Shown: piece by piece, positions 1 to 64,000 of the stretch
How the letters are laid out: each line of letters starts with the position of its first letter
Numbering within the stretch: the stretch's first letter is position 1
Assembly: GCF_006345805.1 (NCBI RefSeq)
Contig: NC_042998.1
Span: forward strand, 88,102,001-88,166,000
DNA from: Octopus sinensis
Taxonomy: Eukaryota
Direction of reading: 5' to 3'
Length of the DNA stretch: 64,000 nt
Notes under the pieces: model-generated
What the model saw: the letters and a program-made list of their open reading frames with translations, nothing else
Told to the model about the DNA's origin: nothing
Databases searched by the model: none
Program-made: the position numbers and the translations under genes

Positions 1-10
1 TATACACATA

Positions 11-164
11 TTTGATAGGCTTCTTTCATCTTCTGCATACTAGATCCATTCACAAGGCTTTGATTGGGCCAAGACTATATTAACAGACACTTGCGCAAGG
101 TTCCTTGCAATGGGACTGAACCCAGAACCTTGTAGTTGAGAAGCAAGCCTCTTACCACACAGCC
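11..164 (-). mobile_element. tRNA-derived CORE-type SINE, 5' part
   Basis: Reverse complement of the head seen intact at 59498 (GGCTGTGTGGTAAG...GGTTCAGTCCC...CCTTG.GCAAGTGTC). Confidence 0.75.
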
Positions 165-1354
165 TTGTAAGATGAATGTTTTTCAATAAGATTATTTTTA
201 GGGTAAAACAAGGAGCTGTTTTTTTGGTACTAGTTTCAGTTGGTGGCTGTGCTGGGTATAAAAGTGTTAAAAGATTCAGTCATCTCTGATTTAGGTTCAA
301 TTTTTAATGTGCCTGAGAAAATGTGATAGATTAAATACCTTTCCCTTGTAAGTTTGTTGTTGAAACCCCTATCCAACAGAAATCAATATTATTTAATATT
401 CCCTGAAATGGAGGAGATTTGCCATTTATATTTTGATGTTTCCACTGGATGGAGAGCTTTTTAGATTATTTTCCATTAGAAACTTATTTTTAATTTTAAT
501 TTTATTTATTCATTAGTTTTTATTGCCTTCTGAAATCTCCACATGGTAGGAAATTGGATTTGTTATTTTGTGTGTGAGTGTATGTATCTGTGTGCAGTTT
601 TTCTCTCTGCCTACTTCTGTGTTTGTTAGTGTATGTATGTGTCCGTATGCATCTGCCTCAGCATGCTTGTCAGTTTGCCTGCTTACCTGCGTGTGTGCGT
701 GTGTGTATGAGCATGCATGTGTATATATACATTTCTCTCTCTCTCACACTGCAAGTTGCTTTTAGGTAAGTTTGGCATCTGTAATAGGCCAGAAGACACA
801 GAACTAGTGGAGCTTCAGAGACGTTAAAAAACAGAGCTGACGTTGCATATATTGTGCCAGAAATAAGATGGAGATGCTCTAAGTAAATTAAAGTACTTCA
901 GTTTGCTTGGTGAAATACTAGAAAAGACTTTGTGGATGTTAGTGTATGTGTGTGTGTGTATGTGTGTATGAGCACACATGTGTATATACAAATTTCTCAC
1001 TCTCTCTCATTCACTCTCTCTTTCACTCTTAATTACTCTTAATACTAAGTTCATCATCATCATCATCATTGTTTTAATTCTTTATTCTTTTACTAATGTT
1101 AGTTATTGTGTTGTTGCCATTCTGGAGCACTACCTTCCAGGACTTTAGTCAGTAATTTTAATCCAAGTAATCATTTAGTCAGCTGCTTATTTCATTAATC
1201 TCTATTTATTGAAGGGCTAAGTTAGCTTTTGACATAAAGCAATGAAACCTGACATAATTTATTAGACTTATACACACACTCTCAGTGTGTGTAAGGTCAC
1301 AACTCAGGTACTATGGACATGTGATTAGAATGTATGGGTTAGACAGTGACATAG

Positions 1355-1427
1355 GGTTAGACCATACACATATAAATACATACATATATATACATATGCA
1401 TACGTACATATATATATATACATACAT

Positions 1428-1519
<92 letters not shown>

Positions 1520-1776
1520 ATACATACATATACATATATATATACATATATATACATATATATATACTTTGATACTTTGATAGGTTTCGGCCATTATTGG
1601 CCCAGGCCATGTCTAACTTAATAGCACCACATGTATATATACATATATGTATATATATATATGTATATATATATATGATATATATATATATATGTATATA
1701 TATGTATATATATGTATATATATATATATATTATATATGTATATATATATATTGTATATATATATATATATGTGTG

Positions 1777-1807
<31 letters not shown>

Positions 1808-2042
1808 CAAGGTCCTCTATTCATTCCAAGCAAGCATCTACAATCAAGTTGTCAATGTGTGTTGAGGTTCTCCTCTTCTTACTTAACCATGAAGTGGGTC
1901 CCCAAGACTAATTTGGATGCTTTCAGTTCAGGGTGGTGCATGCACTGACTAAACAGTTGCAGCTATCTTTACCTGATCTTCACACTCACTTTCAGCTGGT
2001 TGCCATAAAGGTATATATATACATACATATATATGTATATAC

Positions 2043-2116
<74 letters not shown>

Positions 2117-2186
2117 GTGGTGCTATTAAGTTAGATATGGCCGAAACCTATCAAAGTATACATGCATATATATATATATATTATAT

Positions 2187-2224
<38 letters not shown>

Positions 2225-2343
2225 CATGCATATATATATATATACATGCATATATATATATATATACATGCATATATATATACATACATATATATATATA
2301 AATACATATATATATATATATATACATACATACATATATATAT

Positions 2344-2374
<31 letters not shown>

Positions 2375-2399
2375 CATATATATATACATATATATATAC

Positions 2400-2433
<34 letters not shown>

Positions 2434-2505
2434 TATACATATATATATACATATATATATATATACACATATATATATATCTATATACATATATATATAC
2501 ATACT
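1355..2505. repeat. Compound (TA)n/(TACA)n microsatellite with embedded inserts
   Basis: Direct reading. Interrupted by short inverted repeats at 1563-1631 and 2116-2160 and by a 211-bp insert at 1804-2014. Confidence 0.9.
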
Positions 2506-2668
2506 CACGGAGTGGTTGGCGTTAGGAAGGGCATCCAGCTGTTGAAACATTGCCAGATAAGACTGGAGCATGGTGCAGCCTTCTGGCTTCCCAGATCCCC
2601 GGTCGAACCGTCCAACCCATGCTAGCATGGAGAACGGACGTTAAACGATGATGATGATGATGATGATA
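2505..2668 (+). mobile_element. RTE-LINE 3'-UTR fragment / RTE-tailed retroposon with (GAT)n tail
   Basis: GGAGTGGTTGGCGTTAGGAAGGGCATCCAGCTG...CATGCTAGCATGGAGAACGGACGTTAAACGATGATGATG. The same sequence is physically joined to RTE ORF ends at 5710-7470 and 17680-18600. Further copies at about 19190, 23545, 26765, 29540, 29745, 30150, 31345, 33600, 40765, 40975 and 42245. Confidence 0.8.
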
Positions 2669-3939
2669 TATACATACATATATATACATACATACATGCA
2701 TGGCACCTTGGACAAGTGTCCACTATTGTAGCCTCGGAGCGACCAAAGCCTTACAATTCACAGGAAAGAATTGCAAGATGAATTCTCCAAGCTAAGTAAA
2801 CTGATTGGAGATGTAAGAGTTGACTAAGAACAATCTTTCATGAAAACATGTCTGGCCATAAGAGAATAATTCTTTTGCTTGGAAATAAATGAGAGTTGGC
2901 AAGAAGAGGGGCATCTGACCAAAGAAAATCTGTTCTAAAGAATTATGCTTGACCCTATGCAAGCATGGCAAAATGGTTGTTAAACTGATGATGATATGCA
3001 TACACACATGCAGTATATTTAATGCTGTGAAAACAAATCTCATGAATAAACAAGAACTCCAGCAACCAGAAATGGGAACTAAACTGATTACTTTCATCTT
3101 TCATTAAAGACTCACCAGAATCACATTAAAGACTCACCAGCTGCCAGAGTTTAGAAGTTTACCGTATCATGTATAAATTGTAAATAAATCATGACAAACA
3201 TAAGATTTATATAATATTCCAAAGGTTAATGACCAAGTGTTGATAATTACAATACTAATACAGTGTGATTATAAAGGTGTTTTCTGAGGTTATATGCAAA
3301 ATATATTTAATAAGCCTCCCCACATTCCCACTATATTGGTATTGTAACCATAAATGCTTGGCTATCAACCTTGGAACATTATGTGAATTTATTATCCTTG
3401 TTGTAACTTGTTTGCATTTCTATAAGTTGTAAATTTTTGAACTTGGACAAGTGAGAAAAAAGCATTGCTGGTCCAACTCTCACTGCTGGTGACTGAAGTA
3501 TTGTAGTTTATCCATAGGCACTTTTACGCCATTCATTATTCATCATTCATCATCATAGTCACTGTATGTCCTATGCAGACGTATCCTTTACTGCATAGAC
3601 TTCATCACTTCCCACCTATATTCAGCCTTGTGCTATGCTTTCAGACTGCATGCATTTTGTTTTAATAATATGGACTGTATCATACAGTCTCATCACCTAT
3701 GTTAATATAGAAGCAGAATGGCCAAGAAATATATCTTGGGTGTCCGCTCGAATTTTTTCACTTCAAATCTTTTGTGGGCATTTTCGCAGTCTTTCAACAT
3801 AACTAACACCATCTTGAAATAAATTCAGAATTCAGTCCACAGTTGAGAGTGCAAACCATTGGATATGGTTGAAAAGGAATGATGAAATCTGGTTAGAGAA
3901 ATGATTTTTTTTTTTTTGTTATGGCTGGGTTCCAACCTG

Positions 3940-4340
3940 GGCTACCGCAATAAAATCCTGCCACACTTCTCGGTCCAACATCATTATATCAAGGTCCTCT
4001 ATTCATTCCAAGCAAACATCTACAATCAAGTTGTCAATGTGTGTTGACGTTCTCCTCTTCTTACTTAACCATGAAGTGGGTCCCCAAGACTAATTTGGAT
4101 GCTTTCAGTTCAGGATGGTGCATGCACTGACTAAACAGTTGCAGCTATCTTTACCTGATCTTCACACTCACTTTCAGCTGGTTGCCATAAAGGTATTCAT
4201 TTGTCTGATGTTGCTGCCATTTCACATTTCGGGCCATTTGTAACACCCTTGTGTAGCAACCATCCAACCTGTTTGATAATTTCTTAGTCAGTGTCCATGT
4301 TTCACTGCCATATAATGGCACATGGTATATATGTGTGAAG
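3940..4340 (-). mobile_element. Decayed RTEX/RTE-like LINE 3' ORF fragment
   Basis: Minus-strand translation L.YGSETWTLTKKLSNRLDGCYTRVLQMA..VKWQQHQTNEYLYG...M.DREVW with stops. Typical post-RT region of RTE/RTEX LINEs. Confidence 0.7.
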
Positions 4341-5299
4341 CAGGTACCTATTTACCTTTATAGCAAGTCAAACCCACATGATCCCACCGGTTGAATGATG
4401 CTTGGGATGAAGCACTTAGGATCAACTAATAGTCAGTCAATCCAGTAGGCAGGGCCTCTTATCAGTGAGGTGAACAGAGAGCAGTGTTCTGTAAAGCTGT
4501 TGACAGGAGGACCCTCTCCCCACCAATTAGTATGCATTCTTTTCTAGTGACCCCCCCCCCACCACCGAGATTTACTGGCATCCAAGTATGCAGCGACTTT
4601 AGCTGATAGCATTTGCTACCAATTGCTTGTAAGGCCCTATATCACTAAATGTCAGTGAAATAGATATCTATTTCATTGCAAGGCTCTACTTCACTAGATA
4701 TCAGAACATCTGAGATTACATTTGCCTCAGCATAAATTGCAGCCTTTATATAATGGTGATTAAGAGATACTTAATTCATTAACACGATTGTTATATTATT
4801 TCAACATTTCATCCTAAACTAACTATTGTCTTAATAAATAAGTTTGTAATGGAAGATGTGTGTGTTCTTTTTTTTTTCTTTTCTACTCTTACCAAATAGC
4901 TACATAATTTTACTTAGGAAGAAGCTCATCTTGCCAAGAATGTGTCACGATACCTAACTGCTTTTGCTGTGAAACTACATGCATATGTACAGACATACCC
5001 ATGTGTGTGTGTGTGTGTGTATGTGTGTGTGCCTGCAAACGTGATTTTTTTTTTTAACCAGTTGGTATACAAAGTAGCTAGTAGAAGGTGGCCATTGACT
5101 TGAAGACACTATCAAAAGTAATTCAGACAAAGCTGACAGTATGAAATCTCATCTGCTATGAAGTATAGAGAGCTGCAGAACACTCAGAGAGTTTGCTTTT
5201 CGTGTGCATTAACCTGTGTCATGTTGACATTGAAAATATATGTATGAATATCATTGGTATGATTATTTGAAAATGTGTACATGTATCTTTGCGTGCATG

Positions 5300-5367
5300 A
5301 GTGTGTGTGCATGTGTGTGTGTATAGGGATATATGTATGTGTATACATATATATGTATGCGTGTGTA

Positions 5368-5410
<43 letters not shown>

Positions 5411-5454
5411 TATATGTATATATATATATGTGTGTGTGTATATATATATATAGT

Positions 5455-5485
<31 letters not shown>

Positions 5486-5602
5486 GTATACATACATATA
5501 TATATATATATATATTATAATATATATATATATACACACACATATATATATATATAATATATACACATATATATATATATATAATATATACACATATATA
5601 TA

Positions 5603-5647
<45 letters not shown>

Positions 5648-5710
5648 TATATATGTGTCTGTATATATATATAATATACATATATATATATGTATATATA
5701 TATACATATC
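5300..5710. repeat. (TA)n/(TG)n compound microsatellite
   Basis: Direct reading. Confidence 0.9.
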
Positions 5711-7470
5711 ATCATCATCGTTTAATATCCGCTCTCCATGCTAGCATGGGTTGGACGGTTCGACCAGGGATCTGGGAAGCCAGAAGACTGCACCAGGCTC
5801 CAGTCTGATCTGGCAGTGTTTCTAAAGCTGGATGCCCTTCCTAACGCCAACCACTCCGAGAGTGTAGTGAGTGCTTTTTATGTGCCAGGCAAGGCTGGCA
5901 ACGGCCACGATCGGATTGGTGCTTTTTACGTGCCACCAGCATGGAAGCCAGTCAAGGCGGCACTGGCATCAGCCACGTTCGGATGGTGCTTGTTATGTGC
6001 CACCGGCACGGAAGCCACTCTAGGCAGCACTGGCATCAGCCAGGTTCGGATGGTGCTTTTTACGTGCCACCGGCACAGGTTTCACAACTGCAGTTTCCAT
6101 TGATCTTTGATGTTGGTGTACTCGACTCAATGGATCTCCTCAAGCACAGGGTCAAAACGGTGTTTCTTTACTTGCCACCTGCACAGGAGTCAGTCCAACG
6201 GCCTGGGCAACTGCCGGGTACCAGTCATAGGATTGGTTCAATTTCAAATTCGATTTCGACTTCGCTTGCCTCAACAGGTCTTTGTGTGTCCAAGGAAGGA
6301 AAGGCATACATAAGTAGGCTGGCTACATCCCTGGCAAGGGACACGGGATGGACTCATTTGTCTTCTCACACACAGCACATTTCCAAAGGTCTCAGTCACT
6401 AGTCATTACCTTGGTGAGGCCTAAACTTCGAAGGTTGTGCTTCACCACCTCGTCCCAGGTTTTCCTGGGTCTACCTCTTCCACAGGTTCCCTCAACTGCT
6501 AGGGATTGGCACATTTTCACACACCTATCTTCATCCATTCTCGCCACATGACCATACCAGCGCAATTGTCTCTCTTGCACACCACAGCTGATGCTTCTTA
6601 GGTCCAACTTTTCTCTGAAGGTACTTACACTCTGTCGAGTGTGTACACTAACTTTACACATCCATCGGAGCATACTGGCTTCATTCTTTGTGAGCTTACG
6701 CATGTCCTCAGCAGTCACGGCTCATGTTTCACTGCCATGTAGCATGGCTGTTCGTACACATGCATCATACGGTCTGCCTTTTACTCTGAGCAAGAGGCCT
6801 TTAGTCACCAGCAGAGTTAACAGCTCCCTGAACTTTGCCCAGGCTTTTCTTATTCTAGCAGCTACATTTTCAGCACACCCACCCCCGCTACTGACTTGGT
6901 CTCTTAGGGTGTGACACTTCTTCACTCAGCTGTCCTCATCCATACACAACACATGACCCATGACCATACCAGCACAGTTGTCTTTCTTACACACCACATC
7001 TAATGCTTCTTATGTCCAAACTTTCTCTCAGGGTGCTTACACTCTGTTGTGTATGCACACTGACATTACACAACCAGCAGAACATTCTAGCTTCATTTCT
7101 TTCAAGTCTACGAATGTCAACAGTCACAGCCCATGTTTCACTGCCATATAGCATTGCTGTTCGCACACATGCATCTAACAGAGAGGCCCTTTGTTACCAG
7201 CAGAGGTAGGAGCTCTCTGAAGTTTGCCCAGGTTATTCTTATTCTAGCAGCTATGCTCTCAGAGCATCCACCCATGCTACTGACTTGGTCACCTAGGTAA
7301 CGGAAGCTATCAACTACTTCTAGTTTTTCCACCTGGCATGTGCTGGCAGCTGTTTTCTGCACATTTTCAGTGTTTATTGCCCTTGTGCATTTGTCACACA
7401 CAAAAACTATCTTCCCGGTTAACCTTCCTTTGATATTGCTGCACCTCTTATGTGTCCATAATTTGCACAC
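5710..7470 (-). mobile_element. RTE-clade LINE 3' region (two overlapping fragments head-to-tail) with 3' UTR and (GAT)n tail
   Basis: Minus ORFs LEVVDSFRYLGDQVSS...WA.FRELLPLL, RTAMLHGSET, EASMLRWMC...RLRWYGHV, GTCGRGRPRKTW. The DQVSS-WYGH segment occurs twice (junction near 6905). Confidence 0.88.
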
Positions 7471-7483
7471 GCATACACACATA

Positions 7484-8566
7484 CAGGGTGCGATGGGTAA
7501 ATTGTTGCACATTGTTTGTTTTTGGTTTTGCACGGTATAGTAGGGTCAGTTGGACACTGTCTACAAAAAAAACAGCATATGATGCAATTCTCTCTGCCAG
7601 AAATTTGGACAGAACATGCTGTACTGCCTGGAATTCATGCCGGAAGCTCCAATACGAACATTTCAGAATGTTTGGGTGTCAATCTGAGGAGAGTGCAGAG
7701 GATTCGGAAAGAGTTGGATGATAAGAAAAGAACTCCTGAATTTGTTGGTGAGATCCAGGCCATGATTGACAACAGTACCTCCAAGTTGATCATACAAGAT
7801 TAGAAAGGGCCAATTTTTATCTCAAGCCATCAGGACAAGAGGGAAGACATGCTATGAAGCTTTTGAATAAACTCAAGCCTCCCCTCCAACCAAACATTCC
7901 TTGGTTTTTCTCAGACGAGAGAAATTTCTGCCAGGATGGGATGGTGAACACACAGAACAACTGTTGGCTTGCCATGTCCCCAAAACATGTACCAAGTGTG
8001 ATAAAAAGCAAACATCCAGTCAACATCATGGTGTTTGGTGTGATCACTAGTAATCTTTGCACACTCAACATGGAGACCTACATCAAGTGCCTGGAGGAGG
8101 TAGTGCTGCCCTGGGTCAAGAGAGTGGCTGCTGGAAGACCCTATGTCTGGCAACATGACTCTACACCATGCCACACAAGCAGAAAAACCCTGTCATGGCT
8201 GTCAGACAATTTCTACAACCACATCACCCCTAACATCTGGCCATCTAACTCCCTAAACTGCAATACTCTTGATTGTTATGTGTGGGGTGCAGTTGAGCAA
8301 GAATCTAACAAAACTCCTTGTAGCACCAAAGATGAACTGAAGGCAAGGATTAAGGCAGCATTCACCAACTTGAGACTGTCCAGAAGAGTTGCAGGAGATT
8401 CCAAAGTCATCTGGAGGCCGTGGTTGAAGCCAATGGCAATTTTATTGAATAAATTTACTCTTTAGATATTTTAATGTAATTTTAGTAAATATATCTGTCA
8501 AAATGAAATGTCAGTGCTATTTTCATTTTTGCTTAATTTAGACGACAATTTATCCACCACACCCTG
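7484..8566 (+). mobile_element. Tc1/mariner superfamily DNA transposon, DD37D (maT) type, decayed
   Basis: TA|CAGGGTGCGATGGGTAAATTG ... CAATTTATCCACCACACCCTG|TA imperfect TIRs of about 26 bp with TA TSD. ORF 7854-8465 has FSDER, QHDSTPCH and NTLD, with 37 residues between the second and third Asp. Internal deletions and frameshifts. Confidence 0.9.
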
Positions 8567-9867
8567 TATATAAAGTGAGATAGATTAGTTAAGTATTTAA
8601 AAGTATTTCCTTTAGAATTGGTTAAAGCCCTTTGTGTATGAGTAAGTTATATTCTGTATTCCTTCTTCTGAAATCCAATATCATTGTGTTGTAAATAAAT
8701 TCTGTCAGCCAAACAACTTAATCAATCTTGGCGGTTGCAGCACAGCTTGAAAATTTGTGTAAACTGCAATGTTGACAATAGGAAGACTTTGTAGTGTCTG
8801 CAGCAAAGGAGGAATAGGTCTGTGGTGGGGCACATGTGATATACTATGAAAGCAAATTGTAGACTGGAGAAGAATGATAATTAAAGATAATCAATTGTTG
8901 TTTGCATTAAAGAGATTCTCTGGAGATTGGAGTGGGAGTGATTGATGAGATTTGGTCAGACAAACATTGGTGGTTAATTAAATATAAACATGTTTCTAAG
9001 AGAAGCTCAATTAATGTTAATGATGTTGTATGTAATTACTATTTAGTGTTTATGTTTGGAAACAGAACATTTTGGATGGAGAAGCAGGTAGGGACTTTTT
9101 ATTTGTCTTTGGATGTCTTGAAACTAGAATGAGATATCTAATTGGTGGTGGGTACCAGTGTGTAATAATTTTAACTTGTAATGGCCAATCTCATTCCAAC
9201 CGACAGGACACACCAAAATCGGTTATAAGAAGTTTCAACTGATGTTGCATCCTGCAGTTGTCCCCTGTTCCTATCTTTGTTATTTTTCTAGAACATTCAC
9301 CTTTTCTTTTAGTTATTTTAAGATAGCAACTCTTTGTTAGGCAGTGTTCTTGCTTCTTACAGAAATACTCTGTACCTATGCAAGGCAACTGTTTATATAA
9401 GTAAATAGGCTAAGGCACACCAATGTTAGCAAGTGCAGGCATGGCTCTGGTTAAGGAGCTCACTTTACAGTAATGCAGTTTCAGGTTCAATCCCACTGTT
9501 TGGCACTTTGAGTAATTGTTTTCTACTGTACTCTCAGGTTAACCGAAGCTTTGTGAATGAGACTTCATTAATGGGACGGGTACCTTGTGTATGTGTGTTT
9601 TTACATTTTTCTTTTTTATTTACAACCATCATGTGATGTCAAGAGAAAGAGGCACATACACACACATATATGCACATGCATACACACACATATATACATA
9701 CACACACATACACATACAGTCATGTTTACAGAAGATAGGGGTTCCATCCAAGGGATCTTTCAATCCAATATTCTCCATATATATATATATATTTGATAAT
9801 ATAAATAATATATATATTTATGCATATATACATATGTATATACTTACATGTATACGTATATACATAT

Positions 9868-10240
9868 TCATATGTGGGCACAGGACGTCACAAAGCATAA
9901 ACAACAAAAAATACGAAGTACGGGGACATGGAATATAAACTTTTTTTGCAAACAGTGAAAGAAACAACTGGAAAACAAGACAAACACAAAGAACCACCCT
10001 TCATCAGTTGTCAGCTGTTTTTCTAATCCATATTTCGAGCATTTCATGACAAGATATGCTTTTGATAAAACAGTTGCTCCCGCAAAGCAAATTAAGTAAA
10101 ATTTGGGATTTTGCAGTGGGTCAAAATTGATGACAAAAACAGGACAGTGAAAACAAACGGGAAGGGCTGATAAGCCTAATTGGTGGCGAACACGAAGAAA
10201 CAAGCTTGGACAGGAGACAGACAAGAACATTTATATATAG
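9868..10240 (-). repeat. Unclassified interspersed repeat (possible Penelope-like pLTR); homologous copy at about 17395-17680 on + strand
   Basis: Shared blocks CTGTCCTGTTTTTGT...AAATTTTA.TTAATTTGCTTT..CGGGA...CGAAA...ACTGA(T/A)GAAGGG between the two loci. The PLE assignment is inference only. Confidence 0.5.
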
Positions 10241-10377
10241 ATAGCTCATAGATGAGAATCAGGTTCTCTGTATAGAATACACTTAGTAGTGCTCAAGAGA
10301 TGTAAACTCGAGCATGTATAGAAGTAGATGTGAGGATAAGCAAGTTAGATCAATATATAAAGTATATTCTTTTTTAC

Positions 10378-10570
10378 TCAAGGCACAAGGCCTAAAATTT
10401 TTGGGAAAGGAGTCAGTCGATTATATCGACTCCAGTATGCAACTGGTACTTAATTTATTGACCCTGAAAGGATGAGAGGCAACCTCAGTGGAATTTGAAC
10501 TCAGAACATAAAGACAGACGAAATACCCCTAAGCATTTCGCCCCACGTGCTAACGTTTCTGCCAGCTCAC
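10378..10570 (-). mobile_element. Nin/Deu-domain tRNA-derived SINE
   Basis: Element strand has GAGCTGGCAGAAACGTTAGCACG...GAGTTCAAATTCC...GCC.TCATCCTTTC.GGGTC.ATAAATTAAGTACCAG, recognised as the Nin/Deu-SINE central domain. Further copies at about 54849-55040, 55790-55985 and (+) 47830-47960. Confidence 0.75.
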
Positions 10571-11378
10571 TGTCTTAATATATATAAGGTATTATGAATA
10601 CATAAAATACAAAAAATGTATATATGTTTACATAAACTGAGCCCCCGGAAACAGCTGTTGGATTTGTAATACTTTCCTTCAGCTCCTTTAATTCTCTGTA
10701 TCATTTGTATTCTGTGTAAGTTGGACCTTTTTGTATGTAAACATATATACATTTTTTTTTTTTTGTATTTCATGTATTCTATAGACTTTATATATTGATC
10801 TGTCTAACTTCCTTGGCTAAAATTTGCCCTATTTATAATTGTAGCATATGTTACATATTTGTTATATCATAAGATGAGTATACTGTGTGGACTAAGATCT
10901 CCATTGACAGGTTGCTGGTATTAAGAGTGTTAAACACTTTTGGTATGCAAATTAGGGACTCCTTCATAGAGTAACTGCTGCATTTGTTTTGCTACTTGTT
11001 TCTCTGGAGACTGTCAGAATGATGTGGATGCCTCTGATGAGAACCCAACATTTTCGAAAATTGATTAAGGTTGTTCATCAATTTTTCAGTCTACAGAGAA
11101 ATGGCTAAAATTTTCCGTTATGCCATATGTTACATATATATATATATATCCTTTTACTTGTTTGTCATTTCACTGCACCCATGCTGGAGTACTGCCTTTT
11201 AGTCGAAGAAATTGACCCCAGGACTTATTCTTTGTAAGCCTGGTATATATTCCGTCAATCGCTTTTGTCAAACTGCTAAGTTATGAGAACGTAAGCACAC
11301 CAACATCAGTTGTCAAGCAATGGTGGGTGGGTGGGTGGACAAACACAGACACAGAAACAATATATCTATATCTATCTA

Positions 11379-11450
<72 letters not shown>

Positions 11451-11453
<3 letters not shown>

Positions 11454-11526
11454 TTGTTTCCACCTACCAATCCACTATATATATATATATATATGGTTGG
11501 TTTCACCTACCAAATCCACTATATAT

Positions 11527-11576
<50 letters not shown>

Positions 11577-11655
11577 TTGGTTTCCACCTACCAAATCCAC
11601 TATATATATATATATAATATATATATATATATGGTTGGTTTCCACCTACCAAATC

Positions 11656-11697
<42 letters not shown>

Positions 11698-11745
11698 TTG
11701 GTTTCCACCTACCAAATCCACTTTGGTCTGCCTGACCAAAGTGGA
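11451..11745. repeat. Five about 27-bp units TGGTTGGTTTCCACCTACCAAATCCAC separated by variable (TA)n, ending in a 12-bp hairpin
   Basis: Units start near 11451, 11494, 11574, 11633 and 11695. TCCACTTTGGTC-TGCCT-GACCAAAGTGGA at 11717-11745. Confidence 0.9.
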
Positions 11746-12683
11746 CCCATGTTTAACTTGTAATGTCCAATCTTATTCCAACTGACAGGACACACCAAAA
11801 TCGTTTATAAGAAATTTCAAATTGGCCCAAAGTGCCACACAGTGGGACTGAACCTGGATCAGTGCAGTTGGGAAGCAAGCTTCTTACCGCACAGCCATGC
11901 TTGTGCCTATATGTGTGTGTTCTAAGTTTCTGTATACCAACTCCAATGACTTTCTTTCCTTTCACTTTCCTCATCACCCCAGTCTTGTACTTTAGAACTT
12001 ATTAACATAGATATTAAAACATCAAAATAAATTTCCCTTGCATTGTTAATCTAATTTGTGTATATATACACATATGCATGCATGTGTATGTGTTTGTGTG
12101 TGTGAGGCCGGTTTCATGGATTCTGTTGCATATATTACCCCCCACAATCACCACTAAAAGGGGCACTGGCTCTTCACAGTAGTACCCATTATTGCCAGCT
12201 GAGTGGACTGGAGCAACATGAAGTAAAGTGTTTTGCTCAAGAACACAATGAATCAGTGAGGAATCCAGGATTCAAAACCACAAACTTATGATCATGAGTG
12301 AGACACCCTAACCATTAAGCCATGCACATCCACTTGACTCAGGGAGGACCTTTGCTTCTTTTTTTGATGTGTGTGTGTGTGTGTGTGTCTAGCTAGCTAA
12401 ATTTGTAGGTAAGTCAGTCAATCTGTCTATCAATCCTGAAATATATTTAAATATTAGAAAGCTTACCTGGGAGGAATATAAAAATGTAAATACATTTGTG
12501 CTTACACATTTTAAACATTCCTTCTTCACAGCAACATTTTTCAATATTTGAATTTATTTCAATTCTTCTCATTCACATTGCTTTGCGCCAAGCAATCCAT
12601 TACAATGAAGCCTTCAATTATGACTGTTTTATATGTATGTATGTGTGTGTGTGTGTGTGTGCGTACATATATATATATATATA

Positions 12684-13603
12684 TGAGGGGGTATTCACTA
12701 AAAATTTCCCCTGATCCACTGCTGGTTATTGCAGAAAATGGAACTTGTACAGGTATAATCATACATGTCATGCTGTAAATTTCAGCTTTCCACTAGTATT
12801 CATTCGTCTTTTATGGCTGATGAAGTGGACTAAGATGTTATAATGGAGACAGTTGAATGCAGATTAGAGATCATGCTCTTATACTTGAAAGGTTGTACAC
12901 TAAAAGAGACTTTCAATAAGATGAAAGAAGTTTATGGTGACAATGCACCATCAATATGATGTAGTCAAACACTGGCATCACCAGTTCAAATGTTGTCAGG
13001 CATCAGTGGAAACTGCTTCTATTCCTTGATGACAATACCATCCATAAAGTGGAAACCGCTATTTTGGAGGACTGCCACATAACTATTCAGCAACTAGCCC
13101 AAGAAGTGAAGATAAGTGTAGGGTCCATGGGAAAAAAATCATTCACGGCCATTTGCACATGTGGAAGTTGTCTGCATGATGGAAGCAGGAATGATTCAAT
13201 TGCTCCCATGCTCTTTTGGCAATGTGCCAAGAAAAGAAGGACTTTTTGGGCAGACTTATCACACAGGATGAAACATGAGTCCATCACTATGATCCTGAGA
13301 CTAAAGTCCAGTCAAAGCAATAAAAGCATGATAACTCACCACCTCCAAAGAAGGCTTGTGTCAAACCTTCTGCTGGCAAAGTGATGCCCACAGTCTTTTG
13401 GGACCAGTGGAGAATAATAATGATGGATTTTCTGGCAAAGGGCACCACAAGTAATCGGGCATATTATAAGTCATTGCTGCAGAAATTGTGGAATGCCATT
13501 CAAAGCAGAAAGGCATGGCAGTCCGACCAAAGGAGTCCACCTCCTCCAAGACAATACCCCAGTTCACAATGTACATGTTGTCCAGATGAAAGCATACCCC
13601 TCA
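12684..13603 (+). mobile_element. Mariner-family transposon, decayed and internally deleted
   Basis: TA|TGAGGGGGTAT ... ATACCCCTCA|TA termini. Frameshifted translation gives HTH-region (EVYGDNAPS.YDVVKHW), ITQDET*VHHYDPETK, GKVMPTVFWD and LLQDNTPVH. The third catalytic D region is missing. Confidence 0.85.
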
Positions 13604-14159
13604 TATATATATATCTTAAATCAATATTCTGTGCTATTGATTGGTGAAAGAAATTGGGTACATCTACGGCGCAACACTTATCAGGAGATTCTCACGTACG
13701 TTTTCCACACATCAAAAGCATAAGAAGAATGTGTTTACATTCTTATATTTCTCTCAAAGCTATATTTTGTAATGTATATATAATATAGGCACAGTCACAC
13801 ATGTGTGGCATCTTAAGCAAGTGTTTTCTACTATAGCTCTGGGCCAATGTAAGCTTTGCATTTGTATTTGGTGGACAGAAACTGAAGAAGCTCATTGTAC
13901 ATGTACACATATATGCGTATATATGTCTGTGTGTACGAGCGAGTATGTGCATGTTTTGTATCTCCTTTTATTGACATTGCGTAATTGTTGTAAACGTACA
14001 TTCTGTGAAAAGATGTCAGGCCATGGGGAAATATTAGTTTGCTTGGAAACAGGTAAGGGTTGGCAACAGCAAAGGCATCTGGCTACAGGAAGCCTGCCTC
14101 AATAAAATTGCCTGACCCTTGCAAGCATGAAAAAGTGGATATAAAATTGATGACAATGA

Positions 14160-14185
14160 TACATACATATACATAGATATGCGCA

Positions 14186-14282
<97 letters not shown>

Positions 14283-14285
14283 ATG

Positions 14286-14316
<31 letters not shown>

Positions 14317-15457
14317 ATGTATATATATGTGTGTGTGTGTGTGTGTATGTATATATGTGTGTGTGTGTGTGTGTGTATGTATATATATGTGTGTGTGTGT
14401 GTATGTATATATGTGTGTGTGTGGTGTGTGTATGTATATATATGTGTGTGTGTGGTATATATATATATATTGTGTGTGTGTGGTGTATGTATATATATGT
14501 GTGTGTGTGTATGTATAATATATATATATGTGTGTGTGTATATGTATATGTGTGTGTGTGTGGTGTATGTATATATATGTGTGTGTGTATATGTATATAT
14601 ATATGTGTGTGTGTTATGTATATATATATATATATGTGTGTATATATATGTGTGTATATGTATATATATATGTGTGTATATGTATATATATATACGTGTG
14701 TATATGTATATATATACGTGTGTATATGTATATATATATGTGTATATGTATATATATATATGTGTATATGTATATATGTATGTGTATATGTATATATATG
14801 TATGTATATATGTATATATATATATGTATATATGTGTATATATATATGTGTGTGTGTGTATATGTATATATATATATATATGTGTGTATATGTATATATA
14901 TATGTGTGTATATGTATATATATATGTGTGTATATGTATATATATATATATATGTGTGCATATGTATATATATGTGTGTGTATGTATAAGTATATATATA
15001 TGTATGTATATATATGTATATATATATGTATGTATATGTATATATGTATGTATATGTAAGTATATATATGTGTATGTATATGTAGTATATATATGTGTGT
15101 GTATATGTAAGTATATATATGTGTGTATGTATTATAAGTATATATATGTGTGTATGTATATATAGTATATATATATATGTGTGTATATATAAGTATATAT
15201 ATATGTGTGTATATATATAAGTATATATATATGTGTGTATATATATAAGTATATATATGTGTGTATATATATATAGTATATATATATGTGTGTATATATA
15301 TATATATTATATATGTGTGTGTATATATATATATATATATAGTGTGTATATATATAAGTATATAATATGTGTGTATATATATATGTATGTATATATGTGT
15401 GTATATATATAAGTATATATATATGTGTGTATATATATATATGTGTGTGTATATATA

Positions 15458-15489
<32 letters not shown>

Positions 15490-16325
15490 GTGTGTGTGTG
15501 TGTATATATATATATAATATATATATATATAATATATATATATATGTGTGTGTGTTGTGTGTGTGTGTGTGTATGTATATATATGTGTGTGTGTGTGTGT
15601 TGTGTGTGTATGTATATATATGTGTGTGTGTGTGTGTGGTGTGTATGTATATATATGTGTGTGTGTTGTGTGTATGTATATATATGTGTGTGTGTGTGTG
15701 TATGTATATATATGTGTGTGTGTGTGTATGTATATATGTGTGTGTGTGTGTGTGTGTATGTATATATGGTGTGTGTGTGTGTATATATATATTATATATG
15801 TGTGTGTGTGTGTATGTATATATATGTGTGTGTGTTGGTATATTATATATATATATGTGTGTGTGTATATGTATATATGTGTGTGTGGTGTGTATATGTA
15901 TATGTGTGTGTGTGTATATGTATATATATATGTGTGTGTGTGTATATGTATATATATATATATATGTGTATATATATATATATGTGTGTATATGTATATA
16001 TATATGTGTGTGTATGTATAAGTATATATATATGTATGTATATGTAAGTATATATATGTATGTATATGTAAGTATATATATGTGTGTATGTATATGTAAG
16101 TATATATATGTGTGTATGTATATGTAAGTATATATATGTGTGTATGTATATGTAAGTATATATATGTGTGTATGTATATATAAGTATATATATGTGTGTA
16201 TATATAAGTATATATATATGTGTGTATATATATAAGTATATATATATGTGTGTATATATATAAGTATATATATATGTGTGTATATATATAAGTATATATA
16301 TGTGTGTATATATATAAGTATATAT
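14160..16325. repeat. About 2.2-kb compound (TG)n/(TA)n/(TATG)n microsatellite with higher-order units
   Basis: Direct reading. Almost uninterrupted purine-pyrimidine alternation, ending about 135 nt before the 16464 acceptor. Confidence 0.95.
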
Positions 16326-16463
16326 ATTTGCTTCTAATTTGATAAATTTACTTCAAAAAGTGTTCAAAAATTGTTTCATTTTTGAGGATTCTAAATAAGC
16401 AAGTTTAATTTCATTATGTAAATTTTACATTTCTAGTTAATTTTTCTTCTTTTCTTTTTCCAG

Positions 16464-16505
16464 GATGCAAAATGATATAAAATTACCTCATGACAAACGA
16501 AGGAA
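16464..16505 (+). CDS. SLC25A10: Mitochondrial dicarboxylate carrier, internal 42-nt exon (R)MQNDIKLPHDKRR(N)
   Basis: Polypyrimidine tract + ccag|GATGCAAAAT...AGGAA|gtaagt. Translation matches the recalled DIC segment MQNDVKLPxxQRRN and is in phase with the next exon. Confidence 0.93.
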
Positions 16506-16639
16506 GTAAGTACTAATTTTAACAAAGTCAATCTGATTAGATTTTTAAAATTTATCCTCCTGTAATTCATTCATTCATTCATTATTTAGATACCTTAACC
16601 GAAAACAACAATTTTTTCTATTTTCGTACAAAACCTGAA

Positions 16640-16824
16640 ATTTTGATGTGGAGGAATTAATTGACTACATTGATGCCAGTTCTTGACCAGTACTTATTTT
16701 ACTGACTTCAGAAGGATGAAAGACTAAGTCGACTTTAGCAGTATTTGAACTTAGGAAGTAAAGCCCAGAGAAATGCTTCTAAGTAGTTTGTCCAGCATAT
16801 TACTGATTGTCCCAGCTTGCCACC

Positions 16825-16856
<32 letters not shown>

Positions 16857-17260
16857 CCTTTCTACTCTAAGCACAAGGCCTGAAATTTTGCGGGAGGGGA
16901 CTAGTTGATTTGATCGACCCCAGTGCTCAAATGGTGCTTCATTTATTGACCCCAAAAGGATGAAAGGCAAAGTTGAAAGGTCAACTTTGTCCAGTGTGCT
17001 AATGATTCTACCAGTTCACTGCCTTAATGATAATGATAATAATAATCCTTTCTACTCTAGGCACAAGGCCTGGAATTTGTGGGGAGGGGGACTAGTCGAT
17101 TACATCGACCCCAGTGTTTCACTGGTTCTTAATTTATCAACCCTGAAAGGATGAAAGGCAAAGTCGACCTCAGCGGAATTTGAACTCAGAACATAGTGAC
17201 AAGTGAAATACTGCTAAGCATTTTGTCTAGTGTGTTAACAATTCTGTCAGCTTAATAATA
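16640..17260 (-). mobile_element. Three Nin-domain SINEs stacked head-to-tail with (TAA)n linkers
   Basis: Repeated GCACAAGGCCTG...GATGAAAGGCAAAGT...GCCAGCT..CC.CCTTAATAATAAT units. Confidence 0.8.
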
Positions 17261-17679
17261 ATAATATTGCCTGACTCTTGCAAGCATGGAAAAGTGGACA
17301 TAAAAGTGATGATGACAACGATACATACATATATACATACATATACATAGATATGCGTGTGTATGTGTGTGTGTCTGTATATATATATATATATATGTCT
17401 TGTTATTCTTCTTGTCCTGTCTTTTACTGTTTATATTTTGTACTGTTGTTACTGTCCTGTTTTTGTTACCATTTTTACCCCTCCACAAAAAGATCTCAAA
17501 TTTTATTTAATTTGCTTTTCGCGGGAAGGAAAGTTTCTATTGAAGATGCGTATCGCCTTCACCTTCGAAACGCAGAGTAGATGAAACCATGGCGACTGAA
17601 GAAGGGGAATTTTCCTTGTGTTATTTGTCCTGTACTCTATCTTTTCGTTGTTTAAGAAAAATGTCCAGTTCCTTGGTTT

Positions 17680-18600
17680 TCATCATCATCATCATCATCG
17701 TTTAGCGTCCGCTTTCCATGCTAGCATGGGTTGGACGGGTCAACTGGGGTCTGTGAAGCTGGAAGGCTTCGTCAGGCCCAGTCAGATCTGGCAGTGTTTC
17801 TACGGCTGGATGCCCTTCCTAACGCCAACCACTCCGCGAGTGTAGTGGGTGTTTTTTACGTGCCACCTGCACAGGTGCCAGACAGAGCTGGCGAACGGCC
17901 ACGAACGGATGGTGCTTTTACGTGTCACCGGCACGGGGCCAGGCGATGCTGGCAACGGACACGAACGGATGGTGCTTTTACGTGCCACCGACACGGGGCC
18001 AGACAGAGCTGGCAAACGGCCACGAACGGACGGTGCTTTTACGTGTCACCGGCACGGGGGCCAGCCGAGGCTGGCAACGGACGCGAACGGATGGTGCTTT
18101 TACGTGCCACCGACACGGTTGCCAGACAGAGCTGGCAAACGGCCACGAACGGATGGTGCTTTTACGTGCCACCGACACGGGGCCAGACAGAGCTGGCAAA
18201 CGGCCACGAACGGAGGTGCTTTTACGTGTCACCGACACGGGGCCAGGCGAGGCTGGCAATGAACACGAACGGATGGTGCTTTTACGTGCCACCGACACGG
18301 GGCCAGGCAGAGCTGGCAAACGGCCACGAGCGAATGGTGCTTTTACGTATCACCGGCACGGGTGCCAGACGAGGCTGACAGCGGACACGAACGAATGGGT
18401 CACTTAACCCCTGCTTTCTGATATATGATTTGATTTTGATTGTTCTCACTGGTCTTGCCGGGTCTTCTCACGCACAGCATACTTCCATAGGTCTCGGTCT
18501 CTGGTCATTTCCTTGGTGAGACCTAGAGTTCGAAGGTCGTGCTTCACCACCTCGACCCAGCTTTTCCTGGGTCTACCTCTTCCACAGGTCCCCTGTTTTT
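17680..18600 (-). mobile_element. RTE LINE 3' end with nine-unit 60-61-bp VNTR in its 3' UTR
   Basis: ORF end GTCGRGRPRKSW.EVVKHDLRTLGLTKEMTRDRDLWKYAV at 18446-18600. GGTGCTTTTACGT units at about 17849, 17911, 17971, 18032, 18093, 18154, 18215, 18275 and 18336. (GAT)n tail at 17680. Confidence 0.88.
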
Positions 18601-18718
18601 GTTTCTCATTGTGTTCGACGTTTTTTCGGTGTCCTGTACCCATATATGCATGTATATATACATGTAGAGGTAGGTACATACATATATGTATGTATATATG
18701 CATATGTTTTATTTATTA

Positions 18719-18759
<41 letters not shown>

Positions 18760-18981
18760 AATAACTCTAGTCTAGAGAGTTTTTTTATGCAGTTCAAGAA
18801 AGTTAAGCCAGGAGAGGTAGGCCCCGAAACGGTGCACATTCTCTCCTGATGACCCCATACACTTGCTGGCTTCCGGTATATGGAGATTTTGACTGGTAGC
18901 ACTTGCATATGCAAGTTGTTTGCTAGACAATGCTGCTAAGTAATTTTTCCAGCATGCTAATGATTGTCCCAGCTTGCCACC

Positions 18982-19075
18982 TTAATAATAATAATAACAA
19001 TAATAATAATAATAACAATAATAATAATAATAACAATAATAATAATAATAATGATAATAATAATAGTAATTATAA
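18982..19075. repeat. (AAT)n microsatellite at the 5' flank of a truncated Nin-SINE
   Basis: Direct reading. Confidence 0.9.
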
Positions 19076-20545
19076 TATGGAGGCAATGACCAAGACATTT
19101 AGCATTGTGTTGTGCTTGAGAAGAAGACCCATCAAGCCAAGCAAAATTGAAGTTGTGGCAGATACCAGTGTCACGCAAATTGCCACTCATGCTGGTGGTG
19201 TATAAATGAACCCCAGTGTCATGCAAATGGTACCCATGCCAGAGGCACATAAAAGCACCTATTACACTCTTGGAGTGGTTGGTGTTAGGAAGAGCATCCA
19301 ACCATAGAAAACCATGCCAAATCAGACTGAAGCCTGGTACAGCCTTTCAGTGTGCCAGCCCAGTCAAACTATCCATTCCATGCCAGCATGGGCAACAGGT
19401 GTTAGATGATGATGGTGATGTTTCAAATTTTGGCCCATAGCCAGGAAATTAGTAGGAGGGATAAGTTGATTACATCAATACCTGTACTTGATATGTACTT
19501 CATTTTATCAACACCAAAAGGTGGAACAGTTAAGCTCAGCAGGATTTGAACTCAGAATGTAAAAAGCCGGAACAAATGCCACTAAGCATTTCATCCAATA
19601 GTTTAACAGGATCTGAAAAGTCAAAGGGCTGCATTGTGCCCCAGATTCTGTTTTGGTTTGGCTTCTACAGCTGAATGCCATTCCTAGTGGCAACCACTTT
19701 ACAGAATGAACTAGTTAGGTTTTTCTATGGCACCAGGGCGAGTGAAACCACCCTGCAACTTGCAAGACTAAAGGTACTCTATAACTGAAGAAGAATGGAA
19801 GAGAGGGAGAGAGAGTGAGATAATTTTAGGCAAGGTGATGAGAAATGAAAGGAATAGATTTATAGTTGTAAGAGGGGGTGTAGTTAAGAGAGTAAGAGAG
19901 AAGATACTATTGAGGAGGGGCATGTAGAGGGGACAGAGATGGTGTCAGTCTGTGGTTAGGGTGGAAGGAAAAGAGAGGTGTAGAGGAGGTCCAAGGCTAT
20001 CTCATGTTATGAAGATGAGTATAAGGAGAAGTGTGAGGGGAAAGGCAACATGAATGAGGAAAAATAGATGAATGGTGGGCCTTAAGTATACAAATGGCAT
20101 GCATGTGGAAAGAATGCTGGCAAAGTATGCAACATGAATGAAGCTCTAATATCAATAATAGAAAATGTAAGGCTATAAGACGAAATGCAATTATGTTTAG
20201 AGAACGTACATTTATAAAGAAATGTAAAATTACTACCAAATTACTGCCAACATATTATGTTGCATTTTTAATACAGTTAGTATTTGTTACTAAACACAGT
20301 ATCATTATAAATACTGTTATCTTGTTTATGTTTACATGTAGTAAGAAACTGACCCCATCTCATTCTCATTATTGTCACCCTTTTGATGCAACCCAAACAA
20401 AAGAAGTATATTGTCTATATATAATATGCAGTTATATAATTAAATATTGTTACATGCAAAATGAAAGTGAAGTGAAGCAAGCTGTTATGTAGATGTACAA
20501 TGGCAACGTAATCTTGCTATTACACATGTTAAAGCAATGGGCGTG

Positions 20546-20737
20546 CATACACAAATGTGCCCCACTGACTTTGTTTCTTCATAACTTCAAGAAAAATGGA
20601 TATTTTTTAATGAAATTTTCTTTAAATATGCTTCAGATGGCACAAGTTCTGATTATATCTGAATTTATTTTACAAAAAGTGTTTTCACTGAAAATAAAGA
20701 GAAAACAAAGTCAGTGGAGCACATATTTGTAGGTATG
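20546..20737. mobile_element. MITE with about 33-bp imperfect TIRs
   Basis: CATACACAAATGTGCCCACTGACTTTGTTTCT ... AGAAAACAAAGTCAGTGGAGCACATATTTGTAGGTATG. Confidence 0.65.
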
Positions 20738-21302
20738 TTGCAGTTAGCTCTGGCAGGTCATTGTATATCATTGAACCTGCATTACTTGAAGTCCATAGTA
20801 AACTTGTATTTTTTTAAATATATAATGTAGGTATCTCTCTTTACCAATCTACTGTGAATAATAACTGGATCTTCTGGGAATGTTAGTATTTCCCATCTTC
20901 TCACCAGTATAGAACCTTGGCCTAAATATTGTATTTTTTTCTTAGGATCTGAAGTTTCCTGTCAGTCTGTAACATTGCAGCCTGTGTCCATGGACCTCTC
21001 TCCGACCCACATCCTATTATCTCTGGTATACCTTAATCTGGTAATGTCCTCCCACACTTTTCCTTCTGTACATTAACAACCTGTTTGTTGTCACTTTATA
21101 ACAACTCACTACTCTTATGTACATGATGTTGTGCCTCAGTTCTTAACCATGCACAGATAAGCATCATTTATATGCAACCTGAGCAACACATCATGCAAGG
21201 CATGTGCTGAACCTATAAACAGAAACCTCCAATTCATCTGCTGATAGCAACACAATGCAATCAATCACCCGATTGAGGTATACAACGAAGCATTAACGTA
21301 AA

Positions 21303-21495
21303 GAAGTGTTTAGGTATGAGCAGAATTTAGACTGGTTGAAATATGTCTGTCATATATTTCAACAGCTAAAATACAAATACACTGCAGTTATCGTAGAGAA
21401 AAATCTCTCTAATGTAAAAAGGTGTGAAATAGCAGTTGAAATACGTTTGTCACATATTTCAACTAGCCTAAATTCTGCTTATACCTAAATGCTTC
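21303..21495. mobile_element. MITE with about 45-bp TIRs
   Basis: GAAGTGTTTAGGTATGAGCAGAATTTAGACTGGTTGAAATATG ... CATATTTCAACTAGCCTAAATTCTGCTTATACCTAAATGCTTC. Confidence 0.7.
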
Positions 21496-21550
21496 ATTGA
21501 ATCTTTATAAGTTCCACTGTTGAGTATTCAGTTGCTTGATCAACTGAGTA

Positions 21551-21771
21551 CAGTAATTTCTCGACTATCGTGGGTATTACGTTCCAAAACCCCCGTGACA
21601 GGTGAAAATCCACAAAGTAGAAACAGTACTGTACTATATATTTTTTTAATTATTTATATAATTTGTAGATATTTATTTTATTATAAATGCAAAGCAACAC
21701 TGCAGAGGAATCAATGTAAGCTTAAATAATAAACCGCGATAGGTGAATCAGGATATAGTGAGAGATTACAG
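21551..21771. mobile_element. pogo/Tigger-type MITE
   Basis: TA|CAGTAATTTCTCGACTATCG ... CCGCGATAGGTGAA..GGATATAGTGAGAGATTACAG, resembling pogo-type CAGTAATCCCTCG termini. Confidence 0.65.
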
Positions 21772-24599
21772 TTTCTGGTCATTGAATTAGTGTATAACTG
21801 GTTGAGTATTCCACAGGTATGTGTTCTTTAATGTAACTCTTTGGCAAAATCATTGCAACAGAATGTGCAACAAGGCTGGACCTTTACTTAATAGTGCAGT
21901 TCATGCAACAGGTTTCCACACAATTTCCACCTACCCAATTTCACTCAGTGAAATTGAACTGAGCTTTTTTTTTTTGTGATTATGAAGCAAACTTCTTAAC
22001 CATTTGGCTATGCTGTGTGAATCATGAATAACTACTAAAACTATCAAAGTCTGTACAAATGCCTGACTTCATAGTCTCTCATCTACCAAGGATAGTATTG
22101 CCAAAGACTGAACCACAGCACCTGCAATTTTAAGAGGAGGGGCTAAGTGAATTACATTGACCACTGCACCTGACCGGTTCTTTATTTTATTGATACCCCA
22201 CTTCCATCCCCACCACCAAAAGGATAAAAGACAAAGTTGATCTTGGTGAAACTTACGCTCAGAATGTAAAGACAGATGAAGTGCTTCTAAGCATTTTGTC
22301 TGGTGTGCTAACGATTCTGCCAGATCATCACCTTGATAATGAGAGCCAGGAAATACAGTGTCCTGGATCAGATACTGACTTTCTAAATTAGGAGTGGGGA
22401 AATTTTTTAGTGCGGCAGGCAAAAATTTCCAAAGAAAAAGATCCACAGGCAGATCACAAGTTGTAACTCTTATATCTGTGTAAATCATATATATATCTAC
22501 ATATAATTCGATATTCGTTAATAAAGATAAGTTTAACACATTTATTTAATGCGTAACGTCTTCATTAACATCACCACTGAATTTAGGATGCTTATATTAC
22601 TTCTGAGATTTTTCAGCTAGAGTATAGTTGGGTCTCAAGAGCCTGGTACAAACCTAGCAATATGTGTTTTGTAGTGAAAACAAAATTTCCATTCAAATGG
22701 CAATTACTGAACAATGTTCTGTTCGAGCCTAATCATTTGAAGTTGTAGTGGAAATGCAACCTATGTTGCAAATAGGCATATGAATATTGTATAAATTTTG
22801 TAATTGAAAAATTTACTATATTTTGTACATATGAGTATACCAGCCTTCAGGTGCAATTGTGCCTGCAAGTGGGGTTTCCCCACCCCTAATCTAAATGAAT
22901 GAATATTCCTGTCTTCTTTACAGATGAAAGTTGGGAAGGTCAGATACAACCACTATACTTATCTATTTGTTACATGTCCATACTCTCTGCAGGATGTATA
23001 TGTCTTGAAGATGAGTTCTCTTCCAACTTATTTTCTGTTGAGGGTTTACTCCATTAGTAATTACCCCATCATAGGCACTTACAGTTAATGATTATGCATG
23101 CTAAGACTTGTCCTCCTTCTTGCCTGGCTGCCTTCCAAGGCTGTTATATCACCTGTGTACCTATGGACACAGTGGTGCCTTATTCTAGAGACATACTTTA
23201 ACAAAAAGCTAGTGTGCCTAATTCCTGATAATCTTACATGTTGGACTCTGATCTGGAATTTTGAAGTCTTTTGCTGACTCTATGCAAAACTTATATAAGT
23301 TCTCCATTGGAGTGTTGTTTACATAAAAAGCCATTTAGCTGATGACTTATTACCAATGACTCAGGCACCAACCGTCTTTCTCACAAATGCATTGCTTTTT
23401 GTATTCCTACTACAATAGTCTTTGTTTTTCTGAACTAGCACTTTGCATATCCTCTCCATATGAGCCTTAACCTTCCACTTGTCTTTCTTCTTAATATTTT
23501 TATTGTTTCATCTCTGGGATTCACACATCCCACCAAGTCATCATCATCTTCATTTAACGTCTGTTGTCCATACTGGCAAGGGTTGGACGGTTTGACCAGG
23601 GCTGGTAAGTTGGAAGGCTACACCAAACTCCAGTCTGATTTGGTATGGTTTTCTACAGCTGGATGCCCTTCCTAATGCTATTGACTCCAAGAGTGTAATG
23701 GGTACTTTTATGTACCACAACACAGGTGCCATTTGTGTGACACTGGTATCTGTCATGACTGCGATTTTGCTCAGCTTGATGGTTCTTCTTCTCAAGCACA
23801 ACATAATGCCAAAGGTCTTGTTCATTGCCTCTGTGAGGCCCAAACTTAAAAGGAACTCAGCCACTTTGCCTCTGTGTGGCTCAGCATTTGAAAGGATCTC
23901 GGCCACTTTGCCTCTGTGAGGTTCAATGCTCAAAACAGCCACATAAAACACAACCCAGTCTTTCTTCTCTGATCTATATCACTCTAAAATTTCACTAGAC
24001 CCAAACTTTTTCTGTAGATAATGATCTACAAATGTTAAATTAAAACATTGTCTCCATTACTGTCACTAGTCTCAGAGGGCCTGTAAATGATATGATAACT
24101 GCCCCTTCCCTGATTACCTTATAAAAATTTCATCAAAATAAAATACCCATCACAAATTTTATTTTCATAGTTTTCTTTTCAACTTTTACTATTTGCTATT
24201 TGTGCACTGCATAAACAGATTATGTACCTCATAAGAAAAGAGAAGGTTGAAAGGTAGGGATAGAATAACAAATATTTATTTCAGATTTAGCTTGTTGTTT
24301 ACTTGACGCTCAATAACCTAGTAGTTTGGCTGTTGCACTCACAATTGCAAGGATGTGGCTTCTATTCCTAAACCAAGCAGTGTGCTATGTCCTTGGGTAA
24401 GACACTTCATTCCACATTGCTTCAATTAACTGAGCTGAAATGGGTTATATTTACTGGAAAATGGTACCTTGCAGAGTATTAGACATAAATAGATGCAACT
24501 ACAAGGCAGCATACTGGACATTGTTTACTGATTGCTTTCACTGTTTTCCTAAATAATGTGAGAGATGTTTACATGGCACAAAAGTCACAGATATTTTAT

Positions 24600-24940
24600 C
24601 CTTTACTTGTTTCAGTCCTTGGACTGCAGCCATGCTAGAGCACCACCTTGAAGGTTTTAGTCAAACACATCAACATCAGTGCTTGTGTTTTTAAGTTTGG
24701 TACTTTTCCTATCAGTCTCTTATGCCAAACAGCAGATTTATGGGAATGGAAACAAACCAACACTGGTTATCAAGCATTGAAAGAAACAAACACTCGCACA
24801 CACACACACACACACGACAGTCTTTCATACAGTTTCATGGCTCAGGACTATAGTAGAAGATGCTTGCACAAGATGCCATGCAGTAGGACTGAACCCCCAA
24901 ACCACATGGTTGCAAAATGAGCTTCTTAACCCTACAGCCA
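24600..24940 (-). mobile_element. CORE-type tRNA SINE, near full length
   Basis: Same modules as the 59498 copy in reverse orientation. Confidence 0.75.
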
Positions 24941-25183
24941 GCACATTTTTTTTAACCTTCTAATGGTGTTCCATAACTCTGTTTCACATAAATATTTTGA
25001 TCTTGCATGCTACAGTTTTGCAGAGAAGCAAAGGAAACAATCAGTAAAAATCACCATATCTCATCAATTACCATAACACTAACCTCAAGGGTTTTTTTAC
25101 TCTAATCCTGCTGCAATGCAAATGTAATGAATGTTTAATTATATATTTTTTCTCTCTCCATTGCTAATTGCAAATATTTTCAG

Positions 25184-25298
25184 TTATAAACATGCCATCG
25201 ATGGTCTATATCGAGTGGTCCGTGAAGAAGGGCCTGCACGGATGTTCAATGGTGCTACCATGGCCAGCAGCAGAGCAGTTCTTGTGACAATTGGTCAG
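25184..25298 (+). CDS. SLC25A10: Mitochondrial dicarboxylate carrier exon (N)YKHAIDGLYRVVREEGPARMFNGATMASSRAVLVTIGQ
   Basis: ttttcag|TTATAAACAT...GGTCAG|gt, 115 nt. Matches the recalled DIC sequence YxHAxDGLYRVxREEG...GATMASSR..LVTxGQ. Confidence 0.96.
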
Positions 25299-25303
25299 GT
25301 ATT

Positions 25304-25683
25304 ATTCTTTTATTCTTTTATTTGTTTCAGTCATATGACTGCAGCCATGCTGGAGCACCACCTTTAGTTGAACAAATTGACTCCAGGACTTATTCTTTGT
25401 AAACTTAGTACTTATTCTATCGATCTTTTTTGCTGAACCACTAAGTTACAGGGACGTAAACACGCCAACATCGGTTCTCAAGCGATGGTTGGGGGGTCAA
25501 ACACACACACACACACACATGATGGGCTTCTTTCAGTTTCCATCAACCAAATCCACTTACAAGGCTTTGGTTGGCCCAAGGCTATACTAGAAGACACTTA
25601 CCCAAGGTGCCATGCAGTGGGGCTGAACCTGGAACTATATGGTTGGTAAGCAAGCTACTTAACGCACAGCCACTCCTGCACCT
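25304..25683 (-). mobile_element. CORE-type tRNA SINE, full length, tail abutting the exon 25184-25298 donor
   Basis: TTCTTTTATTCTTTTA tail starts about 5 nt after the GT. Head GCACAGCCACTCCTGCACC at about 25665-25683. Confidence 0.85.
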
Positions 25684-28326
25684 ATATGATGTATTGCTTT
25701 TATTATTTTTTAATTTATTAGGTCACATGGAATAAAGTTCTTATTTCTAAAGTCTTATCATTATTTCATTAAGTTTTATACGATTAACTCAAAATGGTTT
25801 ATTTTTTCCCGCATCTGTTGCTTGCTGAATGTGTTATTATGGCAGTGAGTGAGAGAGAAAGAAGGGGGAGAGAGATAGAAAGAAAGAGAGGGAGGGAGGG
25901 AGAGGAAGCATCTATGTACTTCAGGAGAGGGAATCACTTCTTTTTTTTTTTTTTCTAGTTTTTAAGTTGGCAAGTTTTTGTTTTCTTTCTTTTCTCAGTG
26001 GAAGGAAAATGAGAAGAGCAACCATGTTTTATCATAAGATCCTTTATTATTTACAGAATATCTTTGTAAGGCCCTCTTTCTGCTATATTAAGGCTCATCA
26101 GCACAAGTTAAATCAAGATATCAATTTTTTTTTCTTTTTGTTTCTTATATCTTTAAAGTAATCCACCAAAAGTCCTTTAAGAATTGAGGCTAATGTTTCT
26201 TTTCCTTTTTATATTTTTCCTATTTTAGATTTGTTTTTCTATACTTGCTCACATATAGTGTTTTTTTTTTTTTGTTAGTGCATTTTATTAAAACTAGCTA
26301 GATATTCTTTGTACTGTGTGCCACTAACCATTTAATTGGAAAGTAGGTGTGGCGTCCTGTTTTTTTTTTCAGTCTGACAACTGGAGCAAGCAATGAGAGA
26401 GAGAGAGAGAGAGGTTTCAGCACAATCAGTGCAAAAATAATAGTTGTAAGATTTGAATTTATGACAGTTTGCTAATAGCTCTCAAGACTGCAAAGCCTGA
26501 CAACCTTTGTCCTTTACATGTTTCATTAATAAATACTTGTAAAGTTAAGTTTCTTACATTCTCAGTGTGTTTTATGTGAGTCTCCTTTCTGCAAAAATAT
26601 ATCAGTTCTTGGGAGCTACTCTCTTTTGGTATTTGTCATAACCAGACAAGTGGTACATCTCATGAAATTAGCCAAAGAAATACACAAAGTGATACTAAAC
26701 ATTGATATTGTTTTGCATGCCTATGTGGATAACAACAATTTCTACTTCTGTATGAACTAGATGCCAGTGCTGCCTGACTGGTTCCATGCCAGTGGCATAT
26801 AAAAAGCACCCACTATATTCTCGGGGTGGTTGGCATTAGGAAGGGTATCCAGCTGTAGAAACCTTGCCAGATCAGATTGAAGCCTGGTGCAGCCTCCTGG
26901 CTTGCCAGTCCTCAGTCAAACCATCCAACCCATGCCGGCATAGAAAGCGGGCATTAAATGATGATGATGCTGATAGTTGTGACTAGAACATTCAACTGTA
27001 AAAAAACAATAAGACTGTTGTCTCTTAACTATGTAAATATTTATCTTCCTTAAAATATTTCAAATAATGTTAGCATAGAAAATGAAAGCAAAATGTTTAA
27101 AGAAACATTTAAAAGCAGAACTGAATTAATCTATTGACCTACTTAAACTTTTTTCTTTATTTTGTTTGTACTATTTTACTTCTAAATCTGACACAACCTG
27201 TTTAACAGACCATAAATGTTATTAAAAATTCAATGGTTGTGTGATCTCAAACCTCACCGCTGCTCTTTTATTTTCCTTCAGGCTTTATTTATAGAAAATA
27301 TAATCATCTGTATAATTAAGTCATCATCTTCCTCATCATTATTACCACTGTTGTGGCTGTCATCATTTTACACTACATTCCTTGGGCGGGATGGGTTGTT
27401 ACAGATTGAGTTATTTGAAGTCACTGCCTTCCTAGGTAGATCAGAGGACCAGGTTTTACTTGGACATTTCATTTTTGGCTTGGTTCCCATAGCTGGATGC
27501 CCTTCCTATCACCAATCACTTTAAGAAATGTTTATTATGGCACCAGCACTGTCCATGACATGACTAAAAAGTTCTTTCAAACTATCTTATCTTCTCTCTT
27601 TTGTGGGCCACTTTATTCCTGGCACCAGCACTAGTGAGGTTGCCTTGTAACCTGTAAGACTAGAGAGTGTTCACTACCCTATGATGTGTCTGTTTGCTTA
27701 AGGCTAGTTACTGAGAAGATGAACAGAAAGAAATGCAACAATAAGTGAATGGTGGTAGCAAAAGTATGAGTGATTGATATCTAATGTCATCATCATCTTT
27801 ATCATTTTTAAATATCTACTTTTATATGCTTGCATAGGTCAAACAATTTACTGAGGCAGCTTTTCTGCAGCTTGATGTACTTCCTGTCACTAATCCTCAC
27901 CTGTTTCCAAGCTTAATATGTTTTCATGGGTGACTGGAAATGAACAACACTGCTTATATTTCAGTGACACTTGTTTGCAGCTATCATGCAATGTCAAGCA
28001 AGGAACTGTAACCACCACCTCCACCACCTCCAATCACATGTATACATATATTATGGGATTTTTTTTTCAGATTCTGTGTACCAAATCTACTCACAAGATT
28101 TAAGTCACCCTGAGGCTATAGTAGGTGGTTGAAGTCTTCAATTTGGGTTACAACAATTTGTTATTGGAATAACTTATATGTTTTTTTTATTATTATTTTA
28201 GATTGTTACATAACATTTAGTTTTACTATTATTTATTCTCTGAAATATTTCAGAAATTGTTTACAGTTGTTTTCCTAATTTATTTGGTGTGTAATATGAA
28301 GTCTTACATATTTCTTTGAATTTCAG

Positions 28327-28419
28327 CTTGCTTGTTATGACCAGATCAAATCATCTCTACTGGCCACAGGTTTCTTCTCAGACAATCTTGTCACACACTT
28401 TTCTTCCAGTATTATGGCA
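28327..28419 (+). CDS. SLC25A10: Mitochondrial dicarboxylate carrier exon LACYDQIKSSLLATGFFSDNLVTHFSSSIMA
   Basis: tttcag|CTTGCT...ATGGCA|gtaagt, 93 nt, phase 0, in frame with both neighbours. Confidence 0.95.
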
Positions 28420-29253
28420 GTAAGTACACACAAAAGTTTCTCATATTTTGTGTGTGTGTGGGTGGGTTTGGATGGATGGATGCATGCATGCATGCCAGCT
28501 ATATATTCTTCTGAATTACTCATAACAACAATGGAAATTTTAAAGAATAAACTTTAAAAGATATCTCAAATTCAACTGAAGTTTTAGTGGAATTTGTTAC
28601 AAAAAAAACCAACTAAAAATGCAATCACTTAAGATATTTTTACCCACTACAAGTCAAGAACACATCTTCATCTTGAGATCTTATTCTTCAAATGGCTACA
28701 ACTGAAATGCATCTTTTACTCACTATGCCAGGAATCCATGTTCTGTTGACTTTGGTAGTTCTTCAGTTTTTATTTTGTGTGACTCTGCCAATAACATCAA
28801 TGTTGCTGGGTGGTTTTCATCTTCTTTTTGGATACAAAAAACCTCCAAAGTAAAATATCTGATATGGCTTGGTGTTCAGAGTGATAACAGCAGCCAGCAA
28901 AGTTAGTTCTGCATTGCATAAGACTAGCCAAGTAAATGGAATGCATCCAAAATAATATTTATCATATTTCTGGGCATGGAAAATGTAACTAGAAAAAGCC
29001 TTGAAAATTACCTTTGTGTCTTCCATGATACTAGTTGAGAGTCACAGGACAGTTAAAATGAAGAGCAGCAAACCCCCAATTAGGTGGCAAGTGTCTAGTG
29101 ATTTCTCTCAACAGTTGATAATGAGCAATTTTGAAAGAAGGTTATAATTTACATCACATTAAAATGGAATTTGTTTCATTGAACCCGGTGAGTTAATACC
29201 CAAAGGGTTGAAGCAAAAGATTGTTTTCTTATCTACTTATATTTCCATTGCAG

Positions 29254-29334
29254 GGTACAATTGCAACTCTTCTCACTATGCCTCTAGATGTCATGAAAAC
29301 AAGAATTATGAATGCTCCACCTGGAACATACAAG
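29254..29334 (+). CDS. SLC25A10: Mitochondrial dicarboxylate carrier exon GTIATLLTMPLDVMKTRIMNAPPGTYK
   Basis: ttgcag|GGTACA...TACAAG|gtaaaa, 81 nt. Contains the SLC25 signature Px[DE]xx[KR]x[KR] (PLDVMKTR). Confidence 0.96.
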
Positions 29335-30600
29335 GTAAAAATTATATACTCAAACAAAAACCTCTAACTAGTGTAATCAATATGAAATTGCATGATTGTT
29401 ATCTGAAGCTCTCTATATATATACACACACTTTACACACTTCACACATGCACACACATATTATATGTATCCTGAAACCTTTGGCACTATGCCATGCTTCA
29501 GAAGAAGACTAATCAAGCCAAGTGAAATCATAGTTGTGGCAGATGCCAGTGTTATATAAAAAGCAACCATTACACTCTTGGAGTGGTTGGCATTAGGAAG
29601 AGCATCCAGCCATAGAAACCATGCCCAATCTGACTGGAACTTGGTGCAGCTCTCCAGCTTACCAGCCCTGGTCAACCGTCCAACCCATGCCAGTATGGAA
29701 AAAGATGCTAAATGATAATGATGATGTATATATTATTGTCATCGTTTATCATCTGTTTTCCATGCTGGCATGGATTGGATAGTTTGACAGGAACTGGTAA
29801 GGCTGCACCAAGCTCCATTGTCCGTTCCGTCGTGGTTTCTACAGCTGGATACCCTTCCTAACACCAATTACTTTACAGAGCGTACTGGGTATATATAAGT
29901 ATATAGTTAATGTGTACAGATGTGTGTGGCTCAGTGGTTAAGGTGTTGCACTCACAATTGCAAGATCATGGGTTCAATTCCCAGACCGGGTGTTGTGTTT
30001 TGTTCTTGAGCAAAGCACTTCATTTCATGTTGCTCTGTGATCATTTCGTCATCTGATATATGGCACCTGTTGCACCTATACATGTAATGTTGATTTGATG
30101 GAGGGAGTGAGTGTATGTCTACACAAACATTTGATTATCATCATCATCATCATCATCATCGTTTAACGTCTGTTTTCCATGCTGGCATGGGTTGAACTGT
30201 TTGACTGAGGTCTCAAGAGCCAGCAGATGCACCAGGCTCCAATCTGATCTGGCAATTTTTCTACAGCTGGATGCCCTTTCTAGCATCAACCACTCCATGA
30301 GTGTAGTGGGTGCTTTTTACGTGCCACCAGCACAGGGGCCAGAGGAGGCTGGCAACATCCACAATGGTTGGTACTTTTTATGTGCCACTAGCACGGACAC
30401 CAGTCAAGGCGGCGCTGGCATCGGCCTTCACTATAAACAAATTATCTGTGTGGTTGTTTGGTAAGAAATTGTTGAACCCTCATACATTGTCTAATGACTG
30501 GAATCTATCATCATCATCATATATGCATTTAATTATGTGTGTGTGTGTTTGTGTCTCCTTGTCTTTATATGATGGGATAGCTATAAATGATTATCATCAT

Positions 30601-30849
30601 CCATCTACAAGCTGTGAATTTCCGATTGCGAACAAGATAGGTGTTTTGAATTGCTATTTTCAACTCTTTACTGACCATTCATAATTTTATCAAATTTCTC
30701 TGTCTATCTTTGACCATTCATAATTTTATCAAATTTCTCTATCTGTCTATCTTATCTAATCTTATTCATTTCATATCATTTCTCCTCGTATTAATCAACA
30801 TTCGTATCTTCGTGCCATCTTGAAGCCTTTTCTCTCTAATTCACATGTA

Positions 30850-30918
<69 letters not shown>

Positions 30919-31086
30919 TACAAGCTGTGAATTTCCGATTGCGAACAAGATAGGTGTTTTGAATTGCTATTTTCAACTCTTTACTGACCATTCATAATTT
31001 TATCAAATTTCTCTGTCTGTCTATCTTATCTAATCTTATTCATTTCATATCATTTCTCCTCGTATTAATCAACATTCGTATCTTCG
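30601..31086. repeat. Direct duplication of about 170-210 bp flanking a (TC)n tract
   Basis: CCATCTACAAGCTGTGAA...CGTATCTTCG at 30601-30812 (with an extra internal about 40-bp repeat) and at 30914-31086. Confidence 0.9.
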
Positions 31087-32314
31087 CGGTGCACCCGCCC
31101 TACCCACCCCCACCACCAATACTGGATATCTATATTTTTGCTCCATCTATACCGGATGTCGCTTCTCCCACCACCATTATAGGTGTCTACTCTTCGAACC
31201 CCCCCACTCTTCAATACGCTATTTCACCATGCATTACCCCTCTCTCGATATCCTACGTTCTACTTGCCTAGAACCTGTCATCATTTCTCTGAACCACCCC
31301 TCCCCACTGGTGCTTCCCTATATTTCTGCACCCCCCCCCCACATAAAAAGCACCATCCGAACGTGGCCGATGCCAGACCCCTCTGGCACCTGTGCAGGTG
31401 GCACGTAAAAAACACCCACTACACTCGCGGAGTGGTTGGCGTTAGGAAGGGCATCCAGCTGTAGAAACACTGCCAGACTAGACTGGAGCCTGGGGCAGTC
31501 CCGAGCTCCCCAGACCCCGGTCGAAACCGTCCAACCCGTGCTAGCGCGGAAAACGGACGTTAAACGATGATGATGATGATGATGATACAAGCAGAATCCC
31601 TCATTTCCAGCCTCCCATGAAAAACGGTCCAGCCAGAAGGTAATATTACCTCACTTAGAAATTCGTGAGGATTGATGGCAGGAAATTCATCCAACCCTAG
31701 AAAATCTGCTCTAATGAATTCCATCTGACTAATGCAAGTATGGAAAAGTGGATGTTAAAAAGATGGTGGTTGTGGTGGTGGTAGTGCTGCTGCTGCTGCA
31801 ACTCATTTTTTTTACCTGATGCTCTTCCTGTCACCAACCTTTTCCTTTTTCTAAGCAACATATTTCTCCATGATTGAATGTTTTATGGAACATTAGAAAT
31901 GAATCTAATCAAAAGTGGATATTAAAATGTTGTCAAACTTTGTTCTATAAAATATGATAAAAGGAAAATGCACACAATTTATAGTAAACTAGATTAGATT
32001 TTTACAAAGAACTTAAAAGAGAAAATCAACTTTGTTGAGTGATACAAATATTTAGACCAACTCTCTTTCTTTCTTTTTATCTTTCTCTCTCTCTCTATCA
32101 CTAATCTACAAACACTAAGTGAATCTATGTTCTTTGAACTGATTCTTAACATTGGAAGCCCTAGTAATCATCTTTCATTTGAAATGTAAACAATTCTGAC
32201 CAATTCCATTTCAGCAGATAATTCTTTGATGTTAAATGTTCTTAAAAATGCAAGCTTATCATTCATAGATTCTACCATATTATTTTGTTTTGTTTTCTTC
32301 TTTTCGTTTTTCAG

Positions 32315-32371
32315 AACATTCTAGCCTGTGCTATTGAGATTAGCAGAAATGGTCCATCAGGTTTTTTTAAA
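32315..32371 (+). CDS. SLC25A10: Mitochondrial dicarboxylate carrier exon NILACAIEISRNGPSGFFK
   Basis: Long pyrimidine tract + tcag|AACATT...TTTAAA|gtaagt, 57 nt, phase 0. Confidence 0.93.
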
Positions 32372-33769
32372 GTAAGTATAAATGTTAATTTCTAAAAAAT
32401 TCAACAAAAGAATCCCCTGGAACAGAAAGATTATTGTGAATCTATTGAAAATCCCATAATTAAAATATTCTCTTGTGTTCTATGCTAAATCTATACTCGC
32501 AGGAAGTGGTTAGTATTGGTAAAATCTCCAGCACACTTTCTTATATTGTAATTCTTCATTAACTGAAGTTAAAGATGCTGTATGATTCTGAAAGAATTTG
32601 CATCCAGTGCTGCAACACAAGATTCAGCACTGAATCATAAGTACAGAAGTTGATTTGTTCAACTAAGTTCTGTAAATAGTTGCTACACTCTGTTTTGAAA
32701 TGAATGCAGCTCTCTGAAGGTAGTAATTCTTTTCTTAAATATTTTGTTGAAACTGCTTTTTATTTCAATCAGTTTTGAAAATAATGAACAATTTAATAAA
32801 CTAACATTGTCATTATTAAAATGATGCATGAAACATGAATTAGCATGCAATTTTAATGGGAAGTTTTTGACCACTTTAAGCAGGAATTTTGTAGCATAGA
32901 ACTAGAGAAATCTTAGGTGGGTTGATATCAGAAGAATTAAAATCAGAATGTACCAAAATCAGAAGTTATATAATTGAAGAATTTATATATTGTTTTAAAT
33001 TGCTGCCAGAAGAATGTTTCTGAGGGCTTCATTTCTTGAAAAGCTGATTTGGGCAATATGTTTATTATGAGAAGTATTCGAGGCCCAAATATTACTACCT
33101 TTCCACACAGAAACTGAGCTCAACAAGCTTTGACTTTGTTAATTGCAACCATTTCCTGTTGATAAATTTATGCAATTCTGTTAAGAACTGGAAATGTTGA
33201 GAAGATCTTACCCCACTCTCATCTTGTAGCATGGCTTTAACTGTAAAGGGCAAAAAAAATAAAGACATGCAATAATCACAAGCAAAAGCAAATCTATCCA
33301 CCCTTCCTAATTCTGTGTTCATATTCTGTCTTATGTTCACTTGTACCTTGTGGGTATGCTCTGACGTCTTGTCACCATCAGCTTTGACTTCTTTTCAGCT
33401 CCCTCCATCCACCCTTATATAATGTAGGAAAGCCATGTATCTCCTCTGAAGCAAAATACCTGTACCTGCCCTTTTATTACACTTTAGCCTCTCGGCACCT
33501 GGCATAGAGCCACCTCCCTCTATGTTCTACCCTGCTCAGTCAAGGGGTCTTTTCCTTTCTTTTGCAAGTTACTTGGTGACCACACTTGTGTTGGTCATGA
33601 AAAAAACACCCAGTACACTCTTAAAGTCGTTGGTATTAGGAAGGGCATCCAGCCATAGAAACCATGCCAAAACAGACATTGGAGCTCAGTGCTGTCTTCC
33701 GGCTGATTGGATTCAGTCAAACTGTCCAACCTGTGCCAGCATGGGAGACAGATATTTGTTGCTGCTGCA

Positions 33770-35660
33770 ACCCTTACTTGTACCCTGAATTCTTCACTGT
33801 ATTCATTGCCAACCTTCACCTTACTGGTAGCATCCCTATACATGGCTTGTACAGGGATGTATCCCTAGTTTCCACTTTGACCACCAGTTAAGGAATCGGG
33901 GAACCCAGTCAAAGGCTTTCGCCAAGTCAACAAAGGCCAAGTACAGAAGTTTATCTTTGGCTAAGTATTTCTCCTGCAGCTGCATTATCAGAAATATAGC
34001 ATCAGTGGTGCTTCTGCCTGGCACAAAACCAAACTGCATCTCATCTAGGCTAACTCCTCCCTAATTAGTTAGGCTATGACTCTGTCCATAACTTTCATCA
34101 CCTGATCCAACAATTTGACACCTCTGTAATTATTTCTATGTAAGGCATCACCTTTACCTTTGTAGCAGTTGACTATGGTGCTACTACAGCAGTCATTGGT
34201 TATGACTCCTTCATGGTCCATGAATATGGGTGACTAGACCGTCAGATATTTTAACCCACACCCTCAGATATTTTAAGCACTTCAGCAGTTATTCCTGATG
34301 GACTGGGGGCTTTCCCTGACTTTATATCATTAATTGCTTTATCTACCAAGGAACTGTCAATTTGGATAGCTGGTCCCTCAGCTGGGTCAACATTTGGCAG
34401 ACTCGCCTCCTCCCATTCATTCTCCATTTGCAGCAGTCTTTCATAATGGCATTTCCAAGCCTCTTTCTTTGCAGAACCATTAAATGCAAGTGCACCATTA
34501 TCCATTCAGACACATTTCTCTCCTATGATATCACAGTTTTCTCTCACACATTGTCTTGCAATCTGAAACACTTCAATTCCTTGGTCCTCACGTCACTGAA
34601 CATAGGCAAACTTCTTTTCTGCTTCTTCTTTAGCTAGATATACCTGTCGCCTAACTTACCTTCGCACTATCTAATACAGTTCCCTGCTACCCCCACTCTT
34701 CCAGTCCTTCCAGGCCTGTTTCTTTGCTCTAATGGTCTTGTCTTCTGCATTGTTCCACCACCATGACATTACCTTAGGTCTGGTTAGGACTTCGCACCTC
34801 CCACAGATTTGGTCTGTGGCTCTCAGCAAGCTGTCCCATAGGAATTCCCAGTTGCTCTTTATGTCACAAGTTTGTAGCTCCTCCTTCCTCATAAAATTTC
34901 TCACTTAGGATGTCCTTAAATCTCTGAGCACATGAAGGGTTCTTAAGCTTCCAAATCCTTCTTTTTCAGATTGGTCTGCTTCTGGCCTGGAGTCTAGAAT
35001 TACTAACAACTAGTCTATGCTGGGGGATACATTCTTCACCAGGGTGGGTCTTTGTATTTAAGAGCAACCATGCATCCTGCTGCCTGGTGAGAATGTAATC
35101 GATCTGGCTAGCATAGCCACCTGATTGGTAGGTTATCAGGTGGCTGGTCGGCTTCCTGAAGTTGTTGTTGCAGATAAGCAGGTAATTTGCATTACAGAAC
35201 TCCAGTAACCTTGTTTCCTCTTTGTTTTGTGAACCAGTTCCATGGTCCCCATGTACACCATGGAAAATACTGGGCTGCTGCCCACCATGACCATTGAAGT
35301 CCCCAGCCACAAAGATGAGATCTTTGTCATTTGTCTTAGAGGTAGCCTGCAGGAGAACATCATAAAAATGGTCCTTCTGTGCATTTGGTTGGCCTGCTTG
35401 TGGGGTATAGACAGGGATAATTGATGCTATGCTATTCTGCAAGACTAGCCTGAGCTTAAGCACTTTATTACTTACTCTGGCTATCTCTATGACCTTATCC
35501 ACCCGTTTCTCTGCAAGAAGTATGCCCACACTGCCTACCCCATCACTGTTACCTTCCCAGAAGATTCTATACCTATGAGTTTTGCCTGTGAGGAATCTGG
35601 CTGAAGCCCCTCTCCACCTTATCTCTTGGATGCAGCATACATCAAAATGCCTCCTTTCGT
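33770..35660 (-). mobile_element. RTE-clade LINE, APE endonuclease plus N-terminal RT, decayed
   Basis: DVCCIQEIRW, VY.PQAG, VAGDFNGH, SQIDYIL and QHRLVV (APE motifs); QFGFVPGRSTTDAIF and LAFVDL.KAFD.VPR (RT). Many frameshifts. Lies in the last SLC25A10 intron. Confidence 0.92.
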
Positions 35661-35719
35661 TATATTTCTGTACTTTTAATTCAGTTTTTAATTGATCCTA
35701 TTTTGTTGTTTATTTGCAG

Positions 35720-35815
35720 GGTTTCATACCAGCCTTTGTACGACTTGGTCCACACACTGTTTTCACATTCATCTTCCTTGAACAAATTCGAATGAATTTT
35801 GGCGATGATGTATAA
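35720..35815 (+). CDS. SLC25A10: Mitochondrial dicarboxylate carrier terminal coding exon GFIPAFVRLGPHTVFTFIFLEQIRMNFGDDV*
   Basis: ttgcag|GGTTTC...GTATAA. Typical carrier helix-6 C-terminus (G..P...RL.PHTV.TF.FLEQ.R.NFG). Confidence 0.96.
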   Translation, partial: GFIPAFVRLGPHTVFTFIFLEQIRMNFGDDV

Positions 35816-36429
35816 TACCATTTTGACTTTTAGTGAATAGAACTCTGTACTTAGGTTTGGTTCCGTGTTTTAGCTTCTCGTAAAAAAACTTGAATATATT
35901 TGGTGGGTTTAGTAAATATTTGGCTCATTACTATAAAAAAATTTTGTAAGAGGAAATTTTATTTTATAACTGAAATGATATTTATTTTAAATAAGTCAAA
36001 TTTATATCAATTGATTTCTACTGTTTTATGAAGTCTACACACTGTCAACTGCTCTTAGGGAGGTAACTTGTATTCTTTATTACAATCAGAGAGAGAGGTG
36101 ACTTATTTCTCTTTGCTGTTACACACTCACAAGTGTCTTATTCCTTACATTGCAGATAACATTACCAATAACATTTTTCACTTTTTCATGGCTGTCAAAA
36201 GTGACTGACATACCTTACCTTTCTAGTCAAAGAATATTGGACTGTTTTATAATTGCAGTCGCACATGAGCAACTGTCTGTTTTTACACCATTGTTATTAC
36301 AATTTTGTGATAGCATTTTCCATCACAATTACATGCATATGACATGGATTTATTTTCCAATGTATACAATCAAATGCTTTCTATCATTCACAGGACAGTT
36401 TATACAATTTCAGTATTGCTTGAATGCTG

Positions 36430-37760
36430 GTTTTTGCTTTGCAATCATATTTGCATGATAGTTTTTGCCCTTGCAGTCATACTTGTAAGAAAGTCTTCAT
36501 TTCAATCAGAGATTCATATGAAGGTTATTTGTACTAGTATGACAACCATTGCCTTCTTTTGCCATTGCATCATATTTGTATAAAGGTTGTTAACACTGTA
36601 GTCATACTTTTATGACAGCTTTATAGTTTGTCATATTTGTATGAAGGCTTTTTCCATTGCATTCATACTTGTATGAAGGCTTCTTCCTTTGTGCTCCTAC
36701 TTGTATGAAGGCTTTTTCCATTGCAGTCATACTTGTATGAAGTCTTTCCATTTAGTCATACTTGCATGAAGGCTTTTCCTATTGCAGCCATTCTTGTATA
36801 AAGGCTTTTTCCATTGTGCTCATACTTGTATAACATAGCAAATTGATACATTAGAACATTGAATATAATTCCTCTCATATTTGATGCATTATATTCAGCA
36901 GTATTTGTTTTAACTCTCTGGACACTGGGTTCAAATCCAACCAAGGTCAACCATGCCTTTCATCCTTTCAGAATCAATGAAAAAAGTACCAATCTAAGGT
37001 GATGGATTGGCAGAATTGTTAGATCAGGCAAGGTACCTTGTACTATTGGTTTTGGCTCTTAGTGTTCTGACAGCAATCCTGTGACAACACTGGTGCCAAG
37101 CTGTATCAGCCCAAGCTGGCTTTTCTCTTGGATAAACACTGTTGGCATGGAGAGGGGAAACTTACATGTGTGGACAATTGCCAGATTCTTCGAAATGTCT
37201 TGCTCAGGCCTGCATATTAGTGTGTATAATCATCTTTGTCCAACATTGTACCATCACCTCTCTTATACCTTTGTGAAGGTTTTTTGCATTGCAGTCATAC
37301 TTGTATGAAGACTTTTAAAATTGCAGTCATACTTGTATGAAGGCATTTTTCAATGCAGTCATACTTATATGAAGGCATCTTCTATAACAGTCATACTAGT
37401 ATGAAGGCTTTTTCCATTGCAGTCATACTAGTATGAAGGCTTTTTCTATTGCAGTCATACTAGTATGAAGGCCTTTTCCATTGCAGTCATACTAGTATGA
37501 AGGCTTTTTCCATTGCAGTCATACTAGTATGAAGGCTTTTTCCATTGCAGTCATACTAGTATGAAGACTCTTTCCATTGCAGTTATACAAGTATAGAGGC
37601 TTTTACAATTGCTTTCATACTTGTATGAAATCTCTACTATTGCACTTATCTTTGTATGAAAGCTTTATTTCATTGCATTTATGAGTAGCGCTCTGCAATC
37701 ATGCTAAATGCAATATGAAAACATTTCCATTGCAATCTTATTTGTATGAAGACTTTTACT
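36430..37760. repeat. 32-bp minisatellite (TTGCAGTCATACT(A/T)GTATGAAGGCTTTTTCCA) in two blocks, about 36430-36835 and 37268-37760
   Basis: Exact 32-bp period at 37391, 37423, 37455, 37487, 37519 and 37551. Degenerate copies flank them. A SINE-like fragment lies between the blocks. Confidence 0.92.
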
Positions 37761-38498
37761 ACCATAAAATCCTTAAATGGAGGAAACCATTGAAATCTCT
37801 CTAGTATGATGTGTATTGATATGGCAGCCTTATATAATATCTATGAGGCTTATGGATATGGTAGCCTTATATAATGTCTATTGATAAAACACTCTTATAT
37901 GATGTTTATGGACATGGCTGTCTTACCTATGTGATATCTCTTGATATTACAAGCATCCATATATGCTAGCTTTTATCATTGCAGTCATATCCATGCGATG
38001 ACTTCTCTTAACTCAGTCACAAACTTGGGTGAGGTTTTTTTTTCCCCAGTTTGATTATACATGTGAGACACAGCTTTTGCCTTCATTGTCACATGTTTGA
38101 CACAGATTTCTTCTATAAATTCTTGCATCACAGTATTTACAGTCAGCTACATTTGTTTTTACAGTCAAATTTATGAAAATGTTATTACCATTTTTTTTTT
38201 CCTTTTCCTGTTCTTTCTCTCTCTTTAAGAGAAACAATCATATCTGCACACACATAAACACACACACACACACACACATGCCACACGCTGAGTTAACTAT
38301 TCTCTCTCTCTCTCTCTCTCTCTCTGTCTGTTGCAGTGTCATGTACAGGTGACTTCATTCTTCATGGCAGCTATGCTTAATGGCTCTAGAAATGCAGCCA
38401 AACAAGTGATGTTTTAAAAAAATTTCAATTTTTATTGTTTATAGTTTATTTTAAGGAATCAGTTTTGGGTGGGGAAAATAATTTTCTCTCATGGAGCC

Positions 38499-38504
38499 AA
38501 TAAA
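38499..38504 (+). promoter_or_regulatory. Candidate poly(A) signal for SLC25A10 (second AATAAA at 38574)
   Basis: First canonical AATAAA I could find downstream of the stop codon by eye. No transcript evidence. Confidence 0.25.
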
Positions 38505-39507
38505 TGAAAATGATATATTTTTAACATGTCAGTCTGATGTCAGGTAGATGAACGACTGTTTTTACATCACAGAAATAAATCATTTTCCATATTCAGATAT
38601 TAAAACCTTTATGTGAGTTTATATGTGTATATATATTATATATGTGTGTGTGTGTATGTATGTATGTGTATATATATATTTAGATATGACCATGTGTGTG
38701 TGTTTGTATGTATGCATTTATGTATAAAAGTCCTAATAGCAAAGAAGTCAATATATATATTGAATTCCTCAATTTGTAATACACACATATATCTGTCTTT
38801 CCATCTTCTATCAATCTACTAATCTACCTACCTACCTATCTATCTATCTATCTATCTATCTTTATCTCTCTATCTATATCTATCTTTAGGCGTATGTATG
38901 TGTGTGTATATATATATGCATATACTTTGATACTTTGATAGGTTTCGGCCATTATTGGCCCAGGCCATGTCTAACTTAATAGCACCACCTGGTGCTATAT
39001 ATATACATATATGAATATATATATATATATATTTTGAAATATAATTATAATTAAGGGCACTAGAATGCCAATGCCTAAATATTAGAAGTAGATGTCAAAT
39101 ACCTACAATCCACTCTAAAGTTGTTCTCTGTTTATAACCCCAGGTCTAATAACCCCTATTTATAACCCCAGGTAATGAGCTAAAGATTTACAAAATGTCA
39201 GATAATCCAATATCTTAAGATTTCATGCTCTGTAATAAAGATTACTTTGCAATCCTCAGTAGAGATACACTGGCAAATATATAAGCAAAAAATACATATA
39301 CATACCGATAAATTTATTCCTACAGATACCAATATATACATGCATTTCCCATGTATACATTCATTCCATCAACTAGCCCATCTCGACCATGTGGTTAATG
39401 TCAGAAATCATACGGATCAAGTGCAGTACCGCAGCATGAAATAAGGACTCGAGTACTCAAAAATTATTTATACTTATAAATTGAGGATATAATCAGTAAA
39501 ATGATTA

Positions 39508-40419
39508 TATCTGTGGCAAGCATATAAAAAATGACCGTATTGGTAAAATTAATTTTTAATTGTATAATTATAAAAATATAGTTATAATTAAGGGCACTGG
39601 AATGCCAGTGCCTATACACTATAAGTAGATTTCAAGTACTTACAATCTACTTTAAATTTGTTCTCTATTTATAACCCCAAGCTGGATGCAAGGTAAGAAA
39701 CAAGATTTACAAAATGTTGAATAATCCTATATCTTAAAATTTCATGCTCTGTAATAAAGATTACTTTGCAATCCTCAGTAGAGATACACCAACAAATATA
39801 TAAGCAAAAAATATATATACATATAGGCGTAGGAGTGGCCGTGTGGTAAGTAGCTTGCTTACTAACCACACGGTTCCGGGTTCAGTCCCCCTGCGTGGCA
39901 CCTAGGGCAAGTATCTTCTACTATAGCCTTGGGCCGACCAAAGCCTTGTGAGTGGATTTGGTAGACGGAAACTGAAAGAAGCCCGTCATATATATGTATA
40001 TATATGTATGTTTGTCCCCCCAACATCGCTTAACAACTGATGCTGGTGTGTTTATGTCCACGTAACTTAGCGGTTCAGCAAAAGAGACCGATAGTATAAC
40101 TACTAGGCTTACAAAGAATGAGTCGTGGGGTCAATTTACTCGACTAAAGATGCTGCTCCAGCATGGCCACAGTCACATGACTGAAACAAGAGAGAGTATA
40201 CATATCAATAAATCTATTCGTACAGATACCAATATATACATGCATTTCGCACATATACATTCCATCTACTAGAGAACAAATTTAGAGTGGATTGTAGGTA
40301 TTTCACATCTACTTCTAGCATATATTGGTGCTTCCATTCCAGCACTCTTAATATAATTATATACTTAAAAATTAATTTTACCGATATGGTAATTTTTTTA
40401 TATGCTAGCCACTGACATA
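39508..40419. mobile_element. Long-TIR (about 150 bp) non-autonomous DNA transposon interrupted by a CORE SINE (39825-40196); partial second copy at about 39040-39375
   Basis: 39508-39666 is the imperfect reverse complement of 40271-40419. 39040-39375 matches 39578-39824 plus 40197-40272. Confidence 0.75.
39825..40196 (+). mobile_element. CORE-type tRNA SINE, full length
   Basis: AGGCGTAGGAGTGGCCGTGTGGTAAG head and GGTTCAGTCCC B-box-like motif. Flanked by TATACATAT on both sides (candidate TSD). Confidence 0.88.
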
Positions 40420-40522
40420 TATATATGTGTGTGTGTGTATATGTATACATATATGCAAATTTATATATGTATATAGAAGTATATATATATACACATATGC
40501 AAATCTATATATGTATATATAA

Positions 40523-40570
<48 letters not shown>

Positions 40571-40905
40571 CTATGTATATATGTATTATGTGTATATATA
40601 TGTATATATGTATTATGTGTATATATATGTATATATGTATTATGTGTATATATATGTATATATGTATTATGTGTATATATATATATATGTATTATGTGTA
40701 TATATATATGTATTATGTATATATATATATATGTATTATGTATATATATATATGTATATGAATGTGGTTGGCATTAGGAAGGGCATCCAGCTGTAGAAAC
40801 ATTGCCAGATAAGACTGGAGCCTGGTGCAGCCTTCTGGCTTCCCAGATCCCCGGTCGAACCGTCCAACCCATGCTAGCATGGAGAACGGACGTTAAACGA
40901 TGATG

Positions 40906-40971
<66 letters not shown>

Positions 40972-43900
40972 TATGCCCCTGTGCCGGTGGCACGTAAAAA
41001 GCACCCACTACACTCACAGAGTGGTTGGGATTAGGAAGGGCATCCAGCTGTAGAAACACTGCAAGATCAAACTGGAGCCTAGTGCAGCCTCCTGGCTTCC
41101 CAGACCCGGTCAAACTGTCCAACCCATGCTAACATGGAAAATGGACATTAAACGATGATGATGATATATATGTGTGTCTTGTTTGTTTTTTATTATGACC
41201 AGCCATAGTATGCAACACATTATGGAGATGTTAAAAATCATGTGATGCCTGAGCTGGAAGGTTTTTAAAGTGAGAAAAGGTCTTGTACAGGGCCAACCCA
41301 CTCTCTAAACAGTATATGCATTTTCTCAAAAGATATGTTTAAACAAAGATTAGGTGTGTCTCAGCTGTTGGATGGCTGCTGACCCTTCTAGGTTTTGTTT
41401 TCCATCCTACAAGGTAGTAGGACAGAATGAAAACTATCCTTCTTACCAAGATGATTTGATAGCACAGCCAGTTTAGTTGCCAGTAGTCTGATCATGCAAC
41501 AGGTTGTACAGGGTTACATAATGATCTGACATAACATATATTTAGATATATTCATATACGTGTGTGTGTGTGTAAATCTATAGAAGCATGTGACCATTTT
41601 GTTAGGCTCACAATCATAAATTCACTATTTCAGTTCCTGAACTGGGGATTACCCTGTGTCATTGAGCAAGGCACATCATTTCCTATTGCTTCAGTCTAGT
41701 AAGCTAAAGATGAGAGCCAGCTGACTGAGGCTGCAGCACTCTCTCCCTCCTGCTGTCACATCCTCAGTGTTCCACTATGGCAAGGGTGGTAGAGCCAAGA
41801 ACATGTTTTGTCGTACTTGTGACATTTTGTCTGCTTGCTAAAACAATTAGCAAAAGTGTAGTACAAGATATTGGGTCATGCTCATGAGATCAGCTAGACG
41901 TTTGTGTGTGTGCGTGTGTGTATTCATATATGTATATAGTTAGATAGGAGGAATTAGATAACATTTTTGTGATTGGTGATTATCTTAAGTTGTATAAAGG
42001 AGACTCTCTCCCATGAAAACTCAAGTTACACACAAACAAAAATCTGGAATGTTAACTTCACTTATGTGGGTCAGGTCGCTTCATAGTTCTACTGGTAACA
42101 TGTAACCCAGTACAACATGTTGCATAGTGGACTATCAGCAACTAAACTTACCAACTTGTTTCATGGGAAGGGTGACTTTTGGACACCCGGGAGGGCTAAA
42201 TACATACATACACACACACACATATATATATTTTATATATATATCATCATTATCATTTAATGTCCACCATCCATGCTAGCATAGGTGGGATGGTTTCTCA
42301 AGAGCCAGCAAGGCAGAATCATGCACCAGACTTCTGTGACTGTTTTGGCAGGATTTTTACAGCTAGATGCTCTTCCTAACACCAACCACACAGCAGAGCG
42401 GACTTAGTGCTTTTTATGTGGTGCAAGCACAAAATATATACAGATATATTTTATATATATCTGTATATATTTTGTGCTTGCGCCACATAATTTTGTGTGT
42501 TTGTGTGTGTAAATGTTTCGTTTTCTTCTGCAACATTGTGAATATTATAGAATGACAGTCCAGTCTCCTATTACAGATTTCATCTTACTTGTTATTTCAT
42601 TGTATTGCTTTCTTATTATACCTAAATGAAGAAGATATGTTTTATTTATGTGGTAAGTGTCTGATGCTATTCAATCATCATAATCAGTATCATTACTTGC
42701 TGAAACCTATCTGAGAAACTCTGCACTGATTGCACAAGTATTTTATTTCATTAAATGCTAATATACTATTCAAGGTTATTAAAAAAAAAAACTTTTAAAA
42801 TAATCTAAGTATGGATGTATTATCTTAAATCTGACACCTTTTTTTTGTACTTTCTTTCTTTCTTTGAGATACAAAATTATATAGATATAATAAGACAAAA
42901 ACCAACTAGTAGTGGTTTGAATGTTTATGAATTGACATGTTAACATTATTGTTGAATTCAAGGGAGATCATTATGGTTAAATCCTACTACATAAATCCCA
43001 TTGGAGTTCTATCTTGCAGTTTTTCCTATTTCTTGTCCAAATAATCCTGAGAACTCCAGTCTAATCATAATATTTCTGGTAAGAGAGATTGTGTAAATGA
43101 TAAATCCGTAATAGTATTCCATTTGATTCTAAGCTCCGGTCCTGTTTCTGTCATCTTTTTCTTTCATTCCATTAGGACTTAAAAGAAATAAGTACTAATA
43201 ATATAGCAGCAATGATTCCACTGAACATATATTTCTTTCTTTATCAATCTTTGAATCGTGTCCAAAGAAAACCATTATAGCCAAGGGAGTCATTCAGTGG
43301 AGTTTTGGGGGATTCTTTTCATGAAGTATCAAAATCAAGGAAGAGAAATGAAGCCAATATAGAATTGAATTTGAGTTGTAGACTCTGTTAACCAGCAGCT
43401 TCCCTTTTAGACTATGGTTATTGTTGTTGTTGATGTTGTTTAGTCCCAGAGTCAGCTTTAACCCAGACTACTCTGTCAAGTGTAATACTTAGTCATTCAC
43501 ATTGCTTTGAAATTAATCATGAATTATCTTGTAGCTTTGAGATTTTGATGATGTGACTGTTTATTTTTAGAATGACATTGGAGTGTAGGTGTGAGAGGCT
43601 GGATCTGGCCAATTTGAACGTAAAACATGTAGGAGATTTGGGCCGGATATAGTTGGTTTAAATGCTAAAGGATTACATCAATAGACACCATGATCAAAGG
43701 CATTTCAGCTTTGCACTAATGTTTTTTACTTTTTAATATATTGCAAAACAGTCTAGGATTAGATTGTCCTTACCTTTTTTTAAGATGGTAGAATATGATT
43801 TGAGAGAGATTTGGCTGATGTTTCTAGTAATTCAAGCTACCACACAGAGAGACTCCTTCATTCTTGATGTTGAGAATTTAACTGTGTTCTTATGGGTCAG

Positions 43901-45013
43901 CCATTCTTGGTCTGTAGATTCTGTTTATGACCAAGTAGACTGGAACATTTGACAGCTGAATCATCATTTAACCTTAAACACAATGTAGTGTTAGTGATAA
44001 TACACACAGTCTACTTTGTAGCTGGATGTTCATTACTTTTTTTAACTTGACCATCCATTAGCACCTTGCGTAGAGTATAAGAAATTCCTCCTGGGGTGAA
44101 GCAGTTAGAACGAGATAGAGAACAACTTAACACAGAGCTGACTGAAGTGTCAGAAATCAAATCTTGTAAGACAAGATTAGAATACTATGAAGGTAAATAG
44201 AAGTTTTTAATAAGGATTGTAAAGTTCTGTTTCAAAGTTTAGTTATGCTTATGACAAAATATCAGAAAACAAAGTTATCCTTACCATTGTCAGTTGGTAC
44301 TGAGAAGAACTATGAGAAGATTTCAGAGAACGCACAAGGGAGCTTCATCAGATCCTAATCATCCACTCAGGTACTACTAATTCTACAACTACTACTACTA
44401 CTACAATCACTGCCATTCCCATTCCTTTTCTCCAAGTCAAGTTGTTATATAAACTACTATGTTATTTTCATATGTAAACAACGGAAATAATTTTTGTGAT
44501 TGTCCAGTTCTTAATTATTTTTTTTTAAATACTTGTTAATTTTCTTTAAATTTGTCCTGTTGATAAAATAAAATTGTTTTACTTTGTCAAAGACTTCAAT
44601 GGCTTACTTTTTTATAATCATTTTTTTTTTTTATTTATTTGTCTGTTTTTATATCTTTTATCTTTTACTTGTTTCATTCATTGGACTGCGGTCATGATGG
44701 GTCACCACTTTGAAGGATTTTGTTGAACAAATTCATCCCAGTACTTATCTTTAAGTCTGATGCTTATTCTATTAGTCTCTTTTGCCGAACTGCTAAGTTA
44801 CGAGAATATAATTATGGTGGGATATTTGAAGCATTGTTGTTATGGGTGGATACTCATCCTGTCATCAACCATTTCCTGTTTATCAAGTAAAAAAGCTTTT
44901 ATTCTGCTTCTTCAGGGGCACAGAGCCACAGGTTGTAATGTTTTCAGGGAATTTAAGCATGTTGACAGTTTTTTTTTACTCAGACAACTTTATGCAAGAA
45001 GCAGACATGATAA

Positions 45014-45065
<52 letters not shown>

Positions 45066-45079
45066 GTGCAGAATTTGAA

Positions 45080-47530
45080 CTTAGAATGAAATGCTGTGAA
45101 GCATTTTGTCCAATACATGAATGATTCTTGCTACTCACCACCTAAGTAATAATGATCCTGGAATTTGTGGGGAATTTTGGCCTGGAATTTTGTGGGAGGG
45201 GAACAGTCAATCACATGGACTCCAGTACTCAACTAGTTACTAATTTTATTGACCCCAGAAGGATGAAAGGTAAAAACCACCTTTGGCAGAATTTGAACTC
45301 AGAACTTAAAAGGTAAAGAAATGCCACTTACCATTTTTCTTGACATACTAATGATTCTGCAGGCTAAGCACCTTAATAATAATAATAATCCTTTCTACTG
45401 CAAGCACAAGGCCCCAAATTTGGGGGAAGGGATTAAGTTGACTACATCAACCCCAGTACATAACTGTTACTTAATTTATTGACCCCGAGAGGATGAAAGG
45501 CAAAGTTGATCCTGGTAGCATTTGAACTCAGAACATGAAAACAGACAAAATACTGCTAAGCATTTCCCCCGGTGTGCTAACAATTGTGCCTGTTTGCTGC
45601 CTTAATAATAATGATAATAATAATAATAATAATGATAATAATAATTTGCATTGCAATTTTTCCCATTGCAATAATGTAAACATCATCATCATCATCATCA
45701 TCATTACCATCATAGTCATCATCAATCACTGACATCATCATAACTTCTTTTCATCATTAATGTTGTTGTCTTTTACATTCTTCATCCTCATCTCACCCAC
45801 AGCACCAGTTACTCAATATCACGACCGTCATCATCATCTTCATCCTCATTGTTACTTTTTGGCATTTCCGTAGAGTTGAGGAGTTCTGTTACAAAAGGCC
45901 ATTGTCTTTTTTGTGGTTGTTGTTTTTCTGCTGCATCTATGATGACATTTAATGTTTAGAAATTAAATAAATTACATCTGCATTTAAAATAGGTTACAAT
46001 GTTTTAGAGGGTTGTTATTATTTTAACATGACTTTTTTATTTTTTTTCATTAAATGTTCTGAGTCTTTGTTTTTAAATTCTGAAATATAGTTTTTTTTTA
46101 ATATTTTTTTTTTTATTATCTCTTCAACTTTGTTTTCTATTTTTTTAGGAAAAAAATGTATACGGGATGTTGTTTTTAAATATATATAACTGCTTTGAAA
46201 TTTTCTATAATAATGCTATTCTAGCTTGAGAATATATTTATTTATCCATTTATTTATTTATTGCTATTTGGGAGTATTAAATGAAATTATAAGCAATGAA
46301 ATTAAGCCTAGACATCAAAGAAATGAAAACTAAAGATGACTATTTTGACCGGATTTGAAATTTTTAAAAAATGACACTAAATATTGCAATGCATTTCTAA
46401 TTTTGGCACCAAGACAGCAAGTTTCAGGGTTGAGGCAATTTGATTACATTAACCCCAGTAATTGACTGGTATTTTATGTTATCGACCCTACAAGGATGAA
46501 AGGTAAAGTTGACCTTGGCAGGATTTGAACTCAGAAAGTAAAGAGTTGGAAGAAGTACTACTAAACCTTTTGTTTGATGTGTTAAGAATTCCATCAGCTC
46601 ACTGTCTTAATAATAATAATGATAATAATAATAATGATTATAATGATAATAATAATAATAATAATAATAATGATAATAATGATAATGATGATAATGATGA
46701 TAACAACAATAATAATAATAATAAACCTTTCTACTATAGGCACAAGGCCTGGATTTTGTGGGGAGGAGAACAGTCAATCGACCTTGAAAGGATGAAAGTC
46801 AAAGTTGACCTCAATGGAACATAAACTCAATGTAGTGGCAGACGAAATACTGTTAAGCATTTTACCTGGCGTGCTAACAATTTTGCCAGCTCACCACCTT
46901 AATAATAATAATAATTATGATGATGCTGATTTCAAATTTTTGCCACAAGAGCAGCTTGGGGAAGGGATTAAGTCGATTACATCGATTCCAGTGCGTAACT
47001 GGTACTTATTTAATTAAACCCGAAAGGATGAAAGGCAAAGTCGATCTCGGCAGAATTTGAACTCAGAACATAAAGACAGACAAAATACCACTAAGCATTT
47101 CGCTCGGCATGCTAACGTTTCTGCCAGCTCGTCACCTTAATAATAATGATACTACTACTAATAATAATTTTCTCTTTAATATATTGCAAAACAATCTAGG
47201 ACTAGATTGTCCTTGCTTTTTTTTAAGATGGTAGAATGTGATTTGAGAGAGATTTGGCTGATATTTCCAGTAATTCAAGCTACCACACAGAGAGACTCCT
47301 TCATTATTGGTTTTACATTTTGGTACAAAGCCATCAATTTTAGTGGAAGGATTTTAGTCAATTACATCAATCCCAGTACTTTACTGGTACTTTATTTTAT
47401 TGATACCAAAAGGAGTAAAAGCAAAGTTGGCTTCAGCAGGATTTGAACTCAGAATGTAAAGAGCTGGAAGAAATGCCAGTAAACATTTTGTTCAGTGCAA
47501 TAACGATTTTGCCGTCTCCTACCTTAACTT
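45080..47530 (-). mobile_element. Cluster of six to seven co-oriented Nin-domain SINEs linked by (TAA)n/(GAT)n tracts
   Basis: Repeated CCC.AAAGGATGAAAGG.AAAGT.GAC...ATTTGAACTCAGAA...GCCAGCTC.CC.CCTTAATAAT modules. Confidence 0.8.
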
Positions 47531-48477
47531 TTAAAAAAATCTACCATGACCTTTACAGTATCAGGAGGGTGATGCTTATCTAGCTTTCCAAGATATTTAG
47601 GTAACTTAAAGTACAAAACTACCCATACATTTGAGGGTTAAGTACCAGCTGTTGCTGGTATTCATTTTCAACTGAGTGCCCTGAAGTAATATAAATTAAG
47701 TGCTTTGCTGAAGCACACAACACACCACCAAGTCCAAGAATTGAACCCATCTTCAAACAATTTTGTCAACTGGGCCACATGCCTTTCTACGCAACCTTTA
47801 TTTAACTTTAACATCAGAAATACATGTAAGCCAGGAGCTGGCAGAATCATTAGCATGCTGGGTAAAATGCTTAGCAGCATTTTATCCATCTTCATATTCC
47901 AAGTTCAGATGTTTTCAGGGTCGACTTTGCCTTTCATCTTTTCAGGATCAATAAAATAAGTTTTCATGTAGTAATAACCACACCTTGGGTACACCTCATT
48001 GGCCATTGTACTGCCTCAAGCACTGGGGTTGATCCAGTTGACTTAGCTCCTCCCTTAAAATTGCTGGCTTTGTGCTAACATTTGAAACCCATATCAAAAA
48101 TCAAAGTAACAAGGATTGAAACCTTGTCTGGATATATGCTAGTTTCTAAATTGTTACAAGACTTATTTTTGGATGAGATAGAATATGAATTTAACAAATC
48201 AATTCAAGAATATCTATAGAAATTATTTATCAATCTTTGAGAATGACAAAGTAAGTTGAGTCTGATGGAATTTGATCTTGGAACTCAGAAGAATGAAACT
48301 ATTTTCATGCATGTTGTCTTCTGCTCTACTATTATATTTACACTGTCCTTCTTTTTTCTCTTTTACTGCTTTCTTGCATTCATTCATTTGATGCTTTTGA
48401 CTCAATACATCTGGTACTTATTCTATTATTTATTGTAAAGCAAGTATTGTGCAGCTTTAGTACCAAATTGCAAGTGC

Positions 48478-48580
48478 ATAAGAACTTGTGTGAACCCATT
48501 TCTGCTTAGAATAAGAACTTGTGTGACCCCATTTCTGCTTAGAATAAGAACTTGTGTGAACCCATTTCTGCTTAGAATAA
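48478..48580. repeat. Three tandem 33-bp units TAAGAACTTGTGTGA(A/C)CCCATTTCTGCTTAGAA next to an RTE 3' fragment (about 48600-49080, minus)
   Basis: Direct reading. The adjacent minus translation has ARWILQAKPTG..PR.R...RW. Confidence 0.8.
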
Positions 48581-51500
48581 TAACAAATCTTTAATCTTAT
48601 AAATCCAAAGATGTCTTTCCATACATCCATCCATACATCCATTTTCTCTGCTCACTATTCCTGATAGGATTGTGGGGTAGAATCCTTCGGCACTGCCTCC
48701 ACAAGGTCCAGTCAAAAGTAACCATCATTATACTTACTGGTTGGATTCTTGAGTGTGATGAGGTAAGATTACCCAGCCATCTCATTATTGTCCTAACCCT
48801 AGGTTTGCTGCCAGTTGGTTTGGCCTGAAGAATCCATCTTGCAATTCTTTCCTGTGACATTCTAATTCCATATCCTGAAATATCCTGGAGCTGTAACTTC
48901 TCAGTGTGGAGAAGAAGTAGGAACTCAATCTGGAGAGAGTCCTTGATCTCTGAGCTATACACTCTGTCAGGTAACATTACTCCAGAGATCCTTTGGAGAA
49001 ACCCTATTTTTGACTGCTTATATTCGCAGTTGTACTCTTTTAGTCATTACCCAACATTTATGACCATAGGTGATGATTGGCATGGAAACCAAATTGAATA
49101 TACCAAATATGTAATTTATTATTTTTTTAAGGTTTTGTTATTAAGGCTCAAATTGTTTTTTGTAGATTTTTTAAGCTTCCATCAGCAGATAGTTTCAAAT
49201 TAGAATGATGTTAAAATTGTGCCTGCTCTTGTGGTATTTGAACTCATAATACTGAGTGAATGGAAATAAGCTTCAAGCATATCAAGGCTATAACTTGCTT
49301 TCAAATCTCAGTTGTAGTGGTCATTTTACTTCAATGTCATTAATGTTTACTTTAGATTATCCTGATAGGAAGTGTGGAAGGGAAGAGAACAAGAAGCCAT
49401 CAAAGATGTTTTGGAACTGATGACATCAACAAATGGACTGGAAGCAAGAGCCTGGCTGACTGCATGCAGGCAACACAACACAGAAGGAAAAGGAGAGTCT
49501 TCGAAAGCCAACACCTAAATAAAATGTGGGTATCTTGTTGGCTGGCATAAATGTCTCTGTGAAATGTATTCTTGTTATGACACCTCATTTCTTCATTATA
49601 ATATAACGTCTTATGCTTATATAAAAATGAGTATTGGTCATTTGTGGAGTATAGTACAATAGTATAGAGGTAAGCTCTTTTTGAAATGAACACATAACCT
49701 GGTTTTGATTTGTTGTTCAAGCCATTCCACTTCATGTACATTCCTAAAAATGACATGAATATCGTATCACACAATATTATTCATTACTTGTGGGAAATCT
49801 AAAACATCATTCCTATGCAACAAAATATATCTTTATTAAAAGGTAGTTTTGAGTCTTTGTAGAATAATGTCCCAAACACCCTTTTCAGTATTGCTGTTTA
49901 TTGTCCTTGTCATAAAATGAAACCCAGTACCACCTTTGTTCTTAATTTTTCCAGAATTGGTGAAATGAATATCAAATAGCAGTAATCTACTTGGGTAAAT
50001 TCAGCTTGGGTATATGTCCATCCCAAGAAATCTGTTGTGAAGACTGTGGTGGTAGTGTTGGCAGTGGCAGCAGTGGTTGTTGCTCTTGTTGAATATTCTC
50101 AGAAAGCTAAGTACATGACCAACTCACAATTTCCATTTGGAAATACTTTCCATTATATTGTTAAATGTCTTTAGACTAAAGTTCAAGACATCTTAATTTC
50201 TACTCTTAAAACTTAAGTCTTCATATCTACATGCAACAACTGACATATTGGAAATTATAATAGAATTTGATATTTGATTGGCATATAGAAAAATATATAT
50301 TTAATATCAGTCTATGTTAATGGTGGTGTTGTCAACAGCAGCATTGTTGGGTTGGCAGCATCATCATCATCATTATCATCAGCATCATTGTGGGGAGAGA
50401 CTAGCTATGCTCAACTTTTTCTCTGTCTTCCTTATCAGCAGAAAGAGAATTAAAAATTTCAGTTCTGATCATGAGCCCAGAGTCGTATCACCATCAAAAC
50501 ACTAAAACCAAATATTTCCAAGCAAGTTTAATATTGCATATTATTATAACTTACTGCTGTAAGAAAGAGTGTTACAAGTGACAAAAGTTTCATTTGTTTG
50601 CAGTTCTGAGTTTAATATTTTTTTTTTTTTCATAAATATTATAGTGATGTTGCTAGAGGCACAGGGCTTAGTGGTTTGAGTGTTGGACTCATGGTCATAA
50701 GATTGTGATTTCAATTCCTGCACTGGGCAATGCAGTGTGTTCTTGATCAAAACATTTCAGTTCATGTTATTCCAGTTCACTCAGCTGGTAAAAGCAAGGC
50801 ACCCTGTGATGGACAGGCATTCCATCCAGGGAGTAATATATACGCCACAGAAACCAGGAAACCAGCCCTATGCTCTTTACGGGGTAATGTGGACCAGCCC
50901 CCATTATAGTGGTTAAAATAAACTCCAAGGAAAATGAGTTCTTATTCAATGGCGTCTCACAAAAGCAATAAACAATGGGAAAACATTTCTGACAGTAATA
51001 TATGGATGATGGATTAAATACATTAATAACTAAATTAACTGTCACTAGAAACAATGAATTGCTATTTTCTCTATTTATTGTTGAATCTATTTTAAAAGAA
51101 GTTTTTGATTGTACAAAAGTATTGTAAGTCTTCTTTTTATTTCTTTTTTTAATTATAACATCTTTCAAGCTAAAGGGTATTTTGTTTAAATAGTGACTTT
51201 ATAATTGTTTGTTGGTTATGATGATGCTTTGCTTATTATTGAGTATTCTCAGAGTTTAGTTGAAGTAAATTTATAGAACAAACATATGTAAACTACTTTC
51301 TTTCATCCCACTAATCTTGGGACACTAAAATGGATCAGTGTATGCTGTTTTTCATCCTCTGATTAAATGATGAAAGAAAAATGGAAAAATGATAAAATAT
51401 ACACTATCAATTTTCTGGATATTCCAGTGGAAGAACTTTTTATTGCTTTCTGCTGGTATGAATGGAAACAGTTCTGGGAAAAACGAGTGTGTGATGTATT

Positions 51501-53087
51501 TTACATATATGTATATATATGTACACACAAACGCGTGCACATACTCACGCACATAACCGTGCTTGGAAACAAGTTTGTAACAGGAAGAAATTTTGGGCAA
51601 CAAGCTTCATACAAGCATGCAAATGTGGACGTTATAACAAGGTAATACATACAAACATATACGAACGTGCGCATGTATGTAAACATGGAAGAGTGAACTT
51701 CAAACGATGATGATGATGATGATGATGATGATATTAAGCCACCTTTAGCAACATGCACCATACTTTCGGTAATTGTTTTAGGTACTTCTCTAGTCGCAAG
51801 CAGACATAGACTTTATTTCGTTTCCCCTCACCCTTTGCCTAGTTGCACATCCAAGATATGGTAGATGGTAGAAAAGAGAGTTGTGCCAGCACCTGGCTGG
51901 TACTCATTTACAGCTGACTGAATCAAGCAATGCGAAATGAAGTGGTTTCACAGAAGTAGAATGTAGTATCCAGTCCATGAATTGAACCTACAAATTTTCC
52001 GGCGTGAACACACTACCATTAGATCACGCACCACTACAGATTGAGCCACTAGTAGAATAAATGCATTAGTGATGTTATTGAATTGTAATTGCTTTCGCTT
52101 GGCCTTCAAAACGTTTCGAACTATCGGTTTGTCAGTTTATAAACTTAAGGTAGAATGATACAGTTATGTAAAAATGAGATTATTTCAGAGTGTTGGAAGC
52201 TACTTCGTACTTAAACATACTTCTACAAAAACTGTGTTAGTGACACTCCTAAGTTGATGAGCAATTTAATCTGTAGTCAATTACAGTACTCATTAATGAC
52301 ATTTTAAAAAATTGCTGTATATATTTTAATGTCAATAAGATAAAGGTTGAATGCTTAACCATTCGCCCGCAGAGAAGGAAAATATGTTAAGTGTTGTTCT
52401 TCCGATTGAACGGAATTTAAAATGTTCTTTTTATTTAAATTAAACAAATATATAAATAACTAAAAACTATTCATTTGACACTTCGTTCTTGCAAAGTTAG
52501 TAAGTAACTAAGAGGAAATAACTCACACCGCTGCAAGGGAAATAACTCATGCATAGCCGTAAACACGCTCGTATGCCTTTGATGAAACCATAATTGAATA
52601 TCTTAAAATTAGTTATTCTTTCCTTAATCGATCCACCATTTAGTTAATATACCCTAAGTAAAGGTATCCTCTTTCACATGTTTAAAGGAAAGTAAAATAT
52701 CTTATCCGCTTATGTTGCTTTTTATATATGTGCGTAAACTTGTGACCATTAGACCCCTGTGTTAAATTTCTATAGAAATTACTTTAAAACCGCTAGGTTT
52801 TATTTAATGAAATTATTCTAGACCTAAGTATATCTCCATTCCGCTTTTGCTCTCTGATAACACGATGTCAGAATCAAATCCTAATCTGATCAAGTTATTT
52901 TTGAAAATGTGTTTACTGTATATTATTTAAATATTACATTTCTAAGAAAAATCACTACCTTTTTAAAGATTCAACGTCTTCTTGACAGCCGCACAATGTC
53001 ATCAAATACTCAGGTTTAGACCAACAGGTCTAAACTTGACTTATTTCTAAGTCAAGTGATTCTCTTATCAGAATTAGACCCCTCCAC

Positions 53088-53237
53088 CACTAGCGTAGCT
53101 AGAGTGTGTCCTGTCTGGGGCAGCCCTTCCGTTTGCCGCTCGCGGACCCCACAAAAAAAACAAATATTACCTACAGCAATAGCCTACAACAGGATGAAAA
53201 GTGCCGCTCGGGGCGGACCACCCCAGCTACGCTAGTG
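53088..53237. mobile_element. MITE with CACTAGCGTAGCT TIRs (family shared with 62719-62881)
   Basis: CACTAGCGTAGCT ... AGCTACGCTAGTG. Internal CCCTTCCGTTTG...GGACCCCACAAAAAA...GGGGCGGACC is shared with the second copy. Confidence 0.8.
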
Positions 53238-56200
53238 CCCCCACTCGTCTACATTCAATTACACTCATGAATTAAATCATATCTCTTCTGTGGGGACTTT
53301 TAATGTATATATAGAAAGGTCGGTTTTGCTGGAACACATTTCACCAAAACGCCTATGTTCGTAATACGCTTATATACATAAATTTATAACATCATTGCTG
53401 AGACTTCAAAAGATTCTAGAAAAATATAAGTTTTTGTGACCCACGTCTAAATGTTCAGCTTGCCTCACAGTCAGGCACGCTGGAGCATGCTTTGTACACC
53501 ATATAAGAACACACTGGTAAGAATTATGTTGGAATCATTTCAATTTTCAATTCCAGTAATATATTCTATCCGATGATTTTAACTAGACATGATTGTCACA
53601 ATAGTCTGTCTCCCATAATTGAATATTTTTTTCTTTTTCAAATAGCCAAATGCAGTAAATTATATGTAGCAATAAATGTCAAAAGTTAAAGGTTCGTGGG
53701 TTTGCTTAATTTATTATATATACACAGCCAGTTAAACCACACGATAATATTCATCAATACAACAAACAGGTGACTAGGCAATCGCGCCGACATTGGTGAC
53801 AAAGCAACCTCATGACAAGTGTTATTAGTCCACAACATGTCATTGTAGCTCCTCTGCCTTTTAGATCGATGGATCAAGGAAGAAACACAAGTTTTTGCTG
53901 ACGACCGTTCGTTCTCCCACAGCTGGATTGAGCAGGCAGACTGAATTCGGTGTCCGCACACATTCATGTTTATTTATTTCAACAATATTTGAACACTGTC
54001 AATTTGGAGCACACAAAATCTTTGCTTGGAGCACTCATGTTTCAAAATTTTGTATGCTACTTCTTCATCTTCGTTCTCGTCATCAACCAGTATAAAAACA
54101 TAACAGTACACCTCTTAATCCTCTGCAAAATGCTCAAGAATATAATTCTCCACCCCTGAATCTGTAAAGTCACCACATGCTTATTCTCAATTTTCTAAAC
54201 CAAATTTGGCTAGCAGTATTTGCCTGTACTTTTATTATCCACATAACTTCGGGGTATCTTCAAGTGACGCCGATTCACAGATTTAAATGCCAAACTCTTA
54301 ACATTCTTTTAAGTTCAAGTGCTACTACGTGTACCAGTGTATTTTTAATAGAGGGGTTAGTTGGAACATGTTTCAACGAACAAGCAAATTATTTCCTGCT
54401 TCATTCCAATTACATTTTAGTAAACAATCGACACACGAAATTCTTCATTTTTGACAACTGTGTTTACTAAACAAACTAAACATTTCTAACAAGTGAAAAT
54501 TATACTTTAAGATGGGGGAACATATAGGAACCTTTCTGTTCGCTTGCAAAGCTTCTGTATCGGCTTTCACCTTATTACATTTATCTCCAAGTTCTTTGAT
54601 ATTGTTTTAAAAAAAAACAAAAAAAAAACAGTGGAAAAAGCAGGTATCTCATGTTACGACGCGTTCCAACTAACCTCACATTTCCCAATACATGTAAATA
54701 CAACATCCATACAAACACATATGTAATGCATATCACACACACACACACATGTGGTGTGTGTTTGTGAGTGTATGCGTCGTTTATTGAAACTTATGTTTTA
54801 TCCCACGATTCGAGTTTCATGTCACGGCGATTTTCACTTTTTTTTCCTACTCTAGGCACAAGGCCTGAAATTTTGAGGGAGGTGGGCCAGTCGATTAGAT
54901 AGACCTCAGTACGCAACTGTTACTTAATTTATTGGCTCCGAAAAGAAGAAAGGCAAAGTGAACCTCAGCGGAATTTGAACTCCGAGCGAAAAAGACAGGA
55001 GAAATATCACTAAGCATTTCGCCCGGCGTGCTAACGTTTTTGCTATCTGGCTGCCTTGAAAATATACAATATTACGTTAATAGTTTTCGTTAAGCAGAGA
55101 AAAGAAAGTCGTATAAAGTACTTCACTCATCATTTTATCAACCTCGACAACAATGAAAGACAAATCTTGCATTCTGATTATTGAGAGCAAATAAGATGCC
55201 GTCGCTCACAAATTAACGTGATCAACACTGCGTTGTACCCGCTATCCAGCTCTAAATTCTGCTTCCTCTAACAATATTTTCAACAAATTACTCCAACCAT
55301 CACCATCTTTTATGCAAGCTGAAAAATACCGTTGACAAGTTATAATCAACTTCTGTGCAAGAAATCTATAATATTTGTCATGCATGCCACCTAGTAACCT
55401 GTTGTAGGCAAAAATTTTTAATGTTTCACGTCATTTCACGTGATAGTACGATCCTCTTACCTTTCCCGCCTCAACCCAACTCTGTCTTCTATCCTCCTAT
55501 GTTCTGAAATTGATCTCTCCTGCTGTTATCATTACTGAAAGTTTGTGCTTTTAGTTGGGTCAACAAATTTTATTTAAGCCTGTCAGAATTTGTGCGGCAC
55601 CCCCAGCGCACTGATTTTAGCACATTAGGCGATCACCGACCTTGCACATAGCCAAACGTTAGCAATATAGTTGATGAATGGTAGCTTACCAGGTTATTGG
55701 TGTATCAAGAGGAAAACCAACTCTTCATCTCTCATCAACTACCAAAAAGCATTTTAACATGCATAGACTCATATAATATTGGTTTCAAATTTTGGCAGAA
55801 GGCTAACAATTTCTGGGGAGTGGGTAAGTCAATACTCCAGTGTCCAACTGGTACATATTTTATCGACCCCGAAAGGATAAAAAGCAAAGTCGACCTTGAC
55901 GGAATTTGAACTCAGGACGTAAGGACAGACGACATGTTGCTGAGCATTTTGCCTGGCACAGTAACGATTCTGCCAGCTTGCCGACCGAGACTCATACATA
56001 TTAAGCTGAAATTAAGTGTAACAGAAAAAGGCACATGGCAGAGTCGTTAAAGCGTCGGACAGAATACCTGCGCTGTTTAGTTAAGATTTTTACATCTGGT
56101 GTTTAAATTCCTCCGCGTTCAGCTTTGCTTTTGATTCTTCCGGAGCATTCAAGAACTGGTGTCGATTTGGAAGATCGTTTTATCAGACGGCAGGAGCACT

Positions 56201-57681
56201 ACAGAATTAACGAGAGATACATCAGCTTCCAGTAATATATTTAGAGCTGTTCCCACGTTGAACCCATTAATAGAGGCGACATAAAAAACAGAACAAAGAA
56301 ACATTACATCAAAATTTTTCCCAGAAATAATATGCATCACTGACTGATAGCACGCCACATGCATTTACATAAATGCGTAGGTGTGTATGTGTGTATATGT
56401 GTGCATATCTGTGTGTATGTCTGTCCTGTCCAATAGATAGTGAGCAACAATCTGTTGACTTATGTTAATGGTCCTTTGAATGCACCGTTGCTATCTAAAA
56501 ACGCGTGGGTAGTTTCAAGTAACAGTTTGTTGCTTACGTTACTACTATAGCTCTGTTAAGATTAAAATGTTTTGTTCGAATGAAAATATCCTAAACGTCA
56601 CACAGGTCGTAGCAGATCAAGCGAGTGCTGCAAAATATTGATTTGTTTTGACGAAGTACAGAGCAAATGTCTACAGTGACTGGATATGATCAATAGAATC
56701 GATCTAAAAAATAGTTTTCTATTATTTTATCGATGCAAGGATGGAAAATAAGTCAAATCTGACGGGATTATAATTCAGAGTTACAAAAGATTGGCTCACA
56801 TTCGTCTAGGTTTATTGACTGAACTAACGAGATATGAACATCTCTGACATTACCGAGATCATTGACTGTATAAATGAAGTGAAATAGTTTCGACCAGGAA
56901 TTGAAACCGTGTAATGACCTTTGTTGTGTGTGAACTCCTGAAGTTATCCCTTAATTCTTTAGTGATGTATGGTGACAGCAAAAATATGATAAGAAACTTC
57001 TACTTGCCTGGGATATACGTATGAGGTAAAAGTCAGTCTTAAATAAATTGTATTTTGGAATTGCTTCAGTCACCAATGGGAGAGCGTTTACAAAATATAT
57101 ACTAGATACTAAAGAAGTAGCCTCTCTAATCTGAAGTTGGAATCCATACAATTTGGAATCGATTACCAACTACATTAATAACCCATGAAAACATGCAGCA
57201 ACAACAAGATTGCTTTTGATGGGTTTCAAATTTGATACAAAGTCAAAAATTAGTAACATTAGAAATAGTCGTTGTGCTTTCAGTGGCAAAGATGAATATG
57301 CATGAGCAGATGTTTCTGGATCCTTCAGTAGTAACAATTAAAGCAGTAAGCGCTTTGGTGAAGTGTAATTATTTCATGAGTAAGGAAGGGAGTCAAATTC
57401 TTTTTGATTAAGAGTAGCTCCGATGTCAGCTTCAGAGACGTCTTTTCAATTGCAAGTGGCGTTTGGTTGTCTTGGATGAATCACGAATGTAGTTTTTACT
57501 GTATGAGCCAACCATGACATTCTGAAATTTGAAGTCAAAACGTAGCTTTTGAAGAAAGATTATATCTCTTCATGAACAGACTTATGGGCGACTGTTTGCA
57601 AAAGGCGAGCTGTTGAAGGAAGGCTTTTTGTTTTTAGCAATCAAGACATTGTCATAGATAGTTTACACACTCACGAGTTTC

Positions 57682-58180
57682 GGATCTTTTCGGTTTGAAC
57701 GGCAGTTTTTAACATAATTTCTAGGTAACTAAAAAATGTTAAACTTCGTATACTGGTAGAATGTGTTTATAAAACATCTATTTCTCTTGGCTTTATTGAG
57801 AAAATTCTATAGTTTGTAAGATATTTGTTGTTGTTTTTCTTCAATTTCTGCAATTTCAACCAATCACTGACGTCTGCTGAGGTAAAAAAAACATTCTGTG
57901 CCGTACGAATTTCTGCAATTTCAACCAATCACTGACGTCTACTGAGGTAAAAAAAACATTCTGTGCCGTACGAATATTCCCTCGTTTAAGAAACAGATTG
58001 GGTTTATTTACATTTATGAAGAAAAAAAAAGATACCCTTCCCCCACCCCTAACCCTAACCCTAAGTAACTCTAACCCTAAAACAGATTGAAATGCAATAG
58101 ATCGATACTAGGGTCATAATTATGGGTGGCAATTTCATATGACACCGCAGGAAAAACTGCCGTTCAAACTGAAAAGATCC
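57682..58180. mobile_element. 499-bp MITE with about 29-bp TIRs, candidate 8-bp TSD, internal 65-bp duplication and CCCTAA repeats
   Basis: GGATCTTTTCGGTTTGAACGGCAGTTTTT ... AAAAACTGCCGTTCAAACTGAAAAGATCC. Flanks CGAGTTTC / CGAGTTTG. Tandem units start at 57843 and 57908. Confidence 0.88.
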
Positions 58181-59013
58181 CGAGTTTGAAATGAAAGTTA
58201 CCAAAGCCTTCTAATGTAGCTTTATTCCACAAGCAGCCACCGTTGAACTTCAAGAAGTGTCGGTAACGCATCGAGATTTTCAGGTCGTAGTCCACGTTTC
58301 AGACGAAGGATTTCAAGGTATATTGTTTTATCAGCAATATTCATCGTGTACCATTGGAAGACCGTACTTTAAATGGCACATCTGAATAGTTGCTGATTAT
58401 ATGTATAATGTATTCCACATAAATATGGCATAGTCAACATTTTCGGTCGCAGCTTATGGGTTTAAGTGTTTCACTGCTTTTTTATTTGATATATATATTG
58501 TAGCTAACCTCTATCCCAGATAGCAAAAACATAACCTTCAAAATATCGCGTAATTTAACATTCACAACGAGGAGTTACATTTCCTGTTGATATTTTGCAT
58601 ACTTTTCAGGTTTATAGAAAGCACACAATCACAAATTTGTGTGTGTGTGTGTGTGTGCGAGAGAGAGAGAGAGAGAGAAAGATAGTGAGTGAGCGTGCGC
58701 ATATATGTATGTGCATAGCAGTTTCTGCAGCAACGTGATGCGCAAGGACTCAGTTGCATCTTATAGTATGAGTGCGTTGCATTTTATAGTAGAAACAGCC
58801 GTAAGCTAATGAAGTTCATTACATAGATTCTTGTTTCTTGGTCATTTATCTAATTTCTTATAACGCTCTGTACTCGACTGAAACTTTTTTTCTGAAGTAC
58901 AATGGGTTCTGGCACCAGGTTATTACTATTGCTATCCGTAAGCAAAATATTAGTATACACACACGCACACACACATACATACATACATAGATAATATATA
59001 CATACATATATAT

Positions 59014-59069
<56 letters not shown>

Positions 59070-59162
59070 TTTGCAGCTTTATTAATAAATCATATTACTC
59101 TACCTTCGGTATTCGAGTATGTGTATATATATATATATATATATATGCATGTATGTATGTAT

Positions 59163-59199
<37 letters not shown>

Positions 59200-59497
59200 C
59201 ATGCATACATACATACATATTTATATTATACTTGTATATACTTTGAAGCACGACATGTTACCAAAATTGGTGCTCAAAAATAGGCCTTACATTCTTATCC
59301 TATATCCAGTATGGTACGACGGGGTGCATCACCATCAACCAGCGTAATGCTTGTAAAACACTGAAGATATACTTTAACAAGATTACAACGTTTTAAGAAG
59401 GAATTATGCAATCTCAGTAGTAATTCGGGGAAACGAGTGTATGTTATGTAAAGCATAAAATACCATACACGTTTTGTGTATTATATATATATATATA

Positions 59498-59662
59498 GGC
59501 GCGGGAGTGGCTGTGTGGTAAGTAGCTTGTTTACCAACCACATGGTTCCGGGTTCAGTCCCATTGCGTGGCACCTTGGGCAAGTGTCTTCTACTATAGCC
59601 TCGGGCCGACCAAAGCCTTGTGAGTAGATTTGGTAGACGGAAACTGAAAGAAGCCCGTCGTA

Positions 59663-59704
<42 letters not shown>

Positions 59705-59932
59705 TGTGAGTGTTTGTGTGTCTGTGTTTGTCCCCCTAGCATTGCTTGACAACCGATGCTGGCGTGTTTATGTTCCCGTTACTTAGCGGTTCGGCAAAAG
59801 AGACCGATAGAATAAGTACTGGGCTTACAAAAGAATAAGTCCCGGGGTCGAGTTGCTCGATTAAAGGCGGTGTTCCAGCATGGCCGCAGTCAAATGACTG
59901 AAACAAGTAAAAGAGTAAAAGAGAGTAAAGAG
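59498..59932 (+). mobile_element. CORE-type tRNA SINE, full length
   Basis: GGCGCGGGAGTGGCTGTGTGGTAAG (A-box-like), GGGTTCAGTCCC (B-box-like), CACCTTGGGCAAGTG (MIR/CORE-like), internal (TA)(TG) tract, (GTAAAAGA)n tail. Confidence 0.9.
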
Positions 59933-59999
59933 ATATATCCAGTCAGTGTGAAAGACGTATGCATGTGTGTATTTTTGTATGTATGTATGTATGAGCGTA

Positions 60000-60413
60000 T
60001 CTCTTTTACTCTTTTACTCTTTTACTTGTTTCAGTCATTTGACTGCGGCCATGCTGGAGCACCACCTTTAATCGATCAACTCGACCCCGGGACTTATTCT
60101 TTGTAAGCCCAGTACTTATTCTGTCTGTCTCTTTTGCCGAACCGCTAAGTGACGGGGACATAAACACACCAGCATCGGTTGTCAAGCAATGCTAGGGGGA
60201 CAAACACAGACACACAAACACACCCGCACACACATATATATATATACATATACACGACGGGCTTCTTTCAGTTTCCATCTACCAAATCCACTCACAAGGC
60301 TTTGGTCGGCCCGAGGCTATAGTAGAAGACACTTGCCCAAGGTGCCACACAGTGGGACTGAACCCGGAACCATGTGGTTGGTTAGCAAGCTACTTACCAC
60401 ACAGCCACTCCTG
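60000..60413 (-). mobile_element. CORE-type tRNA SINE, inverted relative to the 59498 copy
   Basis: Reverse-complement match to 59498-59932 along its length, tail-to-tail with a spacer of about 70 nt. Confidence 0.9.
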
Positions 60414-60714
60414 TTTTAGTTTAAGTTCTTTTTGAATCGGTCGCTAAAATAGCGACAAGACGTTTTTAATCGAGAGTCCCCAGTGTTTGTAAATATGTGT
60501 TTGAGTCGGAACGTTGGTTGAACTGTCAGTGCATACACTGCAGTAATGTGTGCATCTATTCACATAAGAATCTCATACGGAGAATTTTTGGAACGTCTTC
60601 CAAATCTTCACTGTGCGACTTATAGATTTGATTTGGAGAATCCGCGTCAGTTTCTTTTGCTCTTTATCCGTGAAACCGAGTATTTCTAGGTTTTTGTGAA
60701 AATTTGTTATGAGA

Positions 60715-60715
<1 letters not shown>
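60414..60715 (-). mobile_element. Short 3' fragment of an R4/Dong-like RLE retrotransposon
   Basis: NLEILGFTDKEQKKLTRILQIKSISRTVKIWKTFQKF* parallels the C-terminus of the 61423-62650 element (NLDKLGFLERDIDLLIRTLQVQSVSETISVCKTFLKF). The 3' boundary is uncertain. Confidence 0.6.
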
Positions 60716-60747
<32 letters not shown>

Positions 60748-60876
60748 TGTATGTATGTATGTATGTATGTACGAATGTATGCATGTATGTAAATACATAT
60801 GTATGTGTGTGTATGTAATATAGGTATGAATGTAAGCATATGTGCATGTATGTATGGATTCTGTATTATGCATATA

Positions 60877-61320
60877 TATATTAATTTAGTAACATCAATT
60901 TAACACCAGTGGTTTAGCGCATAAAATACTGAGATTCAGTAAATATTATTAATACACATATGAGAGAGAATCCACTAAACTGGACGCCCTTACGCTAAAG
61001 AGAGATCCGCATGAGTCTCAACCACTAAAAATTGTTCTCAAGAAAAACTTAGTGCACCATGAACGTAAGCGAGCAGGACAAATGAAAAATAACAAAAATA
61101 ACAATTATTTTTCATTTGTCCTGCTCGCTTACGTTCATGGTGTGCTAAGTTTTTCTTGAGAACAATTTTTAGTGGTTGAGACTCATGCGGATCTCTCTTT
61201 AGCGTAAGGGCGTCCAGTTTAGTGGATTCTCTCTCATATGTGTATTAATAACATTTACTGAATCTCAGTATTTTATGCGCTAAACCACTGGTGTTAAATT
61301 GATGTTACTAAATTAATATA
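60877..61320. repeat. 444-bp near-perfect palindrome (216-bp arms, 12-nt loop)
   Basis: Arms 60877-61092 and 61105-61320 pair in register with three mismatches found by eye. Loop CAAAAATAACAA. Confidence 0.95.
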
Positions 61321-61422
61321 CAATTTTTTCACCCTCATTTTGACTATATATATATATATATGCTTATACGTTTGTATGTATGTATGTCTGTATGTATGCA
61401 TGTATATATGCATGCATGCATG

Positions 61423-62650
61423 TCTCTTCCATGTTTTTAATTATTATAAATCTTCGACTGAGGAGGGACCCAGTTTCAAACAAGGAGACAAGGCTCCATC
61501 TTTGGGATGTACTTAACATAGACAAATTCACATTTGGAACTTGAGAAAAGTCTTGCATACACTTATTGTTTCACTCACGGATTGCACTTGTAAAGTACGA
61601 ATTAGCAGGTCGATATCTCTTTCTAAAAATCCCAGTTTATCCAGATTCTCCTTTAAACATTTACTGACAAAACCTAGTGCTCCAATTATTGGTATGAATA
61701 TAAATTCATAATCTGGATATAAAAGCTAGAGGTTTCGAAGCAGTTGTCTATAGATATCCCTCTTTTCCTTTGATTTTCAATGAGATATTTATATCTGCGG
61801 GGCAGCTGACCTCTATGGCATTACATACCTTTGCTCCTCAGTCCCAAACGACAATATCTGGCCTGTTATGTTTAAATTTGACAGAAGTTTTGATGGGAAT
61901 ATTCCACCAGTATTCTTTGAGCTGGTGTTTATAAATATATTCCATAACAGAGATATTTTCTAAATTCATTTCAGTACAGTCTTTGTTGCGGATGTCATTG
62001 TAAATTGTTTTAGTGACAACATCGTGCAGCATAGGGAGATTGTACTGCGAAGACATTTAAGCACAGCATGCGTGATGTTTTCCACAGAAACATGACATAA
62101 AATACACATGCGGTTACACCTTGGGATTACAAGAGCGTTATTGTCTCTCTTGTTCACCAGGTACTTTGTGGCAATCTCCTGTTCCTGGATTGCAAACACA
62201 TAACCTTCAAAGTGTGATGTGATGTAATGGTCTTGTGTCCAATTGTATATCAATTCTGTTTTCATCAAGCTTCCGGGCATAGTCTTCTATGAGGTAAGAG
62301 AACCCAGCTGTTTTGGGGCTGTATAGGAAATCATCAGGAAAAGAGTGCTTTTTAAGGAACTCACTGCCAACTCGTACAATGTTGCTCACTTCACCTTTCA
62401 GCACTGCATTTATATATTTATTTTTGCTGCTGTTGCTCAGCAGGTGCTGCCTGAGTAATACCATACGGCATTCGAAGGCCGTCTGCACTGATCTCAGGCC
62501 TCTACCTCCTTCATTTCTTCTTAGACGCAGCCTGGCAATATCACTGTTTCTGTGAAAGTTCCCAGTTGTTGTTAGGATTTTGTTAGTTTTGATATCTATG
62601 GAGTGGATTTCCTATACAGACTAATCAAGTATCCCAAATGTTGGGATCAG
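61423..62650 (-). mobile_element. R4/Dong-clade non-LTR retrotransposon (restriction-like endonuclease type), 5'-truncated, decayed
   Basis: Frameshifted translation FGILD*..EIHSIDIKT...FHRNSDIARLRLRRNEGGRGL; EGYVFAIQEQEIATKY; CILC..SVENITH....C zinc knuckle; LHDVV; HNRPDIVVWD; IEVSCPAD; IIGALG. These are the recognised RLE-clade C-terminal motifs. Confidence 0.85.
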
Positions 62651-62718
62651 CATGTATGTATGTATGTATGTATGTATGTATGTATGTATGTATGTATGTA
62701 TGTATGCATGTATGTATG

Positions 62719-62881
62719 CACTAGAGTAGCTAGAGTATGTGCCGCTCGAGACGGCCCTTCCGTTTGCAGTCCCCGGACCCCACAAAAAACACATATTGCC
62801 TAGAAGAGACCCGAAAGCGTCGCCCCTTTAAAAGTGTCACCTGGGGCGGACCGCCCCTACCGCCCCATAGCTACTCTAGTG
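62719..62881. mobile_element. MITE with CACTAGAGTAGCTA TIRs inserted in (TATG)n
   Basis: CACTAGAGTAGCTA ... TAGCTACTCTAGTG. Flanks TATGTATG / TATGTAGG. Confidence 0.82.
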
Positions 62882-64000
62882 TATGTAGGTATGCATCGAT
62901 TTCTCTTGTTTTAATGAATAAATTTAGAAAATGAACATCATTGAAGATAAGAAATAATAATAAACATAGTAGTGTAAGAACTATATTGTCTTTGTTCTTA
63001 ATTCCTTGTCCCTAAGCATTTCCTTTTCTATATCATTTAGGTGTATTTACTTTTAGAAAAATGAGTGAAGTGCTTTTATCAGAATATATTCTGTAAGTTT
63101 ATCAAACAACAGCTATAACAGTTCTAATTCTTTTGGGAGAACGCCTTGCTTATCGAAGAATTTGCAGACGATTCTGATTGTAGCAGAGTTATTTCCCTCA
63201 TATTAAATGTTATCTAATGATGTTTGTCGTTTAATCTATTTCCATGGCAAGGTTCCCATCGAGCAAAAGACTAAACCATACTGCAAAAGGTTCTTAAAAG
63301 AGTATTCACAAGGTACCGATGTTTTAGTTATATTTAAAACATTAATTATATTCCCCAAAATACGAAAGTTCCTATACAGATACGAAACTAAAAATAAATA
63401 AATAAAATATACATGTCCGGAAGTTGATCGGAATTATTTAACATACATAATAATAATGATCAGTGGCAATACAGTGTTTAAATATATGACTGTTTAAACG
63501 ATATTCTCTAGCTGATGCATCCACAACAGCTGTGTGTATTTCGATTGCCACCATATTCTGGTCAGTAATATTTGTACAGACGAAGGCATAATTCTCACAA
63601 AGGCAGACGACTCGATCACGTGAAACATGAATATTCATGACATTTTACATGATTTTTTCTTTCTTTTTATGAACGAAGTAAATGAGCGCATTATTAAATG
63701 AAAGGAGAGTAATATATTAAGAAATGGTTTTTCTCTTTCTATTTCGTTTTGTCTCAATGTCATTTTACTTTTAATGCGATAAATGAAAGAATAAACCTGA
63801 ATGCCAGTGTGTAAAACACAAACACACACTTACATACACTTACACATATCCATGCACACACACAAATGCTCTCACTCATTCTCTCTCTCTCTCTCACTCA
63901 CTCACACATACACACACACACACACAACTTTGATTGAAGCCTCGACTCCTGATGTCACGGAGACACCGTAGTAACACAAGGTATATCTTGAGCATTTTAA

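What the first reader, a model, noticed from the sequence alone, without database searches (positions are those of the whole stretch)
60877..61320. 444-bp near-perfect palindrome between two RLE fragments
Seen: 216-bp arms of complex non-microsatellite sequence, three mismatches, a 12-nt loop, TA-rich ends and no ORF. It resembles nothing else in the window. Established: such palindromes extrude cruciforms and are usually short-lived. Inference: a very young all-TIR foldback transposon, a fold-back repair product, or a hairpin-RNA (endo-siRNA) locus. This is the most striking unexplained structure in the window.
Basis: partly seen in the sequence, partly recalled or inferred. Interest (0 to 1): 0.7.

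Follow-up and report, generated by a model that had tools for sequence, protein, structure and literature searches.

The report
Young 444-bp palindrome in octopod DNA
A real, near-perfect 444-base DNA palindrome lies in a simple-repeat tract between two broken retrotransposon copies of an octopus-like genome; it is most likely a recent one-off copying accident with no function of its own, but a young mobile element cannot be excluded.

Summary
The arms are 60877-61092 and 61105-61320 (216 nt each) with a 12-nt loop and three mismatches, all transitions. Two of them are the TG/CA pair expected from independent decay of one mirrored CpG. The predicted hairpin is about 46 sd stronger than shuffles. 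These differences argue against a read chimera and suggest an age of roughly 0.6-2 My.

The window is octopod. The palindrome sits inside a (TATG)n/(TA)n tract that serves as 3' tail and target for restriction-like-endonuclease (RLE) LINEs. Two truncated copies of such LINEs flank it on the minus strand, and distant relatives elsewhere end in (CATA)n or (CTTA)n.

The arm has no second copy in the window, no internal sub-repeats, no unambiguous target-site duplication, no Rfam family and no coding signal. No tool here holds an octopus genome, so copy number could not be measured, and a positive control showed the protein database is blind to octopus repeats.

Best reading (about 0.45): one fold-back synthesis event at a break in this tract. 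Main rival (about 0.3): a newborn all-TIR MITE. An endo-siRNA locus is disfavoured, because molluscs show no dedicated siRNA pathway. If the locus is transcribed, ADAR hyper-editing is the more likely fate. Interest is modest.

The parts
60877..61092 (.). Left arm of the palindrome (216 nt)
   Evidence: 213/216 complementary to the right arm
61093..61104 (.). 12-nt loop CAAAAATAACAA. Its AAAAATAA (61094-61101) is complementary to the first 8 nt of the right arm, which gives an alternative 8-bp stem with a 3-nt loop
   Evidence: read directly from the sequence
61085..61104 (.). 9-nt tandem duplication AAAAATAAC x2.2, spanning the inner end of the left arm and the loop. Without it the loop would be 3 nt
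   Evidence: Tandem Repeats Finder
61105..61320 (.). Right arm of the palindrome (216 nt)
61321..61344 (.). 24-nt unique orphan segment CAATTTTTTCACCCTCATTTTGAC between the right arm and the (TA)n tract. It has no counterpart on the left side
   Evidence: matches only itself in the window
60715..60876 (-). (CATA)n/(TA)n microsatellite as read on the minus strand, abutting the left arm. It lies upstream of LINE fragment B
   Evidence: TRF 60718-60881, period 4, TATG
61345..61420 (-). (TA)9 plus (CATA/CATG)n as read on the minus strand: the 3' tail of LINE fragment A
   Evidence: The relative in L002 ends in a long (CATA)n and the one in L001 in (CTTA)n
61421..62600 (-). RLE-type LINE fragment A, 5'-truncated at the (CATA)n tract 62640-62720. 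It carries a CCHC knuckle, HNRPDIVVWD...EVSCPAD...K (a PD-(D/E)xK-like motif), the C-terminus ...CKTFLKFQM* and about 110 nt of 3'UTR. It has frameshifts and stops
   Evidence: (12 relatives at 31-48% identity; one carries RVT_1 and one zf-RVT)
60412..60714 (-). RLE-type LINE fragment B, severely 5'-truncated: the last ~46 codons (...SISRTVKIWKTFQKFSV*) plus 3'UTR, paralogous to fragment A
   Evidence: 75 bits against the family C-terminus HMM

Best explanation
The palindrome is a genuine, single-locus inverted duplication made in one event by fold-back (snap-back) synthesis at a break in the (TATG)n/(TA)n tract that RLE LINEs use as tail and target. A 3' end beside the present centre folded back on a short inverted microhomology (AAAAATAA / TTATTTTT). 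It copied about 216 nt of its own strand back out to the edge of the (TA)n run, and the product was then joined to the other broken end. The polymerase was either a repair DNA polymerase or, less likely, the LINE reverse transcriptase copying its own cDNA at the 5' end of a short insertion. The ancestor was a perfect palindrome. Since then it has collected three transitions, and perhaps the 9-nt loop duplication that widens the centre. It has no function of its own. As DNA it can form a hairpin or cruciform and is a potential fragile site. If the locus is transcribed, it gives a 216-bp dsRNA that ADAR would hyper-edit. Shown: the structure, its limits, its mismatches, its LINE/microsatellite setting and the central microhomology. 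Inferred: that it is one-off, and the break and fold-back mechanism.
For: (1) Only 3 differences in 216 nt, all transitions and two at one mirrored CpG, so the ancestor was a perfect full-length palindrome born recently. With the octopus rate used in PMC13282606 (JC 0.09 = 25 My) this gives about 1.9 My, or 0.65 My without the CpG site. Birth at this locus needs one event; a transposon needs birth plus a move. (2) There is no second copy or partial copy of the arm in 64 kb. (3) No non-palindromic direct repeat flanks the structure. Only TA, TATA or TTAA, all hidden inside the palindrome, could be a target duplication. (4) The structure is asymmetric outside the arms: 24 unique nt lie on the right only, as expected for junction or ancestral sequence and not for a TIR element. 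(5) The loop carries an 8-nt complement of the arm's inner end, which is the kind of microhomology that primes fold-back synthesis. In yeast, DSB fold-back inversions arise this way, with the copy captured by end joining (PMC11724301). (6) The site is break-prone. It is a hairpin-forming (TA)n/(TATG)n tract cut by microsatellite-targeting RLE LINEs: fragments A and B flank it in the same orientation, and relatives end in (CATA)n or (CTTA)n (PMC4640811).
Against: Copy number in the genome could not be measured. The searches that came back empty cannot see octopus repeats: a positive control with an ORF from the abundant SINE found a single protein, from Argonauta hians. Fold-back inversions documented at yeast breaks are 2 to about 150 bp and mostly under 14 bp (PMC11724301), so 216 bp is long for that route. 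The ends (TA...TA next to a (TA)n run) are also what a TA-targeting transposon would leave. No single-arm allele or orthologous site was seen. If the reverse transcriptase did the copying, the arm should be the 3' end of a LINE or SINE, but it shows no similarity to fragments A or B or to the family C-terminus.
Confidence: 0.45

Rival explanations
1. It is a copy of a very young all-TIR (palindromic) MITE or foldback-type DNA transposon that inserted into the (TA)n run, with a TA, TATA or TTAA target duplication hidden in the palindrome's ends.
For: The outermost bases are TATA...TATA, next to TTAA, beside a (TA)n tract, which fits Tc1/mariner-type (TA) or TTAA-type targets. Both flanks carry the same microsatellite on the same strand, as expected for an insertion into one tract. 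Octopus vulgaris has about 3,200 TIR insertions within 2% of their consensus (PMC13282606), and palindromic MITEs are known elsewhere, for example the frog Harbinger repeat (PMC5625713). One copy in 64 kb is expected even for a family of thousands.
Against: There is no second copy in the window and no similarity of the termini to anything there, including the transposase-like ORF at 7854-8465. No unambiguous TSD exists. The termini lack the usual CAGT or CCC starts. The arm has no internal direct repeats (top score 8, equal to the shuffled mean of 8.1), so it has neither IR/DR binding-site pairs nor FB-type sub-repeats. A family that had transposed repeatedly would rarely keep 216-nt arms that trace back to a perfect palindrome. 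The 24-nt orphan segment is left unexplained.
Confidence: 0.3
2. It is an assembly or library artefact: a fold-back chimeric read, or a strand-switch error, incorporated into the consensus.
For: Perfect-looking palindromes are a known product of chimeric library molecules. I could not inspect reads, and the structure lies between microsatellites that are hard to assemble.
Against: The two arms differ at three sites. All three are transitions, two form the reciprocal TG/CA pair of one CpG, and the many A/T homopolymer runs show no indel difference. That is the signature of mutation in vivo, not of two strands of one molecule or of sequencing error. The flanks on the two sides are different and collinear, with both LINE fragments on the minus strand and the same microsatellite strand, so the arm-to-right-flank junction would need its own chimeric support. 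The loop is not adapter-like.
Confidence: 0.06
3. It is a functional hairpin-RNA gene: an endo-siRNA precursor or a giant miRNA-like hairpin.
For: As RNA it forms a 216-bp stem from either strand (-375.7 kcal/mol). Generic miRNA covariance models score its tip, at 41-50 bits.
Against: All Rfam hits are far below the gathering scores (50 against 96, 46 against 80, and so on) and occur on both strands, as any perfect hairpin would give. Molluscs, including O. bimaculoides, show no evidence of a dedicated endo-siRNA pathway (PMC12479628). The arm has no detectable homologue that could be a target (although the database is weak here). The setting is junk DNA between dead LINE fragments. At 1.4% arm divergence there is no conservation to point to.
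Confidence: 0.04

Closest known systems
Fold-back (inverted-duplication) insertions formed at DNA double-strand breaks by microhomology-primed synthesis (yeast Break-Ins data, PMC11724301) and related replication template-switch inversions
   Same: Two inverted copies are separated by a short loop. A short inverted microhomology lies at the centre. One outer junction carries little or no homology. The setting is break-prone.
   Different: Documented events are 2 to about 150 bp and mostly under 14 bp; this one is 216 bp. The break, the polymerase and the ancestral single-arm state are inferred here, not observed.
Palindromic (all-TIR) MITEs, e.g. the ~200-bp palindromic Harbinger repeat of Xenopus tropicalis (PMC5625713) and human MADE1 (PMC1784062)
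   Same: It is a short non-coding element that is a hairpin over its whole length, with TA-rich ends in a TA-rich target. If transcribed it would be an ADAR substrate.
   Different: Those are families with many copies and a defined TSD. Here there is one copy, no demonstrable TSD and no partner transposase. The arms are also far longer and more perfect than in those families.
Human palindromic AT-rich repeats (PATRR11, PATRR22, PATRR17); from my own knowledge, not tested here
   Same: They are single-locus, non-coding, near-perfect palindromes of a few hundred bp with almost no spacer, able to extrude cruciforms and expected to be unstable.
   Different: To my recollection, PATRRs are much more AT-rich than this sequence, which is 66% A+T. 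No rearrangement or polymorphism data exist for this locus.
Drosophila hpRNA loci (endo-siRNA hairpins; PMC10317233)
   Same: A long inverted repeat capable of forming several hundred bp of dsRNA.
   Different: hpRNAs derive from, and target, identifiable genes, and they need a siRNA Dicer/Ago2 pathway. No target was found here, and the pathway is not evident in molluscs (PMC12479628).
Microsatellite-targeting RLE LINEs of the R4/Dong type (context, not the palindrome itself; PMC4640811, PMC13282606)
   Same: The flanking fragments have a CCHC knuckle plus a PD...E...K nuclease motif C-terminal to an RT. They have 4-nt microsatellite tails and form same-orientation arrays within the microsatellite.
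   Different: Clade assignment was not tested by phylogeny, and Pfam and PDB sequence searches gave no direct hit.

Membership tests
MITE / TIR DNA transposon | Terminal inverted repeats | tested here: met
   Met trivially: the whole element is two 216-nt inverted arms.
MITE / TIR DNA transposon | Target-site duplication of a fixed length flanking the TIRs | tested here: inconclusive
   No direct repeat lies outside the palindrome. Only self-complementary candidates (TA, TATA, TTAA) inside its ends are possible.
MITE / TIR DNA transposon | Multiple dispersed copies, and empty sites | not testable with these tools
   One copy in 64 kb. No octopod genome is available. The database negatives are uninformative, as the SINE control shows.
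MITE / TIR DNA transposon | Termini shared with an autonomous element | tested here: not met
   No similarity of the arm ends to anything else in the window. Genome-wide this could not be tested.
Drosophila-type Foldback (FB) elements | Arms built of tandem sub-repeats | tested here: not met
   The best internal direct repeat is 8 nt, equal to the shuffled mean. TRF finds only the 9-nt duplication at the centre.
Tc1-like IR/DR-derived MITE | Two direct-repeat binding sites within each long IR; termini TA-CAGT... | tested here: not met
   No significant DR pair within the arm. The termini read TA-TATTAATTT.
Helitron | 5'-TC and 3'-CTRR ends, insertion between A and T, a short subterminal 3' hairpin | tested here: not met
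   Neither strand gives A|TC...CTRR|T at the limits, with or without the 24-nt segment, and the hairpin is about 10 times too long.
Fold-back inverted duplication at a break | Inverted copies adjacent, with a short spacer | tested here: met
   12-nt spacer, or 3 nt without the 9-nt duplication.
Fold-back inverted duplication at a break | Short inverted microhomology at the turning point | tested here: inconclusive
   AAAAATAA in the loop is complementary to TTATTTTT at the start of the right arm. It is present, but an A/T-rich 8-mer is weak evidence.
Fold-back inverted duplication at a break | An ancestral or allelic state with a single arm continuous with one flank | not testable with these tools
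   This needs another haplotype or a sister species.
hpRNA / endo-siRNA locus | Arms homologous to a target gene; 21-22-nt siRNA production; a siRNA pathway in the taxon | tested here: not met
   No homologue of the arm was found (weak). Small RNAs are not testable here. The pathway is not evident in molluscs (PMC12479628).
miRNA precursor | A match to a family at its gathering score; a ~60-90-nt hairpin | tested here: not met
   The best hit is 50 bits against a gathering score of 96, on both strands. The stem is 216 bp.
RLE (R2/R4/Dong-type) LINE, for the flanking fragments | RT-linked C-terminal CCHC plus a PD-(D/E)xK nuclease, and a microsatellite tail or target | tested here: met
   Relatives carry RVT_1 or zf-RVT. 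The motifs CRLC..H..C, (K/R)PD, E.SCP.D..K are visible. Tails are (CATA)n or (CTTA)n. The clade was not tested by phylogeny.

The most novel reading that the evidence does not exclude
The hairpin is a by-product of retrotransposition. A microsatellite-targeting RLE LINE reverse transcriptase copied about 216 nt of an RNA from the (CATA)n tail inwards, then snapped back and copied its own cDNA. It added about 24 extra nucleotides at the 5' junction and left a perfect long hairpin in the same orientation as its neighbours A and B. If this were recurrent, abundant Dong/R4-type LINEs would be a source of the long near-perfect dsRNA structures that octopus ADAR hyper-edits, and of newborn foldback elements.
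Probability: 0.12. Interest if true: 0.6.

Novelty: new member of a known kind. Interest (0 to 1): 0.33.

Why it matters
Taken alone, this is a neutral structural oddity in repeat-rich DNA. It could matter in three ways if followed up. First, as a dated, almost unmutated long palindrome it is a natural test of how long such structures survive in an animal germ line and how their centres are modified. Second, it sits in the cleavage target of an abundant, recently active LINE type, so a genome-wide count of similar hairpins next to (CATA)n tails would show whether LINE activity seeds palindromes. Third, octopus is the animal with the strongest RNA hyper-editing signal, and knowing where its long perfect dsRNA comes from is a small open question.

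Tried and rejected
1. I looked for other copies of the arm. blastn in the window found none. A protein search with the 68-aa open frame found none. Exact 22-26-mers in metagenome, prokaryotic-genome and viral contigs found none. A positive control with an ORF from the abundant SINE found only one protein, from Argonauta hians. These negatives therefore say nothing about copy number in octopus.

2. I looked for independent assemblies of the locus through exact matches to two flanking ORFs. Neither is on record.

3. I tested whether the arm is the 3' end of an RLE LINE, because by eye ...SWCAKFFLRTIFSG* resembles the family C-terminus ...CKTFLKFxx*. I rejected this. An HMM of ten family C-termini, run against all six frames of the window, scores fragments A and B at 75 bits, and the arm is not among the top 25 hits.

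4. I tested whether high CpG content marks a recent arrival. The arm has CpG o/e 0.93 against 0.39 for the window. However, about 10% of GC-matched windows reach this value, and much of the neighbourhood from about 51 to 61 kb is equally CpG-rich, so the result is inconclusive.

5. Rfam gave only sub-threshold generic miRNA hits on both strands, and ARAGORN found no tRNA-like sequence.

6. Pfam and PDB sequence searches with LINE fragment A gave no hits. The family was identified through distant homologues instead.

7. I looked for hairpins next to the tails of related LINEs in L001 and L002 and found none. Two loci are too few to weigh.

8. I tested whether the SINE pair next door is a second fold-back event. 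Its arm limits coincide with the SINE ends, and the left copy carries 6 nt more of the SINE head than the right. Two insertions of one young subfamily therefore fit better, but this is not proven.

Full report
**1. The observation**

The repeat finder gives arms 60877-61092 and 61105-61320, 216 nt each, 99% complementary, with 12 nt between them. It is the longest and best inverted repeat in the 64-kb window.

A base-by-base comparison shows three mismatches and the loop CAAAAATAACAA. Complementarity stops abruptly at both outer ends, where 8 of the next 29 positions match.

As single-stranded DNA the region folds into one uninterrupted hairpin of -255.5 kcal/mol, against -39 ± 5 for shuffles (z = -46). 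As RNA it gives -375.7 kcal/mol (z = -46).

No ORF of 50 aa or more lies inside. The longest stop-free stretch is 68 aa and runs across the loop.

**2. The three differences**

All three differences are transitions.

- At 61053-61054 the left arm reads TG where the reverse-complemented right arm reads CA. This is the pattern left when a mirrored CpG loses its C once in each arm. One mutation per arm at a hypermutable site is more economical than two adjacent changes in one arm.
- The third difference is A/G at 60945/61252.
- The arms contain many A and T runs but show no length difference.

This pattern fits mutation in a living genome. It does not fit the two strands of one chimeric molecule or read error, so an artefact is unlikely.

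The arms differ by JC 0.014. Using the octopus clock of PMC13282606 (JC 0.09 = 25 My), the arms separated about 1.9 My ago, or 0.65 My if the CpG site is left out. Gene conversion between the arms would make this an underestimate.

**3. What genome this is**

The window has about 36% G+C, is full of microsatellites, and has a CpG o/e of 0.39.

A 400-nt SINE occurs at least ten times in the window. An ORF read from that SINE has a single database relative, a hypothetical protein of the octopod Argonauta hians, at 75% identity.

The window is therefore octopod. The species was not determined.

**4. The setting**

Read on the minus strand, from high to low coordinates, the locus is:

| Coordinates | Feature |
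|---|---|
| 62720-62640 | (CATA)n |
| 62600-61421 | LINE fragment A |
| 61420-61345 | Fragment A's tail, (CATG/CATA)n(TA)9 |
| 61344-61321 | 24 unique nucleotides |
| 61320-60877 | The palindrome |
| 60876-60715 | (TA)n(CATA)n |
| 60714-60412 | LINE fragment B |
| 60411-59500 | An inverted SINE pair |

These assignments rest.

Fragment A encodes, with frameshifts, a CCHC knuckle, HNRPDIVVWD...EVSCPAD...K and the C-terminus ...SVCKTFLKFQM*. Fragment B is a paralogous stump...SISRTVKIWKTFQKFSV*.

Pfam and PDB sequence searches gave nothing directly. The large protein collection holds 12 relatives at 31-48% identity; one carries RVT_1 and one carries zf-RVT.

I fetched two loci of these relatives. 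One element ends in a long (CATA)n and the other in (CTTA)n.

The flanks are thus truncated copies of a restriction-like-endonuclease LINE family with 4-nt microsatellite tails. This is the behaviour described for RLE LINEs that target microsatellites (PMC4640811), and it matches the Dong-R4 type. In O. vulgaris, Dong-R4 is the LINE type with the most recently active insertions, 1,129, and covers 92.7 Mb (PMC13282606). I did not test clade membership by phylogeny.

The microsatellites on both sides are the tails and targets of these elements, and they lie on the same strand on both sides.

**5. What the arm is not**

- It has no other full or partial copy in the window.
- It contains no sub-repeats. 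The best internal direct repeat is 8 nt, equal to the mean for shuffled arms.
- It contains no tRNA-like part.
- It matches no Rfam family. The hits are miRNA models at about half their gathering scores, on both strands, as any perfect hairpin would give.
- It is not the coding 3' end of the LINE family. A resemblance I saw by eye (CAKFFLR...*) failed a profile test in which fragments A and B scored 75 bits and the arm did not appear in the top 25.
- Its CpG content (o/e 0.93) is high for the window but not for its neighbourhood, so it does not mark the arm as foreign or young.

**6. The ends and the centre**

*Ends.* The outermost bases are TATATTAA...TTAATATA.

- No direct repeat lies outside the palindrome.
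- Any target duplication would have to be self-complementary (TA, TATA or TTAA) and is hidden within the symmetry.
- On the left the arm abuts (TA)n directly. On the right, 24 unique nucleotides (CAATTTTTTCACCCTCATTTTGAC) separate it from (TA)9.
- What interrupts the (TA)n tract is therefore not purely palindromic.

*Centre.* TRF finds AAAAATAAC repeated 2.2 times at 61085-61104.

- Without one unit of this repeat the loop would be 3 nt.
- The AAAAATAA in the loop is complementary to the first 8 nt of the right arm.
- That is a short inverted microhomology of the kind on which a 3' end can fold back and prime synthesis.
- Alternatively, it is a later slippage that widened the centre of an unstable perfect palindrome. 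This second reading is my inference.

**7. Why copy number remains unknown**

None of the collections available here holds an octopus genome.

All searches were empty: two flanking ORFs, the open frame of the arm, and exact 22-26-mers in metagenome, prokaryote and viral contigs.

The control with the SINE ORF found a single protein, although the SINE is one of the most abundant repeats in these genomes. The empty results therefore carry no weight, and I do not count them for or against a repeat family.

**8. Best explanation (confidence about 0.45)**

A single fold-back synthesis event at a break in this tract.

For it:
- The arms trace back to a perfect 216-nt palindrome less than about 2 My old, so the inverted duplication is recent. 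Placing its birth at this locus requires no further event.
- There is no demonstrable target duplication, no partner element and no second copy.
- The 24-nt asymmetry and the central microhomology fit a junction made by repair.
- The site is both a hairpin-prone microsatellite and the cleavage target of an abundant LINE type.
- The mechanism is documented in yeast. One break end folds back on a microhomology, Pol delta extends it, and the new strand is captured by end joining at the other end with 0-5 bp of homology (PMC11724301).

Against it:
- Those documented events span 2 to about 150 bp and are mostly under 14 bp.
- The single-arm ancestor has not been seen.

A variant has the LINE reverse transcriptase do the snap-back at the 5' end of a 216-nt insertion. 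That would explain the (CATA)n tail on the minus strand, the shared orientation with A and B, and the 24 extra 5' nucleotides. There is no homology evidence for it. I give this variant about 0.12, within the total above.

**9. Rivals**

*A newborn all-TIR MITE (about 0.3).*
- It fits the TA-rich ends in a (TA)n target and the many young TIR insertions in octopus (PMC13282606).
- It needs an extra step, leaves the 24 nt unexplained, and lacks every testable family feature except the inverted repeat itself.

*An artefact (about 0.06).* It is hard to square with the mutation pattern and the collinear, different flanks.

*A functional hairpin-RNA gene (about 0.04).*
- It is disfavoured by the lack of an endo-siRNA pathway in molluscs (PMC12479628), the sub-threshold Rfam scores, and the junk-DNA setting.
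- If the locus is transcribed, the likely fate of the 216-bp duplex is ADAR hyper-editing, which is exceptionally strong in octopus and tied to long near-perfect dsRNA (PMC5625713).
- That paper reports that 0.44% of random 50-mers in O. bimaculoides have an inverted match above 95% within 2 kb. Its BLAST ran without a low-complexity filter, so self-complementary (TA)n tracts probably contribute (my inference). I do not use the figure as a base rate.

**10. Verdict**

The structure is real, young and striking to look at, but it belongs to known kinds: an inverted duplication or a palindromic MITE. It has no sign of function, and its origin cannot be settled without the genome it came from.

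The decisive test is a one-line BLAST of the arm against octopod assemblies, plus the orthologous site in another haplotype or species.

Interest is 0.33. The most interesting reading still open is LINE-driven snap-back as a source of long hairpins in octopus.

Noticed in passing
window 59500-60411: Two copies of an octopod SINE lie tail-to-tail with an 85-nt spacer that holds a short (TATG)n, forming a 908-bp imperfect inverted repeat with arm segments 92-97% complementary. They are about 91% alike, while the other SINE copies in the window are 70-86% alike. The arm limits coincide with the SINE ends, so two insertions of one young subfamily are the likelier reading, but an older inverted duplication is not excluded. 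If transcribed, it would also form dsRNA.
   Followed up: partly
window 60412-62720 (minus strand); L002 2900-3800; L001 10700-11000: There is a same-orientation array of truncated RLE-type LINE copies, each bounded by (CATA)n. Relatives at 31-48% protein identity in two ENA contigs of unknown invertebrates end in a long (CATA)n and in (CTTA)n. The family therefore carries 4-nt microsatellite tails and probably targets such tracts.
   Followed up: partly
window about 51000-61000 against the rest: CpG observed/expected is 0.39 for the whole window (median 0.25 in 216-nt windows) but close to 1 in much of 51-61 kb, including LINE fragment B (1.36) and the left SINE (0.98). This may reflect a mosaic of germ-line methylated and unmethylated domains.
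   Followed up: no
window 14000-16100: A block of about 2 kb of GT-rich compound microsatellite (TG/TA/TGTA types), with G+C 25% and GC skew +0.86, is read as long Cys/Val/Tyr/Ile 'ORFs' in several frames.
   Followed up: no
window 17700-18400: A tandem repeat richer in G+C (about 44%) is open in three frames on the plus strand, with recurring peptide-like units such as ...TDGAFTCHRHGARQSWQTATNG... It looks like a minisatellite rather than a gene.
   Followed up: no
window 34966-35529 (-) and 7854-8465 (+): A 187-aa ORF matches the Pfam family Exo_endo_phos_2, the AP-endonuclease of a different, APE-type LINE. A 203-aa ORF looks transposase-like by eye (...WQHDSTPCHTS...) but has no Pfam match at E of 0.01 or better.
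   Followed up: partly
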